The notes beneath the pieces were generated by a model. The model had not been told where the DNA came from, did no database searches, and saw only the letters and a list, made by a program, of their open reading frames with translations. Both the position numbers and the translations under genes were made by a program. A stretch of 64,000 bases of DNA from Tubulanus polymorphus (taxonomy: Eukaryota; Animalia; Nemertea), in the NCBI RefSeq assembly GCF_964204645.1, contig NC_134030.1:17568210-17632209 (forward strand), read 5' to 3'. This document shows, piece by piece, positions 1 through 64,000 of this stretch. Each line of letters begins with the position of its first letter. The first letter of the stretch is position 1.

Positions 1-51
1 GATTTCTTTGCAGACTTTGGCTGCATTCGTTGAATTTCCGCAACAAAAAGT

Positions 52-348
52 TCATATTTTCATATTGGTGACATTTTTCTCGAAGAGAAAATATCCATCA
101 GGGAGCTCCACTGATTGCATTCGAAAATCACGTTTCTCATTTATCAAAAGCGATGGCGATTGTGTCTGCATCGTCAGACCAAGAAGATATTTGTACCTTT
201 TTCCATTTTCTCTTAAACGCGCGATTTTAACTTGAGGATAAAGTTCCTTGACTTTTTTCGTTAACTTTACTGATGAACATGGAATTAGTTTTAAAATATC
301 TTCGTATTTCAACTTCGAAAAATTGCTTTCTTTACAATTTTTCAGCAA
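52..348 (-). other. Possible exon fragment of a DNA-binding (winged-helix/RFX-like) or transposon-derived protein
   Basis: ORF 52-411 contains KLTKKVKELYPQVKIARLRENGKRYKYLLGL, loosely like an RFX-type wHTH; tttacag acceptor near 349. Weak. Confidence 0.2.
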
Positions 349-2759
349 CCTGTAAATTGTAAATACAGAGAAATGGGAAAATGCACAACTATGTATATAT
401 GGGTTCATCATTTATTACGTACGTGTGAGAGCATATTTTGTTACCACAATCAATTGCAAAGTTGTAGCTCATATTTAGTTGAATATTGAATTTGTAAGAT
501 TGTTGAGCAATTCAACCCCTTTCCAAGTGACCCCTAGTTTACATAATGATAAATGAATGATCCCCAACTGATCAAGCTAGTGCAGCGGAACTTTATATGA
601 TCTTTTGCGTGCGAAATAAATGAATGAACCCAAATCATACGCCTACTTGGTTCAACAGTTGTGACATTGACTGAATTGATTGAATGGATATTCATATTTT
701 CGAACAACAGTGGAATCCGAGTCGTGTATTATTTGAACCTGCAATAATTTTAAAAGTATTCGTGCAGGAAAGGAAACCAGCTGAGATAAAACCTGGTATA
801 ACAATACGTCCTCACTTGCCAGGGTTAGATTACCTGCTGATGAAGATCATGTGAACAGAAACGTGGCAAACACTGGTTTTCGATTTCGAATTGCTAGTTA
901 TCCAACTGATAAAACTAATTGGAAATTGGCTCGATGCCTGGTGGCTGCAAAGCGCTAACTTTTCCTTACAACTTAGGCCGTATAATGGATTAATGAATGA
1001 ACTGCAGCCACGGTTTGTGTTGGCATGAGCTTTAACAGCAGCAGGTGATCAAATCCTGGTAAGTGAGGATGTGGCATTGTTCTTATTGTCACTGGCTTTA
1101 TAGAATTTATAATTAGTTTTTATTTTAGCTCTGATGCATATGAAAATGTTACCATTCCAGGGGCAGGGTTAACAAATTTATAGAGTAATCTTTTTCAATT
1201 CTTGAATCTTTTCCAAGTGATTTCGATTTAAGTTTAGCCCTCAATTTGTAAAACCTGAGCCCCAGGCATAGGTCTATTTAATCATCAGACAGGTGGATGC
1301 GAAATCTTACCATTTCACGATTTGTGAATCACTAATGCAATTGCCGTTCTCCTTATTGTCCATTTTTAACCGTGGTGATCATTGATGGTACCTGATGATG
1401 AATGGATCATGTCAAAATAAGCTGTGATCATATAGAATTTGGTCATTGAGTTTGATGGCCTGTCTTCTTTATAGATTACATTACATTAAAAACTTGTGTC
1501 TTACAATAAAATGAAAATAAAGATATGAGAATTCTTGTGTTAAATCTTTTGATAAAACTTCAATGTATATAGGCCTACAGATCAAATGAGGATGCTGAAA
1601 GGTTGAGGAGTGGATTTCTCCATATCAAAGTTCAGGCCTACACGCATGGTAGCATGCTAATGTAATGCCCATGTGCTGAAACTTGGTAAAGTTGACTCGT
1701 CGTTTTCAAATGTTCATGGACTTGCCTCGGACACCGATTACTAGTGAAGTTTGAACTTGTTGGATACAACCGACCACCTCGTGCGCTGCGTCATTCCAAA
1801 ATCCCGTTTCGAATCCAACGGATTATTCAAAAGTGGCGCATGCGCAATAATAAAAATTAAAATCCCGAAATAGATAAAATAGACCGTCAGGTAGCGACTC
1901 CTGGCGTTACAATTGTAGTTACGTGTTCTCGAACGTAGGAGAGATCGTCTGAAGTATCAACGATGAAAACTATAACACGGAAAATATTTGAGAATAACTT
2001 TCATTCAAATGCAATTCTTAATCTATGAATTATATTATTGATCATAATTTATTCTTATTAAGTTATTAATTTCATATGAATCATAATTTGACAATGAATA
2101 TCGGTCGATGAATGTGTTGACTTTTCATGTTGAAGTTTTAAACATGATGACGTCATCAGGATGTCACGTGACTGTCCCAACATTCTGGCTGAAAATTTGA
2201 GTACAGCGGAGGCCTGGCGTTTCATCCCTTGTGATTTTATATAGTAAAGCGTGACGACCGTCTGATACTGACCCTTATCAGCCAATTGTTTATCGGAACT
2301 TGATAGCGGATAAATATACAACATTAACACAAGGTATTTCTGTGATATTTTGAATTTATTTGCAGTTCATATTTAGCGCCATTCTCGCGAGATTATTAAC
2401 AACCCGGAAGTAAAATCCAAGCAACCACATAGAAAACACGATCCAAGCCCATCGCCAAACCCCTGTGCTTGGTTCACATCTATTTTGTTTTTTTAGAAAA
2501 CATTAGGTTATGTTTTTTGTGTATTAAAATATCACATAATGAAGTATCCCTTCTGTAAGCTACAATAGGAGGTTCTTTGAATATTTAAGTTAGTCTTTCT
2601 GACTTTTGTAGGGTTTTATGTCCTTTTCTCAGAATTTTGTGCAACTCCGGTAAAGCTTTTGAATACGTCAGTGTTAGGGGTACACGATTTGTATTTTTTT
2701 CTACACCTTTATAATTCAGTAAACTATTACGATCAAGGGCTTCTGCTTTATTTATTCGT

Positions 2760-2920
2760 TTATCTATTAGGTTCTTGGGGTAACCCCTTGAGGTGAGATA
2801 AATAGTCAGTTCTTTTTTTCTTTTGAAAAAAGTGTTGTCTTCTGAACAAATACGTCTTAGATGCTAGACCATATGGTATGGCTTTTTTGGTTGTTTCTGG
2901 GTGACTGTCCGCAGTCCAAA
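2760..2920 (-). mobile_element. Penelope-like retroelement RT C-terminal fragment (degenerate)
   Basis: SHPETTKKAIPYGLAS, then a frameshifted RRICSED...YLTSRGYPKNLID, is typical of the Penelope-like RT thumb region. Confidence 0.55.
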
Positions 2921-3046
2921 GGGTTAGATTGATTGTTTTTAACCAAAGTCTTACTAATTTTGTTTTCATACGTGAAAATGATTTGTTTATCCAATAAAGG
3001 GAGAGAGTGACGAAACTTTTCCAAAACAGGTACATACGGAACTACA

Positions 3047-3361
3047 ATGAACTCTGAAATGTGTTTTTTATTTTCTGGAGGTTTAGAATTGAAGGCATAC
3101 CTTCACTTTTTTTCGTTTACTGCCAAATCAATCAAAATTGGTCTCGCTCACGGCCTCTTTCTCCGTGCACTACGGATCTGCGATAAAACCTTCCTTTCGG
3201 CTGAATTTGACCATATATCCAACTCTCTTAGAAAATTGGCTTACCCTGATCACATTTTGAAAATCGCTATTTCTAAGGCTAAACGTACTTTCTTCAATTC
3301 TAAACCTCCAGAAAATAAAAAAAAACACATTTCAGAGTTCATTGTAGTTCCGTACATGTGA
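3047..3361 (+). mobile_element. Penelope-like retroelement RT C-terminal fragment
   Basis: GLFLRALRICDKTFLSAEFDHISNSLRKLAYPDHIL matches the Penelope-like thumb motif (RAxRIC...E...L...YP). Confidence 0.6.
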
Positions 3362-5257
3362 TATTGATGGTTAAGTCGTCAATTCTAAAGATCACTTGAA
3401 GGTAATCTAGTGAGAGGCGAATGTGGAAGCTAGCTTATTATAGTTATTTGTGTTAACCGGTACCGGTGATAAATCTGTGTTGTCCTGTGTTGTGTGTTCG
3501 TCATATTGTGCTTTGACGGTGTATTGCATGTGGCGTGTGATTTATATAGTTTAGTATTGCTTGTGTGTTTCGTTCTGTCCTGGGCGAGGAGATCCGTGGA
3601 TGGTGAAACCAAAACTTTTTTTTTTTGTTTATGGTGGTGTAAGAGACTGATTTTAGTTTTGCGGATTGTTCGTTTGGTGTAGAGACAGAGACTCTTTTTT
3701 CTTTTTTATCTTTATTTCATTTGCTTAATTTGATTTATTTTGATTTATGCTGGTAGCTTCGTCGTCACGCCTCAGGTGACAGCTAAAACAAAGAGACTGG
3801 GGCGTGGTCACGTCTCAAGTGACGGTTCCTATTACCCCCGATAGATGGCAAACTAGTCGAGTCTGGCTGCTAACACTGAGTCAGCATGCTCTATAGAGAG
3901 CTCACAAGCTATTATATATACTCTACACACACAGGCAGTATGCACTGGTTGCCGTCGGCAACCAGGAATGTGCAGGTTGTGTCAGCTGTTTGGCGGGTAG
4001 TAACAGTGAATAGCGCGCGCCTGTATAGGTCAGTTGTCATCACCAATTACCTACTGCATTCACAAAATAAACTTATCACACCAGCCTCTATAGCAACAGA
4101 TGCCTTTAGAATTCTTTAGCATCTGATAAGAGAATAAAAGAGAGAGTAATTCAGTAATTTTCATTAGTTGCAAAGATGAATCGCTTCACAGCACATCAGG
4201 TCCACGATATTTTACTGAACTCCGACAACGAAAGCGCCTCTGATTTCGATGATTCTGACGACGGAAACCAAGATGTGAACCCACACGACATGAGCTCATC
4301 AGATTCTTGAGGAAACCCAAAGAAACCAAACAACTGAGAAATGATAACGAAATCAGCGAAAATTGAGCGATTTTCACTTTTTTGAGACCCTGAGGATTTT
4401 TTGAATTTTCTGACCCCCCAAAGAAAAAAATTGACTGCCCTGTATGGTTTTCTTGTTGTCCTATGATATTATGAGAGAAAATAGTTATTTACTATTTGAT
4501 TTGTATAAGATTTTGGCTTCTAAAGTACAATACAAAGACTTTTTTGGTGCGTGACCTCAACTTGACCTCAGGTTTTGGGGGGTCCTACCTTGCACCCCTA
4601 GGTTCAAACTTTTTATAACTTACATTTTCTGTTAGAGATACCTATTAGCTTCATTACAGATATCGGTTTTAGGGGGGTCTCTACAGTGGAAATGTATCTA
4701 AATTTACATAGAAATCATAAGACAATAAAGGCCAAAATTAATTCCCCACATGGAATGGATAATGATGAAATATATTCCCCCGGCGAAAGAGTTAAACTTG
4801 ATTATTTGGATTTGCTTGACAGTATGATTATTCAAGTGCATGTTGTAATCTTATGTTGCTTGGGTGGCTGAAATTTCAGTTGGAGTATTTTGCTTATGCG
4901 TAGAGGATTGCTCGATTACTGTCATAATTAGTTGTTTCCTTGGTTATTGATAATTAATTGCTTGCTTGACACCCAGGAGGTGATTTAAGTTTTTTTCATT
5001 TTGTAAAACGGAAAACTGTATATTTGTAAGAGGGTTCTTCCAGGTTATTATATGATTTGACCTGTGTTACATAATAGTTTTATAACTGGAGTTTCCCTCT
5101 CTTGGTCGTAAGCGTGGTAAGTGCTATAACAAGGTTGGTGAGTACCTGTGTTATGTGAATCAATGCTATCATTTTTGAAATTGGGGTTGTACAAACCAAT
5201 TCATTTGTGGGTAGTTAGCTCAGATAGTTCATACAGATAATCCAATTCAGTCCAATT

Positions 5258-6640
5258 ATGTCGTCGTTGCGGGCTGGCCATGTCGTCTCTGTTGGGTTCA
5301 TTGGTTCAGTGAGTCTGGACCGGGAGGTTATTCGAGCGGAGTTTCGCAGATTCGGTGAGGTTGAATTCGTTTGTGTATCTGGACAGACAGCATATGTTGT
5401 GTTTGTCAACGCCAGCTCAGCTAAAAATGCAGTTGCTGCAGAAATCGAATTTCAGGGTAATGTGGTGCAGATAGTGGTTGTGCCGTTGGACCAGTTATCG
5501 GATGTAGAACAACAAATCGCTGAAGCGCGTATAGAGGAGATCCTTGGTGGGTTAAACCCTACTTTACGTGGATCCGTTGTAAACAGATTTTCTTACGGGG
5601 ATGGTGCTGCTTCACGGAAGCGATTGGGGTTTGAACCGGTGAATCCGCCCAGTTTTGCGCCGTTCGAGGATCCGAGGCCGAAGGAGTTTGCTGAGTCGTC
5701 TAAAGGAAGACAAAATGTCGTGATAAACACTCCATCACGCCTCTGTACGTTTTCCGGTGAGGAGAATAAAACTGATGTCTCGTATCGGCAGTGGAAGAGT
5801 GAGGTGCGGGGTTTGCAGGCAGATGGTGTGTACTCGGATTCGCAAGTGGTGAATTTCATTCGTAGGTCACTGAAGGGTACAGCACGTGATTGTTTGTTGA
5901 ACCTTGAGGGTGAGTACGGGTCAGACTTGTCGTTGAACATGGTGATCAATCGACCTGTTTGGGGAGATTTTAACTGCTAGGCAATAATACGGAAAATTTT
6001 ATACAGCAGAGCAAGGTAGGGATGAGTCAGTGTGAATCTCTGGGCGTGTCGGTTGGAGGAGATACGGGGTCACACCCCTGGACAGATTGATGAGGCGGAA
6101 CTGAAGACGCAGTTTTGGCAGGGATTGTTTAACAGGCAGCTTAAACTTGGGCTGCGTCCGCTGTTGTTATCTCATTCATACCAGGAAATGGTGGTTGAGG
6201 CAAGGAAATTGGAGCAAGAGTTTGGGTTCCAACCTGAAGGTCGGAAGATTGCAAGCGTTGGGAAAGAGGCATCTAACCTTGAAAGGAATCTGGTGCCTAG
6301 GCAGCACCAGATGTACGCTGAAGGTTCGGGCCAACTTGTAAAGACCGTTGAATCATTGGTGGAAACCGTTAATGAACTGAAACGGGAGATAACAGCACTG
6401 AAGATTGAAAGAACCTCAGATTATCACGATCAAGGTGACATCGCGCAGGCACGGGGCCGAGGAATGGATAGAGGCGGAGCAATACGCGGCCGAGGTTATA
6501 ATAACCGTCCAGTTTCACGTGGCCGTCGCAGAGGATGTTTTAACTGCGGGGGGTTGGACCATTTTCAGCGAGATTGTCGGCGCACGGGAAACCGGTCGGA
6601 GCCTGGCCCCGGACCCATGGGCCAGGCCAGTCGTCGTTAG
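5258..6640 (+). pseudogene. gag: Gypsy gag: RRM-like N-terminus, PNMA-like capsid, RGG stretch and CCHC knuckle; frameshifted at ~5950-6030
   Basis: RLCTFSGE..SYRQWKSEV..IRRSLKGTARD (PNMA-type capsid); CFNCGGLDHFQRDC zinc knuckle. Confidence 0.85.
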
Positions 6641-9600
6641 TGGGTCCAGCTAATGAATCGGATATTGTCGTCAATAATCAGCCTTGTCGAGCATTGATTG
6701 ATACGGGGGCTCAGGTAACAACGGTCTCAAAGAGTTTCTTTAGTTCACTCGTGGATACGCAGCTGTTTCCTGTCAATGATTTTTTGGATGTGAAGACCGC
6801 CGGTGGAACTGAACTACCCTATTATGGGTGTGCAGGAGTTACGTTGGTAGTGGAGCACCAGATACTCGATGTTTTGGTTTTGGTGGTTGAAGATACTAGT
6901 TACAGTGAGTCGGTGCCTGTGGTGTTGGGCACTAACGTGTTACAGCATTTGCACGATGACAAGGGAGCTGTTGGATTGGCGAAACAATGTTTGTCAGCCA
7001 AACCTGAGCAGGTGCGTACGACGACGGAAATAACTGTACCGCCTATGAGTCAACTTAGCGTGCATGGGCTGGTACGTGGAGTATCGACGGATTCGAGTTT
7101 GGTGATGACTTGCTCGTCGGAAGAGGTTAACCTACCTGGGACCCTACTACTGGTACCTAGCATAAGTAAGGTGGCGGCAGTGCAGTGTAACCGTATAAGC
7201 GTGTGGGTAAGGAATATTGGATGTCGGCCTGTCACCATTCCTGCTCGGTCACCAGTGTGTAGCATTGAGGGTGTGCGTCGAGTGGAGCCGAAGCTGATGA
7301 ATAGTGATATTCCTCTGCAGCGACAGTGTGGTGCAATAGAGTCAGGAGCAGATGATAAGTTTTTTGACTTTTTCAACTGGGAAGGTTGCGAGACGACTCC
7401 GGGGCAGCTTCTCCGGTTAAAAGACGTTCTGCGGAAGCATAAAGGCATTTTTTCGGTCGCTGATGAAGATACTGGACGTGCTTCCGCGATTCGACATGAG
7501 ATCAATTTGACTGATAATGTACCGTTCAAGGAGAGATATCGACGAGTTCCTCCGCCCATGGTGAACGAGGTGAGGGATCACCTTAACATGATGGCGTCCA
7601 CAGGATTCATCCGTCCATCTTTTAGTTCATGGTCATCACCGGTAGTTCTCGTCAGGAAAAAGGATGGCGGTCTTCGATTTTGTGTGGATTATCGGACCCT
7701 CAATCGGAGGACCGTGAAAGATCGGCAGACTCTTCCCCGCGTGGATGAATTAGTTGAAAGTGTTGCCGGTGCCAAGTATTTCACCACTCTCGACCTGAAG
7801 GCTGGATATTGGCTAGTCGAAGTGAAAGAGGAGGATAAGCCGAAAACTGCCTTCAATGTCGGGCCGGGTTATGGATTTTGGGAGTTTAACGTGATGCCCT
7901 TCGGGTTGACAAATGCACCGTCAACGTTCCAGCGCTAAATGGAAAGGACTCTGACTGGCGGATTTAAACCTCCGTGAATGTCTGGTTTTCATCGATGACA
8001 TACTTATTTTTTCGGACACATTCGAGGAGCATGTTTAGCGGTTGGAGCATGTGTTGGATCGTCTTGCTGCTGCAGGACTGAAGTTGAAACCCTCAAAATG
8101 TGAGTTTTTACGGTCAGCAGTTGTTTACCTCGGGCACAGGATCTCTGAAAAGGGAGTTGAACCCGATCCAGCGAAATTAAGTGCTGTGAAGGATTGGCCG
8201 GCCCCTAGAACCGTAACTGAAGTGCGACAATTCCTGGGGTTTTCGGGCTATTATAGACGCTTTATAAAGGACTATGCCAGAGTAGCTGCTCCGTTAACGA
8301 AATTGTTAACGGGAGTCACGAATCTTAAGGGGAAACGTAAGACAGCGGAACGGAGGATTGAGGTACAGTGGGGACCGGATGAAGAAAACGCATTCACGAG
8401 GTTGAAGGAGATGTTGACGTCAAGCCCCATCTTAGGGTTCGCAGACTTTAATAGACCCTTCGAGCTTCATACGGATGCAGCTCATGATGGATTAGGCGCG
8501 ATCCTATACCAAACAGATGGAAAGGGAATAAAGAAGGTAATCGCTTACGCAAGTAGAGGATTGAATGCTTCAGAGAAGAAGTATCCTGCGCACAAGCTTG
8601 AGTTCCTGGCTCTGAAATGGGCGGCGACGGAAAAGTTCCACGATTACTTGTATGGTAACAAATGTTGTGTCCATACTGATTCGAACCCCATGTCTTATGT
8701 GTTAAAATCTGCGAAACTGGATGCCACGGGACATCGCTGGCTACAGGCTTTATCAGTGTACGATTTGGAACTCGAATACCATAGTGGCGCTAATATGCGG
8801 GATGCAGACGCGCTGAGTCGAAGTCCATTAAATCGGATCACTGCTGACGTCTTTGCAGCAATTTGTACCGTAAGTCCGTCAGTCCCTGTGACGAAAGCCG
8901 GAGGGGTAGCAGAGGTAGACATGCGAAAATTGCAGGAGCGAGACCCGACTATTCGACGCGTTGTTTCTTGTTTAAGGACCAAGACAAGATTCCGGCCAGC
9001 TAAGCCATTGGAGTACGGGATCTGTCAGGTTTTTAAGTCGCTGGAACTTCTGGATGATGTTTTGTACCGCAGAGTTGTTGAAAATGGAGTGTCAGAGCTG
9101 AAAGTTTGGTTGCCCTAATCGGAGAGGGTGGAGATGCCTGACTGTTTGCACGATTGGTTGGGGCATCCCGGCCGTGACAAACGTTGGCGTTATTGAGACG
9201 AAGATGTTATTGGCCCGGAATGAAATCCGACGTCGAGGAATATTTGAAGAGATGTAAGCGCTGTGTGCTGCTGAAGGCTTCGACGCCTACACAAGTTGCC
9301 CCGCTGGTCAGCATTGAGACATCGTACCCCATGGAGTTCCTGTGCATTGATTTTTTAACATTGGAGCCGAGTCAAGGTTTCGAAAAGGTGCTTGTTATGA
9401 CCGATCATTTCACAAAATTTGCGATGGCTATTCCGACTAAAAATGAGACGGCTAGAACGGTGGCTAAGTGTTTATTCAACGAAGTGGTGCTGAAATTCGG
9501 AGCGCCTGTTCAACTTCATTCGGATCAGGGGCCTGCCTTCGAAAGTCGTGTGATCAAGGAGTTATGCGAGTTGACCGGTATGAGGAAAACCCGAACTACA

Positions 9601-10140
9601 CCGTATCACCCTGCGGGCAATGGTGCTGTGGAACGGTTTAATGGTACGTTGATTCGACTACTGGGTAGTTTACCGCCCGAGGAAAAGAGAAACTGGCGGA
9701 GGCATATTAATGCATTGGTGTATGCGTATAATTGCATACCCCACGAGTCGACAGGCTTTGAGCCATTCTACCTTATGTTCGGAAGAAGACCCAGACTGTC
9801 AGTTGATAAGAAATTTGGTTGGAGTAATGAAGAAAGTGTGACGTCGACTACAGAGTATGTGAAGCAGATGGAAAATCAATTGGAAGTGGCGTGGAATTTG
9901 GCAGCAGATCACTTGTCTAGGCAAGGGGATAGACGGAAAGAGTTATATGACAGGAGAGCTAAGAGTGCAGAATTAACGCCCGGTGATATGGTGTTGGTCA
10001 AGCGTGAAGGATTCAGGGAACGACATGAATTAGCTGACCGCTGGGAATCGGTGCCTTATATCGTAGAAAGCAAGGTAACTGGAGATGTACCTGTTTACGA
10101 GGTAAAAAGAATTGAAGATGGGGGTAGGAGGATTCTGCAT
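5258..10140 (+). mobile_element. Ty3/Gypsy LTR retrotransposon internal region, degenerate and 3'-truncated; LTRs not identified
   Basis: gag followed by PR-RT-RH-IN domain order; several stops and frameshifts; sequence switches abruptly to an unrelated AT-rich repeat at ~10141. Confidence 0.95.
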
Positions 10141-10173
10141 AGTGAACCACAGCTAGATTTTCGTAGTATTTGA
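6574..10173 (+). pseudogene. pol: Gypsy pol (aspartic protease, RT, RNase H, integrase), disrupted
   Basis: ALIDTGAQVT; LDLKAGYW; MPFGLTNAPSTFQR then TAA at 7936; LVFIDDILIFS at ~7982; LHTDAAHDGLGA; HSDQGPAFES and GAVERFNGTL integrase core. Confidence 0.95.
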
Positions 10174-10199
10174 AAATGTTTCGTAGTATTTAGAAATGT

Positions 10200-10915
10200 T
10201 CTTAATGTTGTTTCCGTATGCGTGGGGGTTACGTTAAAGCCGTCAGACAAGAACGTACTAGTAGTAAGAATTACGAAAGTTCTTGTTTGATGCTTTCATC
10301 TACCAACGCAAACCATAAATCAGTCTATAAACAACAATTCTTTCTCGGTTCTTCTGCTGTGAGATCTGGCAAACAATCAGAAAATCTTTATATAAAACTT
10401 TTAAATAGTTGGAACCATATTTGGTTGGGTCGGAACAATGGAGTGTATTTATAATGAGGCTCGTGAAGGGATCACGCTGATACTTGATGATATTCCCGGC
10501 TACTTTCCGTAAAAGGAAAAACCGGAAGTTTAGGAAGATGTGGTTGTTTTGTATTAAAATAGAATTAGTTAAATTGTAGATAAAATAATTAGTATAAGTA
10601 TTTCAAATAATTTAAGAATTGATAATCAATCACAATGTATTCCGAATCGTAGTTAATTATAATAATTAAAAAAAGAAACAAATAATCGCTAATGTTTTAG
10701 AAAAATTAATTTGTGTTAAATGTTAAAACTAGCTGTCTGAAGTTTCTGTTGTCTGTATACGCTCGTTGGTAATTCACAGACAATAGCTGCTCTCTCAACA
10801 ACGACTAGCAAGGAGTGAGTAAATCACAACGCGTCATGACAGGAGGGTTGGAAGAAAAAGTTTATATCAGCAAATCAGTTTCTAAAAAACCTTTAGATCA
10901 GCAAATCAGTTGGGC
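10200..10915. repeat. Dispersed non-coding repeat, copy 1 (copy 2 at ~58500-59230)
   Basis: Shared blocks tttctcggttcttctgctg..atctggcaaaca, ggtcggaacaatgg and gcaaggagtgagtaaatca..cgcgtcatgacaggagggttggaag. Confidence 0.8.
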
Positions 10916-11310
10916 TAAATTTTCCGTAACTAAAAACGGTCATGACAGTTGGGTAGCTGCTCCTTGCCAAAAAGCGGAAGACCCTGCGTGGGAGAATCGG
11001 AATTCTGAGAATGCCGGTTCTTTCTACAAAAGGGGGCCGCTATCGAGAGAGAGGGGAGAATCTGTACCTTAGTAAGACGAGTGTCGACAGCAGGACAGGA
11101 GAAGCTTCGGAACGATAGGGATTCATATACAATAGGGATTAGGAAAATCATTCTTTGTTCAAGGTAAATAAAATATATTATCTTCAAGATTATCATCCGG
11201 TATTTCAATTTATTCATTCGGATTTGTGCACGGACACGTTCTCTCGCCAGGGCCTTACTCAAGTATTTTATAGATAACGATTAAAGAGAGGATCGTGACC
11301 GGTGTATCAA

Positions 11311-11980
11311 TACAATACAGTGTTACCTCCGGGCTTTTTGACCAAATATGGCAGGTATGTAGTATCTAATAGCTCCACTAGGGGGCATTTCTGCGAGGAC
11401 GCCCCCTATATTCTCTATAGAAAGGTTCTGAAGAGTATTATTTATTTGACAGTTTTTTGCGAAAGCCTCACGGTGCAATGTATTTTACCGGTAGTGAAAC
11501 GGCTAAGGAATGGATGTGTACAATGGAAGGGGCGATCCAGTCCGGTGAACGCGCTGCTCTTGAGGTCAGTATCTGTGTGTCCTTCAAATAGTGTTACTTT
11601 CAGCATCCATCCGTCCTTCAAATAGTGTTAGTTTCCTCATACATCCTTCAAATAGTGTTAGTCTGGTAATGAATCGTTTTCACGTTCTGATTTCGGACGG
11701 TGTTAATGAAGAGATCGACCAGGATGAACCGGCTCCACCTACACGGGCTGTAACCGTGGATACGTTACCGATTGTTGAGTTTCAGAGATCGTTACCAGGC
11801 ACGAGTTTCCTTCGTCCATTCCTCGTGTTTATCCTCATGAGTTGGATGCTCGGAGGAATCGTCTGGTGTTTCGTCAAGCGATTTCTACCGTTCGTTTCTT
11901 CAGATTCTAACGATACCTCGTCAGCGTCGCCGCGGCAACTGTCTTCAACAATCGACCGAAGCAAAAACGAAAAAAAGTGA
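11311..11980 (+). pseudogene. Orphan 3' end of a monoamine oxidase-like (flavin amine oxidase) gene; exons ~11311-11354, 11453-11564, ~11666-11980
   Basis: YNTVLPPGFLTKYG / FLRKPHGAMYFTGSETAKEWMCTMEGAIQSGERAALE / EEIDQDEP..FQRSLPG plus a hydrophobic tail mirrors the MAO C-terminus (PPG..TQYG..FAGTETA..MEGAVEAGERAA..EPES..ERHLP + membrane anchor). GT donors at 11355 and 11565, AG at 11451-52, AATAAA after the stop. Confidence 0.8.
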
Positions 11981-12614
11981 ATAAAATTCCGTCCGTAAAA
12001 ATCAATAAACACAATATATACATGTGTGTATAATAGATATCAGCTTTCTACTGTATTTCAAAATGTGCCCGATAGGGGGAGCCACTCTATAAAACTACAA
12101 TAGCCGCAGTTGCTCTTATGTTGCTTAAGAGTTAACAGTGGATAGTTGACATAGTGACAAAGTTTATTGTTACTATGGTATTTACCCGCCGGTTATCATT
12201 AACCAACTTTTCAGCAACTGCAGCCCTCGGGCGCTAAACCATTAGGGGTGGAAGGACTCATCTATAGCCATGAGGTGAGCGCAGGGCCCGGTAGGGGAGG
12301 GGGGTGTTCCCAGGGACCAATCTTGAAGAACATGCCACATCCAAAAAGGATGATATCCAATATTATGCGTAATCTCGTAATGAAATGCATCAATTATCAT
12401 CTTTTTCGACAAAATGTAAAAGAGCGCAAAAAATGCTTTCATTTCAATAAAATGTATTTATGCTTTTATTTTAACCGTTAGTCACATGTTTATGCTTCCG
12501 GCCTATTCTTGATAATAATGTATTGATTATAATTTTGCTGCTGAATTAATTATAATTATTTTGCTGATGACTCGTTTAGTTTTTAGCCCACTTGAGACTT
12601 TAGTCCTAGCGGGC

Positions 12615-12880
12615 TTTTGTGTGGGTTTAATTTTACTCTTAACTCAGTTCCACAGTTGTGTGAGTTTGATTGCATCCAGTTCCACAGTTGTGCCGGCTTA
12701 ATTTGATTCTGAACCCAGTTCCACAGAAGTGTAGATTTGATTTGACTCTGGATCCAGCTTCACTGTTGTGCGGGTTTGATCTGACTGAACCCAGTTCCAG
12801 AGTTTGGTGGGTTAAATTTGTCCCTGGATTCAGTTCCACAGTTGTATGAGTCTAATTTGTTTCTGAATTCAGTTCCACTG
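12615..12880. repeat. Degenerate tandem array of ~38-bp 'cagttccacagttgtgtgggtttaatttga' units
   Basis: Repeated cagttccac..tgtg..tttaattt units; same family as 17906-18395, 19495-19765 and the MITE at 25447. Confidence 0.75.
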
Positions 12881-14781
12881 GTGTTTAGAAGTTTTTTTGA
12901 AAACATAAATTTCAAAATTTCAGCCAACCATCAACGTCGATTACACCTGCACCAGAGCCGTCTGCTCCAGCAGCACCCGTAGCACCGGTAGCAGCACCTG
13001 CCGCACCTGCAGTGCCTGCCGCACCTGCCGTCTCTGCTCAGCTGCTCACAGCCGGTCGCATAACCGAATCGTTGATCGCGAATACGGTCACCACCGAGCT
13101 GCCCTCTGGTGTCAGGAAAGTTTAACAATGTGTTTCCATGCCTACATACCACACTTTAGTTGGTAGGCATGGAGACATATTGTTTAGCTTTCAAATCATG
13201 GAGTCACTTTTCTCTCGTGAACCCCTATTAATGATTAATGCAGACTTTCTGGTCGTAATAAGACTTCTATCAGGTATGTACCATCAAAACTTACTGAGCT
13301 AAGATGAAATTCTTAATAGGACCAGAAAGGACTGGCAGTCGACCTAAACCATTGTTTTCTAATCCAGTCATCACTGTATTGAGATATGGCAGAAAAGTCT
13401 TAGAGTGAAAGGGGCTTTAAAGAGAAAAGTGGTTAAACTTCAGTTGGTAGGCATCGAAACATATTGTTAAACTTTCAAATCATGGAGTCTCTTTTCTTTA
13501 TTCAACCCCTTTCAACGAGGACTTTTTGCAATCCTTCCATAAAGTGCAAAATGGACTAAAATCAATGTTTTAGGTCGACTACCAGTCCTTTCTGGTCCTA
13601 ATAAGACTTTTATCAGGTATGTGCCATCAAGGAAAGATAATAGTTTTTAGTGAAAAACCGAAAATTCGGATTCTTAATAGATTTTAAATAAAGTTTTGAT
13701 ATTTTTGAAAGATTTTTCGATCTTGTGGGATTTATATGTTAGACATAAGGAATATTTTGTTGCGACGATTAATTGCAAGTTTTTTTTCTAATCTAAGGAA
13801 ATGATGAAGAAAATTCTGACGGAACTCGATAAGTTGAGATAGTTGCACCAGCAACAGCTGTCCGAAATCCGGCACAATACCGAGTTGACACTCGCCGAGA
13901 TGCGGCAGAGTTTCGAGGCCGATAGACACGCGGCGCTCAGTGAATTACGCCGCACTCTGGAGGTCGAAGCCGCTAAAGCCGTCAACGAAGCCAAGAAAAA
14001 ACAATGGGTGAGTTTGGGGTGCTTGAACGCCCGGGTCTACTCAGCATCGATGATCAATCATCGGGGTAAAATCATTCATAGCATGAAGAGACCATGATTT
14101 CAGTCAGAAATAAGAGTGATGAATGATTCTTCAGACTTAACCCGTTCAGTGCGTCTACACCACAGTGTATTGATGTTATTAGTAATTAGATTGCTTTTAA
14201 GGGAGCATCTCAAAATTTCTATAGTTCCGTCAATTGGAATAACTGTCTAATTGGTTTTAACCACCCCACCCCCACCTTTGATTAGACACATGCCAAAGTT
14301 GGAACTATTGATTGTTCTAATCTAAGACCATAGACAAAGATAACGAGTGTTCGATCAACCTATTAAAACCCATTAAGCTCTAATAGACTTTATAAACAAA
14401 TTTAAATATATACAAAATACCAATAGACAGTTAAATCTACTGCTTGTATATTTGAAACTGTAATTCATTTCAATGTTATCTTTATTGAAACTGGGCCCAG
14501 CATTTTTGGGTATTAATTTGTCAGCATTGAAAGGGTTAAAGTCATGTCTTGATTCAAAGTTTTGGTTCAAGAAGATTTCTAGAAAGAACGCGGCAATTTC
14601 AGTAACAAGTTTGTGAGGTTTTATAAAGAGTTTTTTCTCTTCTCGTAACAGTGCGCGAACTGCGGTAAAGAGGCGATATTCTACTGTTATTGGAACACGA
14701 GTTACTGCGACTACCCGTGCCAACAGCAACACTGGTCGAAACACATGGCGACGTGTACGCAAGCTGTCAGCGAAACCGACC

Positions 14782-14957
<176 letters not shown>

Positions 14958-15181
14958 ACGACCACCGTGGTGCCAACTACAACGATTACCCAACAGCCGA
15001 TACAGGCTACGATATTGAACGGGCCGGACAAACCTCCGGATGGTTCAATACAGATTATAGGTCAACCTAGAGTAAGTTGTGAATAACTTCATCGGGTAAG
15101 ATACCTCGTACGCTCGGACAAGGGGAATCAACGAGGAATTAAAACTCACCGTTAGTAAATTAAGAAGATATTAAGTACCTA

Positions 15182-16226
15182 CCCAGCTAACAAAAAAACG
15201 TTCAAAGAACGTTATCTAAAAGTTTTTCACTAACGTTTTTACGTTAATGTTGAACGTTCGTGCAACGTTTGTAGAACGTTTTTTTGTAAATGTATTTTAA
15301 GGTTCACAGAACGTTTTTGATAACGTTGACTGAACGTTACTTCACAACCTCTCTGCAACCATTGAGCTTGATAAAAACGTTCCAATAACGTTCGTATGAC
15401 GTTACATTATAACCATGATGTCCTCTATCACGAGCTCGAATAAATCCCTTTCAACTAACTAATATTTGAATTATTTTACCTAACTTTTACTTTGTAACTA
15501 CGTATATATACATGTATAATATCGAAATTATTCACTCGTAAGTTAGTTCTCCAGTGCACCAGTCGTCGTCGTTACAGCGTAGCTGGCAGCCTTTGTGATT
15601 CCTGAAATAAAAGGGAAATGATACAGAAACTTTTATTTTCATGGTTGTGTTAAGCCTTGAAGTTCATTTCATCCATACATACAGGGATTGTTATGCTTGT
15701 TATTGGAGAACAACAGTTAGGTCATTTCATTGATATAAAACTCGACGAAAAGGTCTCTAACGTGGGTTTCTACATATAAAAGATTGTTTCAAAAACATTC
15801 TATCGGTAATTTTCCATATATTGAAAGTATCAAAATTTGTGGATTGAATAACGTACCTTAGTAAATAAACGATTTTTAAATCCCTTAAACACGCCGCTTA
15901 AAGCTGATTGATGAACAATGGCGAACACTTCCTGCTTTGATATGTCACGATATCCATCGGTTTCGAATCCCATATTTTTCTTTACTCCCGAAAGTTTGAA
16001 TCTTGCTTTCAAATGGTATTAAAATGTAGGAATCCACGTCCGGATTTGCTTAAAACGGACTATATTGATGATATCTGACTTAACTAATAATTTGCTGCAG
16101 GCTCTTGGATGATAACGTTTAGAAAAACCTTCAGAAAACGTTATCGCCTGAACGTTACATTATAAACTATCACACAACTTTCACGAACGTTTCCGAATGT
16201 TGTATGAACGTTGTGTGCTAGCTGGG
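15182..16226. mobile_element. Non-autonomous DNA transposon with TA target duplication
   Basis: ta|cccagctaac ... gctagctggg|ta termini; dense subterminal AACGTT motifs at both ends. Confidence 0.75.
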
Positions 16227-17905
16227 TAATTCAATGATTGAGATATGAAAAATTTGAAATTAAAGTCGGAAATGTCAGGCGCGGATCTAGGGCCTCATTT
16301 TTCAACATCAACTCCTTTTTTAAAATACATGCGCAGAGAACACGTTTTTGAATATAAACTTTTTCATAACAGTTCGATTTATATCATTTTCCTTTGAAAT
16401 TAAAAATTCAGGGTAACTTGAGATTTTGGGTGGGCTGCACATCCCCTGCACCCTCCCCTGGGTCCAGCCCTGCACTCGTGTATTGTCAAAATAATATACA
16501 CATTGTATACCCTTCAATTCACTGAAAGTCTACATTGATAACATTAATACACTTAAGGTGTAATTTTATGCTGATGCTTTAAGGATTTACATGGATATTA
16601 ATTAGTGTATAACCCATTGAGGGTATGCACCCCGTTCCCTGACTCTCCCAGTATTTATTACACCTGTTCTCCAGAGAAATCCTTTGTATCTATGTTCGTT
16701 AATTTCACTGTATGTGAACAGCAGTAAATAGAACAAGTATTTGCACTGCAGGATTTCATTGTGATTTTCTGAATAACGGCTTACCGTCAAGGGTGGATAC
16801 AGAGGACGACTTTTGAAGGTCTTTTTACACATTAAAAGGCATTGTCATTGTGAAAGCATTATTCGGAGGGATAATGGGAATTGAGGCATCGCTTTCGACA
16901 ATTTGTGGATGACTTCAATGCAATTACAGCATTTCCAAGTGGGAAACATTTCCTCTTCAAAGCAATATTGGGGGCCTGACCAACACGGCGTAAATTTAAA
17001 ATATTCCATGTTATATGGCGGTAAAAGTTTATTCAGAACAAGGCAACTGAAAATATTTGAAAGGCTTGTAAAAAAGCCTGCAAGACCTTTCGGGATCTGC
17101 ACCTGACACCGATAGCCCTCGTCTAATTCCTGGCTACGTGTTTTAGTGTTCGCGATCTGTAGCACCTAGTATATAGAAACGGTCCAGTGCACCGACAGCT
17201 TATAAAAAAAATCGACTTTTCATAATCTTGCGGTTTATTCCTGTTTCATTTTCTAGCATATTCTGTCTTACACTTCTTCACATTTCAGCCCCCGATACCC
17301 TATCCTCACGCGACAACCGGTGGCCCGCGGCCGCTGCCCGATTTCCGGCTGCCGCCCCCCGCGCCATCACGGGCCCGGCCAGGTATATAGAATTTAACCG
17401 GCATGTGAAATCATCTCTCATTTAGTCGAAATTCACGATTTCAGTTTTCGTTTCATTCGAGTTTCGTCGTAGAATTAGATTTGAAAAAATGTGATGCGTT
17501 TTAAAAACATTTTGTCGCATGTTTGTTTTTGTGCATTGTGAAAATGTAGTTGATTTTATTTTAAAGGTAGATTTTTCCCTAAATAATAAATTAGTGCTGT
17601 TTACTGGGGCCCTCAACCTAATTCCACAACAGTGAAAGGGTTAAATTTGACTCGAAAAATTGCGGTTAATCAATTTTCAATATTTTCAATTCGATATATT
17701 ACCTCAAAATGAAGGTGGCCCATTGCATTGAATGCGGTTCAGCTTCAGTTGAATCTAGTAACATACGATAACCGTAGAATGGCCGTGAGGTGCATCAATC
17801 TGCAGTCTTGCCCCTCCCTCTCGAACACTACTGAGTCATAATAATATGAAATAAAAATGAACTACAAGCATAAGACATTAGACATTTCAGCACCACTCAG
17901 GGCCT

Positions 17906-18395
17906 AGTTCCACAGTTGTGTAGGTTTAATTTAACTGTGAGCTCAGTTGCACAATTCCACAGTTGTGTGGGTTTAATTTAACTGTGAGCTCAGTTGCACA
18001 GTTCCACAGTTGTGTGGGTTTAATTTAACTGTGAGCTCAGTTGCACAGTTCCACAGTTGTGTGGGTTTAATTTAACTGTGAGCTCAGTTGCACAGTTCCA
18101 CAGTTGTGTGGGTTTAATTTAACTGTGAGCTCAGTTGCACAGTTCCACAGTTGTATGGGTTTAATTTAACTGTGAGCTCAGTTGCACAGTTCCACAGTTG
18201 TGTGGGTTTAATTTAACTGTGAGCTCAGTTGCACAGTTCCACAGTTGTATGGGTTTAATTTAACTGTGAGCTCAGTTGCACAGTTCCACAGTTGTGTGGG
18301 TTTAATTTAACTGTGAGCTCAGTTCCACAGTTGTGTGGGTTTAATTTAACTGTGAGCTTAGTTCCACATTTCCACAGTTGTGTGGATTTAATTTG
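17906..18395. repeat. 47-bp satellite, ~10 near-identical units
   Basis: Unit gttccacagttgtgtgggtttaatttaactgtgagctcagttgcaca. Confidence 0.95.
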
Positions 18396-18466
18396 ACGCA
18401 AAGTTTCCTTTTGCTACCATATCCCATAATCCCTAGACATGTAATTGGCATGTTTGTTTACATTTG

Positions 18467-19256
18467 GTGACCAGCTCCGGCTAATCACAAGCTAGGGTTA
18501 GGGATAGTTGTCATGCGCTTGGGGCTATTTGCATATATCAGGTGACCAGCTCCAGCCAATCAGGAGCTAGGGTTAGGGTTAGTGACCATGTGCTTGGGAC
18601 TATTTGCATAAATCAGGTGACCAGCTCCAGCCAATCAGAAGCTAGGGTTAGGGTTAGTGACCATGTGCTTGGGGCTATTTGCATAAATCAGGTGACCAGC
18701 TCCAGCCAATCAGAAGCTAGGGTTAGGGTTAGTGACCATGTGCTTGGGGCTATTTGCATAAATCAGGTGACCAGCTCCAGCCAATCAGAAGCTAGGGTTA
18801 GGGTTAGTGACCATGTGCTTGGGGCTATTTGCATAAATCAGGTGACCAGCTCCAGCCAATCAGAAGCTAGGGTTAGGGTTAGTAGTCATGCGCTTGGGGC
18901 TATTTGCATATATCAGGTGACCAGCTCAAGCCAATCAGGAGCTAGGGTTAGGGTTAGTAGTCATGCGCTTGGGGCTATTTGCATATATCAGGTAACCAGC
19001 TCCAGCCAATCACAAGCTAGGGTTAGGGTTAGTGACCAGGTGCTTGGGGCTATTTGCATATATCAGGTGACCAGCTCCAGCCAATCAGGTGCTAGGGTCA
19101 GGGTTAGTAGTCATGCGCTTGGGGCTATTTGCATATATCAGGTGACTAGCTCCAGCCAATCAGAAGCTAGGGTTAGGGTTAGTGACCATGTGCTTGGGGC
19201 TATTTGCATATATCAGGTGACCAGCTCCAGCCAATCAAGAGTTAGGGTTATGGTTA
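18467..19256. repeat. 75-bp satellite (~10.5 units) containing CCAAT, octamer and TTAGGG motifs
   Basis: Unit caggtgaccagctccagccaatcagaagctagggttagggttagtgaccatgtgcttggggctatttgcataaat; 25-aa periodicity in ORF 18542-19267. Confidence 0.95.
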
Positions 19257-19494
19257 GCTGTTTCTAGGTGGGAGGAGGTGTTTACATACAGTGAAATCAG
19301 TTCAATGACAGCTCCCCCTATTGTTAGTCAATCATAGATCTACAATTGACTGTGAATTGAATTCTATAGTTGTATGTTATATTGACATAGAACACATTGC
19401 TATAAGCATTATTATATCTGTTATAAGGTATAAAATAGATCGTTCAATTTCTATTTTACCAAAATTCACCAAATAAATATACAACCTATTTTGG

Positions 19495-19765
19495 GATCCA
19501 GTTCCACAGTTGTGTAGGTTTAATATGACTCTGGATCCAGTTCCATTGTGTGGGTTTAATTTGACTCCAGTTCAAATGAATCTGAATCCAGTTCCACAGG
19601 GGAATGGGTTAACTGTGACTCTGAATCCAGTTCTACAGTGGAATGGGTTAACTGTGACTCTGAATCCAGTTCCACAGTGGAATGGTTTAATTTGACTCTG
19701 AATCCAGTTCCACAGTCGTGCAGGTTAAATATGACTCTGGATCCAGTTGTGTGGATCTAACTTGA
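19495..19765. repeat. Degenerate ~39-bp tandem array of the cagttccacag family
   Basis: Repeated gactctgaatccagttccacag units. Confidence 0.75.
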
Positions 19766-20369
19766 CTGACATATATCAGCACACTTTCAAAAACTGATCG
19801 TCCACACTTCACTTGTGTTCAGAACTTCACCCGAGACATTTTTAATTTAAAATGAACTGAAGAATTGCCAAAAGCTCCAGAAATCATTACCATAAGTAGT
19901 AATTGCCAAAGAGGGTGGTTCCAGGGGTGGCTCCAGTCTGCTGATTGATAGAGAGTAAAAGCATATGTGTGTATACTGTATGTGTTTGTATATTTGTATA
20001 CCCGGTATGTGATTTGTAGCTAGGAGCATGTTCACTGTAGACGACTAACATCAAACCTGTTATTATCATATATATTTATGTCCGATTGTTTGTAGGTTAT
20101 TGGTAATCAAGTGACACAGTACGTACCTCAATTAATCACTGCCTCCACTTCAAATCCCACGATTCAAAATGCTGTTTCGTTGCCGTCTACCGGCGCTCAG
20201 GTACGTACACGTAACGCCGGAGCTCAACCGACCCCTCAGACAATCCACAGCCAACCAGGATTCAGAACCGGTGCAGGTTTACGGCTGCAGACAGCCCCCA
20301 CAGACAATCTGCAGCCTAGAACCACTTTCTCAGACAATCTACAGATTGTCTTATGGGTTTTAGGATCCA

Positions 20370-20710
20370 GACTTTAGATTGTCTGAAGGGTTGCAGGATC
20401 CAGGCTGCATATTGTCTGAAGGGCTGCAGGTTACAAGCTGTAGATTGTCTGAAGGGTAGCAGGTTACAGGCTGTAGATTGTCTGAGGGGTTGCAGGTTCC
20501 AGGCTGCATATTTTCTGAAGGGATGCAGATTTCAGACTTTAGATTGTCTGAAGGGATGCAGGATCCAGGCTGCAGATTGTCTGAGGGGTGCAGGTTACAG
20601 GCTGTAGATTGTCTGAAGGGGTGCAGGTTACAGGCTGTAGATTGTCTGAAGGGGTGCAAGTTACAGGCCGTAGTTTGTCTGAGGGGTTGCAGGTTCCAAG
20701 CCGTAGATTA
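20370..20710. repeat. ~33-bp minisatellite (agattgtctgaagggttgcagg...), with inverted copies at ~20300-20345
   Basis: 11-aa periodicity in the overlapping ORFs; cagacaatct upstream is the reverse complement of agattgtctg. Confidence 0.85.
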
Positions 20711-21062
20711 CAGTTTGGAAAAATTTACAGCATAGCGAAATTGTTGCTTGAAGTTATCTAGTAAATTGTTAAATTTGATACAGTAAAAGTAATTTTATCT
20801 ACAGTAATCTACAGTAAACTACATTTACATCTACAGTAAACTACATTTACATCTACAATTAGACACAGTTATTCACTGAGATTGTTAATCATTGAAATTT
20901 GCTTGTGGTTTCTTGAACAATCAAGTAACACCAACGATTTGTTGAGGAGAGAAAACTCGAAAGGTAAAATTCTCTCATGAAACGTGGATAAGATATTTGT
21001 TTTTACGAACCGAAAAATTTCACTCGAGATGAAATGATTCAAACGTTGTCTTCTATTTTTAG

Positions 21063-24000
21063 TTGTTGATAGAATTTATGGTGACGTGAAAAACAAAATG
21101 AAATCAATATCTACAGGTTTGTATTTTGATAATTTACTATCAATTCCTGCATTTAAATGTGAGATATATTTCCCGCTCACGTCACGTCACGTCATATCAC
21201 GTCGTAATTTTGAAGGTGATTAGTTTTATTTCATTCTTCATCGCAGATTGATTTATGTCTGAATTTACGTTCTACTTCTATTTGTGATTTCAGAGGAATT
21301 AAAGGAACGAGGAATCGTAGCTTATATAGAAGTGAGCAGAATTCCACAGTTTCGAGTTACCCGTAAACTCCTATAACACTATATAGACTCCTAACCTGTA
21401 TATTCCTAACACTAAACTCCAACCACTGAGACTGAACTAAATTCAACCATAGTTGAAGTAAACTGTATGATTTGACCTGTTTAGATCTACTCAATGTTTG
21501 TATATGAATTATTGTGTTTCTGTTTTTCAGTAAAAGATGAAATATCGAGTAAGTACTGATAACAACTTACACATTGTAGTCTAGGTAAATAGATTTACGA
21601 AATGATATGATAAGTTGTATTTTGATAGCTCCAATCCAAAAAAAATCCAATGAAACTGCTCAGAGTGCTTTACAGATGATGAAAATGCTTCCTTCAACAG
21701 GAAGGATTGGTAAAGAATAATATGTTTCCCTCTCCCTGCAGTAATCTATTGTGTTCATTCTGTTTCAGTGAATTACATCAAACCAATTATTGAAAACAGA
21801 ATCCCAGAATTTGAAGGTGAATATATTATGTTGACTGATTATTTTGCTTCTCATGTGGAATACACAGTTATTTCGCATATGGTCGACTGTATTTTGTAGG
21901 AGGATATTGTGACGCTATAGCAGCATAAATAGTTTACAACAGTTGACATCATGATATTTTCTAAATTAGTCTCTGGTCCTTATTAGGTACATTGTAACAT
22001 GTAAAATTTCAGATTCACTAGTGACTGTTTTAGAAGAGAAATGTAAAAAGGCTCGCAGTATGTGGTCATCAAAACACTGGGTATATGATATATCTGGAAG
22101 GTGTAAGTTCACGGTGAAATCAGTTTGTGATTTATAATAGAATTCTATTGTATAAAAACTTGTCTATTGTTTATTACATATAGTGTCTGTACTCAGTGAA
22201 CTTACCAGTGAAACTTCAAAGACAAACACAGGTTATTGGAAACAAGTCAAAGAATGTTTCGGTAAATAATAAATTCTTGTTTCACTGAACGTTTTATCAA
22301 ATGATCTGTTTTTAGGTTTTGAATTGTTTGTTCTGTTTTAATAGGAGATAAAATTAACAGTGAAACAAATACAACTAAACTAACAGATATAGGTGAATAT
22401 CAATACAATAACAACTTATTATTCAAATTAACAAAAAAATTTTGCGTTGAATTCATTGAAGATAAAATTTATTGATGTCATCAGATCATCAGAGGCATCT
22501 GTTTTGATTCAGAGCCAAGTTTAAGTGATGTTAAACTATGAATGACAGTTTGTATCGATGTGAAATAATCTTCAGACCGAGTTCATCGTAGATGATTAAA
22601 ATCAGTTGCGTCTAAACACAAAAACGTTTAAGCAACCGGTATCAAATCAAATATTATCAGATTTAAAATCAATCATTTATTTATTTATTTGTTTTCAGTT
22701 GATGAGTGTTTGGGTGAATGCACTAAAACAATAAGTGACAAGTGGCACCTTGGTGAGTACCCATCATGAGTACCTCTCATGACCACCCCCAATGAGTACC
22801 TCTCATGAGTACGTTGTTCTAATAACCACCAAGCTTCTTGAGTTCTGTTAAGTACGGAACGTGAATACAAATCTTAATTCGAGTACAATAAACTACTGGA
22901 AGACGAATGAGTAACAAAGATTAACTATCGAGATATGTGATCAGTGTAGTGGTGAGTACATGAGTACCAAATACAGACACTCAACTGAGTACCCAGTCCC
23001 GGTACCTGAATCGTTTAAAGACATTTAAATGATGTAATTTATTGATCAAGTTGAAACAAACTGCAACTGAACCAGTTTCAATGACAGTTTTTCTGTGAAC
23101 TTATGTTTATGTTTTGATATTTTTAGGTGATTTTAAGAAACGCAAAATGATCGTAGATACAGGTAAATATTGTGTAGCTCTGATATTCAGCCTAGTACTG
23201 CCCCCTGGTGACTGTATGAGATGTATCTATTCTGTTATTTGTATTATAGAAGTGATTGTTGATGAGATAAAACGCGACTATTTTCAAACTCCCGAATTTA
23301 GAAGTAAGTTTCCAATAAAATCAGAACCTGTTTTAACAACCAGAACTCAAATATTTATGTATTATTATTTATAGGTTCAGTTGAGACTGCAGTGAATGAA
23401 GCTATCAAGAATTCAGGTAATTGAATATTTCCAATTAATTAATTTCCAATTAATTCTTCAATTGAAATTTTGAATTGACTTCAGAATTGAGTTCAGTTTG
23501 GCTGAAAATGTATCTTTTTATTGTATCCACATATTTCATTTTTACAGATAAATCAAGACTTAACAATAAACCAAACTATGAAGCTGCAGGTTTGTAAAAC
23601 TCAAATTTCTGCTAATTTGACCTGACGAATTTCACAGATTAGAAAACAAATTCCCTGAGAACATTTTGAAATATGTCAGTTATTTCCATTTCCATGGTTT
23701 CTCGTCGTTACTAGAGGGGTAGTCACCCTTATTGATGACTTACCCCTAAGGGTAACTATGAAAGGCAGTCTATGAAACCAGGAAGATTATGTAATATTCT
23801 GTTCAGAATTAAATTTTATTATTTCAGTGAAGTGGATAGCTGATGAAATGAAAGGTAAATTGACTGATAATAAATACTCAGTTTCATTATGAGTTTGTGT
23901 TGATGTTTACTGAATCATTTCTAATTTCAGATTTCACGGTTATACCATCTGAATCTTATGGTAAGTAATATTGTTTATATCTATATATGTTATGTGGGCG

Positions 24001-24604
24001 CCTCATCTGTCAGCCAACTGGGCGGGAATTTGAGTAACAATTCACTAAAAATCCTGATGTTTTTTTCAGAGCGTAATGAATTTGCTAAACGTGCACGAGT
24101 AGAAGGTAATGAATAAATAATGTGTGTTAAAATTGATATTATCAATTTTGATAATGTTTTATAATATATTTTATTTCTATTTCAGTAATGAGAAAATCAA
24201 GAGAGTTGATAGATGAGATACGTGCTATAACAGATAAAAGTAATCAATATTGACTTCTATAAGCATCTTACTGACTCACTAATTCCATATTCATGAATTC
24301 ATGTTTCCACATTTATATATAGTCATGTAACATGTCTTATGGTTCCCAAACCGGAAATTTCAAAATAATATTTCCTGGCTCAAAATATTTGCGTTGTAAG
24401 TTGATAGACTTTCCTCTAATTCGGGAAATACATTTGAAATTCATTTTGCGCCTCAACTTTCTTCGGCGATCTTTCTTGAAAATCACCTTCATCAACCAAT
24501 CACCAGTAAAATGTTTATAGTTTGATGCATCAGTTTTTCGGGAATAATTTATTTTATTTTCAGACATATTAAGAAGGCGCGGTTTCCTGGTAGATGATGA
24601 ATAG
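21063..24604 (+). CDS. Micro-exon gene of unknown function; at least 16 symmetric phase-1 exons plus a terminal exon; 5' end unresolved
   Basis: AG/GT-bounded exons: 21063-21116, 21294-21331 (38 nt, off by one), 21531-21548, 21629-21709, 21769-21816, 22013-22102, 22184-22261, 22345-22392, 22699-22752, 23127-23162, 23250-23303, 23375-23416, 23548-23589, 23828-23854, 23931-23960, 24070-24105, 24186-24239, terminal 24564-24604 (TAG). AATAAA at ~24687. All are stop-free in phase 1. Confidence 0.85.
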
Positions 24605-25446
24605 TGCAAGTAAATCATACAGTCGTCACTTTCTGATTTAAACCATATGATCGAGGTTAAACTAGTTTTGAGGTTAAATGGTTTGAAATAAAATATATCG
24701 ATGAAATTGAGATGAAATTAAGTTCCGTTTTCTCCTGGTTTATGAGAAATCCAGTTTTAGAATCGTTTTCCACGAGAAACTACGTAGTTGATTGTTTAAA
24801 AAAAAGAGTCATAGAATTTAACCGAATCTCATAATCCGGATTTAACTGATCCTGATTAGGTTAATCCGGTATGGTTCTAATCTCTACTGAACAGTTTAAG
24901 AGATAAATGAGCAACAATGTTCAATAATACAATATCAAAACCCTTCACTTAGAATAAAAAGAGTCTGAATTGTTTCCTTAAGAAGATATTCATTCAACGT
25001 TTCAATCCTTTCAAACAAATTAAGAGAACTTATAGAATACCACAGTGAATATAAGTTAATGATTGGATGTCTAAAGCAGAACAAACTCTAAGGTGTTTGC
25101 AATTGTATTTGATGTTTGGTTTATATTGTATTCATTTATAGGGTATAGTAGAATGTTAAGAGATGATAGTCCTGGATCGATTGTTGATGATAGTAGTGAT
25201 AGTAGTGGTACTGACTGGAGGAGTGGTTATAATAGATCAAGCTACCGTTGATATTCTGTTGTCAATGTTTGACCTCACCTACTGTTTGACGCTGTATATT
25301 AATCGTTTTATTCTAGAATCTAGTGCGATTTTATACGAAAAGAATAAATGATAATGAGATGAAAAAAACGATTCAAATAAAATGTGTGTAATTTGTTTGA
25401 ATTGAGTCATTGTAGTCATATTTGTAAATTGATGAATAATTCATCA

Positions 25447-25555
25447 GGGTCCAGTTCCACTTGTGAGTTAAGATTTGAATCTTGAGTTAACTCATTGAAC
25501 GTGAACTAACTTTAACTCAGAGTTAACTCTAACTCACAACTGTGGAACTGGGTCC
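25447..25555. mobile_element. Short MITE
   Basis: ccagttccacttgtgagtta ... taactcacaactgtggaactgg inverted termini. Confidence 0.75.
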
Positions 25556-26524
25556 AGTGCAATTGTAATGACATTAAGTCAATCTTGAAATTTTCGGTAA
25601 AAAATGAAATATATATCGCTGGTTTTCCGCGTCTATAATCTGTTCATCCGCTAGTGAGAAATACTGTCTTTGTTATGCTGCTTTGAAGGTTCAGAACTCG
25701 ACCATCGTTTACTGTAGTTCTATTGATATATCAATTAATTGTTAGAAAATATCTTGAAGGTTAATTGATTTTCTTATTTCTTATGCTGTTATTTCTTGTA
25801 TAAAGATGAATTATATATTTCTCCTTTTTCCGCGTCTCTGTTAAACCTGTGAACGTTCAGATTTGATTATATGAGTTTATCAACCGGCTTCTGAAATGTG
25901 CTAAATATTAAGTGTTACTGCATTATAGTGTAAATGAAATACAGTGTTACTGAATTGTAGTGTAAATGAAATACAGTGTAATAACTTCACAATGACATGA
26001 TAAAAACACTAGTTCAGATTCTAAAATTTTAAAACTAAGGATTTATATAATCAAAAAGATACAACTTCCACAGAGATCTGGTGAAAAAGTCATGAAATGT
26101 AACTGATTAAGGTGAGTTTGCTTTAGTATTTAACTCCACTCCAGTCGGATCCGATCAACTCTGAGATAACCGTTCAACTCGGAGTTAACCGATCAACTCG
26201 GAGGTTACCGTTCAACTCAGAAATAACCGTTCAACTCGGAGATAACCGTTCAGGCGCGGTTCCACGCTGTCGCAATTGCCGCACGTGTGACAGTCGGAGC
26301 TGTTTAAAAAAATTAAAAAGTTGCCGAAATAAATTACAAGCATATGAAAAGACAAAGGTTTAGTTCATAGTGATCCTATAAATACTAGACTAATGCGCAA
26401 TTACCTTCTCACGTCGTAGATTTTGTCAAATTATATACGCTACGTTAGGTTAATGAAAATTATAATTTATTGAGGCTCTGAGAAGTCCACAGAACGCGTC
26501 TTCAGAAGCATAAATTAGCAAAAT

Positions 26525-26895
26525 GTATGGTCAACAGTATATTCACCTGACTGATCGCCAGTCACCACACCTGACTGATCACCAGTTACCACGCCTGACT
26601 GGTCAACAGTATACACACCTGACTAATCACCAGTCACCACACCTGACTGATCACCAGTTACCACGCCTGACTGGTCACCAGTTACCACGCCTGACTGGTC
26701 ACCAGTCACCACACCTGACTGATCACCAGTTACCACGCCTGACTGATCACCAGTTACCACGCCTGACTGGTCACCAGTCACCACACCTGACTGATCACCA
26801 GTTACCACGCCTGACTGGTCACCAGTCACCACGCCTGACTGGTCACCAGTCACCACACCTGACTGATCACCAGTTACCACGCCTGACTGGTCACC
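26525..26895. repeat. 24-bp minisatellite
   Basis: Unit cacctgactgatcaccagttacca and variants; 8-aa periodicity in the ORFs on both strands. Confidence 0.95.
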
Positions 26896-26957
26896 ACAGC
26901 GAAATGGTCACCACACTAACCAGACAAACTTAAATCCTCCGTCAGTCACCATTAATC

Positions 26958-27055
26958 TATGGTTTAGTGGTTAACGTGCTCGGCTGACATACTGAAGGTG
27001 TCAGGATCGAGTCCTGCTAGGGTTAGGGATGTACGCGAGCTAGGGTTAGGGTTAC
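26958..27055 (+). other. tRNA-derived (SINE-head-like) sequence followed by TTAGGG-like units
   Basis: A-box-like tggtttagtgg and B-box-like ggatcgagtcc; no intact acceptor stem. Confidence 0.45.
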
Positions 27056-27852
27056 TAAATAGCTAGGATTGGGATCACTGGCGACTCAGATGCTTACAGG
27101 TTACGCTATTGAAAAACTTTTTTTTATTTCTTAAGTGGGTTGATATACACATAAAACTTTGGTGACTCAAAACGTCCTCGATACTAAATAATTATTAAAA
27201 TGTCATTCATTTGTTCTCGGCCAATACGAGGTCACGTGATGCGCGCTAGACCAGTTTAAACCAGTTTCGCTATCTACTTCGATATGTAGATTTTGTACTA
27301 TTTTAGCCAATCAGTGACGAGTATGACTGATTATGCGTCCAATCACTGATGAGGATGTTTTAGGAGCTGGACCCGGTGTAAATAATATCAATTATTAAAT
27401 CAAATCAATTGCTATAAGATATTTAAGTTTCTGATACACATGAATATACCTTATTCAATCGAGGAATGAATTGAATTTAGTAGATACCCGCAGTTTATAG
27501 AGCGAAGATGGATTATAACAGTTGGACATGTGTAAGTTTACTGACCCCAATAGTTAGATAATGTAAAATGTAACGCATTGTTCGACCATTCTTGTCGTAC
27601 GTGGCGTTGTACCATAGATAGACCTCTTATACAACTGGTATGTCTTCAAACCTAGAGGTGCTCGCACATGTCTCCCGTAAAATTTAGACGAATATCACAT
27701 ATACTTGTGAATTACACATATTCTAAATAGTTCAAGATGTGACTGGTAAAGGTGAGTTTGTTGTAGTTTTGATAAAGTCAAACATTGAAATATTTGCCAC
27801 CAATTTTATGTTGATTTCTTCAACAATTTTCTGACCCAAATTTGAAGATTCT

Positions 27853-27942
27853 ATTACCCACTCCCGGCACGGGGAGGTAGTGACGAAAAATAACAATACG
27901 GGACTCAATCAAGGCCCCGTAATTGGAATGAGTACACTTTAA
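27853..27942 (+). rRNA. Isolated ~90-bp 18S rRNA fragment (pseudogenic)
   Basis: attacccactcccggcacggggaggtagtgacgaaaaataacaatacgggactc..ggccccgtaattggaatgagtacactttaa is conserved metazoan 18S sequence; the flanks are not rDNA. Confidence 0.9.
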
Positions 27943-29732
27943 TTGACGATTTGAAAATATTTTCTGAAAGCGGTGAAAACTCTGTGTTTTGTACAACTGT
28001 CAAAAGTCAACTCATTTTTTTAAATCTGTATTGTATGAATTTATTTGTAGGTTTCGCGTTTGGTCGCGATTTTGGATCCTTTTCCTGTATTTGGTTTTAA
28101 GCGCCATCCAAACCCGGTAGGTTCACATACATGTAAAGTCAAAAATGGAATTTTTATTGGCCTACGAATTTCTGGGAATTTCTTGCTTTTTCAGGATTTA
28201 TTAGGAATAGAATCGCGTTCAAACTAATTCAGGATTATATAGTATAAACTGTTCTCAAAAGCTGAACTGTTGTTAAAAACACAAGGATTCAAATTGACTC
28301 TGATTATGACTGGATTCATACATTACACACACAGGATTGGATAAACTGTAAGTAAGAAAAACATTAACGGCTGAAATTATGTTTTATAGGTTTAGTTATT
28401 TATTAGGAACTTACTCGGTGAGTTAGTAAGTTATAGAAATTAGTACAATATATATCAAATAAAATACGGTAGTTTAAATATAAATTTGGGTGCTATACGC
28501 GGCGAGGGACCTGGGAGATCTCAGGTGGACATCAGTTGGAGGAAGCAATTTGTTTATTTTGATGCCTAATGTCTTTATTTCAGGATCCCGTATTTCATGG
28601 GTTTTTTTCCAGGGTTTCTTTCTATATTTGCAGGTGTTTTTTTCTTTTTTTAGAATTTCCGTTTTTTCAAATTCATTGTTTTACTAGACAACGTCTATTA
28701 TGTACTTTTCTTGAAATAAACAGAACAATTTCAGGGTCATTGCTGAGACAAGACCCCAGAAAACTAGGCCACAGAGTACGTGTCTTCACCCCCAGCACAC
28801 AACAGAGTGGCCAGATTCAGGTGCGGCCTGTATGTTCTATTTCAGTGGGAAGAACAAGACCCCTAGTCACAGAAGATTGAACCTGAAGTTGAATGATGAA
28901 TAGGAGGCGCTGTAGGTAAGACGCGGTACCGGGGGGGGGGGGGTGAGGTCCAGTAACTCTGAGCGCTCAATCTCTCCTCATAAACACGTTATCCTTCGCC
29001 GGAACTTTTTTACTGGTGTAAGATTAGACAGGGCCCAGTCCATTTTAGAAATGGAAACTTGTGTAAGATTAGACCGGGCCCAGTCCATTTTAGAAATGGA
29101 AACTTGTGTAAGATTAGACCGGGTCCAGTCCTATCTTCTCTCCCTACAATGAAAAATGCCCAGCTCCAAATAAACACCACACAACAACCTTTATAAACTA
29201 GATGACGGTCTTTATTTTTAACAGAATATATTGGGCTTGAAGTGACTGTCCAAGCCCCAAGCGTACATTATTTTCAGTAGAATATAGTTCTTAGACTATA
29301 GTTCTAATATACTATTCTAGACTCTTAGAATATAGACCTTCTCCGTCCCGTACATGAATAAGCATTTGGTTAACAATAAAATAGACATGAAATACAAAAT
29401 TATATAAGCAATTGACTACAGCGAGCAAGACAAAAATAGTGAATATCAGATTATCTCGAAAAAAATCTCCATTTGTTGAGATTTATTGCCATGGCGACCG
29501 CAAAATATATACGATTACGATTACGATTACGATTACGATTTATTTACACTCCAACCATTTCCATGGTATATGGAGGAAAACTATTACACATGTATATACA
29601 AATATTTACAGAACAACACTAAAGTGATTAAAATTTAGAGAATGAAAACGTAACGAAATATATATATACATCAACTATTTACAATACTATATATACTATT
29701 ATATACATCAACTATTTACAATACTATATATA

Positions 29733-32700
29733 CTATTGAAGGGATCTATATACATCTAAGCCGGTCTTAATGAATTTAGCTAAGTTGACCGGTGGGTTTT
29801 TCAGAATATCAAGGGTATTAAAGGTATTCAAATTCAAAAAGTTTTTGCGTTGTTCGTTAAGTAAGGTACAGTCAAACAGAAAATGGGATTCGTCACCTAA
29901 AGTATTACAAGTGGGGCATATTCTATCGGCTCTGTCTAAATGAAGGTTTGAGAATTTGTTCACAGGTAAAATATAGGACCCGACCCTAAATTCAAATAAA
30001 CTAGTTCCTAAGTCATCACCAAGTTCTATTATATACTTCTCTAACCTAATATCATTTTTATATTGCCTAAAGTTAGTGTATATCGGATTAGTATTTATGG
30101 CAGATACAGTTTCTTGAAGGTGCTGGTCACGGAGTATCTGTTTTATTCGTTTTGAAAAAGATTTACTGTTAGTCATGAATTGCTGCGTCCAAATGCAGGA
30201 CAAACCACAGTCATCAAACGTTTTCTTTATATATGATAACCAAGGGCTCTTAAATTTATCCCTTAAAAATAAATTGAAAGATATTTTATAGAGTATTGAA
30301 TTAAGTTTGGTTTGCTTTCCAGATACTGTTTTCACCCAAAAGTTAATCATCCTGCGTCTAACATCTATATTCAAAGGGTAACGTCCTAGCTCTGATAAAA
30401 CTTGTAAGTTGCGAGAATATTTCGTCACTTTCATTAAGATTTTACAGAAGAAGCAATGAATATTTTCTAATAAATCAAGATTTTCATATCCCCAGATCTC
30501 ACACCTATACATGGCTATTGGAGCAACACACGTATCAAATAATTTAAACATAACATCTATGGGCAATTTCAAACGTCTGCCTTTTTGAACGATCGAAAAC
30601 ATAGCTCTGATAGCTTTATCGTAAAGATACTTTTTTGCCTTAGCAAAGTTACCATTCCAATTGAATTTTACTCCGAGATAAACATAATCTTCCACTACCT
30701 CTAACTCTTGATCACCAAACATAAATTTCGAAATCGTTTTTATCCGGGATTTACTTCGCGCAAATACTAGTACTTTAGTTTTCTCTGAGTTAACAGTGAG
30801 ACCATTAGCCGCGCAATATTCAAATAAGGTATCTAAGTGTAGCTGAAGAGATTTCTCATCCTCAGCAAGAATAACTGTATCATCTGCGTATAGTATTATG
30901 AATAAATTCAGTAAAGTATCAATATCCTGATCACGATTCAAATTTAGTTTTTCTATAAATGACAAAGTCGGTTTTCCACGATCAATGAAAAATTCTTCAA
31001 TGTCGTTTAAGAATAACGAAAAGAGGATAGGTGAGAGATTTTCGCCTTGTCTTAAGCCTCTATCAGCTGCAAAGTATTGTGACGTGCAACCATTTAATTC
31101 AACACATGATTTTATGGAGTTATACATATTTTTGACCACATTGAAAAAGTTTCCATTAACATTGTTAGCAATTAATTTTCGCCATAACTTTACCCTACAA
31201 ATCGAGTCGAAAGCTTTCTTAAAATCAACAAAGGCGCAAAAAAGTCTTCTTCCCTGACAAAGATACAGCTCTACGATTGTTTTAAGCGTGTAAATATGAT
31301 CAATGGTGGAATATTTCGATCTAAAGCCAGCCTGGGCTTCACTTATAATGTGATTCGTATCTAGAAATGTTGACAATCTTTGATTTAGGATACTTGTAAA
31401 TAATTTACCAAGACAGCTAACTAAGGTAATACCTCTATAATTATCAGGATTAGAGGGATCGCCATTCTTTTTGAAAATGGGTTTGATGACGCCTATAGAC
31501 CACATCTCTGGAACATATCCTGTTTTAAGAACTAAATTGAATAATTTTTGTAATATATCAACTAAAAACGGATACTGACTAACTCCCAACAGCTCATTCG
31601 TGATTCCATCAATGCCTGGGGCCTTATTGTTTTTGAGTAAAGAGATAGCCTTAATTACCTCATCACTGGTTATATCACTGTTCAAAATATAATTGTCATA
31701 GACAGGATGGTCACCCACGTCTGGGGGCTCATCACCGTCATCGGTTTCATTGTTAACATTATTCAAATCATTTAATCTCATAAAATGTTCAAGAAAAATA
31801 TCAATATCTATATTAGCCTCATTATTTTTTGTTCCGCTCGCAGAGTTTAGCATCGACCAATACTTTTTTGGGTTATTAATTTCGCATTCTCTCAATTCCT
31901 TAATAAATTCATCCTTTTGTTTCTTCTTATTTTCTCGGATGACCTTTTTATAGTTTTTAGACGAGTTCTTAAGGGATTCAAAATTGGAAGGGGTAGGGCA
32001 ACCCCTATATCTTTTTTTCATATAATTATATTTCTTCTGTGCATCTCGACAGTCCCTGCCAAACCATCTGTTGCGGACCGGTTTTTTGCAGTTATTACTT
32101 TTCCTACTTTTTCTATGGTACATCAAATTACACTCATCAGCACTTGATAATAAAGAAGATACAAATCTATCGGTAAATCCATTAATGTCATCTGGCGATT
32201 GATTTCCTAGATCTTGCAACCCGTCCAACAGTAACTTATCTAAATCATTATCTCGTAATCTTGATTCTACATTCAGGAAAAATTGATTTGATCTAGTACT
32301 GACCCACCTAATTGAAGTTTTAAAGTTCGCGTGTTCATTACCCCTTTCATTATCGCTAGCAATGGTGTCCCTAGAATTCGTATACACGCACAGATTAATA
32401 GGATTATGTCCATCAGATAATAATGGGTCAAAAGGCATTATTTCAAAGTCCTCAACATAACCAAACAGTTCTAAATCACACACAAAATAATCGATGACAC
32501 TAGTGTTCCTAAAAGTATAATTACCTGTCTGATCATTGCCACATCTGCCATTAAGGATAATTAGTGAATGGTTCTTACACAAATCTATTAGTTGATAGCC
32601 TGTATTATTCTTTCTTTTGTCCTGATTATTTCTAGTAGTGGGAACGCCTAAATTAATCAATGAGTCAACAATAGGGTCTATATATCATCTTGAATTATCT

Positions 32701-33200
32701 GATTATCAGGTTCCAAAAAGTCTGGCATACAAGCGGTGTGAGCATTAAAGTCACCAGAAATTAACACATTGAAATCATACTCAACTTTCAATTGCAATAA
32801 CTCTATTTCAATTTCTCTGATAGCTATTTCTGAATAATAACGACTATTTTCTGGAGGAATATAAATTACACCTAAAAGTACATGTTTGTCGCGATTAAAT
32901 AAATCTTTATCTAATAAATACCAAGATACAAACTGAGAGTCAGTCGAAATTGGTTTTATTTTATTTTTCATGAACTTCCTATATATGATACCGACGCCAC
33001 CTGATCCTTTTTTTGAAGATTTTTTCCTATTTTTAAAGTGCGCCATATGGGAGGCGGGCAAGCTACAACCTAAATTACCGTCTAAATCATCTAAGTGAGT
33101 TTCAGTTAGACATGTGATGTCATTATTGCTAATAAATTCACAGAATTCTGGGATATCGAGTTTAGCTATAAGGCCACATACATTCAGCGTAGAAAACTTT
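29733..33200 (-). CDS. LINE ORF2 (APE endonuclease, RT, C-terminal Cys/His motif); one frameshift at ~32670
   Basis: STLNVCGL..TCLTETH, SGDFNAHT, VIDYF, SDGHNPI; NYRGITL, QAGFR, FVDFKKAFD, GLRQGENLSPILF, LYADD; CPTC..GDESHFLFDC. Confidence 0.93.
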
Positions 33201-33535
33201 AATGATGATTTGATACAAGGAATTTCACTTATGTTTGCTGCGTTTGCTGTACTAGTTAAATTTTGCTTATTTAAATCAGAAGTGTTAATATTTCGCTTAT
33301 TTACATCAGAAATGAAATTGTTAGGAGTTACATCAGGTACATGATTGTTACTATTTACATCAGGGTATGTATCTACCGTATGAGAATTTACATGCGAGCC
33401 AACGATATCTGTATTTACATTTGGATAACTGTCACATAAATTTACACTATTTACAAATTCTATAACATAACAACAACTTCGAGATACAAGGACAGTCCGG
33501 TCTACGAATTGTACGCAAAGTCCCTCCGCTGGTTC

Positions 33536-34321
33536 CTAGTGGCTGTCCATCGGTACGCGGTCACGGTTTTCGCGGATAACGAGTTTGTCCCGTACAAAGA
33601 AAGCTTGTTTTCCGTTCGCTTTCGCAGCTCTCAGCTCGGGTAGCTTTTCGCGTCGTCTCGCCGCCCATTCCTCAGGCACCTGTTCATTCAGTCCTAAAGA
33701 CGAGCCCGGGAGATTTTTCGCAACTGAACGTACCAGTTCACGATCTTTGAAGAACTCGAATTTTGCAACAATTGGGCGCGGTTTTTTCTGTTCGTTTTTC
33801 CTTCGTCCAAGGCGATGTGTTCGCGCGAATTTGAATGAGTCCACGGTCGTCTTCGGTAACTTAAGGTCTTTCTCGCAAAAGCCTTTAATTAAGTCCTCGG
33901 TATTCTCATTTTCGGATTCCTCGACGCCGTAAAAGATCAAATTATCGCGCATGCTACGCCATTGCTGATCTAGGAGTAGTTCATGGTCCGATTTGATAAT
34001 TGCGTCCTGATCAGCGACGACTTTCTCTAAATCGCGAACTTTGCTTCTAAGTTGTTCGTTTTCACTCTTTAGTTGTAATACGTCCTGGTGGCAAAATTCA
34101 AGCGATTGTTTAACTTCGGTCATGTCCCTCTGCAAGTCGTCTAGAAGCTCTAATTTCGAAAGCTGGGAAAGAATCGCATCAAGTTTTGACGATATTCCAT
34201 TGTCTGCTTCCACACGTGATGCCGTTTCCTCAGTCGATTTATGATTCTGGCGATTCGGACGATTTGATGCTGCAGTCTTCTGCTTCTTGTTAGGGGGTGA
34301 AACACTTTGTCTTCCCGCCAT
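33536..34321 (-). CDS. LINE ORF1 (coiled coil + RRM-like RNA-binding domain)
   Basis: Heptad region, then SMRDNLIFYGVEE..RTHRLG..PRPIVAKF, typical of LINE ORF1p. Confidence 0.85.
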   Translation of the reverse strand: MAGRQSVSPPNKKQKTAASNRPNRQNHKSTEETASRVEADNGISSKLDAILSQLSKLELLDDLQRDMTEVKQSLEFCHQDVLQLKSENEQLRSKVRDLEKVVADQDAIIKSDHELLLDQQWRSMRDNLIFYGVEESENENTEDLIKGFCEKDLKLPKTTVDSFKFARTHRLGRRKNEQKKPRPIVAKFEFFKDRELVRSVAKNLPGSSLGLNEQVPEEWAARRREKLPELRAAKANGKQAFFVRDKLVIRENRDRVPMDSH

Positions 34322-34915
34322 TTTCTCCAGGTCTCACCGAATATCACACAGATTTTGTGGTTGATAAAGAAAAACAAATCGGTTAAGTTTCAATATATAG
34401 AAACGGGATTAACTGGACGCAAAGAATTAAACTAATCTAGGCCCTACGCACGTTAGTTCGTTTGTCATCAACCGGTGCGATTAGTCTTTGTCGACTATGC
34501 AATGTTAATTCGTTTGATATAAGCTAGTTTTTAGTGTCTGTCGTGGCCGAATAATTAATACTAAATTCTCAGCTAATACGGGCAAAACGCACAAAAACGG
34601 CAACGGAATATAATAGATCTAAGGTAGAAAAAATAGTTTCCTTGGATAATGTTTGTAAGTGAAATGTGAAAATTTACCTTGACGGTCGTTTAGGTAATTC
34701 AAGGAGCGCGCCGAAAGTACGTCCGCACAGTTCAGTAGATTTGGTGGCTCCTTCAATATAATATAAGCAATTGACTTCAGCGCGCAAGACAAAAATAGTG
34801 AAACGATTAAAATCAGTAAGAAGAGAACAAAAATTGAAAAGATATATGAAGTAATATTTAGTCCATATCTCACACTTGACGATGATCTTGTGTGAGATCG
34901 AATCATCGGGTTTTT

Positions 34916-37900
34916 TTAACTTGATTGCATAAATTCTCGATATATTCGATCTACATCTATTTTTACTCTCAGTCTTTTATTGAGTTTTTTAAGTTCTGAT
35001 ATGATGTTATCTCTCGTCGTATCGGGGTCGGTGCTCCAGCAGCCGATATGCAGGTCAGAAAGATGCGGAAGATTATCGATTAATTCGACGATTGATTTGA
35101 CGAATAAATCTATATCGTGCTGTGTATTAATCGGCGCTGTGCGTAAATTGCAGAACTTTAACCAGCGAATTGATGAGACGTGTTTTAGTTGTTTTAAGAT
35201 GCAATTGTCCTGTTCCGGTCTATCAAGCCCGCTATCAATACTGACTACTCGCAGCTGATTTACCGCATCTGATGATAGATACCGAACAAGTGCGTCACCA
35301 TCAGCTTCTGACCGCAATACTATTGATAATACAGTCAGCCGCGGCAGGTGAGCTAGAACGCGGTTTGATTGTAAATAAAATCCGTCAATGACAAGACGCT
35401 TTAGTTTCCGCATTAAACCGACGCTATCACTGATTGCTACATGTTGATCTGTCGTTAGTTCGCGTAGTTCGCGCAGTTCGCGCAGTTCGCGCAGTCCGAG
35501 CAATCCGAGCAGTCCTCGCAGTCCGAGCAGTCCGCGCATTTCGTACGGTTCGAACTGAATTGATTCGATGTGTGAAGATTCTAACGCGTTGTTAAAATCT
35601 TTTAATCCCTCCGAACCGATCAAATTCTTATCGAATTTTACTCCACTAAGATGTAAGCTTTTCAAACTCGGAATGATGTTTATCAGCTCTCTCATCTTAT
35701 TTCTATCGAGCTGATATCCCCGCGACCTGAGATATAGAAGTTTTAAGGATGGATACGATTTGTGAATATTGACTGAAATATTACCTAAACGTTCCGCACT
35801 AACACCAGTAACTCCAGTATCAATAATCAGACTCTCCACTGTATTGTGTGTGTTAGTATCACCACTGATCAACTGCGCGTCAGCTCCAGATTTAATCACG
35901 TGACTTGTCTTAATCCAATCATTATTGAGTTTCTTGTAACATTCACCAGTGTCGTTGAATTCATCTCGCCACACAAACCAGTTTATACTGTTACTCTTCT
36001 TACACATAGTCAAGCACTGATCGGGTATTGGTGACCACCTGCGTGTATCTATTATCATACCGTGAAGACTAGTGTTACTCGCTATGGCTTTTTCCAATAC
36101 ACGGTATTCGTCGGGTTTCAGTTCGAAAATACCTTGTATGTAAACTACCTCGATCTGACATTGTTTGTGTTCTAGTATTTTTGCGAGCGCGTTTATCCAC
36201 GATCTGCTATACGCAGATACGATCAACATTTTCTGCATGTAGGGAACTATTTCACTAATGGCGTCGTCCGGCCAGTCGGCTTCATTCAGGCATATTGACA
36301 ACTGTTCAGATAAAACAGTTCTTTCGGATCTTTCGAGTTCGATGAAGCGTTCGTAATCGGGGATGAGCGCCATCTCCCTAGTAACCGTACCCAAGAAATG
36401 GGACTTCACTATTGTGACTGCTTTTAAATGTTCATCTATTAAAGTCTTGGAAAGTTCACCGAGGCCGCGGTTATACTTGTAACGATACAGCAGCCCTGCC
36501 ATGAATCTCGGGTATAATTCACCATATTTCACAAGTTCGTCCTGTAGTTGATCAAACGCGCATTTATTCCAGGGTATTTCACCACTGTTGTTGAATTGCA
36601 CGACCGAGTGTACCGCCGCCAGAAATTCGTGCACAGATTTGTGTATGAACCGTAGCTGGACGGAGCGGTCTGATTTCCGTCGCGGCGACACCTCTTTGCA
36701 CGTCAAAGCCGTCCTCTTCGATTCGTCGAGTTTGAGATGATTTTCGCTGAAGCTGTTTTGATGCTCGATGAGCGTCTTATATGCGACTTGACAAATTTCT
36801 TTAAGCGCTTCAGAATTTTCGATGTCCCCAAAAAAACATTCCTTCGACAAGTCGAGGCCCTCGCGTTTACTGATCAGAAAACATGTCAAATCGATGTAGA
36901 TATCGGTGAGTTTTGATGGTATCGTAATTTCTTCCTCGTCCATAAACAGACAAAAAAACATATGTAGTATCAGCGGGTTGTAGTAGATACTTTCAAATAT
37001 AGGTGGCACTGCGTCTTTAAGCTTGCGGAATAGCAAATATGGATTGCGCTCGGGGAATTTTCTCTTCATAATATCGATGACTTCTTCTTGTTCGAAGCCG
37101 GATATCGATACAACGGTGAATTTGGGATCAGTGACGATCTTGCTGCCCCCGGACTCACGTGTTGTTATGACGATATGCGCTTTCGGTAATTTATTGGTCA
37201 CGTGTACGATATATTCCTTCGCTTTATCGTTTTTCAACTCGTCGAAGCCGTCTAGAAAAAATAACGCTTTTTCTGCATTTTCCCGTAAGAATTCTTTAAA
37301 ACCATCAATCGGCAGAACCTTTCTGATTTCTGGATTCAAAAGATTTTCGTAAATGTACGTATAAATACACGCGTTATCAGCGGGCAGTTCATTTAACGGT
37401 ATATAGAATAACATAGGAAACTCCGTTGTTGATGTTGTCCAGGTTAACACTTGATTAACAATCTGAGTAGTTTTACCCATACCGGGTTCACCCACGAGGC
37501 ACACGGGTTTCATAGCACGCTTGTCATGAGTGAAAAGCTTCTTGAAATCATCAGGTAAAATCACTGGCGGCTCCTCACTTTCTTTATTTTCCTTCGGGTT
37601 TCGTTTTTGGGCTCGAATTTTCGCGTGTTCTTGGGTGAAGAAGTCGTTGAAATTGGTGACGTCATCGCTCCACCAAACCTCTTTGTAATTTTCAACATCG
37701 ATCATTCGTTTATACGTTTCTTTCAGGCTCTTCTGAACTTGAGTAACATCTGTAAAAATGAATTCAGTTTGAGATTTTTTAGAATTTCTATGGCGGCTGA
37801 TTTTGCCTCAAAATCATAGAATCAGAAATTGTCATGAGCTAAAATTTTACAATTGACAGCAGTTACAAAATATGCCTATGTACCAAAGAAATACTGAGTT

Positions 37901-40395
37901 ATTCTGCTATTCAACGTCCCCTAGTGGCCTTAAACAAAAAACATACTAGAATTTTTCAATTGATTTAAGAAATTACGTTAAAATTGAATGATGAAAAAAA
38001 ACCTGTCTGATCACATCACAACACATCGCAACAGAAAATACCAAGCAATTAGGAAGCTACAGGTCTCGGAATTTAGACCAAAAATAGGTACAAAAAGGTC
38101 TCAGGACGGCCATCGTGAGTCCGATCGACCCAATTTTAACTTTTTCTTATGCTGATGTGCGCTGTGAAGATATATACTTATAAAAGATAAAGGATATTGA
38201 TTAAAGCCATTCCAATATTTGATGAATTTTCATTATAAGTAATTTGTTTATAATTAAGATTGAAATTATGTTATTTTCGATTTTCAATTCTCATGTTAAT
38301 CAAATCATTGTAACCTTTAGAAAGTATCAAATCATCATTTCTTTCTTTAAAGGGAGTTTCAAGAATATTCATTATTTTTTCATCAATTACCTTCGTAATC
38401 CTAAACTGTATTGAATATTTTAGGATTTTTGGTGCCATTATGGAAAGTATCTATTAGTTCAGTAATTAAATATGTTTCATTTAATAGTATTTGATTAATT
38501 ACAGTAATATTATCTATTTTATTTTGTCTTCCATTAACTAAATTTGTTGCTGAGATATATTTTTTAATGTTTAAAAGTGAAAATAATTCATTGGTTTCTT
38601 TTATTTCAATTTTATATTCAGTTTCTTATTCTTCTTTCTTCATCTATAACAAAACTTTTATTAAAAAAAATTTTTTAGATATTTTATATTTAAAGATATA
38701 ACTTATACAAATGTAAACATTCTATGTTATAAATCTATATTATTTTACTAACACTTTACTCACACTTATTCATATAAAAAAATTTGAGTAATTCACTGTT
38801 TTTTTTAGTGAAGGAATATAATTTTATAGTAAAAACATAGTAAATCTAAATTATTTTGCTAGCACTTTACTCACTCTTATCTATATATGAGGTCTTTAAG
38901 GTATTTAGGAGCCGCACCATGGATACACTTGAATACTTGTATTATGTTTTTAGTTAATAAATTTAACAACTAAAAACATAATATATCTATACCATATATG
39001 AAATTATTAGAGTAATAGGGTTTTAGTTGTTTCATATCAGAGGTTGAAAGTTCGACGAAAGGTTCGGGATTTAAAAAATATGAGAATATAACTAATTGAT
39101 AATTAGTAATATTTTCATATTTTTAAAATTTTCGACCTTTCGTCGACCTTTCGACCTCTGATATGAAACAACTAAAACCCTATTACTAATAAAGCATAAA
39201 ACTCGAAGAAAGTTTATGGGCAAAATGTTTGGAAAAAGGCAAGATGCATGTAATTAGAATGGAACAGAGGCAAATTTGAAAGGCGTGCAATAATGTGGCG
39301 CTAATTAATTTTCGCGACTGAAAAATGAACAGTCGAGCAATTCATGCCTGAAATGTGGCTACAGAAACTGATCGTATGTTTACTAGATTTTGAGTAGGTG
39401 TCAGTCAAAAGTTCTCTAAATAGCATAAATATGTGTGAACTGGCTGCCTGTCAGCCATCTTGATTGTGAACAGGGACAATCCGAAATAACTGGATTCCAG
39501 GCGGTTGGACGGACAGACGAAAAGTGAACGTAATAGCCAGCTGGGCAAAAAAAACAATCATACGCCACCTGGTGGATAGAATGTCTTGAAATAATTTTCC
39601 ATCATTTTAGTTAAAGATTTGGAAATGGTTATTTTGCTAATGTGGCATTATTTGAGTAAACGCTATTTTGCCAATGGCTATTTATAATAAGATATCGTAA
39701 TAAAATATAACGATAACATCATTATATTGGTTTTAGGGTCAGGGTTTCGATAGGGTTGGGGTCTAGAGGGTTAGGGTGAGGTTTAGGGTCCGTTTTTACC
39801 CCTAGGGATAGGGTTAGGGTAAGGAAGGTGAGTCTATATCCAGTGAAAAATTACGGGTGGTTTTGAGTGAGCCCGGTGGTCTACTGGAAAGACGTTAGAC
39901 TAGCAATCTGCTGGCCCGGATTCGAATCCCGCTCTATGTTGCTATTATCTTTAACTCTGTTCTCCACACTTTCCTTGAATTTTCTAAATCACGCACCTCT
40001 GTGCGCATGCGCGGCATCAATGAGCCAATCAGAACGCGCCATTGGCAAAATAGCGTTAACAGGAATAATGTCGCATTGGCAAACTATCCACTAAATATAT
40101 TAAAGTACATTAAAATAAACTTGCCAATGCAAAATAGAGCAATGTTTCAAATTCGCCTATGTTCCATCCTAATTACATACATCTTTAGAGACATGGTCAA
40201 AGACTTCGGACCAGTCTTATGATTTAGGATTCAAGACTCAAGCACGACGAGTTAAAATCTATAATTACCGAGATTCTCAGCAGGTCTGTCGATAGTTTGT
40301 TTATCTCCAAGGTAAACAACATTCATCGTATTATTGTCACCGATTTGAACCATTTTCGATTTATCTACATTTATTCCTGTATAACTCTGTGCCAT
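34916..40395 (-). CDS. RHIM-NACHT-LRR-like NLR receptor; coding exons 40395-40269 and 37749-34916 (~985 aa)
   Basis: Walker A GEPGMGKTT, Walker B LFFLDGFDEL, IVITTR, NPLILH, FIHKSVHEFLAA and an LxxLxL-type C-terminus. The phase-1 acceptor (tttttacag) at 37749 matches the phase-1 donor (gtaatt) at 40269. The upstream exon encodes MAQSYTGINVDKSKMVQIGDNNTMNV. The splice join is inferred. Confidence 0.85.
39011..39187. repeat. ~177-bp imperfect palindrome (fold-back)
   Basis: agtaatagggttttagttgtttcatatcagagg pairs with cctctgatatgaaacaactaaaaccctattact. Confidence 0.9.
39639..40078. mobile_element. Inverted-repeat element containing TTAGGG-like units and a tRNA-like segment
   Basis: Perfect 20-bp inverted repeat aacgctattttgccaatggc (39659) / gccattggcaaaatagcgtt (40038); tggtctactgg..ggattcgaatccc at ~39877-39930. 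Confidence 0.65.
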
Positions 40396-40952
40396 AGTAC
40401 CACAAACTGAAAAACAGGTTTAGAATTCAGTCATTTCATCTCAACAAGTGCAGCACATTTTTCCTGACCTAATTGTTTTGTTCAGTATTTACACAATCAG
40501 CCTCTACTCATATTCAGACTGAAGTTTTCTTTGTTTCCGCTACTGATAAAGGATAATGGAATGTAGGAAAAAAATGGCCAGGAAAAAAAGGCCAAGGAAA
40601 ATTAATGAGAACTACTGACAATGTTAATTAAGCTTTCAATTTAATCTCCATCACAAGTTCGCATTTTGAACGTTAGAATAATTTACTAATGTTCATCCGC
40701 GACTGAGATGGCCTCGATCTCCCGAGAGATTTCCGACGACGTTACAAAACACAGTTGAAATTGTTTATTAGGTTTTTATCGTGTGAAAAATGCATTCAGA
40801 TAACGCGCCGGGGTCATCGACTGAGATATCAAATCACACGCCACAACAGGTCGCCATCCGCAAATGACTTACTTTCATTAGATGTTGCAACAACAAGACA
40901 TTAATTTATCTTCTAAAAATGCCTGAATACTGTCTTAATTTGCTGGATTAGT

Positions 40953-41068
40953 TTAAAGCCGGGCGTAGGTAGGCCTTGCGACGCGACGCGATCGTCGCGG
41001 GCGGTCGCAGTGAGTAGCGTCGCAGTGAGTCGCAAGCCGTCGCAAGGCCGACCTACGCCCGGCTTTAA
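40953..41068. mobile_element. GC-rich palindromic MITE
   Basis: ttaaagccgggcgtaggtaggccttgcgacg ... cgtcgcaaggccgacctacgcccggctttaa. Confidence 0.8.
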
Positions 41069-42136
41069 AGAGGCGCACACTCGACAATCTGACATCGAAA
41101 TGTAACCTGCATCGGTTTCTTTCAAGGATTTTATGTTGAGAAGCGAACAAGTGTAACATGTAAAACTTTCATTGATTAGACTAATGACATTTTAATACCT
41201 GCGCTACACTTTATCTAGACTTTCTGACGAATTCACATGATGATGAATGTTTAATATAATTAGTGATAATAGGTTTTGAAGATAAAATGATAAGAATTTA
41301 GTATATTAGAGCAGTTCAAAAGTCGAAATTTAGACACATCAGAAACAGCAATAAAGAAGCAGAAACACAGAAATCTTCTTGTGGTTAGTTTGTCGTATAG
41401 CCATTTTACGTAGAAAAAAAAACTGTGTCAGCAAAAGACAGACTTATGTTAGATATTGCAACGAGAAGACTTGTATCTTCTAAAAATGCCTGAATACTTT
41501 CTTAATTTGCTGGACCAGCGACCAGCAATCGGGAGCTCATCTATAGACCAGTGGAATATCGCGAATTCGCGCTCGCGCATACATGGAACTAGCCAGCGAT
41601 TTTTCCTTCGAGCTTTTTGAGCATTGAAATGAAACTGTTTTCCTCCCACAACCAAACCGAGGAAATTGTGAAGACAAAAAAGAATTCAAACGATATTTTC
41701 TCTAAAACGAGAACATATCACGTGGCACTTTGGATGCGTATTCTAAAATCGTACACATCGATGTAAGGGTAGGACTATTAGGTTTTAGGAGAGAAAGTCT
41801 TATGTCTGAACTCAACTAACGCATGCTTAAAGATCGCGCTCATTTATCAAAAAATAATTTTCCATCGCTTGACGTAGCGGGGAATATTGCAACGTTTCTG
41901 CTACAATCGCCTATAGTCGACAGTACTGTAACGCGCTATTCTCCTATATGATATTTGCCCTGTTTTGCACCTAAATCTACTCTACTGCCTTTATGTATTG
42001 TTAAATCTTTGAAGTCTAGATTAATGTTCCCCTCGTTGTCTACTTTCGATGAGTAATTGGAAAAGTGGGCTTTCAGATCAGAGGGCGAGAGGGCAAGACA
42101 CCACTCATCACCACAAGTAATTTTTTTCCCTAATAA

Positions 42137-45100
42137 ACGGGGGAGAATGAATACCAGCCAGAAAACAATAATGTTAATAAAAATCAATATTATTGCACAT
42201 ATTGTAAAAAATACGTCGATACATCTCATAAAACACGACATGAAAAAACTGCAAATCATATAAAAAATGTAATAGATTTTGAAACTCCAGAAAATTCCAA
42301 TGAAAGAAAAGAAAGATTAGAAAATATGAATGTGGATGAAATAAAATGTGAAGTTTGTAATGAATTTATAGTAAAAAGGAATTATAATAGACATCTCGAA
42401 TCACAAAAACACAAACAAAATTTAAGTAATAATGTTTTAGGAAAAGATTATTTCGATGATTAACCTCAAAAAGTAATAAAACCAACTTCAAAAACTAAAT
42501 CCATTTCAAATAAACCTTACATGGAAAATGTTAGAAATTATATTGATTCACTAGAAATAAAAGATACAATTGAAATTTTAGAAACATTACATAGTAAAAT
42601 TGGTCCTGCAGCTATTATATTTAGATTTTTTAAAGGTACAACAATAGAAGATTATAGTAAATTTAATGAAATAATAGAAAAAATTACTAGATCTTATAAC
42701 AGATGTTGAATATCCAAAAATTAGTATCTCTGGGAAAGTAAGTTTTATAAAGTCAGAAGAAAAGATTGATTATAATATTCAAACACACTCTGAAGAAATA
42801 ATTTCAAAAACACAAATAAAAGAAAAGTTAGAAAAAATATTTAATGAATTTAAACGTCATATTGAAGAAAGATATTTTGAGGGTTCTGGCTGAACATTGA
42901 ATGAAATTATATATTTAGATTTAAATGTTTATAATACAAAAAGAAATAAAACATCAAAAAGTAATAAAATGTTTAAAAATGATTCAAACTTTACAACAGA
43001 AAAGGATATTAAAGCATTATCTTATATTAAATTACCATTTACAACAAAAGCAGTAATAAATATTCAAAATGAAGATAATAAATGTTTTCTATGGTCAATT
43101 ATTAGTTGCTTACATCCAACACAGGAAAATGTTTGTAGAATAACAGATTATCGGAAATATGAAACATTATATAAAATTGATCAATATCCAGTAACTATAA
43201 AAATGATTTCTAAAATAGAAAAAGTTAATAATTTGAAAATAAATGTATTCGAATTAATGCAATTACCAAAGACAAAAGGTGAAAATATTAAAGATTATAC
43301 ATTGGAAGCTTTATATTTAACAGAATATTATGATGATGAAAATGCTATAGATTTGTTATATTACAAAGATGAAAATGAACATTATATGTGGTTAAAACAA
43401 ATTGATTTATTCTTTAGAACAGAAAGTGATCATCATCATACAATTTATCCATATAGAAAATGTTTATCTAAATTTATGACTGAGATTACATTATTAAAAC
43501 ATAAAGAATTATGTGATAATAAAGATTTTTGTAAATTAATAATGCCAACAGAAAAAGATTATAAATTGAAATTTACTAATCACAAATTTAAGAATATTGT
43601 TCCATTTGTAATTTATGGGGATTTTGAATCGTTGAATAAAGAATAAACTGATCAAGATAGAAAAGAAATATATAACAAAAAGCAATTATTAAAATCAATG
43701 GATAAAGGAAATGAATTAAATGAAGACACAATACAAGACCCACCAATCATAAATACAATTAAAAAAGTTCATCAAAGAGCTGCTGCTTATGGAATTTATA
43801 TAAAATCAAAATATCCTGAATTATATGAAAGTCAATATATTTCTTTTAGAGGTGAAGATGTAGTTACTGATTTTTGTAACAAAATGATTGAATTAGGAAG
43901 TGATTTTGCAAAATTAACAAAAAAACAAAAATAAAAGAATAGTTATGACAAAAGAAGATGAAATTGATTTTAATTATGCAACTCATTGATGTTATTGTGA
44001 AAAACGTTTTTATTCATTTGATAAAAAAGTTAGAGATCATGCTCATTTAAATTCAAAATATCGTGGAGCTGCTCATGAAGATTGCAATTTACAAGCTAAG
44101 AAAGTTAATTTCGTACCAATTTTATTTCATAATTTATCAGGCTATGATACCCATCTATTTATAAAACAATTATCGGGAAAATTGGGCGCAATTAATCAAG
44201 AAATAGAAGAATATAATGCTATGAATGGTGTAAAGGTAAGAAAATATGATTTTAAACTATTAGCTAAAACATCCGAAAATTATATTTCATTTCAATTTGG
44301 TTGCATTAGATTTTTAGATTCTTATAGATTTCTAGCAAGTTCATTAGATAATTTATCAAAAAGTTTAGTTGATAATGATTTTGTTATAACTCGATATTAT
44401 TATCCAAATGACCAAGATTTTAAATTATTGAGATACAAAGGTGCAATTCCTTATTCATTTTATAAAACACACAATGATTTTAATGTAACAGAATTATTAA
44501 AAGATCAATTTTATGATCAATTAAAAGAGGAGTATGTGAAAGACGAAGTGTTTAATAGAACATTAAATATTTGGAACCATTTTAAGATGAAAAATCATGG
44601 TGAATTAGTTGATTTATATTTAAAATCAGATGTTATGATATTGGCTGACATACTTGAAAAATTTAGAGAAGTTAATTTGAATCATTTTAATGTTGATCCT
44701 TGTTATTGCTACTCTAGTCCTGGTTTTACCTGGCAATGTGGTTTAAAATATACAAATGTAGAATTAGATTTATTAAAAGAACCAGATATGGTTTTATTAT
44801 TTGAAAAATCAATTAGAGGTGGAATTAGTGGTGTTATGGGAGATAGGTATTTTAAAGCAAATGATGAATATAAATTATTATATATTGACGCCAATAATTT
44901 ATATGGTTGGGCAATGATGCAACCTCAACCATATAAAAATTTTATATTAACAGAAGTTGAAAATGATGATAAAACTAATTGGGAAAGCGCAATTATGTGT
45001 TTAGAAGATGAAGCAGCAATTGGTTATTTCTTTGTAGTTGATTTAGAATATCCTGAAAATATAAAGTTTAAAACAAGAAACGTACCTTATTGCCCAGAAC

Positions 45101-47200
45101 ATTTAACCGTAGATGATAGTTATTTAAGTGAATACCAGAAGAAAAATAAAACCGAAAGATCATGTTTTTACAGAAAAATTAATACTTACTCAAAATAATA
45201 AATACAATTATATTGTTCATTATAGAATGTTAAAATTTTATCTAAAACAAGGAATGAAATTAAAGAAAGTACATAGATATATTGAATTTAATCAATCGAA
45301 GTGGTTAGAAAAATATATAGATTTCAATACTCAACAGAGAACCATATCAAAAACAGATTTTGAAAAAGATTTCTTCAAATTAATGAATAATAGTTTTTAT
45401 GGTAAGACATGTGAAAATATTAGAAATAGAAATGATATTGAATTAGTAAATAATTCTGAAAGATTAAGACATTTACAATCAAGTCCTAGACATTTAGGAA
45501 ATAAAAGATTTGAAGATTATTTAACAGCAGTTAAATTAAAAAGAACGTCAATGAAATTTAATAAACCTATATTCATTGGTTCAACTGTTTTAGAAGTATC
45601 AAAATTATTAATGTATGATTTTTATTATAATGTTTTACAACCACTTTTTGGGGAAAAGCATATTGAAATATTATGTTTTGATTCTGTAACAGCTGACACC
45701 CCAATATTGTTAAAATGTAATGATAAAATATTGATAAGAAGAATTTCATAAATAATTCAAAAACAAAATGAATGTTATATTTCATATGGTGAAAAAGAAT
45801 TAATACAAATAAATGGATTAATGGATGGTTGGACAAGAAATGGATGGAAAAAATTAAAGAATATTATTAGACATAAAACAAATAAGAAAATCTATAGAGT
45901 TAGAACTAAATTAGGGTTTGTAGATGTTACAGAAAATCATAGTTTAATTAAACGAAATGGCGAAGAAATAAAACCAACTGATATAAAAATTGGAGATGAA
46001 TTATAACATAAAAGATTTTTCCAACGAATGAATCATATGTCATTTGATGAAATAATTGACAATATTTATAACATAGAACCCGAAACTTTTGAAGAAAAAG
46101 AATATTTTATCAAAGGATTTTTCATGGGAGATGGTTCAGCAGGTGTGTATAATTATGTTTGGGGTAATAAATATTGCTGGTATTTATGCAATCAAGACTT
46201 AAAATTATTAGAAAGAATTAAGAAATTCTGTGAAGAAGTTTATTCACATAAAACATTCAAAATCATAGATGTTATGAAATCATCAGCAGTTTATAGAATA
46301 CTTGTAAATAATCCTAAAGATTTTGCTATAAAATATAATTATGAATTCATGCAATAGTGAAAAGTAATACTTCAACAAAAGAAAAGATAGTACCAGATTA
46401 TGTATTAAATGCAAAAAATAATTTAAGAAAGTGGTTCTTCATTGGATTCTATGCCGCAGATGGCACTAAAAAATTTACAAAGGATAAAAAGATAACATTT
46501 GCACAGAAAGGAAAAGTTGCTATATCAGGATTAAATATATTAAGCAGTTCATTAGGATTTAATATGAATATAGAATTAAATAAATCTAAACCAAATTGTT
46601 TTAATTTAAGGCATGTAGAAAAAGAATTAACAGAAGAAGTTAAAGATTTATTTGAAATATATAACCCATCAGATTATGTTTATGATTTATCAACTGAAGA
46701 TGGAACATTCAATTCTGGGTTCCCATTAATCCAAAAAAATACTGACAGTTACATACTAAAAATCAAGACAAATGACATAAAAAAGACTAAAAAACATTAA
46801 AACATCATTTTGATTATCCCAAAGATCATGCACTATTTAGCAATGATAATAAAAAGATTCCTGGTAAATTTAAAGATGAATTAGGGGGTGATGAAATGAT
46901 TGAATTTGTTGGGATAAGAAGTAAAATGTATAGTTATAGAACAAAAGATCATGAAGCTAAAAAGTTAAAAGGAATAACAAAACATGTGGTTGATAAACAT
47001 ATAGAATTTCAAGATTGTAATTCAATTGTAATGAAACATAAAATGAATTGTTTAAGATCAGAAGATCACGAGATGTACATTAATGAAGTTGAAAAAACTA
47101 GTTTGAATCCATTTGATGATAAAAGGCATATTTTAGATGATGGTATAAAAACATTACCTTATGGTTATCAAAACATACAATCAATATCATCATACTCGAA
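42137..47200 (+). pseudogene. polB: Protein-primed DNA polymerase B with N-terminal C2H2 fingers, an endonuclease-VII-like insert and an intein; many stops and frameshifts
   Basis: YGDFES, RDHAHLNSKYRGAAHEDCNL, FHNLSGYD, YLKSDV, IRGG, YIDANNLYGWAM, KLMNNSFYGK, FD/TDS, RSKMYSY, KLKGI. The start appears mutated to ACG at 42137, in frame with ORF 42521. Confidence 0.93.
45683..46740 (+). mobile_element. Intein with LAGLIDADG homing endonuclease at the PolB motif-C site; 2 in-frame stops and 1 frameshift
   Basis: FD|SVTADTPILL (block A), VDVTENHSL (block B), IKGFFMGDGS and FIGFYAADGT (LAGLIDADG), DYVYDLSTEDGTF (block F), LIQKN|TDS (block G, +1 Thr). Confidence 0.93.
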
Positions 47201-47226
47201 TTCACTATTGGCTTCTTCATTTTTAT

Positions 47227-48501
47227 TTAATTGTTCTTGTATAATTTGTTTAGGTTCTTCATTTCATTTATCTCATTTAAATAAAGTTCTTTCTTGTTCC
47301 ACATTTCATCTCGCTCTCTTTGTTTCTTTTTGTTTGTTAATTCGTCAAATGGAATTATAATATCGATGTTTAAATAATTTACAATCTTATTTAAAAAGAA
47401 TTCATAATTAATTGAATCTGTTATTCTATTTTCCAAATAATACATTAATATTTGTTTAAATATTTTTTTTATATTTTCCATATCTTCTTCTGTTAATTTA
47501 GGTTTTTCATAATAATCGTTAAATAATAAATATAAATACATTTTCTTTTGTTTTTGTTAAATGTTGACGGAATAATTGTTTTTATAATATCTTTTTTAGT
47601 TATTTCACCATTTTTATTTTCTATTATTTTCATTTTTTTAAGCCATTGCATATATTCTGGTGTATGATCTTCTATAGAAAATATTTTAAAAATTTCATCT
47701 AGATAATTTAATTTTGGTTCTATGAGAAAATTTCTAGTTTTTTCTTCACCCCATGAATTCTTTTGCCATCCACAATCCACAATCAACACAAAATAAAACA
47801 GTACCTTCTTGTCTTAAGGTCGCGTAATTACATTGTGGACATTTTCGTTTATAATTTATTGGTAATAGATCTTCATTAAGCTCTTGGTATTTTCTTACAT
47901 TTTCTTTATGTTTTATTGTTCTATTATGTAGATTTGAATTACTTGTTGTAATAATCAATTTACAATATTTACAATAATATGTTTTTCTTGTTAATTCATT
48001 ATATTGTTTTTCCAACTTTTCAACTGTTTCTTTATTATCTGGTAACGTTTTCTCATATTTTATTTTTTCTAATAAATTATTTTTTCTTTCATTGAATTCA
48101 GTTTCAAATTTATTAGAAATATTATCTATATGTACTTTACGAAATTGATGATTCTCCCAATCTTCTATATTTTCAGGGCTATATTTTATTCGACAAGGCT
48201 CACAGAAATGATCTTTTATATTATCCTTATCATAGAATAAGAAAGGTCTTTTCCAAATAATTTCAGGTTCAACTTCAACAGAATTACTATTACTTTCGTT
48301 ACTATCAACATTAGCCGTTGCGCCATTAATTTTACACTTCTCTGAATGTTTTTTAACATAATTTCTTGAGAATAATTTATTACATTTTGGACAGTTTAGT
48401 TTAGGGGGTTTATAATTTTCATCATGTTTTTTCATATGTCGAGCCATATTACTTTTTCTTAGAAGTTCACCACAAATTTCACATGCTATCTTCTCATCCA
48501 T
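47227..48501 (-). pseudogene. Polinton C2H2 zinc-finger ORF with downstream frameshifted segments
   Basis: CEICGELLRKSNMARHMKKH, CPKCNKLFSRNYVKKH, YCKYCK..HNRTIKH; continues through ORFs 47493-47789 and 47227-47541. Confidence 0.7.
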
Positions 48502-48559
48502 TTATTAGGGAAAAAAATTGCCTGTGGTGATGAGTGGTAATTTTTTTATGTTATAAATA

Positions 48560-49662
48560 ATGGTAGAATTAAAAGAATACAGAATATTTGTTGATTCTAG
48601 AAGACTTACAAATTATAAATCACATAATTTACTAGTACAATTAGATAGAGAATTTAAGAATCGTGTAGATTTAAAATTAGTTAATATAAGTGTATGTAAC
48701 TCATTTTACAATAAATCGGATAAAAGTTTTGAACATAGAGGGTTTATGATTTATGTGAGAAATAAAGATAAATGGTTTCATATATTTTTAAAACCAGGAT
48801 TATATAATTTAGAATCATTAGCGCAGGAAATTGATAGAAGAGCTCGGTTGAAAATCGGGGGCATTTCTGTATTTGAAATTAAATTTAATAAAATTGATAG
48901 TACTAATAAAATAAGAATAAAGATATCTAATGAACAACATAAATTTATGGTAAACAAACCACTGGCTAAAATGTTAGGAATTAAACCGCTTACAGTTACT
49001 GGAAACGCAGAAGGCAGCTCAAATATAATACCTTTTACACACTTTTATATTTTTTTTTATCATAGATTGTTTATGATTCATGATAAAAATATGGATAAAT
49101 GGTATCATCTAGACCATCAAGACCAGGATTATATACTTTAGAAACATTATCTCAAGAAATTAATAGAAGAGCTCGGTTAAAAGTGGGTGAATCTGTTGGG
49201 TTTAACATTAAATTTGATAAAATTGATAGTACTAATGAAATAAGAATAAAGTTAACTAATGAACAATATAAATTCATAGTAAGAAAACCATTAGCTAAAA
49301 TGCTAGGAGTTAATCCAAATAAAGTTTATTCAAATGTCGATCCTACGCCAAATATAATACCTTTTACGCACTTCTATATTTATTGTAATTTAATTGATCC
49401 TACAAAAACATTCGAAGCAACTAAAGATACAATTTGTAATTCTGGTTTATTAAATATTTTACCATTAAAAAATGTCAAACAATTTCGAACTCAAATAAAT
49501 TATAATTTAACTGAATGTGATTTCAAACCTTGTATTCCACATTTCAATAATTTTGAATTAGAAATAAGAAATCATAATGGTTATTTAATTGATTTGAATA
49601 ACTTTCCTGTAATTTATGAATTAGTTATAAGATGTAGAGTAATTTTTTCACTATATCAATGA
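48560..49662 (+). pseudogene. Probable minor capsid (penton) gene with an internal tandem duplication
   Basis: FYIYCNLID..LLNILP..FELEIRNHNGYLIDLNNFPVIYELVIR resembles penton C-termini; ~48740-49050 is duplicated at ~49070-49380. Confidence 0.6.
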
Positions 49663-51141
49663 ATATAACTGTTGGACCGAGTATATGTTTTGGATTTGAT
49701 TTTAAAGGTGAGAAAGAAATGAAATTTAACATTAATGATGTAATTACACATATCAAAAATATTGCATTTTCTAATGAAACAACATTTGAGTATGAAAAAA
49801 CAATAGATAAAGAAACTTTAAATGTAGAAAAGATAACTAATTTAATTAGAGAATCTTTAAGATTTTATTAATTAGATGAAGATTTTATCATAGATGATAT
49901 TAAAAACATATTAACGGAAATATATGATAATCATAAAAGTAGTAATGAAATAAATGTTGAATTAATCATCACTAAGATAACTAAATATTTTGAAGATAGT
50001 AATTTTTTTGATAAATGAATGAGTGATAATAAGTGGATAATAACTGGATTATATAATGGAGCATTACTATCAGTTGGAACTGTTGGTTATTCAATGGTAT
50101 TAAAAAAGGTCTTCAAAATGGGAAGTGTTAATGTTGATAGATTTGATATAAATGATATCTTAAAATTAACATTAGCAGTTACTTCATCTAATTTAACTAT
50201 TGATTATTTAGAAAAACAAAAATATATTCCTCCCATATAAATACATAATTTTTTTGCTAAATAAATGGCTTCTGCAATTATAACTACTATAGGATCGGCA
50301 ATTGTTAACGCTTTAGCATTTAATGGTGGCGGTTATTTATTTAAGCATATTGATAAAAATAGTTCATTAGGAGAACAAAGAAGAAATAATTTAGCATTAG
50401 AGAAATATAATAAAGCAGCAGAAGAATACAGAGAAAAACGACAAAACTATATGGATTATATTAACAAGGAATTATATGATCAGAAGATTTCACATAGAGA
50501 TTTTCAATCAGTTGATGATGCAATGAGTTTATATAACGCAGTAACCAATAAAGAAAAATTACATCTATACAAACCTAAATTATCAGATTATTATACCCCA
50601 AGTAAAGAACAACAGAAATATGAAATAATTTGGATTTTAGGTGGAACAGTTATTGTTATATTTGTAGCATATAAATTTACTAATTAGTAATTTTTTTTCT
50701 AAATAAATGGAAGATAAAGTTGATAGTATTGATATTATTCCTCATGATATAAATAAAACTAAATTAAAAATATATTTAGAAAAACAAATATTAGAATTTG
50801 AAGGTGACTTAAAGATAAAAAAGAAAAAATATTTAAAAAGGAAAATTATATATTATCTTATTATTAGTGGTTCGGTTACAATTAGTTCTGTAATAACATT
50901 TCTTGCAATATTCAGTCCATTAACACCTTTTGCTATATCAATCGGTGTATTAGGATTAAGTTCAAGTGTTTTAACTGGTATAAGTTCAAAATTAAATATA
51001 AAAAGTAATAAAGAAAAAATTAAAACTAATATAAAAGAAATTTATAAATTGAAGAATACACTAGATCATATAATAAGTTTAAATGGTCATATAACAGTTG
51101 AAGAACAAGATAAATTATTAAAAGAATTAATAAATTATTAA
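49659..51141 (+). CDS. Cluster of small Polinton ORFs (49659-, 50019-50240, 50265-50687, 50707-51141), several with hydrophobic segments
   Basis: Each follows a TAATTTTTT..(A)ATG motif; predicted membrane segments such as IIWILGGTVIVIFVAY. Confidence 0.6.
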
Positions 51142-51157
51142 TTTTTTAATTAAATAA

Positions 51158-52553
51158 ATGGTAGATGGTTTTCCAAAAGCTTCCCAATATAATAAATAAA
51201 TTAAATATAATATTCCAGCAATAGATTTTAATAAAGATATTACATATAGAAATGAAGTTTTAGATTCATTAACTAATTTAGAAATTTATGTTACTGAAAC
51301 TAATAATTTTAGTGCAAAGATGGAAAATATATTTCATGTATATTTAATTAATTTAAAAAAATTGAAAGATGAAAAACAATGGTTATTAAAATCTAATATG
51401 AAGTATTGGCAGAACCAATTAAATTTTGCTGTTTATTGTGCAACAACAGGATGTGGAATTAGTTGGAATGATCATTTGAATAATTCTAAATATGAATTAA
51501 TTCAAAGTTTATTTAGATTTCATACATACTTTCAAATCAGAATAATATTAAATGAATTAGAGTGCGCTTTACCAGGATCTAGGTATTTTAAAGAATTAGA
51601 TAATAATATTAATTTATCAAAGTTTTATAAAATTTGTAATGAATTTAATATAGATATAAATAATTCTGATTTTAAATTGGAACAATAAGATCACTTCCTT
51701 GCCCTAAAAAGATTGCAGAATATTGTGCACTTCCCATACCATCTAATAGTTTGTATAATATCTATAGTAATAAATTAGGTTATGGTAAAATAGAAACTAA
51801 GGATTTAGAAACATTAAATTTCAATAAATTACCGACATTTTATGATAATTTAAAACAAGAAAACAATAATGGTTGGGTTTATTTCATTTTAGAAAATAAT
51901 GAAGGTTTTACAAAATCAGGTATACAAAGAATAAATCAATCTATTAGAACTTATTTGATATGTATTTTAGGTGCGCAAGTTGAAACAAGATCCCCAATAA
52001 TTGGAAATTTAAATACATCATTTGATACACAGAAACAATTCAAAGTATTATTTGAAGATTCTATTCATAATGATAAAAATAGATCGATTCCAGAAAACAT
52101 TGTGAGATATCAAAATTATTTAGATAAATCACATATTAGACTAAATTATTGTATAGGCCCTAATCTATTTATTATTTCTAACGATTTAGTATTAAAGATG
52201 GGAAACATAATTGGTTATAATAATCTAATTAAAACTGCAACAATAAATAATTCATTTGGATTAAATGATATAAATAAAAAGATTATTACTGCTCCAAAAT
52301 TAATGGAAGGTGAAAAAATAAAAAACACATTCAATCAACAGAAACTAAAACTAAAAAAATTAAATTGCATAATGATTCTAAAATAAAAGATTACAATACA
52401 TCAGAAAATATAAAAACTGATAATATTCAACATGATATAATTAAAACTGATAATGATAATAAATTCCATGAAAATACTAAATTAGCTTTAACTTGTACAG
52501 GAATTGTTATAGGAGGAATATTATATTTTAAATTTTATTTTTTTATTATATAA
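51158..52553 (+). pseudogene. Polinton ORF of unknown function, broken
   Basis: YWQNQLNFAVYCATTGCGIS..LFRFHTYFQIR..YLICILGAQVETRS; hydrophobic C-terminus. Confidence 0.55.
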
Positions 52554-53467
52554 ATGGATGTAGAAGGTGGAGAAGATATTGGAATGGATCCTTTAGATGA
52601 AACTGGTATAACTGATGAATAACAACCTGATTTTAGTGAAACAAGTTTTAATGACGGTAATGAGCCAGGATATAATAATAATTTAAATATGCCTGATTAT
52701 GTTTAAAATGCAGAATCACAATTAAATCCTGAAAATTTAGACCCAGATTTAGTAAAACAAGATTTAGATAATTTAAACAAAATAGAGAAATTAGAATATA
52801 TAATTGAAAATTCTAAACTTAACATAAATGATGAAGACGTTGGACCTTTAGCAGATAAATTAAGATTTTTAGATAATGGTAAATGTTATTATCGTTTGAA
52901 AGGTGATTATTATATTGATATCTCTTATAAAAAAGAAGAAAAAATAATAGCAAAATCAACTTTAAAAAAAATTAAAACCAGATATAATTGAAATAATAAG
53001 TAATAGTAATGAAATAACTGATGTTACACAAAAAGAAATAGATGATAATATAGACGTATTTAAACAAAAAATTAATGAATTATTTGAAATAATCAAAAAG
53101 AAATCAGAAACAGAAACAACTTCTGAACAGAATAAAACTTCCAAAACTAATAAACTTAATTCAAATAAAGTTCCAATTGAAAAACTTTTACCGAATGGAT
53201 TAATTGATGCAACAGATCAAGAATTAGAAGATTTAAATAATATATTTTCTGATAAAGCAATTAGAGAAATTGAAAGTATAAGACATGCATCTGATAAAAT
53301 TGCGCATGATAAAAGTATAAGAGATTTAAAAATTAGAACTTTAGAAGATGAATTATTTAAATCAAGAAAAGAATCGGAACAAGTAAAATTAGATAGAGAT
53401 AATAAAGTTAAAGATAAAATTGCGCATGATAAAAGTATAAGAGATTTAAAAATTAGAACTTTAGAAG
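52554..53467 (+). pseudogene. Acidic/coiled-coil Polinton ORF, truncated by a rearrangement
   Basis: ATAAATG start; stops at ~52619 and ~52704; ends in a 55-bp direct repeat. Confidence 0.45.
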
Positions 53468-54436
53468 TTTTCTCATTAGATGATTATAATTTATTTATGC
53501 ATTATAAAGATTTATGGTTAACTAAAGAAAATAGAAATAATATGATATTTCAGGGTATTCAATCGGAAAGCCATAATAAAATAAGATCAGGAGCTAATGA
53601 CGCAATAGTCACTCGTGCCACAGATAAATTGATTAAAAAGATTTATGGAAGCAAATATAAAATTCCATTAGACTTTGAATTGATAAATAATAATGCACCT
53701 TTATATAAATACGCAATTCAAGAAGATATTATATTTGAGATAACATTTGCTCCTGTAAATGAAATTGTATTATCTAGCGTTGTTAAAGATATGGGTTATA
53801 AATTATCAAATATATGTTTAGAATATGACACAGTAACTAATGAAAATATTGCTAGCACAATTCAAACTCAATACAATCAAGGATTTTCATTATTTTATGA
53901 TTATATTGATAAATTTAAAACTGTAACTATTAATGCAAATTATTCTCAAATGAATTAATGAGAATACTAACTTCCCAAGAAGATCTATTAAAGGTATATT
54001 AATATTTTTTACCATTGCAACAAATTCTAATGGCGCAATAAAGGTTGATAATTATTATAATCCTGAAATAACAAAAGTAGAAATAACTATCGAAGGAATA
54101 GCAAATAAAATATTTTGTCAAGGAATGAGAATGATAGATCAGTGGCCAGAAATTAGAAAACATTTTATGAATGAAAAAGTAAAATCATTTGAAAATTGTA
54201 ATATTAATCAAATTGATTATTATACCGGCAATAAATATGCATTATGGTTAGATTTTAGAACAACAGAGGATAATTCATTACATGGTTCTGGGAAAAAACT
54301 ACAAAATACTAAAGATGGAATACAATTATTCATGACAAAGAATAAAGGAATCAAAAATTTCAAAATGCACATTTATATTATATCTGACGCACAATTAAAT
54401 ATTGTAAATTCACAATTAGATAGTATTCAATATTAG
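53468..54436 (+). pseudogene. Probable major capsid protein, N-terminus deleted
   Basis: YKDLWL..IPLDFE..LSNICLEYD..PRRSIKGIL..YNPEITKVEITIEG..KYALWLDFR..LHGSG..DAQLNI: beta-rich, recalled as Polinton MCP-type, and placed next to integrase and ATPase. Confidence 0.65.
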
Positions 54437-54466
54437 AAATATAAAGTTAAAATTAAGGATATATAA

Positions 54467-55595
54467 ATGGGTGGTAAAAAAACTCCTAATACTAAAGAAC
54501 AATATTTAAGAAATTTATATTACAACCCTGAGTGTTCGGTTGCTTATTCTTCTACTAAAAACATATGGCGTCAAGTAAAACAAGATAAATTAGATAAGAT
54601 AATCCCACAAAATTTAGTTAAATATAAAGATATAAATGAATTTATGTTAGAACAACCAACATACACAACACATAAAAAAAATTGTTAGAAAATATAAAAC
54701 TCGTAAAACTATGGTAAGTCATGTAGATCAACAGTGGCAAGGAGATTTAATTGATATGAAAAATGTTAAGAAAGATAATGATGATTATTGGTGGTTATTG
54801 AATATAATTGATATTTTTAGTTGTTATGTATGGAGCTTCCCACTTTATAGAAAAGATGCTGTACAAACATCAAATTTTTTAAGAAAATTTCTTTCGGATG
54901 ATAAACTAAAACCAGAAAAAATACAATTTGATGATGGAAAAGAGTTTGATAATTCACTTGTTCATGAACTCTTAGATAATCATAATATTAAATATTTTTC
55001 AACAAAATCGGATAAAAAAGCAGCAGTTGTTGAACGATTTAATAGAACATTAAGAACAAGAATGTGGAAATATTTTACAGCAAATAATACTTTTTAATGG
55101 ATTGATGTTTTACCAAAATTGATAGAAGGATATAATAATTCTTATCATTCTTCTATTGGAATGAAACCTATTGATGCTAGAAAACCTGAAAATGCTGAAA
55201 TTGTTTGGAATAATTTATATGGAGCATTTCTTGTAGATGATTTTGGTGAACCTAAATTTAAAGTTGGTCAAAATGTTAGAATTTCTAAGTATAAAAAGAT
55301 ATTTGACAAAGGATACGATCGAAATTTTACTAGGGAAATATATAAAATAAAAAAGGTAATAACAACAAAACCATATGTCTATAAATTAGAAGATTTAGAT
55401 GGTGAAGAAGTTGATGGCTACTTTTACGAAGAAGAATTAAGTTTAACTACTGAAAATCTAGAACAAGAATATAAAATTGAAAAAGTATTAAAAACAAAAA
55501 CTATTAAAAGAAAAAAATATTCTTTAGTAAAATGGGTTGGATGGCCAGATAAATTCAATGAATGGATATTATCAAGTAAAATTAAAAATACATAA
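54467..55595 (+). pseudogene. Retroviral-type (rve) integrase with C-terminal chromodomain; frameshift at ~54685, stop at 55095
   Basis: QWQGDLIDM, IIDIFS, IQFDDGKEF, AAVVERFNRTL; EYKIEKVLK..SLVKWVGWPDKFNEWI. Confidence 0.92.
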
Positions 55596-56021
55596 ATGAA
55601 TAAGGAATTATTCATATTTGAGCCTCATAATATGTTAATTTCTGGTGTAACAAATTGTGGAAAAACTTATTTTATATTAAATTTATTAGAAACTGTTTAT
55701 AAAAACTGTTTTGATAATATAGTATTATTTTGTCCAACATATGAATTTAATCAAACTTATGATAGAAATATTACTAGAAATAATAAATTTATTATATTAG
55801 ATCCTAAAACAGTAAAAGAAAATTTAGATAATTGTATTAAAATAGCAATTGATATTTATAAAGGATCAAATACATTATTCATTATAGATGATTGTGCTAA
55901 TCTACATGATTCAAAAGTTAGAGAAAGTGAGTTATGTTATTTAGCTTTTTCTGGTAGACATTTTGGGATAACAACATGGGTTTTAAATCAAAAATATAAT
56001 TCAATTGTTAAAGACTTATGA
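55596..56021 (+). pseudogene. A32/FtsK-like packaging ATPase, C-terminally truncated
   Basis: ISGVTNCGKT, FIIDD, SGRHFGIT..LNQKY. Confidence 0.88.
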
Positions 56022-56030
56022 ATTTATTTA

Positions 56031-56305
56031 AATTCAACTAGCTTGTTAATCTAGTTGAATTCTAGTTACATTCTAGTTGAATTCTAGTTATTGGTAGTTG
56101 GAACAAAATCGACTAGATTTAACAATATTTTAACTAGCTTGTTAATCTAGTTTAATTCTAGTTACATTCTAGTTGAATTCTAGTTGTTAGTAGTTGAAAC
56201 AAAAATCAACTAGATTTAACAAGAAATAAACAAAAACAACAATATTTCAACTAGCTTGTTAATCTAGTTGAATTCTAGTTACATTCTAGTTGAATTCTAG
56301 TTGCA
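56031..56305. repeat. Three ~100-115-bp CTAG-rich repeat units replacing the ATPase 3' end
   Basis: caactagcttgttaatctagttgaattctagttacattctagttgaattctagtt occurs three times with minor variation. Confidence 0.85.
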
Positions 56306-56334
56306 ACAACACAACTAATTTATTTGTTATACAA

Positions 56335-57230
56335 ATGGTAGGTGAAAAGAAAATAAAATCTAAAAATGGTGATGTTCCAATTGAAAAAACTTTAGATGAT
56401 TTAGGAATAAAAGAAAACAAATTAATTCCAGATGATGGTGCTTTAAATAATGTTACAACAAATAATAATTATGAATATTATCTTTATTGTAAACATCAAT
56501 TAGAAATAATAATAGCATCTGGAAAATGTAAAAATTTTGTCGGTAAAAATTTAACTTATAATGAATTAGATACAATGAAATCAGATGAAATTATTAGATT
56601 ATTTAAGATTTATGAAGCCGCGAGAACAGCTAGAATTAATGACGCGATATCAGAAAATGTAGTAAAAGGTTATAGCAAATTATGTAATTATATATTACCA
56701 ATTGAAGATGAAAATAGATTATATGCTGATTTAAAAAATGATTATTTAGTTATGACTGAATTAAATAAATGGATTGGATATTTATCATTTCAATTAGGTG
56801 GATTTATGACATTATTATCAACTGGGGTTATAACATTTTCAAATATTGAAAGTAAAAATATTTCTATAATAAGTGAGCGAGGTGGAAGAAGTGAAGAAAA
56901 AACCGAGATCACAGAAACAAATTGAATGGTCTCGGCAATTAGGAATTAAATGACAAGAATATAAAAAAGCTTTAAAAGAAAAAATAAGTAATAAAAATGT
57001 TAATAAAAATAGTGAAAATATTGTTATTTCTAATCCTTCTAATGATAGAATATTTGATAAATGTCTATATTTTACAGTTGGATTTGTAATTGTATTCATT
57101 TTGATTGGGTGTAATTGGTATAAGAAGTCAAATAAAATTCATGATATTAATAATTCTGATACAACTGCTATCAAAAATGAAAATACTTCTGAAATTCCAA
57201 AATTGACAATAAAAAAATGGATTAATATTT
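56335..57230 (+). CDS. Two Polinton ORFs of unknown function (56335-56925; 56926-~57230, broken)
   Basis: ORF track; both contain hydrophobic segments. Confidence 0.5.
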
Positions 57231-57384
57231 TAGAAAAAAAGCAAAAAAATAATTTTTTTAATTAATTGAATATTAATTGAATAGCTCACTACTTTTTTCT
57301 ATCTATGCGGAGCAATTAAATTTTCCAGATAAGTCATTTCGGATTCTAGATATTCATTATTTTAATTAATTTATTTTTTTAAAT

Positions 57385-57710
57385 TTAATCAACAATTTCT
57401 AAATCATGATGTCCATCTTCATTTTTTCCATGATAGATTATTTTAAATCCTTCTAAATCTTTTAATTCCTCTGTACTCAATGAAACCCATTTATCAGGTA
57501 AAAATACTTTAAATTCTCTCGATGTACTAACATTACAGTAGCTTAAATTAGCTGATACTTTCTCTCCATATTTAGTTTTTATCTTTTCTAATTTCAATAT
57601 TTTATGTTCAATTTCTTTTGTAACATCAACTAACTTTTTTATTTCAAATTGTTTTTTGCTGGTTTTATTCTGTTATTTATTGTTGCTAAGAATGCTTTTC
57701 TATCTCCCAT
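57385..57710 (-). pseudogene. Small Polinton ORF, possibly OB-fold/ssDNA-binding; one internal stop
   Basis: ATG at 57710 follows the TIR-like promoter motif; KIKTKYGEKV..FKVFLP. Function is a guess. Confidence 0.35.
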
Positions 57711-58499
57711 TTATAAGGAAAACAAATTACTTGTGGTGATGAGTGGGGATTACTTCCCCCTGTATATAACAAACACGCTATTAACCGTTCTCACCCAAGC
57801 CTCACAGCATCTATTTATCTGGGCACAGTTGACACGCAATCACTGTACTACAGTAATAGCCCACGCGTTAATAACCGTTCTCAGTAGAGACTCACTGTAT
57901 CGATCTATCCACGCGCAGCTGTTGTTACCCGCACTCACTGTATATGTGTATCACAGAGCAATCGTCCGTTCTCACTAGAGCCTAGCTGTGATGAGTGGTG
58001 TCTCATACTCAATTGAATTATTACTTGTGGTGATGAGTGGTGTCTCGCCCTCTCGCCCTCTGATCTGAAAGCCCACTTTGCCAATTACTTCGATGGATAC
58101 CAAACTTTAAATGATACTGAAAATAATGCCGCTGTTTATAAACTTTTCAAGTCACAGCTATTTTCACTAACGTTCCCATTATATGTAGCAATCCTCCACG
58201 TAATATCAATTATGTCTGATATTGTGCAACTCGATACTAACGACTATAGCCGCGATCACGGGGAGACGATTTGACCCGGGCGGCCAAATTGGCACGGATC
58301 AGCTCCGAGTCAAATTTGGCCCGTGCTTAATTTTAGAGAGCGCATTCGCACGCAAACCATTCACTCGATACTAAACAATGCTTAAACAAAGCGAAGTGGA
58401 TCATTTCCGGTACCAGTTGCAATTCACATGCTTAAATTTTGACCCGGACCTGGTCCGACGTTTTTGGTCGAGCCAAATTGGGCGTACTGATCCGCAGCA

Positions 58500-59230
58500 A
58501 GATTTCGTAGTGGCTAGAAAATGTTTGTAATGTGGATTTCCTGTATGCGTTGGTGGTCATTAATGGGTGTCAGACAACAAACGATGGTAGTAAGCAAGTT
58601 GTTGTTTGATGCTTTAATCTATCAGCGCTGACCATAAATCAGCCTGAGGTAAAAATAATTCTTTCTCGGTTCTTCTGCTGCGATATCTGGCAAACATTCA
58701 GAAATCTTTTTATAAACTTAAGAATAGACGGAACCGTATTTGGTCGGAACAATGGGTTGCATTAATAATGTGGCTGGTGGAAGGATCGCGCTGTTACTTC
58801 ATGAAATAAAAGTATGTGGAGACATTGTTGTTTTGCTTTAACCCGTATTGTAATAAAATTTATTTAGATAATGAAGTTCCGAATGAAAAGTATTTTAAAT
58901 CATTCAAAAAGAAACAATGAGTGGTACCGTAATTTGAGACGAATGCTTAAGTTTTGAAAATATATTTAATTTGAGAATGTTAATAAAAAACAAAAGGTTT
59001 ATAATCGCTCTAACGTTTTATGAAAATAAATTTGTGTTAAATGTTAATATTAGCTCTCTAAAAGTTTCTCTTGTTGTATACGTCTGTTGGTAACTCTCAG
59101 AGAATAGCTGTTCTCTCAACAATGATAAGCAAGGAGTGAGTAAATCATTCCGCGTCATGACAGGAGGGTTGGAAGGAAAAAGTTAGTTAGCAAATCAGTT
59201 TTGAAAACAATTTTAGATCAGCAAATCATT
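58500..59230. repeat. Dispersed non-coding repeat, copy 2
   Basis: Colinear similarity to 10200-10915. Confidence 0.8.
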
Positions 59231-59734
59231 AATCGCAAATGTAAAATACTCCAGATAATCCGAATAATCAACGATGTGTGGATGGTTAGGTTTTTTCTAG
59301 GGGACCTCCCTCCCCTTCAATTCGCTGTTTATAGACCTTATGAGAAAAAAAAACTCTAATTCACCGAGTTGAAACATGATAGTATCTGATTGCGGTAACT
59401 TTCACCCGGCGGTCTTATTTTACTGTTAACAGTATTTACTGCTATTGATGAACTGTTTATATGTTTTTATATTTACCCTGGACTGATAAACAAACTGTCA
59501 CCAGATCTGATAAGAGACCATAATTCAAAATACCGATTATATAACCAGACCCTGACTGTTTTAGTCAAAGATTTAAAACAATCGGGTTGGTGGGTCCATT
59601 TTGGTCCTCAGAATTTTGAAAGACAATAATATTGCTGTCGCCTCAAAACTTTACACCGGTTTTATATGCGAGATCACATTTGGACTCGAGTCACATCATT
59701 CTGTACTGAACTGAACTCTGATCTCAATAATTAC

Positions 59735-60121
59735 CGAGATTCTCAGCAGGTCTATCGACGGTTTGCTCCTCGTCATCGCGAACATTTTCTGCATTTATTC
59801 CTGGAAAACTCTCCGCCATAGTACCGTTTACTGAAAAACAGGATTAAAAATTCAGTCATTTCAATCTCAACAAGTGCAGACTTTTTCCTGACCTAAGTGT
59901 TTTGTCCAGTATTTACACAATCAGCCCCGACTCACATTCAGACGTCACAAGTTGAAAGTGACAAAATCGAGGAAACGAACAGCAACAGCTATCGACGGTT
60001 TGCTCCTCGTCATCGCTTGATTCATGTATCGTCAATGTACTATTGACGCCTAATTGAATATTTTCTGCATTTTCTGCATTTATTCCTGGATTACGATTAC
60101 TCTCCGCCATAGTACCGTTTA
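59735..60121 (-). CDS. Two paralogous NLR 5' exons: 60121-59936 (RHIM-like, 186 nt) and 59830-59735 (RHIM core deleted, 96 nt)
   Basis: Both have a tgtttttcag acceptor and ggtactATGGC, as in the 40406-40269 exon. They read MAESNRNPGINAENAENIQLGVNSTLTI and MAESFPGINAENVRDDEEQTVDRPAENL; both are symmetric phase 1. Confidence 0.7.
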
Positions 60122-60218
60122 CTGAAAAACAGGATTTAGAATTCAGTTATTTTATCACAAGTGCAACACATTTTTCTGACCTAATTGTTTTGTCCAGTTT
60201 TTACACAATTAGCCTCTA

Positions 60219-63200
60219 TGTAGCGTTTCGTAGTTAGTATACATTAAAACTCTGGCATGTCTCTGCATCTACATGGTACCTGAAAAATACTCACCGGACG
60301 AGCGTGTGTACTCGCTCGTACCAGGTTTAATCATCGTGGTAGCGTGATCCTCTTTTGTATCCTCAGAGTATATATGTGTAAACGTGTACGTATGTAATAA
60401 TGTATGTAAAATGGCGTCGCTACTAAGGGTTCGCCTGCGTCGCGTAAACAACGGGAAAGATGTTTATGAAGGGGTATACGACCACCACAGGAAGATATGT
60501 TTGTGTGTAGAATAACAAATGGCTCTCAGGCTTAACTCGACCTAGCACACGAGTAAGCATTTCCCGCAACCCCGGGTGTAGATTGCTGATAGATCCAGGA
60601 ACGCAACGACTGGGCCGACTCGAAAACTACCCTCCGGGATCTAAGGATCGGACCCCAACCCTATATTAGAACCTATAGATAGCGATGCGCACCCTTATGT
60701 CCACCAAATAACTCACTATCTCGTGGTTATACATGGACCCGAGTCGACCGTTAAACACACCACGTCACCCACCCCCGACGTGGACTTTCCTCGCTTGAGC
60801 CTAAATTGGATAGCGGAATAAACGGACACCGCCCGTCACCCGAACGGGATTGCACTACGTTCCGCTGGACTCTATCCGTTCCGAGAGCGAGCCTCTACGC
60901 AGACCATGAACGCTCAGACCAAATCCACGGTTTTGCTACGGCCGACATACTCATACGGAATCGTTAATATAATTTCACGTACTGCGACAGCAGCTTTTAT
61001 TTAATCACAAGAAATCAACATACGTCATGCTCAAAGACAAGATAGGTTCATACTCTGCAAATGCTTACATACTTACAAAAAGGGAAAAGACTATGCGATT
61101 GACACTTGCTATTAAACTTTAACCTCACACAACGAACACATATAGACCGCGGACATTACATAACCTTAAGGGTTGCCTATATGAATTTCATTTAAACTTA
61201 AGTACGCGCACATACAAACCGGCCTTAGAGGCCTATAATAAAAAGACAACGAAGACGATAATAGCTTATAATGATATCAAAAGCAATGAATTAGACCCGT
61301 GTTAAATACTTAAGTATGAACGGGGAGAGAAGATAAGACTTAATACATAACGATACGAATCAATCCGTCTCTAATACATAAGTATTGACGGACTTTAGTT
61401 CAAAGATCCTATAGCCGAAATAGAAACACGACCGAAACCCGTCTGTAATACATAAGTATGGGCGGGAGCTATAATGCTTAAAGCTTAAAGCCGCGGACAC
61501 ACTGGGCGATTTCGTCGGCCGACGAAATCGGCGAACAGCGCCGCTTACTTTGAAACGACCAGCTGCTAGCGCCACCTTTAATAAATCAAAGAGCCGTGAT
61601 TGGCTGGTTAATACGGCGCTCGAGGCGACTGATCGCCGTACCCGGACCAGGGATGAGAACGCCGACCTGTAAAATCCGCGGGTTATTTTTCTTGAGTGAC
61701 ATACGCGAACCAGCTGACGGCTGCCGAGCGAGCGCCGAAGGCGCGAAGCTATTTCGGGGCGGTTTGGGGGCCCTCCCCCAAGAAAATTTTAGAAATTAAA
61801 TACGTTTTCCGAGCACTTAGAGCGATCTCGAACCCATGAACGACTATTATATTTTGGAAGGTAATGGCTAGTTCCAATGTGGTACATCCTCATTTGATGA
61901 CATTCAGCATCTCATGCATTACGGGTCGAGCCCTGAATTATTGCAGTAAAAATGCGCCGATGAATGCTCACTAAAAATCATCACCAAGTAGTGTATAATA
62001 TCCGAAAGCGTTCGCCACACACACGCAGCAACAGTAAGTAGACCTATATACGTTACTACTGTTGCTGTGCGTGCGTGTCTGCAACCGATCGATAAAATAC
62101 ATACAAACTCATCGTAGTACAAATGTACATACAAAATCACTGTGTTGCAATGAATATGCATTGAAATGCGATACTTTTACGTGACGATAAGTAAAACAGG
62201 CACTGAACGCTTTTACGGTTCACCTGATTACCGATCGCGCCGGGCCAATTGAGTGAGATCATCACCCCCGCGCCGGACCAATTAAGTGAGATCATCACCC
62301 CCCCCCCCCCTACTTTTACATCATTTTTGGACTATTTGGAAAATTGATATTTTTCAATACTGAAATCCGCGGGAAACCGCGGGGAATTCTCATCTCTGCC
62401 GGACACACTGGGCGATTCTGCCAACATATTGGATTCGGGCGATTTCGTCGGCCGACTAAATCGCCCAAGGCGATTGCCCGGACACACTGGGCGATTTTAC
62501 CGGCGATTTCGTCGGGCGACGAAATCGGGCGACCAAATCGCCCAGTGTGTCCGGGCCTTAAGGCTAACGGCCATATATATATACACAATAAACAGTAATT
62601 GAATTCGCCGTAATACATAAGTATTAGCGAATAATAACGCGTAGGCCAACAACGTATTTACAGTAGGAGGGATTCTGTGGGCTTAAGGCCCTTGATTTTC
62701 AACTCGGAAAGAAGAACAGAGACGAACGGGTGCAAGACCCGAAACGCCGCCAGGCGGCGCTGTCCCCGGACCGACTTACATCGTTAAAGGATGATCTCCA
62801 AGTAACTGACTATACTAAAAAGTCGCGCGTCTTATATTCACGCATTGCCGACTCCGATGTGTTGAATCACTCCGCGTCGCTTCGCTGGTCGCTCAACAAT
62901 GGCCGTCGCGGTAGATGTGCTTCTTCGCATTCTTTCGAGTCGCTCTGCTGCTGGACTACGTCGTCTACATGCAGATGCCATATATCATTAAAAAGCTTAG
63001 AACTTTCACTTTCTAATGGTGTGAAATGTGTGGAGGATCGTCCATTCGTAAAGATTAATAAGGTCTCGAAAGGCGGTCGTCATGCGTGACCGCGTTCAGG
63101 ACCGTCGATTCAATCGTCGAATTCTCGGCATTTTTAGGATATGAAGGTGACGAAATCATCTTCTGGATTTGTAATATTGAGGACTATATAAGGGCGTTAA

Positions 63201-63632
63201 CTTCGTGACTAGAAATTAAGGTGATAGCTTATAATGATAGCCGCAAGACGTCGGTGTAGAAACTTAAACTCTCCAGTTAGTCGAGCGGGCCATGTGCTCG
63301 TACCGGAAGAAAACAAACCGGCGAAATCGTCTCAACTAATAAACTACGGCTCGTGTCGCCTAAAAATGATGAAATTCGTAGATGCTTTCACCGAGTCAAG
63401 ACTTTATAATCCTCTTTCAAACGGTATCACACGTGATAGCTTTCGATAATTATTTCGTGTGTAAAAGGCGAGATAAATGCAGCGGCGGTACTATTTAACA
63501 CCGGGAACAATTTCGGGATTAAGGAGTCGCGGGTTATCGTCGGCGCCGGAGTAAGGGGAAGGTATCTTCTGCAAGGTCGCTAATAAACAAGGGGAAGGAG
63601 GAATCTGTCTTGAGAAATGAAATTTTGTTACA
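60219..63632. mobile_element. Non-coding LTR-like insertion (solo LTR with nested inserts?)
   Basis: TGTA...TACA termini; 4-bp TSD TCTA (60215-18, 63633-36). Removing it restores agcctctactcacattcag, matching 40499-40517. Confidence 0.8.
61485..62561. mobile_element. Nested non-autonomous DNA transposon
   Basis: ttaaagccgcggacacactgggcgattt ... aaatcgcccagtgtgtccgggccttaa, with internal copies of the terminal motif. Confidence 0.7.
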
Positions 63633-63696
63633 TCTACTCACATTCAGACGTCACAAATTGAAAGTGACGAAATCGAGGAAACGAACAGCAACAATT

Positions 63697-63965
63697 AGCA
63701 GACAGTTCACTAGCTATCAGACAGTTCACTAGCTTTCAGACAGTTCACTAGCTGTCACACAGTTCACTAGCTATCAGACAGTTCATTAGCTGTCAGACAA
63801 TTCACTAGCTGTCAGACAGTTCACTAGCTATCAGACAGTTCACTAGCTGTCAGACAGTTCACTAGCTATCAGACAGTTCACTAGCTATCAGACAGTTCAC
63901 TAGCTGTCAGACAGTTCACTAGCTGTCAGACAGTTCCCCTAGCTGTCAGACAGTTCACTAGCTTT
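63697..63965. repeat. 19-bp minisatellite
   Basis: Unit gacagttcactagct(a/g)tca, ~14 copies. Confidence 0.95.
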
Positions 63966-64000
63966 CAGGCTATCATTAGATATTTTAGTCGGCGGTTTAA

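What the first reader, a model, noticed from the sequence alone, without database searches (positions are those of the whole stretch)
20880..24692. Hidden micro-exon gene: a long run of symmetric phase-1 exons
Seen: sixteen internal exons of 18-90 nt (54,18,81,48,90,78,48,54,36,54,42,42,27,30,36,54), all multiples of 3, all open in the same phase, with pyrimidine-rich AG acceptors and GT donors. They are separated by short introns and end in ..NILRRRGFLVDDE* plus AATAAA. The exons are not repeats of each other. The ~290-aa product is charged and helical-looking, with no family I recognise. Known: this architecture defines schistosome micro-exon genes, where exon skipping yields variant secreted proteins. 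Inference: a combinatorial-splicing gene family in a different animal, possibly secreted, immune or toxin related. Caveats: 21294-21331 is 1 nt short (possible GG collapse), the candidate exon at 21900 lacks a GT, and no start codon was found (candidate exon ending 20963).
Basis: partly seen in the sequence, partly recalled or inferred. Interest (0 to 1): 0.85.

Follow-up and report, generated by a model that had tools for sequence, protein, structure and literature searches.

The report
Truncated copy of receptor micro-exon tail
The run of tiny in-frame exons is real, but it is not a hidden secreted gene: it is a recently duplicated copy, cut off at the front, of the last 19 exons of a ribbon-worm cell-surface receptor gene whose long inner tail is built from such exons.

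Summary
Observation confirmed. All 16 listed exons exist at the stated sizes, with AG/GT sites and one shared phase. At least 25 paralogs in this genome (Tubulanus polymorphus) keep the same exons in the same order. In a curated set of 172 clean paralog exons, every splice site is canonical. There are no stops in 2645 codons of the proposed frame, and every length change is a multiple of 3.

Interpretation only partly right. An exon-6 profile search found RefSeq proteins that splice these exons exactly. In them the run is the C-terminal block of a cytoplasmic tail of about 900 residues. The full proteins have a signal peptide, an Ig-like ectodomain and one membrane helix. A shorter version of the block sits in front of a NACHT domain in two models.

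The window holds only exons E00-E18. Homology to a 99% twin 486 kb away starts inside an intron at 20779. E00 has lost its acceptor and E02 carries a 2-nt insertion. No start codon, signal peptide or membrane segment is present.

RefSeq isoforms of paralogs do skip single tail exons, including E00 and E02. It is not a schistosome-type micro-exon gene. No RNA data could be laid on the locus.

The scan already reported this family on other DNA (s1-529109, s1-529112).

The parts
20779..29500 (.). Segmental duplication shared with C6:18.0756-18.0843 Mb (the twin). The left breakpoint at about 20779 lies inside the intron upstream of E00. The right end was not reached (a transposon starts near 29511).
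   Evidence: 99.04% identity over 20779-26200 to L002. 98% identity over 26000-29500. No match for window 9000-20800 near 18.07 Mb was listed, though only the best candidates are scored.
20797..20857 (+). 22-bp tandem repeat that fills the intron upstream of E00 in every paralog examined.
20919..20963 (+). E00, a 45-nt phase 1-1 family exon. The GT donor is kept, but AC stands where paralogs have AG, in both the window and the twin.
   Evidence: Alignment of 16 copies. The exon is translated in RefSeq P0002 and P0015 and is skipped in isoforms P0007 and P0028.
21063..21116 (+). E01, 54 nt. The in-frame ATG at 21098-21100 is specific to the window; the twin has ATA.
   Evidence: Contigs of runs X1 and X2 read only A at 21100.
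21294..21331 (+). E02, 38 nt here against 36 nt in the family, because of a TA insertion near its 3' end. This shifts the frame unless the second AG (exon start 21296) is used or the exon is skipped.
   Evidence: E02 is a skipped cassette in RefSeq isoforms of two paralog genes.
21531..21548 (+). E03, 18 nt.
21629..21709 (+). E04, 81 nt. Intact in only 4 copies, degenerate in the others, and absent from all RefSeq proteins retrieved.
21769..21816 (+). E05, 48 nt.
22013..22102 (+). E06, 90 nt. This exon was used for the profile search.
22184..22261 (+). E07, 78 nt.
22345..22392 (+). E08, 48 nt.
22699..22752 (+). E09, 54 nt.
23127..23162 (+). E10, 36 nt. It is the last exon of the repeated E00-E10 unit.
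23250..23303 (+). E11, 54 nt.
23375..23416 (+). E12, 42 nt.
23548..23589 (+). E13, 42 nt.
23828..23854 (+). E14, 27 nt.
23931..23960 (+). E15, 30 nt.
24070..24105 (+). E16, 36 nt.
24186..24239 (+). E17, 54 nt.
24564..24604 (+). E18, the terminal coding exon, with stop TAG at 24602-24604. AATAAA follows at 24686-24691.
   Evidence: It has the same ending as RefSeq P0002.

Best explanation
The window holds the last 19 exons (E00-E18) of a member of a gene family seen so far only in Tubulanus polymorphus.

Full-length members encode type I membrane proteins. They have a signal peptide, an Ig-like ectodomain of about 450 residues and one membrane helix. Their helical, charged cytoplasmic tail of about 700-1300 residues is built entirely from short symmetric phase-1 exons.

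Because every tail exon starts and ends in the same phase, exons or blocks of exons can be duplicated, lost, skipped or moved without breaking the frame. The family shows all four.
- Many genes carry the E00-E10 unit two or three times.
- E04 comes and goes between copies.
- RefSeq isoforms skip single exons.
- A shortened block (E02-E09 plus an E18-like exon) sits directly in front of a NACHT domain in two gene models.

The window copy arose by a very recent segmental duplication of at least 8.7 kb. The source is a copy 486 kb away that still has upstream tail exons. The break lies in the intron before E00. The window copy therefore has no ectodomain, no membrane segment, no upstream tail and no conserved start codon.

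Its open frames reflect its youth (99% identity to the twin), not selection on this copy. It is most likely an inert gene fragment.

Shown: the exon structure, family membership, truncation and lesions. Inferred: the cytoplasmic location, lack of function of this copy, and any signalling role of the tail.
For: Exon reality and frame.

Family size: at least 25 collinear copies, mostly in tandem arrays at C6 21.69-22.84 Mb.

Database proteins: the E06 profile search of 1.84 billion proteins found four real hits, all RefSeq T. polymorphus. P0002 reproduces my exon borders for copy L014 residue for residue.

Architecture: hydrophobic N-terminus, Ig_2 or C2-set_2 hits in 7 and 4 of 15 members, and a single membrane-like segment near residue 451-471 followed by basic residues.

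Inter-unit exons are also phase 1.

Truncation: tblastn of four family proteins finds only E00-E18 in the window. The twin keeps five upstream tail exons, and homology starts at 20779.

Lesions: AC at the E00 acceptor and a TA insertion in E02.

Neutral divergence from the twin: 4 of 869 exon differences against 29 of 4552 non-exon differences.

Cassette skipping in paralog isoforms.

NACHT fusion collinear in the genome.
Against: No RNA data could be laid on this locus, so expression is untested.

A first exon needs no acceptor, so a transcript starting at E00 is possible. The window has an in-frame ATG in E01, and the second AG of E02 restores an open 36-nt exon. A protein of about 277 residues is therefore formally possible.

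Tail-only RefSeq models exist in the family (P0002 at 647 aa, P0035 at 929 aa).

Both lesions are shared with the twin and hit exactly the two exons that paralogs skip, so they need not disable anything.

I could not see the RefSeq annotation of this locus itself.
Confidence: 0.72

Rival explanations
1. It is a stand-alone expressed gene. A transcript starts at or before E00 and is translated from the ATG in E01. It uses the second AG of E02 or skips E02. The product is a soluble tail-only protein of about 265-277 residues that could act as an adaptor or decoy for the receptor family.
For: All exons are open with intact donors and acceptors from E01 on. There is an in-frame ATG at 21098. The second AG gives an open 36-nt E02. 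A stop plus AATAAA is present. Tail-only models exist among paralogs.
Against: The ATG is not conserved in any paralog or in the twin. Contigs of two DNA runs read only A at 21100. There is no RNA evidence. 99% identity to the twin explains the intact frames without selection. No retrieved protein came close to the window's exons (best 78% identity), although the searches covered only proteins of 356-2002 aa.
Confidence: 0.15
2. It is a schistosome-type micro-exon gene: a small secreted protein diversified by combinatorial exon skipping.
For: The exons are symmetric. Paralog isoforms skip cassettes. dN/dS is about 1.
Against: There is no signal peptide or start codon. The homologous block is C-terminal to the membrane helix in full-length paralogs. 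The median exon is 48 nt. Only about 22% of the internal coding length (183 of 828 nt) lies in exons of 36 nt or less. MEG proteins are at most 189 residues, have a signal peptide and are specific to Schistosomatidae (bioRxiv 10.1101/2023.06.21.545858).
Confidence: 0.02
3. The exons are spliced onto unrelated upstream exons lying beyond the satellite block at 18000-20700, forming a chimeric gene.
For: E01 keeps a good acceptor. Duplicated 3' gene fragments are sometimes captured by upstream promoters (general knowledge).
Against: The 11.8 kb upstream is satellite and transposon sequence. No candidate exons were seen there, but I did not search it in detail.
Confidence: 0.08

Closest known systems
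T. polymorphus RefSeq loci LOC141906786, LOC141906794, LOC141906884, LOC141906974, LOC141907883 and others ('uncharacterized protein')
   Same: Same exons in the same order and phase. Identity of the window's exon peptides to these proteins is about 50-78%. The stop context is the same as in LOC141906786.
   Different: The window copy lacks everything upstream of E00 (ectodomain, membrane helix, first half of the tail). It has an AC at the E00 acceptor and a 2-nt insertion in E02. It includes an apparently intact E04 that no RefSeq model uses.
Schistosome micro-exon genes (MEGs)
   Same: A run of symmetric exons whose lengths are multiples of 3. Exon skipping keeps the frame. Evolution is fast, and the family is multi-copy and lineage-specific.
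   Different: MEGs encode small secreted proteins with a signal peptide, and their most common exon length is 15 bp. Here the exons are 18-90 nt and encode part of a cytoplasmic tail of a large receptor. No sequence similarity was found, and the phylum is different.
Receptor tails and NLR N-termini that share one signalling domain (TIR in Toll-like receptors and plant NLRs; death-fold domains in TNF-family receptors and animal NLRs). From general knowledge.
   Same: The same block is found at the cytoplasmic end of membrane receptors and directly in front of a NACHT domain.
   Different: No TIR, death-fold or other Pfam domain is detected. The AlphaFold model has mean pLDDT 38. Homotypic binding is not tested.
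Unprocessed, duplicated pseudogenes or gene fragments
   Same: The copy keeps its introns, is truncated at a duplication breakpoint and is nearly identical to its parent.
   Different: There are no disabling mutations of its own yet. The two lesions are inherited from the parent copy.

Membership tests
T. polymorphus Ig-receptor family with micro-exon tail | Collinear set of tail exons E00-E18 with conserved lengths, phase 1-1 and splice sites | tested here: met
   RefSeq P0002 matches the exon borders.
T. polymorphus Ig-receptor family with micro-exon tail | Signal peptide, Ig-like ectodomain and single membrane helix encoded upstream in the same gene | tested here: not met
   tblastn of P0001-P0004 finds none in the window. 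Homology to the twin starts at 20779. The window therefore holds a fragment of a member, not a whole member.
Schistosome micro-exon genes | Internal exons symmetric, with lengths that are multiples of 3 | tested here: met
Schistosome micro-exon genes | Most of the coding sequence in very short exons (most commonly 15 bp) and a protein under about 190 residues | tested here: not met
   The median exon is 48 nt, and 6 of 17 internal exons are 36 nt or shorter. The family proteins are 647-2601 residues.
Schistosome micro-exon genes | N-terminal signal peptide and a secreted product | tested here: not met
   No start codon or hydrophobic N-terminus is present. The block is C-terminal to the membrane helix in paralogs.
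Schistosome micro-exon genes | Protein variants made by exon skipping | tested here: inconclusive
   Seen only in RefSeq isoform models of paralogs. No RNA reads were available for this locus.
NLR (NACHT-LRR) genes | NACHT domain in the same gene | tested here: not met
   E18 ends in a stop. The only NACHT match in the window is at 34958-37753 on the opposite strand. Two paralog models do fuse the block to NACHT.
Duplicated gene fragment (unprocessed pseudogene) | Truncated relative to a near-identical parent copy, with introns retained | tested here: met
Duplicated gene fragment (unprocessed pseudogene) | Not expressed or not translated | not testable with these tools
   Only DNA-type runs were offered, and no GT..AG joints were seen.

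The most novel reading that the evidence does not exclude
The truncated copy is not dead. It is transcribed from a new start near E00 and makes a soluble tail-only protein that binds the tails of the membrane receptors, or the matching N-terminal block of the NACHT proteins. It would act as an adaptor or decoy in a ribbon-worm-specific Ig-receptor-to-NLR signalling route. More broadly, symmetric micro-exon blocks would serve as movable signalling cassettes that are copied next to, or into, immune genes.
Probability: 0.1. Interest if true: 0.6.

Novelty: new member of a known kind. Interest (0 to 1): 0.4.

Why it matters
For this locus the result is sobering. A perfect-looking run of open, phase-matched exons with a stop and a poly(A) signal can be a young gene fragment. 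The missing start codon was the clue.

For the family the architecture is unusual. A cytoplasmic tail of many hundreds of residues is built only from symmetric short exons. It is expanded to two dozen or more tandem genes and evolves with dN/dS near 1. It shares a block with NACHT proteins. No paper found here describes this family. RefSeq lists the genes only as uncharacterized. The family gives a concrete case of how exon-phase symmetry lets tails be duplicated, trimmed and re-attached.

The window copy adds one data point. A block has been moved 486 kb by segmental duplication, with the break in a repeat-filled intron.

Tried and rejected
RNA evidence. The one run search offered only two runs of unknown kind. 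Their contigs cover the introns and show no GT..AG joints.

Searches that found nothing.
- Pfam on single exons gave no hits.
- Pfam on the tail-only protein P0002 gave no hits.
- PDB sequence search gave nothing at E up to 1.
- ESM Atlas gave best scores of 0.79 and TM below 0.4, which is noise level.

Structure. AlphaFold2 of P0002 with a 15-row alignment gave mean pLDDT 38 and pTM 0.19. I ran no fold search on it. I ran no complex prediction, because I claim no binding and such a model would not be informative.

Blocked steps.

Candidates rejected.
- P0005 from the profile search is a spurious repeat protein.
- The candidate exon at 21900 has no paralog support.
- No start codon works in E03 or E04. 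The E03 ATG is out of frame, and E04 is degenerate in most copies.
- Internal repeats within one unit were not seen: blastp of P0002 against itself found none at E below 0.01.

Joined step left out. It was computed only inside scripts to check the frame. Searches were exon by exon by reference, and full-length work used database proteins.
Full report
**1. What is in the sequence**

All are in one frame, with introns falling after the first base of a codon on both sides (phase 1-1). All have canonical AG and GT sites. A last exon (24564-24604) ends in TAG, and AATAAA lies 82 nt downstream. Introns are 59-374 nt. The exon coordinates are listed under parts.

**2. Is it more than chance?**

A DNA search of the window's own genome found a 99% copy 486 kb away (C6:18,075,664-18,079,501). 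It also found more than 170 further matching pieces at 68-95% identity. These group into at least 25 collinear copies. Most are in same-strand tandem arrays at C6 21.69-22.11 Mb and 22.77-22.84 Mb, near the end of the 23.04-Mb contig. Further copies lie on C9 and C19.

I fetched 20 of these regions and projected every exon onto them. For the clean set I used E01, E03 and E05-E17 from 15 copies, 172 exons in all. I left out E02, E04 and a few flagged cases such as a 40-nt E10 in L015.

In that set:
- All 172 acceptors are AG and all 172 donors are GT.
- The proposed frame has 0 stops in 2645 codons. The other two frames have 258 and 398, and about 206 would be expected from intron stop density.
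- Every exon length variant is a multiple of three: 48/51, 87/90/105, 42/54, 30/36/48 and 30/33.

Exons are more alike than the neighbouring introns, with dN and dS near 0.13 against intron p-distance of 0.22. Substitutions fall almost evenly on the three codon positions, and the median dN/dS over 105 pairs is 0.96. The frame and the splice sites are under selection in the family. The residues are hardly constrained, or synonymous sites are also constrained, as can happen in very short exons.

**3.

(a) Exon 21294-21331. In all 17 paralogs aligned (every copy except the twin) this exon is 36 nt from the first AG and open in phase 1. The window and its twin have an extra TA near the 3' end, giving 38 nt. 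Using the second AG of the CAGAG acceptor gives a 36-nt exon that is open here but read in another frame. Skipping the exon also keeps the frame.

(b) The candidate exon at 21900 has no counterpart in any copy.

(c) The candidate exon ending at 20963 is a conserved 45-nt phase 1-1 exon (E00, 20919-20963) with a conserved donor. In the window and its twin the acceptor AG reads AC.

E04 (81 nt) has intact sites and frame only in the window, the twin, L014 and L015. In the other copies it carries frame-breaking indels, a lost donor or large deletions.

No in-frame ATG is conserved in E00-E05. The ATG in E01 (21098) is private to the window, and the twin reads ATA. The contigs of both DNA runs read only A at 21100.

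**4. What the exons belong to**

I sent no joined peptide of the window model to any search or fold tool. A joined translation was made only inside scripts to check the frame.

A profile of E06 from 18 copies (alignment A1) was run against 1.84 billion representative proteins. It found four real hits:
- P0001 (1549 aa)
- P0002 (647 aa)
- P0003 (1144 aa)
- P0004 (1217 aa)

All are RefSeq 'uncharacterized protein' entries of Tubulanus polymorphus, a ribbon worm. This also names the organism.

P0002 is the product of copy L014. From E00 to the stop it is identical to my projected exons, with E02 read from the first AG and E04 left out. That is independent support for the exon borders, in so far as RefSeq models rest on transcript data. 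I could not check that here.

**5. Architecture of the family**

P0001, P0003 and the further members found share one layout:
- They begin with a hydrophobic leader.
- An ectodomain of about 450 residues follows. It gives weak Ig_2, C2-set_2, I-set or V-set hits in 7, 4, 1 and 1 members. Most are just under Pfam's cut-offs.
- A single hydrophobic segment lies near residues 451-471 and is followed by basic residues.
- Then comes a long charged tail.

By the positive-inside rule the tail is cytoplasmic. This is an inference.

The micro-exon run of the finding is the C-terminal block of that tail. In most members the E00-E10 unit, together with about six exons before it, occurs two or three times before E11-E18. 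This explains the alternation of short units (E01-E10) and long units (E01-E18) in the arrays. The exons between units are also phase 1-1, at roughly 18, 57, 78, 51, 84, 84 and 45 nt.

Every database homologue is from T. polymorphus. The word-based searches have limited reach, and the exhaustive one used only a 30-position profile.

**6. Link to NLRs**

P0004 has a block equivalent to E02-E09 plus an E18-like exon without a stop. A NACHT domain follows directly (Pfam E = 8e-17). These pieces lie collinear within 5.5 kb on contig C19. P0025 (2393 aa) reads Ig-like ectodomain, membrane segment, tail, the same block, then NACHT and an NLRC4-type helical domain.

The tail block is therefore shared between receptor tails and the N-terminal position of NLRs. 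That is the place where known NLRs carry their signalling domain (general knowledge). No known domain is detected in the block:
- Pfam found none.
- PDB sequences gave none.
- ESM Atlas scored at noise level.
- The AlphaFold2 model is helical but unreliable, with mean pLDDT 38.

A homotypic signalling role is my best guess at function, with perhaps 35% confidence. It is untested.

**7. Exon skipping**

For 12 family genes the clusters hold two to four RefSeq isoforms. Pairwise comparison shows exact removal of whole micro-exons:
- E00 in two genes.
- E02 in two genes.
- E09 plus E10 in one gene.
- An 18-nt exon.
- Two different 45-nt exons.
- The exon that carries the membrane helix, in three genes.
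- Some 1-7 residue shifts at alternative splice sites.

However, these are a few events per gene in automatic models, not shown combinatorial diversity. Most of the variety lies between gene copies.

**8. What the window copy is**

tblastn of P0001-P0004 against the whole window finds only E00-E18. The one exception is an unrelated NACHT-LRR match at 34958-37753 on the minus strand. The twin (L002) still has five tail exons upstream of E00. Window and twin are 99.04% identical from 20779 to 26200 and 98% identical on to at least 29500.

To the left of 20779 the window has satellite arrays of 33-, 39-, 75- and 47-bp units and transposon pieces. The search listed none of these near 18.07 Mb, although it scores only the best candidates. 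The break lies in the intron that is filled with a 22-bp tandem repeat in all copies. The two copies differ at 4 of 869 exon positions and 29 of 4552 other positions, so there is no sign of selection since the duplication.

The window locus is therefore a young, 5'-truncated duplicate of a tail block. Its two lesions, the AC at the E00 acceptor and the TA insertion in E02, are inherited from the parent copy. They hit exactly the two exons that paralogs skip, so the parent may still work. The fragment has no conserved way to start translation.

I put 0.72 on an inert fragment and 0.15 on an expressed tail-only protein. I put 0.08 on capture by upstream exons and 0.02 on a schistosome-type secreted gene.

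**9. Comparison with known systems**

With schistosome MEGs it shares exon symmetry, skipping and fast evolution. It fails the defining features of a signal peptide, a small secreted product and dominance of very short exons (definition from bioRxiv 10.1101/2023.06.21.545858). It is a fragment of a member of the RefSeq-annotated but undescribed T. polymorphus receptor family. Literature searches for micro-exon genes in nemerteans and for this species' genome found no description.

**10. Earlier notes of this scan**

After my own analysis I found two notes on the same family 4.06 and 4.28 Mb further along this contig (s1-529109 and s1-529112). They describe an Ig receptor with a tail of about 47 symmetric micro-exons, about two dozen copies and NACHT-linked sister genes. 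My results agree with them. The scan has thus found this family before on other DNA.

Note s1-526928 called the genome a ribbon worm and described the NLR at 34916-40406. The protein names confirm the former, and one search confirms a NACHT-LRR match there.

**11. Limits**

- There is no RNA evidence for this locus.
- I could not fetch more of the twin's surroundings.
- I could not see the RefSeq annotation of either copy.
- The clean exon set in point 2 was chosen by hand.

Noticed in passing
Protein P0025 (LOC141906708) and P0004 (LOC141914492); locus L032:1-5500 (-): Two gene models put the tail block directly before a NACHT domain. P0025 reads Ig-like ectodomain, membrane helix, tail, NACHT: a membrane-anchored NLR if the model is real and not a read-through of neighbouring genes. 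The P0004 exons are collinear on contig C19.
   Followed up: partly
window 20797-20857 and the same intron in L002, L013-L027: A 22-bp tandem repeat (each unit contains CTACAG) fills the intron before E00 in every copy. The duplication breakpoint of the window copy lies at its edge.
   Followed up: partly
window 29511-34738: A transposable element of about 5.2 kb has more than 25 copies at 98-100% identity on many contigs, so it was probably active recently. It lies between the tail fragment and the NLR gene.
   Followed up: no
window 34958-37753 (-): The NACHT-LRR coding region is 59% identical to residues 306-1214 of P0004. It is on the opposite strand, convergent with the tail fragment.
   Followed up: partly
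window 18000-20709: Four different minisatellite arrays (47-, 75-, 39- and 33-bp units) lie directly upstream of the fragment. A similar block lies at C8:147.9-155.0 kb (88-95% identity).
   Followed up: no
RefSeq isoforms P0013, P0030, P0036: In three family genes an isoform drops exactly the exon that encodes the membrane helix. That would turn the receptor into a soluble protein.
   Followed up: partly
window 26546-26896: A 24/72-bp tandem repeat gives long open frames on both strands. These are repeat artefacts, not genes.
   Followed up: no

Follow-up and report, generated by a model that had tools for sequence, protein, structure and literature searches.

The window, by which we mean the whole 64,000-nucleotide stretch of Tubulanus polymorphus DNA under analysis, carries on its minus strand a gene whose large NACHT exon is preceded by short cassette exons. 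The gene and the element that interrupts it comprise the following features.

34916..37749, minus strand: one large coding exon that runs through the stop codon and encodes NACHT, helical domains and LRR-like repeats (NACHT, about 37507-37052; P-loop GEPGMGKT, 37492-37469; beta/alpha repeats, about 36229-34943)
37750..40268, minus strand: 2,519-nt intron that separates the NACHT exon from exon C and includes highly repeated segments
40269..40406, minus strand: exon C, a 138-nt cassette of phase 1-1 with a complete RHIM motif, next to the NACHT exon (ATG, 40395; core matched by Pfam, 40371-40321; VQIG tetrad, 40350-40339)
42052..58089, no strand assigned: Maverick/Polinton-like element, 16 kb, AT-rich (GC 24%), between units A/B and exon C
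59735..59830, minus strand: cassette unit B, 96 nt, phase 1-1, a short variant without the RHIM core (..GINAENVRDDEEQTVDRPAENL)
59936..60121, minus strand: cassette unit A (ATG at 60110; canonical tetrad IQLG at 60059-60048)

A LINE lies directly after the stop codon.

The NACHT exon starts at 37749 after the acceptor ttttacag (minus strand) and is open over its full length of 943 codons. Its product matches Pfam NACHT (PF05729) with 63 bits against a cut-off of 26.7, and Walker A (GEPGMGKT) and Walker B (LDGFDEL) both occur and do not vary in the alignment. All Pfam LRR families fall under their cut-offs in this exon (LRR_14 scores 17.4 against 40); in an AF2 model of the NACHT-LRR protein (pLDDT 62.8, with 70-89 in the NACHT and repeat region) residues 507-935 form alternating strand/helix repeats. 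A Foldseek search with the whole model recovered full-length NLRC4 (4KXF), NLRP3 and NOD2 with E-values of 4e-20 to 2e-17, at TM-scores that are low (0.25-0.40) because the relative orientation of the domains in the model is uncertain. The fold-level support indicates that this nemertean gene is, as the initial annotation had supposed of an invertebrate sequence, a bona fide animal NACHT-LRR NLR, and it is apparently intact. Pfam searches for the death-fold domains CARD, PYD and DD gave no match in the exon C peptide, the NACHT exon or the N-termini of paralogs, in agreement with the same annotation; the missing death-fold effector does not bar membership of the NLRs.

Exon C has a good acceptor (ttttcag, just before base 40406) and a good donor (CTCG/gtaatt, just after base 40269; here and below the slash marks the splice), both read directly on the minus strand and the same as in all units of the family. 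The symmetric exon of 138 nt first described is thereby upheld: its length amounts to 46 codons' worth and both ends are in phase 1. From its ATG the peptide starts MAQSYTGINVDKSKMVQIGDNNTMNVV and ends ...DRPAENL. The last base of exon C (G) and the AT after the NACHT-exon acceptor form a D codon, and from this junction the NACHT-LRR frame stays open until its stop codon at 34916. The proposed in-phase splice from 40269 to 37749 is thus in frame as predicted, and the NCBI models of 13 paralogs use the same splice. These models join ...RPAENL straight to D-V-x-Q-V, and we would expect no further coding exon inside the intron, in which contig depth is very high at 38083-38878, 39476-39674 and 39874-40072. 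The linker had been called short, which holds in relative terms only, the RHIM core lying about 100 residues before the P-loop. The ORF track had been said to miss exon C; the mechanical ORF list has it as a 47-aa ORF only, which a 60-aa cut-off would leave out.

Because exon C has an acceptor and no in-frame stop upstream of its ATG, belongs to a cassette present in about 60 copies and is itself preceded by two units, it may be an internal exon and not the start of the protein. The description of an N-terminal RHIM module is therefore correct as to kind, RHIM-class modules being the sole type found at the N-terminus, but exon C is a cassette and not necessarily the first coding exon. Unit B has the acceptor and the donor (G/gtaatt) of the other units, and its join to exon C would be in frame (ENL-V-C-G-T-M-A), as in the paralog models. 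Unit A is diverged at its 3' end, where a candidate donor (GAAT/gtgagt) would make a 186-nt phase 1-1 exon, the exon end being putative; it falls under the Pfam RHIM threshold. The Maverick-like element between these units and exon C has 70-bp terminal inverted repeats and a 6-bp target duplication (TCGATG), encodes a protein-primed polB and a chromodomain ORF, and presumably lies within an intron of the gene, outside its coding sequence.

In the exon C peptide the tetrad VQIG is followed by DNNTMNV, and this D-N-N-x-hydrophobic run is one that we take to resemble RIPK3. The peptide matches positions 5-21 of the 22 in the Pfam RHIM profile (PF12721) with 22.6 bits and E 7e-5, above the curated gathering cut-off of 20 bits; in the genome-wide scan the score is 22.3 bits. 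The tetrad fits the consensus (V/I)-Q-(V/I/L/C)-G (PMC9444067). The Pfam scan, which had been suggested as a check on the original assignment of a RHIM core to the VQIG peptide, thus bears it out. When all six frames of the 268-Mb genome were scanned, just five matches exceeded the cut-off. Three of these are exon C, its 99%-identical duplicate and one paralog exon, and each has a NACHT exon downstream of it on its own strand. The chance that any one match should lie at most 3 kb upstream, on the same strand, of one of about 20 NACHT exons is about 1e-4; three were observed to do so.

These figures bear on the notion that the match is a chance likeness in a short peptide, or that exon C is non-coding. 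The motif is short, a phmmer search of the peptide against PDB sequences finds nothing, and just three units of the family surpass the Pfam cut-off. However, so few matches over 2 x 268 Mb translated in six frames, more than half of them at NACHT exons, the retention of splice sites and phase in about 60 units, and the inclusion of unit exons in NCBI models make this notion, already disfavoured, highly improbable.

The genome holds approximately 18 intact NACHT paralogs. Of the cassette unit exons there are about 60 copies, nearly all of which precede a NACHT exon of the same strand by 0.3-7 kb; the acceptor TTTTTCAG/T and the donor G/GTAATTATAGA are common to every unit. In the NCBI models of 13 paralogs, from one to seven units run in frame to the NACHT exon at ...RPAENL/D; the corresponding proteins cover 69-99% of the NACHT exon (at least 98% in 10 of the 13). 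The best protein match outside Tubulanus in a database search has 27% identity to the NACHT family, which appears, from such comparisons, to be lineage-restricted. Unit number and sequence are highly variable among paralogs and NCBI isoforms, and the DNA of one paralog contains a 10-copy array of 21-aa repeats. A period of 21 residues is that of one rung of the HET-s beta-solenoid. Exon C is the family's top-scoring unit against the RHIM profile, just above that of its paralog on C56, and because the highest-scoring unit is here the one proximal to NACHT, the window gene is the best test object in the family.

Most units of the family score under the RHIM cut-off and many are without the tetrad (RKSG, SIIG or a deleted core), a degeneracy that fits either fast turnover or relaxed constraint; several pseudogenes of the family and orphan unit arrays are also present in the genome. 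Conservation in the exon does not exceed that in the intron beside it, and purifying selection is not demonstrable from it. For the window copy and its 99% duplicate, unlike the 13 paralogs, no protein of at least 90% identity is among the database matches, and NCBI may not have modelled these two copies as coding. In the sequencing data searched, the stretch matched three DNA contigs, in which the introns are covered too, and no RNA run; one run presumed to be RNA gave no match.

A rival reading is that the units are a RHIM-derived, disordered and fast-evolving tail that plays no part in amyloid signalling, any signalling then passing through the NACHT-LRR body or other partners, or that the window copy is a silent or decaying duplicate. 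The degenerate and core-deleted units, the pseudogenes and orphan arrays, the want of a matching NCBI protein or RNA run, and the insertions (the Maverick-like element in the presumed intron and the LINE at the stop codon) all accord with it. Yet the 943-codon exon is open from end to end, the unit nearest NACHT keeps a complete RHIM above the cut-off at three loci, splice signals are intact in all units, and the DNA that encodes the 14-residue RHIM core is identical in the window copy and the C56 paralog. On balance we regard a tail of this kind, or a silent copy, as rather unlikely.

We consider it probable, with some reserve, that the locus encodes an intact nemertean NLR with RHIM-derived cassettes in the effector position and a RHIM amyloid output. 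The N-terminal place of the effector would be taken by short symmetric phase 1-1 cassettes descended from RHIM. If ligand drives oligomerisation of the NACHT domain, then the RHIM tails would be clustered and would nucleate a RHIM-type cross-beta assembly, and this assembly would recruit RHIM-bearing adaptors by homotypic templating. The output would be tuned by the number and kind of units, which differ among paralogs and probably among splice isoforms. Here we infer that the window copy is transcribed and spliced as modelled, that its motif forms amyloid, and which partner it meets.

The best candidate for recruitment is a putative partner on another, unlinked contig: a TICAM/TRIF-like TIR-RHIM protein encoded by an ORF that combines a TICAM-type TIR with a RHIM of 21.7-22.3 bits. 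A profile of this ORF and its homologues matches the TRAM TIR (2M1W, 3e-15) and the TRIF TIR (2M1X, 1e-6), and TICAM2 is the top Atlas match of the ORF. Its RHIM is the sole match to the NLR-unit profile outside the NLR clusters genome-wide, at a weak E-value of 0.12; the same search otherwise returned NLR-linked or orphan pseudogene units only. The window contains no second motif-bearing gene, and no cognate-motif effector stands beside the NLR. A scan of all six frames exon by exon, which is weak for intron-split genes, gave no match to HeLo (PF14479) and none to PF17111 above its cut-off, and the scans run on the genome identified neither a RHIM-bearing kinase nor an MLKL-like executioner. 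The search for RHIM partners that the initial annotation had recommended yielded one candidate, the TIR-RHIM protein, and in these scans no kinase and no MLKL- or HeLo-like executioner. Elsewhere, an ORF ending in a RHIM was noted in a GC-rich block whose ORFs have neither introns nor an assigned family and may derive from a virus.

Variability of the units can also be read as a mark of sensing. The RHIM units might be bait, an integrated decoy for pathogen RHIM proteins or RHIM-cleaving proteases, with cassettes that track pathogen variation. Both kinds of pathogen protein are documented in mammals (the herpesvirus RHIM proteins M45 and ICP6, and the RHIM-cleaving protease EspL; PMC9444067). 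Between close units all differences are non-synonymous and outside the core, which together with the great variation in unit number and sequence among paralogs and isoforms, and the RHIM-ending ORF in a possibly viral block, would suit a decoy. On the other hand, animal NLRs normally sense by their C-terminal repeats and use the N-terminus as output module, a viral origin of the GC-rich block is only putative, and any pathogen ligand is hypothetical; we think a decoy quite improbable. A broader proposal, doubtful in our estimation, is that of a lophotrochozoan NLR family in which variable RHIM arrays, from one unit to ten tandem 21-residue repeats, would serve as tunable nucleators of amyloid, templating the TRIF-like TIR-RHIM adaptor, or else as an integrated RHIM decoy for pathogen mimics of RHIM; exon duplication and alternative splicing would then determine the number of RHIMs.

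Returning to the favored reading, in which RHIM cassettes serve as the output module, NLR signalling by amyloid templating has so far had experimental proof in fungi and bacteria only. As in fungal NWD2/HET-S and PNT1/HELLP (with the PP motif, or 'fungal RHIM') and in bacterial BASS-NLR systems, a short amyloid-type motif stands N-terminal to a NOD and repeats, and templating onto a partner with the cognate motif would be expected here too. In those systems, however, the cognate-motif effector adjoins the NLR and is equipped with a HeLo domain or another that targets membranes, whereas the neighbors of the Tubulanus gene lack the motif; and the Tubulanus protein is an animal NLR-type NACHT with LRRs, not WD, TPR or ANK repeats. 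With mammalian RIPK1, RIPK3, ZBP1 and TRIF, which form the necrosome hetero-amyloid, it shares the Pfam family and a tetrad within the consensus, and the Tubulanus genome likewise holds a TRIF/TICAM-like TIR-RHIM protein; the mammalian motifs, though, reside on a kinase, a Z-alpha sensor or a TIR adaptor and not on an NLR. To our knowledge, animal RHIM amyloids act downstream of kinases, ZBP1 and TRIF, and none downstream of NLRs. The cRHIM proteins of the Drosophila IMD pathway (PGRP-LC, PGRP-LE and IMD) similarly place a RHIM-like motif on an invertebrate immune receptor (PMC4262963), but these receptors are PGRPs with a divergent motif consensus, while the nemertean motif is nearer the vertebrate consensus and exceeds the Pfam cut-off.

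The closest likeness is to Branchiostoma floridae, for which RHIM-NACHT-repeat proteins such as BF82280 were described computationally by Kajava, Klopffleisch, Chen and Hofmann in 2014, as were tandem arrays of two to three RHIMs in proteins of several invertebrates (PMC4262963). The caution voiced earlier, that RHIM-NACHT proteins might already have been reported from invertebrates, was therefore warranted. In both animals a RHIM, recognized by sequence profile only, occupies the usual death-fold place of an NLR-type protein, and the amphioxus proteins are still a prediction. Tubulanus differs in being a nemertean, hence lophotrochozoan, and in carrying its RHIMs as separate symmetric cassette exons. 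The layout has already been described from amphioxus, and Tubulanus is a well-supported further example and not a new kind.

A 2024 survey counts Nemertea among the phyla without NLRs (PMC11508797), which the Tubulanus family contradicts. The splice signals of the family are intact, its peptides are short and easily tested, and the genome that contains it also encodes a TRIF-like RHIM adaptor. With RHIM-NLRs expanded in another animal lineage, independent of the first, an ancient metazoan origin of this wiring gains support, and, should the variable arrays prove to work as a tunable nucleator or as a decoy, NLR-to-RHIM amyloid signalling would be placed inside Bilateria and tied to the TIR pathway.

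The 138-nt exon at 40406-40269 on the reverse strand (exon C) is preceded by the acceptor ttttcag directly before base 40406, has an ATG at 40395 and ends at a donor, CTCG followed by gtaatt, after 40269. It is in phase 1 at either end. Across the predicted junction a D codon arises from its last base and the AT behind the acceptor ttttacag (37749), and from there the frame is open as far as the stop at 34916. In a list of open reading frames exon C appears just as an ORF of 47 aa, and the large coding exon downstream (37749-34916, the NACHT exon) as one of 929 aa; direct reading of splice signals and frame returns the exon C coordinates and peptide of the initial annotation unchanged. That annotation placed exon C at the N-terminus. 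An N-terminal RHIM module stands, but since exon C has an acceptor, and no stop lies between acceptor and ATG, other coding exons may precede it. The short linker also described is right in that the two exons are predicted to join directly; the RHIM core itself lies ~100 residues ahead of the P-loop.

The 42-aa peptide that begins at the exon C ATG matches the Pfam RHIM family (PF12721) with 22.6 bits (E 7e-5), above the curated cut-off of 20 bits, and in Pfam searches run exon by exon it matched no other family. Its tetrad, VQIG, is canonical and conforms to the consensus published for RHIMs, (V/I)-Q-(V/I/L/C)-G (PMC9444067). A phmmer comparison of the same peptide to PDB sequences gave no match, the query being too short. 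Scanned in all six frames, the whole genome has PF12721 above cut-off at only five places: exon C, its duplicate at C6:18.09 Mb, a paralog exon on contig C56 and two unrelated ORFs. The chance that a random match falls within 3 kb upstream of one of ~20 NACHT exons, on the same strand, is ~1e-4; three of the five matches do so, which excludes chance as the explanation.

The NACHT exon matches Pfam NACHT with 63 bits, while its scores against Pfam LRR families are all under their cut-offs. An AF2 model built on 25 aligned sequences has a mean pLDDT of 62.8, with values of 70-89 in the NACHT and in the C-terminal region of alternating strands and helices. In Foldseek the full length of this model finds matches in NLRC4, NLRP2/3/5/9 and NOD2 (E 4e-20 to 1e-15), and it is these matches of predicted structure that identify the product as an animal NLR. 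As the initial annotation had it, CARD, DD and PYD are missing: Pfam detects no death-fold domain in exon C, the NACHT exon or the N-termini of the paralogs. Within the LRR region a short-period repeat (35434-35555, reverse strand) encodes RGLLGL/RELREL runs and varies in length among paralogs; one DNA-run contig has 38 other letters there instead of 116 nt.

The closest proteins to the NACHT exon come from Tubulanus polymorphus (Nemertea): 13 NCBI models, labelled 'uncharacterized', with 57-78% identity; the best match outside this species has 27%. In the 77 contigs (268 Mb) of the assembly there are 18 intact copies of the NACHT exon and several broken ones. The NCBI paralog models open with one to seven copies of a cassette related to exon C (a unit), each starting M-A-x-S-N-P-G-I-N and ending R-P-A-E-N-L, with joins of the form ...ENL-V-x-G-T-M-A... 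between units and ...ENL-D-V-x-Q-V between unit and NACHT exon. The latter is identical to the predicted in-phase join of exon C to its NACHT exon, as proposed in the initial annotation. Every unit shares the acceptor TTTTTCAG followed by T, and the donor G followed by GTAATTATAGA; these common splice signals, together with the paralog junctions, are the main support for the predicted splice model of exon C. In sequencing runs the stretch is matched by fragmented DNA contigs, introns included, and the one run presumed to be RNA gave no match to it.

With the exon C peptide as query 24 units are found in the genome; a profile built from 19 units raises the number to 61. Almost every unit is located on the strand of a family NACHT exon, 0.3-7 kb upstream of it, the remainder forming orphan arrays on contigs C1, C8 (2.39, 3.59 and 3.81 Mb) and C9 (4.83 Mb). 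Among NLR-length proteins, including those of other species, units were found in T. polymorphus proteins only. We considered, for three of these orphan arrays, whether they might be parts of non-NLR effectors. For the array at C8:2.39 Mb this is not supported: a fragment of the start of a NACHT exon lies downstream, marking the array as pseudogene debris. Downstream of the C8:3.81 Mb and C1 arrays there is no same-strand ORF of at least 150 aa and no sign of an effector.

Some paralogs depart from the common layout. In one (L012, G000:C9:3605409-3606116) the unit exon consists of 9.9 (about ten) tandem copies of a 63-nt/21-aa repeat, MAESNPGINAENAEIVQIGDK, corresponding to the unit's first half; the array ends IVQIGDK directly before the NACHT exon, and the NCBI model (P0013) takes in seven of the copies. 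The NCBI models P0006 and P0012 (G000:C6, ~22.26-22.31 Mb) also belong to this NACHT-LRR family; where RHIM units would stand they have immunoglobulin domains, along with a signal peptide and a transmembrane helix, giving an Ig ectodomain-TM-NACHT-LRR architecture. The head of P0009 is instead helical and, by eye, coiled-coil-looking, over at least 300 aa.

Two further units lie upstream of exon C, from which they are parted by a 16-kb element; with the element removed, the distance is ~3.3 kb. These features, and the other mobile elements of the window, are as follows.

Upstream units and mobile elements in the window
Ends near 60295, upstream of unit A: candidate non-coding first exon
60121-59936, reverse strand: unit A; own ATG, canonical tetrad (IQLG), 3' end diverged
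59830-59735, reverse strand: unit B, a short form, core absent
42052-58089: AT-rich element, 16 kb, GC 24% against ~38-40% around it
Ends of 42052-58089: 70-bp terminal inverted repeats, 97% complementary, with a 6-bp target duplication, TCGATG
55119-55595: chromodomain ORF in this element
47746-48501, other strand: zinc-finger ORF in this element
44182-45751: split protein-primed polB (PF03175) in this element
29733-34321, reverse strand: LINE-type retrotransposon, directly 3' of the NLR stop codon
33536-34321, reverse strand: LINE ORF1, 261 aa, coiled-coil
29733-32660, reverse strand: LINE ORF2, 975 aa, reverse transcriptase
5258-10173, forward strand: LTR-retrotransposon pol region, GC 48-50%, several ORFs (aspartyl protease, RT, RNase H)

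The 16-kb element looks like a decaying Maverick/Polinton-type element. The LINE may have taken the place of the original 3' UTR of the NLR gene; its 975-aa ORF, considered as a second NLR, was rejected as such, being the LINE reverse transcriptase.

A segment of at least 24 kb, carrying the NACHT exon, exon C, the Maverick-like element and units A and B, recurs 486 kb away (G000:C6:18091388-18115447; L002, L039 and L040) with 99.2-99.5% identity; it is a very recent duplication, or else a haplotype that the assembly has retained. ORFs are intact in both copies, yet no database protein is at least 90% identical to either.

A rival explanation is that the units are a decaying or non-amyloid tail, or that the window copy is silent. 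The RHIM cut-off is passed only by the NACHT-proximal unit, at three loci; in other units the tetrad reads VQMG, SIIG, RKSG or the like, or a 14-codon deletion has removed the core. The window unit differs from its closest paralog only by non-synonymous changes, all of them outside an identical 14-residue core. This is suggestive and is no test of selection: exon C is 86-92% conserved against 93-96% for 150 nt of the preceding intron, which is thus no less conserved than the exon, and the core offers no synonymous differences to count.

The initial annotation proposed a search for RHIM partners. This yielded a TRIF-like candidate; a HeLo-type domain was not among the results, six-frame, exon-by-exon scans of the genome for HeLo and HeLo-like domains giving none over the cut-off.

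Loci outside the NLR family with RHIM or RHIM-like sequences
G000:C3:26754333-26757389, ORF 1084-2352, reverse strand: 434-aa open frame (L025)
G000:C8:4543000-4553932: GC 52% block of packed intronless ORFs on one strand (L028 and L034)
G000:C7:3977744-3977797, reverse strand: exon-sized open frame, 17.9 bits, below the RHIM cut-off (L030)

The N-terminal domain of L025 has 64 homologues. A profile of 30 of them, compared to solved TIR domains, matches TICAM2/TRAM (E 3e-15) and TICAM1/TRIF (E 1e-6), and the best Atlas look-alike is TICAM2; a single-sequence AF2 model of this TICAM-like N-terminus (pLDDT 37) was set aside. The C-terminal part contains a RHIM, GVQLGNSNTMTV (VQLGNSNTM), at 21.7-22.3 bits, over the Pfam cut-off, and the tail consists of acidic 11-residue repeats. 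With a TICAM-type TIR and a RHIM, L025 is thus, as judged from its domains, a TRIF-like TIR-RHIM adaptor. Outside the NLR clusters the RHIM of L025 is the sole match to the unit profile, a weak one (E 0.12), and L025 is a candidate partner for the RHIMs of the NLR family. A complex prediction that paired exon C, in two copies, with two copies of the RHIM segment of L025 scored 0.04, which tells neither for nor against an interaction.

The second non-NLR match over the PF12721 cut-off is a 229-aa ORF with a terminal RHIM, CVQLGNGNTMEV, in the C8 block. The ORFs around it, including a repeated 275-aa paralog family, have no Pfam match, and the block may represent an integrated element of viral type that codes for a RHIM protein. 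The C7 frame encodes a transmembrane helix followed by a RHIM-like sequence, NVQIGNNNFATVYMG (NVQIGNNNF), and may belong to a membrane receptor whose RHIM is juxtamembrane, like that of insect PGRP-LC.

The units might conceivably act on the input side, as an integrated RHIM decoy with which the NLR would detect proteases that cleave RHIMs or pathogen proteins that mimic them. The best-supported reading, drawn by analogy with NWD2/HET-S, fungal PP/RHIM pairs and the mammalian necrosome, is that they would form the output module of the NLR. As an output module, the units would be clustered by NACHT oligomerisation; once clustered they would nucleate a RHIM-type assembly, which would recruit RHIM adaptors, the TRIF-like L025 being the first candidate.

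Kajava et al. (2014) reported tandem RHIMs in several invertebrates and, in Branchiostoma, RHIMs 'at positions usually occupied by' CARD-related domains, including the RHIM-NACHT-repeat protein BF82280 (PMC4262963). The architecture was therefore already known, by prediction, and the initial annotation's caution over earlier reports of invertebrate RHIM-NACHT proteins was well placed. BF82280 has a layout like that of the T. polymorphus NLR, and both are known from sequence alone. We found no literature on RHIM-NLRs in lophotrochozoans. The window RHIM-NLR is a real and well-supported further example of an architecture predicted in amphioxus. A TRIF-like TIR-RHIM architecture, as predicted for L025, exists in a nemertean; and whereas Nemertea are given as one of the phyla without NLRs in a 2024 survey of metazoans (PMC11508797), T. 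polymorphus has at least 18 intact NACHT-LRR genes in one family alone.

Follow-up and report, generated by a model that had tools for sequence, protein, structure and literature searches.

The window, a 64,000-nucleotide stretch of contig NC_134030.1 of Tubulanus polymorphus (GCF_964204645.1), harbors a 16 kb Polinton (42052-58089) with 70-nt terminal inverted repeats which are 97% complementary and give the element AGT...ACT ends. Its identification as a Polinton is based on the inverted repeats, a 6-bp target-site duplication and genes, recognized by Pfam comparison, for a protein-primed DNA polymerase (pPolB), an rve integrase and a packaging ATPase (Table 1). Most genes of the element are broken. 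The intact relatives P0003 and P0089 open with zinc fingers similar to that preceding the PolB pieces. The GC contents of the intein described below, the PolB and the element are 25.0%, 24.6% and 24.2%, respectively, compared to 37-43% in the flanks.

Table 1. Features of the intein-bearing Polinton, with positions counted from the first nucleotide of the window (a slash marks the intein insertion point)
Feature	Position	Strand	Evidence and remarks
Left target-site duplication TCGATG	42046..42051		Same 6-mer at 58090-58095
Left terminal inverted repeat, starts AGT	42052..42121		70 nt, 97% complementary to 58020-58089
Zinc-finger ORF, probably PolB gene start	42137..42463	+	zf-U1, E 1e-6
Protein-primed PolB N-extein, several stops and frameshifts	42464..45682	+	PF03175, E 5.6e-15 over 43990-45195; ORF pieces
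Intein, Hint domain with two-motif LAGLIDADG endonuclease inserted	45683..46740	+	Stops at 45749 and 46004, frameshift near 46345-46357
PolB C-extein starting TDS	46741..47170	+	Frameshift near 46780-46800; intein-free relatives read IMYFD/TDSYILKIKTN
Zinc-finger ORF	47746..48501	-	zf-U1, E 4.8e-7
Minor-capsid-like gene, partly tandem-duplicated	48557..49662	+	Atlas 0.96 to Sputnik V18/19 cluster, recognition just under threshold
Major capsid (double jelly-roll)-like gene, frameshift near 53955, start approximate	52966..54436	+	Atlas 0.96-0.97 to MCP clusters (53954-54433), low recognition value
rve integrase with chromodomain, split by a stop	54651..55595	+	PF00665, E 1.5e-10; PF00385, E 8.3e-5
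A32-type packaging ATPase, truncated frame	55596..56021	+	PF04665, E 8.1e-11
Right terminal inverted repeat, ends ACT	58020..58089		Pairs with 42052-42121
Right target-site duplication TCGATG	58090..58095		Matches left copy

The two capsid-like genes, with Atlas values of 0.96-0.97, recognition values below the threshold and no Pfam match, are leads only, and the ORF at 52966-53955 yielded no meaningful match among PDB sequences. An adenain-type protease was found neither by Pfam among 20 ORF pieces nor by motif in six frames, searches which a decayed gene could escape. The minor-capsid-like gene contains a 271-nt tandem duplication (79%; within 48790-49389), where read depth is low. Part of the inner terminal repeat recurs at 48491-48538 and 57703-57746, just upstream of minus-strand frames, and possibly represents a promoter motif. 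Three short hydrophobic frames at 50018-51141 may resemble membrane-type accessory genes named for adintoviruses (PMC8502044). Read depth over 50005-52512 and 53767-54393 is 1.5 to 3 times that over the PolB, suggesting that a virion-gene module may be common to several subfamilies. Eighty-four reads skip 57726-58019, indicating many copies without that stretch.

Motif C of the PolB (D/TDS) is split by a 1058-nt insert (45683-46740), with ILCFD ending at 45682 and TDS starting at 46741. The insert starts with Ser1 (SVTADTP), contains a block B TxxH (TENH, 45929-45940) and two LAGLIDADG motifs (GFFMGDG, 46115-46135; GFYAADG, 46444-46464), and has in its C-terminal part the sequence VYDL with the block F Asp and the end LIQKN, a Lys-Asn without penultimate His, which is followed by Thr+1. 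Its N half exceeds the cut-off of the NCBIfam intein_Nterm model (TIGR01445; 28.9 bits vs 24.5; E 1.7e-6). Pfam comparison of the broken pieces yielded Intein_splicing (E 1.3e-5) and, in the C part, LAGLIDADG_3 (E 0.0024), both below the gathering scores, and PF14890 and PF14528 are present in open-frame relatives. The initial annotation had read the insert as a LAGLIDADG intein at the pol-c site of a Polinton PolB, a reading borne out by these motifs, the intein_Nterm match, the fold of a relative (see below) and the inverted repeats with their TCGATG duplication. It had also pronounced the copy dead after a single frameshift repair. The frameshift near 46345-46357 was confirmed, but two further in-frame stops (45749-45751 and 46004-46006) were overlooked, and the intein copy in the window is a decayed pseudogene.

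The class-1 residues (Ser/Cys1, block B TxxH, block F Asp, terminal Asn and Ser/Thr/Cys+1) are found in 7/7 full-length Polinton inteins, all of which also retain both LAGLIDADG acidic residues, while the penultimate residue is His in three and Lys or Ser in four. Against TIGR01445, the inteins of the window, P0004 and P0089 score above the cut-off, P0003 and P0005 lie just under it and P0102 has no match. In the PDB, the predicted structure of P0004 (pLDDT 82) is closest to the TliVMA and PhoVMA inteins and to PI-PfuI and PI-SceI (E 1e-15 to 1e-10), and in BFVD to PolBs of phycodnaviruses, Pandoravirus and Megavirus. A sequence search of the PDB with P0004 gave 0 matches. The structural model suggests that P0004 folds like homing-endonuclease inteins, with the I-DmoI/PI-SceI fold. 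The xxD/TDS site at motif C and the kinship with other pol-c inteins identify it as a pol-c allele. A Hedgehog-type or bacterial intein-like Hint domain is ruled out by the endonuclease, the exact empty sites and Thr+1, and a spliceosomal or group I intron by a protein frame with splice residues that is open in relatives.

The flanks of the element contain a ZMYND8-type MYND exon (14649-14765; PF24324, E 1.2e-12; PDB ZMYND8, E 5.6e-17), a Gypsy element, a LINE and a NACHT frame. The metazoan-type flanking genes suggest an animal host, and the element carrying the intein very likely sits in an animal chromosome, as had been claimed. The Gypsy-type LTR element is in pieces (5228-10173), a long CAG repeat accompanies the ZMYND8-type exon (14649-15086), and the LINE, whose ORF1 and ORF2 are nearly open, is placed immediately behind the NACHT frame, which is intronless and 963 aa long, with a 9-nt repeat (29733-37807, minus strand). 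The Polinton itself lies within another repeat (41826-42045 and 58096-58182). In ten raw reads and one contig, 41825 is followed directly by 58183, corresponding to the flanking repeat without the element and minus ~300 nt of flank. At the left junction, one mismatch-free X1 contig, from a sequencing run that the window itself may derive from, crosses by 27 nt, below the 31-nt threshold. The exact junction is backed by the target duplication more than by reads.

Further copies were sought in raw reads of a second study with the same species label (X5; ~12% of the run, 85% likeness). X6 yielded 0 contigs, which does not prove absence. In X5, the insert is covered at a mean depth of 208, and the two exteins at 418 and 344. 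Of the reads over the two stops, 222/225 and 240/240 differ from the window, and 118/169 differ in length at the insert frameshift, suggesting that the breaks are private to the window copy or to a few copies, although short reads address each site and not whole copies. Furthermore, 84 raw reads follow the window sequence exactly up to 45682 and then depart from it, and in 19 reads 45686 is joined to 46790, which indicates that intein-free copies exist under the same species label. The screen for copies with and without the intein that had been proposed thus recovered both kinds. The Polinton family of the window is high-copy and intein-polymorphic in this species, a point that had escaped the initial annotation, and filled and empty members also occur in at least two other multi-copy families.

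Besides the window, six full-length and three partial intein-containing PolBs of Polinton type were identified. A search with the N half of the insert yielded 70 longer proteins, the top three being Polinton-type PolBs with open inteins (63, 48 and 48%), of which the open-frame intein of P0003 (63%) is the closest to that of the window. A search with the P0003 intein yielded 1252 proteins, the best 120 of which added P0089, P0102 and P0103. P0009, P0234 and L049 are partial or broken members, with a frameshift inside the endonuclease of L049. An intein is present in one of the nearest 120 full-length PolBs, in a search that favored intein-free ones. Three protein-seeded locus scans returned no loci, and a search of a phage collection gave one weak match. 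Motif C reads D/CDS in 22 of the 120 near PolBs, and many vary in the preceding three residues, a pattern which may reflect escape from the endonuclease. Related inteins occur in topoisomerase II at DQD/TDG, a site resembling pol-c (P0031, P0051 and P0097). P0383, a Polinton-type PolB, is labelled with a bacterial genus in UniRef, which is likely bin contamination.

A precise empty site is found in the intein-free relatives P0260 and P0372-4, and P0079 exactly lacks the insert while being otherwise 99.7/100% identical to the intein-bearing P0076. The insert is as such an in-frame insertion with a precise empty site in orthologues, as in class-1 inteins. Among the 15 listed of the 121 members of the P0004 family, five contain the intein, one has an exact empty site and nine end short of the site. 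The P0089 family has 136 members, on contigs of up to 1 Mb; among 15 listed, seven are filled, with open inteins of 346-348 aa, six are empty and two end short of the site. Both families presumably sit in large eukaryotic genomes.

Filled and empty copies thus coexist in the P0004 and P0089 families and in the X5 reads. Six empty copies of the P0089 family, which include three site variants, are 95-99% identical to P0089 outside the insertion site, differing at 9-53 of 865-1151 residues, but differ at 11-15 of the 40 residues around it, where six filled copies differ at 1-3; the 40-residue window was set after inspection of the sequences and the copies are related rather than independent. The flanks of P0079 are unchanged, showing that flank divergence is not general. 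The local divergence in the P0089 family fits co-conversion or escape from cutting, as would be expected from homing.

In a careful 34-row tree, comprising a hand-picked subset plus three loci and rooted with two topoisomerase II inteins and no archaeal ones, the seven full-length Polinton inteins form one clade (100/99) on a stem of 0.46 changes per site. This clade lies inside the 25 inteins of RNA-primed PolBs, with a sister group that holds the giant-virus MAG loci L001, L002 and L013 (88/96). The same two groupings were recovered in a 58-row quick tree (support 100 and 95), which omits three long and two partial rows of a first 63-row quick tree; with these long-branch and partial rows included, support for Polinton monophyly was 45 and the sister group was unresolved. 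A tree forcing the RNA-primed-PolB inteins into one clade was rejected (p-AU 0.014), which, with the nesting, supports the direction of transfer claimed at the outset, from NCLDV PolB to Polinton PolB. The window intein shares 38-40% identity with those of the three giant-virus MAG loci, while the corresponding exteins can hardly be aligned (E 0.018-0.40). The shared C-terminal motif was found in IMG/VR at 15 loci, all YGD/TDS polymerases (15/15) and 13/15 named GVMAG, and among 42 metagenome loci recovered by motif, 41 were giant-virus-like or of another RNA-primed type and one, L049, was of Polinton type.

Sequence comparison thus supports giant-virus PolB inteins as the nearest non-Polinton kin of the window intein. 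The especially close likeness to a giant-virus intein that the initial annotation put forward is not supported as stated, the closest kin being other Polinton inteins: among 185 full-length inteins compared to that of the window, the top six are the six Polinton ones (63-40%), followed by RNA-primed-PolB inteins at ~40%, and no giant-virus intein exceeds 41%. One old capture from giant viruses, with subsequent spread and loss among Polintons, is likely from these data.

In a 62-row extein tree, seven of the eight intein bearers fall in one 19-row subgroup (support 100), mixed with intein-free kin. Intein presence requires seven changes for the eight bearers, no fewer than in shuffles. Within the main subgroup the intein and extein trees branch alike, and intein and extein identities track each other among the six full-length Polinton inteins other than P0005. 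The matching branching and identities suggest long co-descent with loss or re-invasion, although the tracking of six inteins fits plain vertical descent with losses equally well. P0005 contains a PolB of another motif type, with extein matches of E 3e-5 or worse, yet its intein is 40-47% identical to the others, suggesting a jump between Polinton lineages; its position inside the other Polinton inteins is statistically insecure (p-AU 0.15).

We consider it probable that a LAGLIDADG intein was captured once, long ago, from a giant virus into Polinton pPolB and has persisted there by splicing and homing. By analogy with known inteins, Ser1, the block B Thr and His, the block F Asp, the terminal Asn and Thr+1 would allow the intein to be excised and the DxD rejoined, so that an intact copy would still yield a working polymerase. 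The endonuclease would cut the empty motif C site in other copies, either in the chromosome or while a Polinton replicates. Repair templated by a filled copy would then bring in the intein together with short flanks, the many copies in one nucleus serving as potential donors and targets. The capture from a giant-virus PolB would have been followed by long co-descent with repeated loss or re-invasion in one subgroup, and the intein would have jumped at least once into a distantly related Polinton polymerase. The intein likely still spreads between transposon copies.

A history without homing, in which an ancient capture was followed only by inheritance and occasional loss and the intein-free copies are other subfamilies or recombinants, would explain the agreement of the intein and extein trees and identities in the main subgroup, the single intein among the nearest 120 full-length PolBs and the broken endonuclease of L049. 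We regard it as unlikely, as catalytic motifs are kept over ~55% divergence while many giant-virus relatives shrank to 190-280 aa, near-identical copies diverge locally at the site, and the intein is present in the distant P0005 polymerase. The old capture with homing remains our preferred reading, also over a recent transfer during virophage-like co-infection of this animal with a giant virus, as the initial annotation had envisaged. Giant-virus inteins are indeed the nearest outside kin, and Polinton-like viruses are described from entomopoxvirus occlusion bodies of insects (PMC11296320). The stem of 0.46 leads to a Polinton-only clade, however, the intein follows the PolB tree in one subgroup, its GC content equals that of the PolB and element, and the 185 full-length inteins compared include none from giant viruses above 41%; a protist could also have been the place of capture, or an endogenous giant virus its source. 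The locus in the window therefore gives no sign of a recent co-infection or of a virophage-like link in this animal, and we consider a recent transfer of this kind highly improbable.

Slightly more improbable still is an assembly artefact or contaminant, in which DNA of a giant virus or a protist would have been fused to an animal scaffold. The element differs from its flanks in GC content (24% vs 37-43%) and no read pair was shown across the exact junction, but the inverted repeats and the perfect 6-bp duplication mark an integration, raw reads of the second study with the same species label span the whole element and intein, and the many private mutations are those of an old genomic copy.

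Among the closest described systems are the pol-c (YGD/TDS) PolB inteins of Nucleocytoviricota, such as that of Mimivirus R322 (PMC549080), which occupies the same catalytic-motif site, is 351 aa long compared to ~352 here, and shares Ser1, the terminal Asn, Thr+1 and the LAGLIDADG type. In contrast to giant-virus pol-c inteins, the host here is a protein-primed PolB barely alignable to the giant-virus enzyme, in an integrating multi-copy element; a jump between such dissimilar polymerases by direct homing was called implausible in the same source. Viral-like DNA polymerases with inteins were also reported (PMC10710043), the nuclear scaffolds concerned being from Klebsormidium, Tetrabaena and a labyrinthulomycete; these are likewise virus-borne PolB inteins in eukaryotic chromosomes, compared here by description, but their hosts are algae and a protist, and neither Polintons nor animals appear in the main text of that paper. 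Nuclease domains of the HNH and VSR types were described in Polinton PolBs of nematodes, oomycetes and molluscs (PMC10748475) and later interpreted as possible 'intein invasions' (PMC11161782, in the part covered, citing the former). These are likewise endonucleases in animal Polinton PolBs, whereas here a complete intein interrupts the active site; the main text of PMC10748475 contains no mention of intein, Hint or LAGLIDADG and reports no splicing motifs. With Polintons/Mavericks and adintoviruses, as far as PMC8502044 was covered, the element shares inverted repeats, pPolB, rve integrase, packaging ATPase and capsid-like genes, but inteins have 0 mentions there and the adenain protease was not found here. 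The 2018 eukaryote survey lists 0 inteins for Metazoa and no Polintons in the part covered (PMC5784728), and the portions of PMC12220804, PMC3671162 and PMC13768754 covered hold nothing relevant to Polinton inteins. The literature searched, mainly of open access, yielded no description of a Polinton PolB with an intein. The intein at this locus is of a known allele class, for which we found no report from this class of host protein, this type of mobile element or this kingdom.

The locus and its relatives place a complete intein in a multi-copy element of an animal-type genome, and indicate that homing inteins can move from one polymerase to another that has little in common with it besides the DTDS motif. 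The Polinton intein can as such be regarded as a molecular fossil of an encounter of Polintons with giant viruses. Whether it represents a working homing intein of animal nuclear genomes, derived from giant viruses, which drives between germline Polinton copies, selects endonuclease-resistant versions of the active-site region of the polymerase and crosses between distant Polinton lineages, is a broader proposal to which we assign even chances. As the intein blocks the active site, intact copies that carry it offer a test of whether Polintons use their own polymerase for replication, and of whether homing runs in an animal genome.
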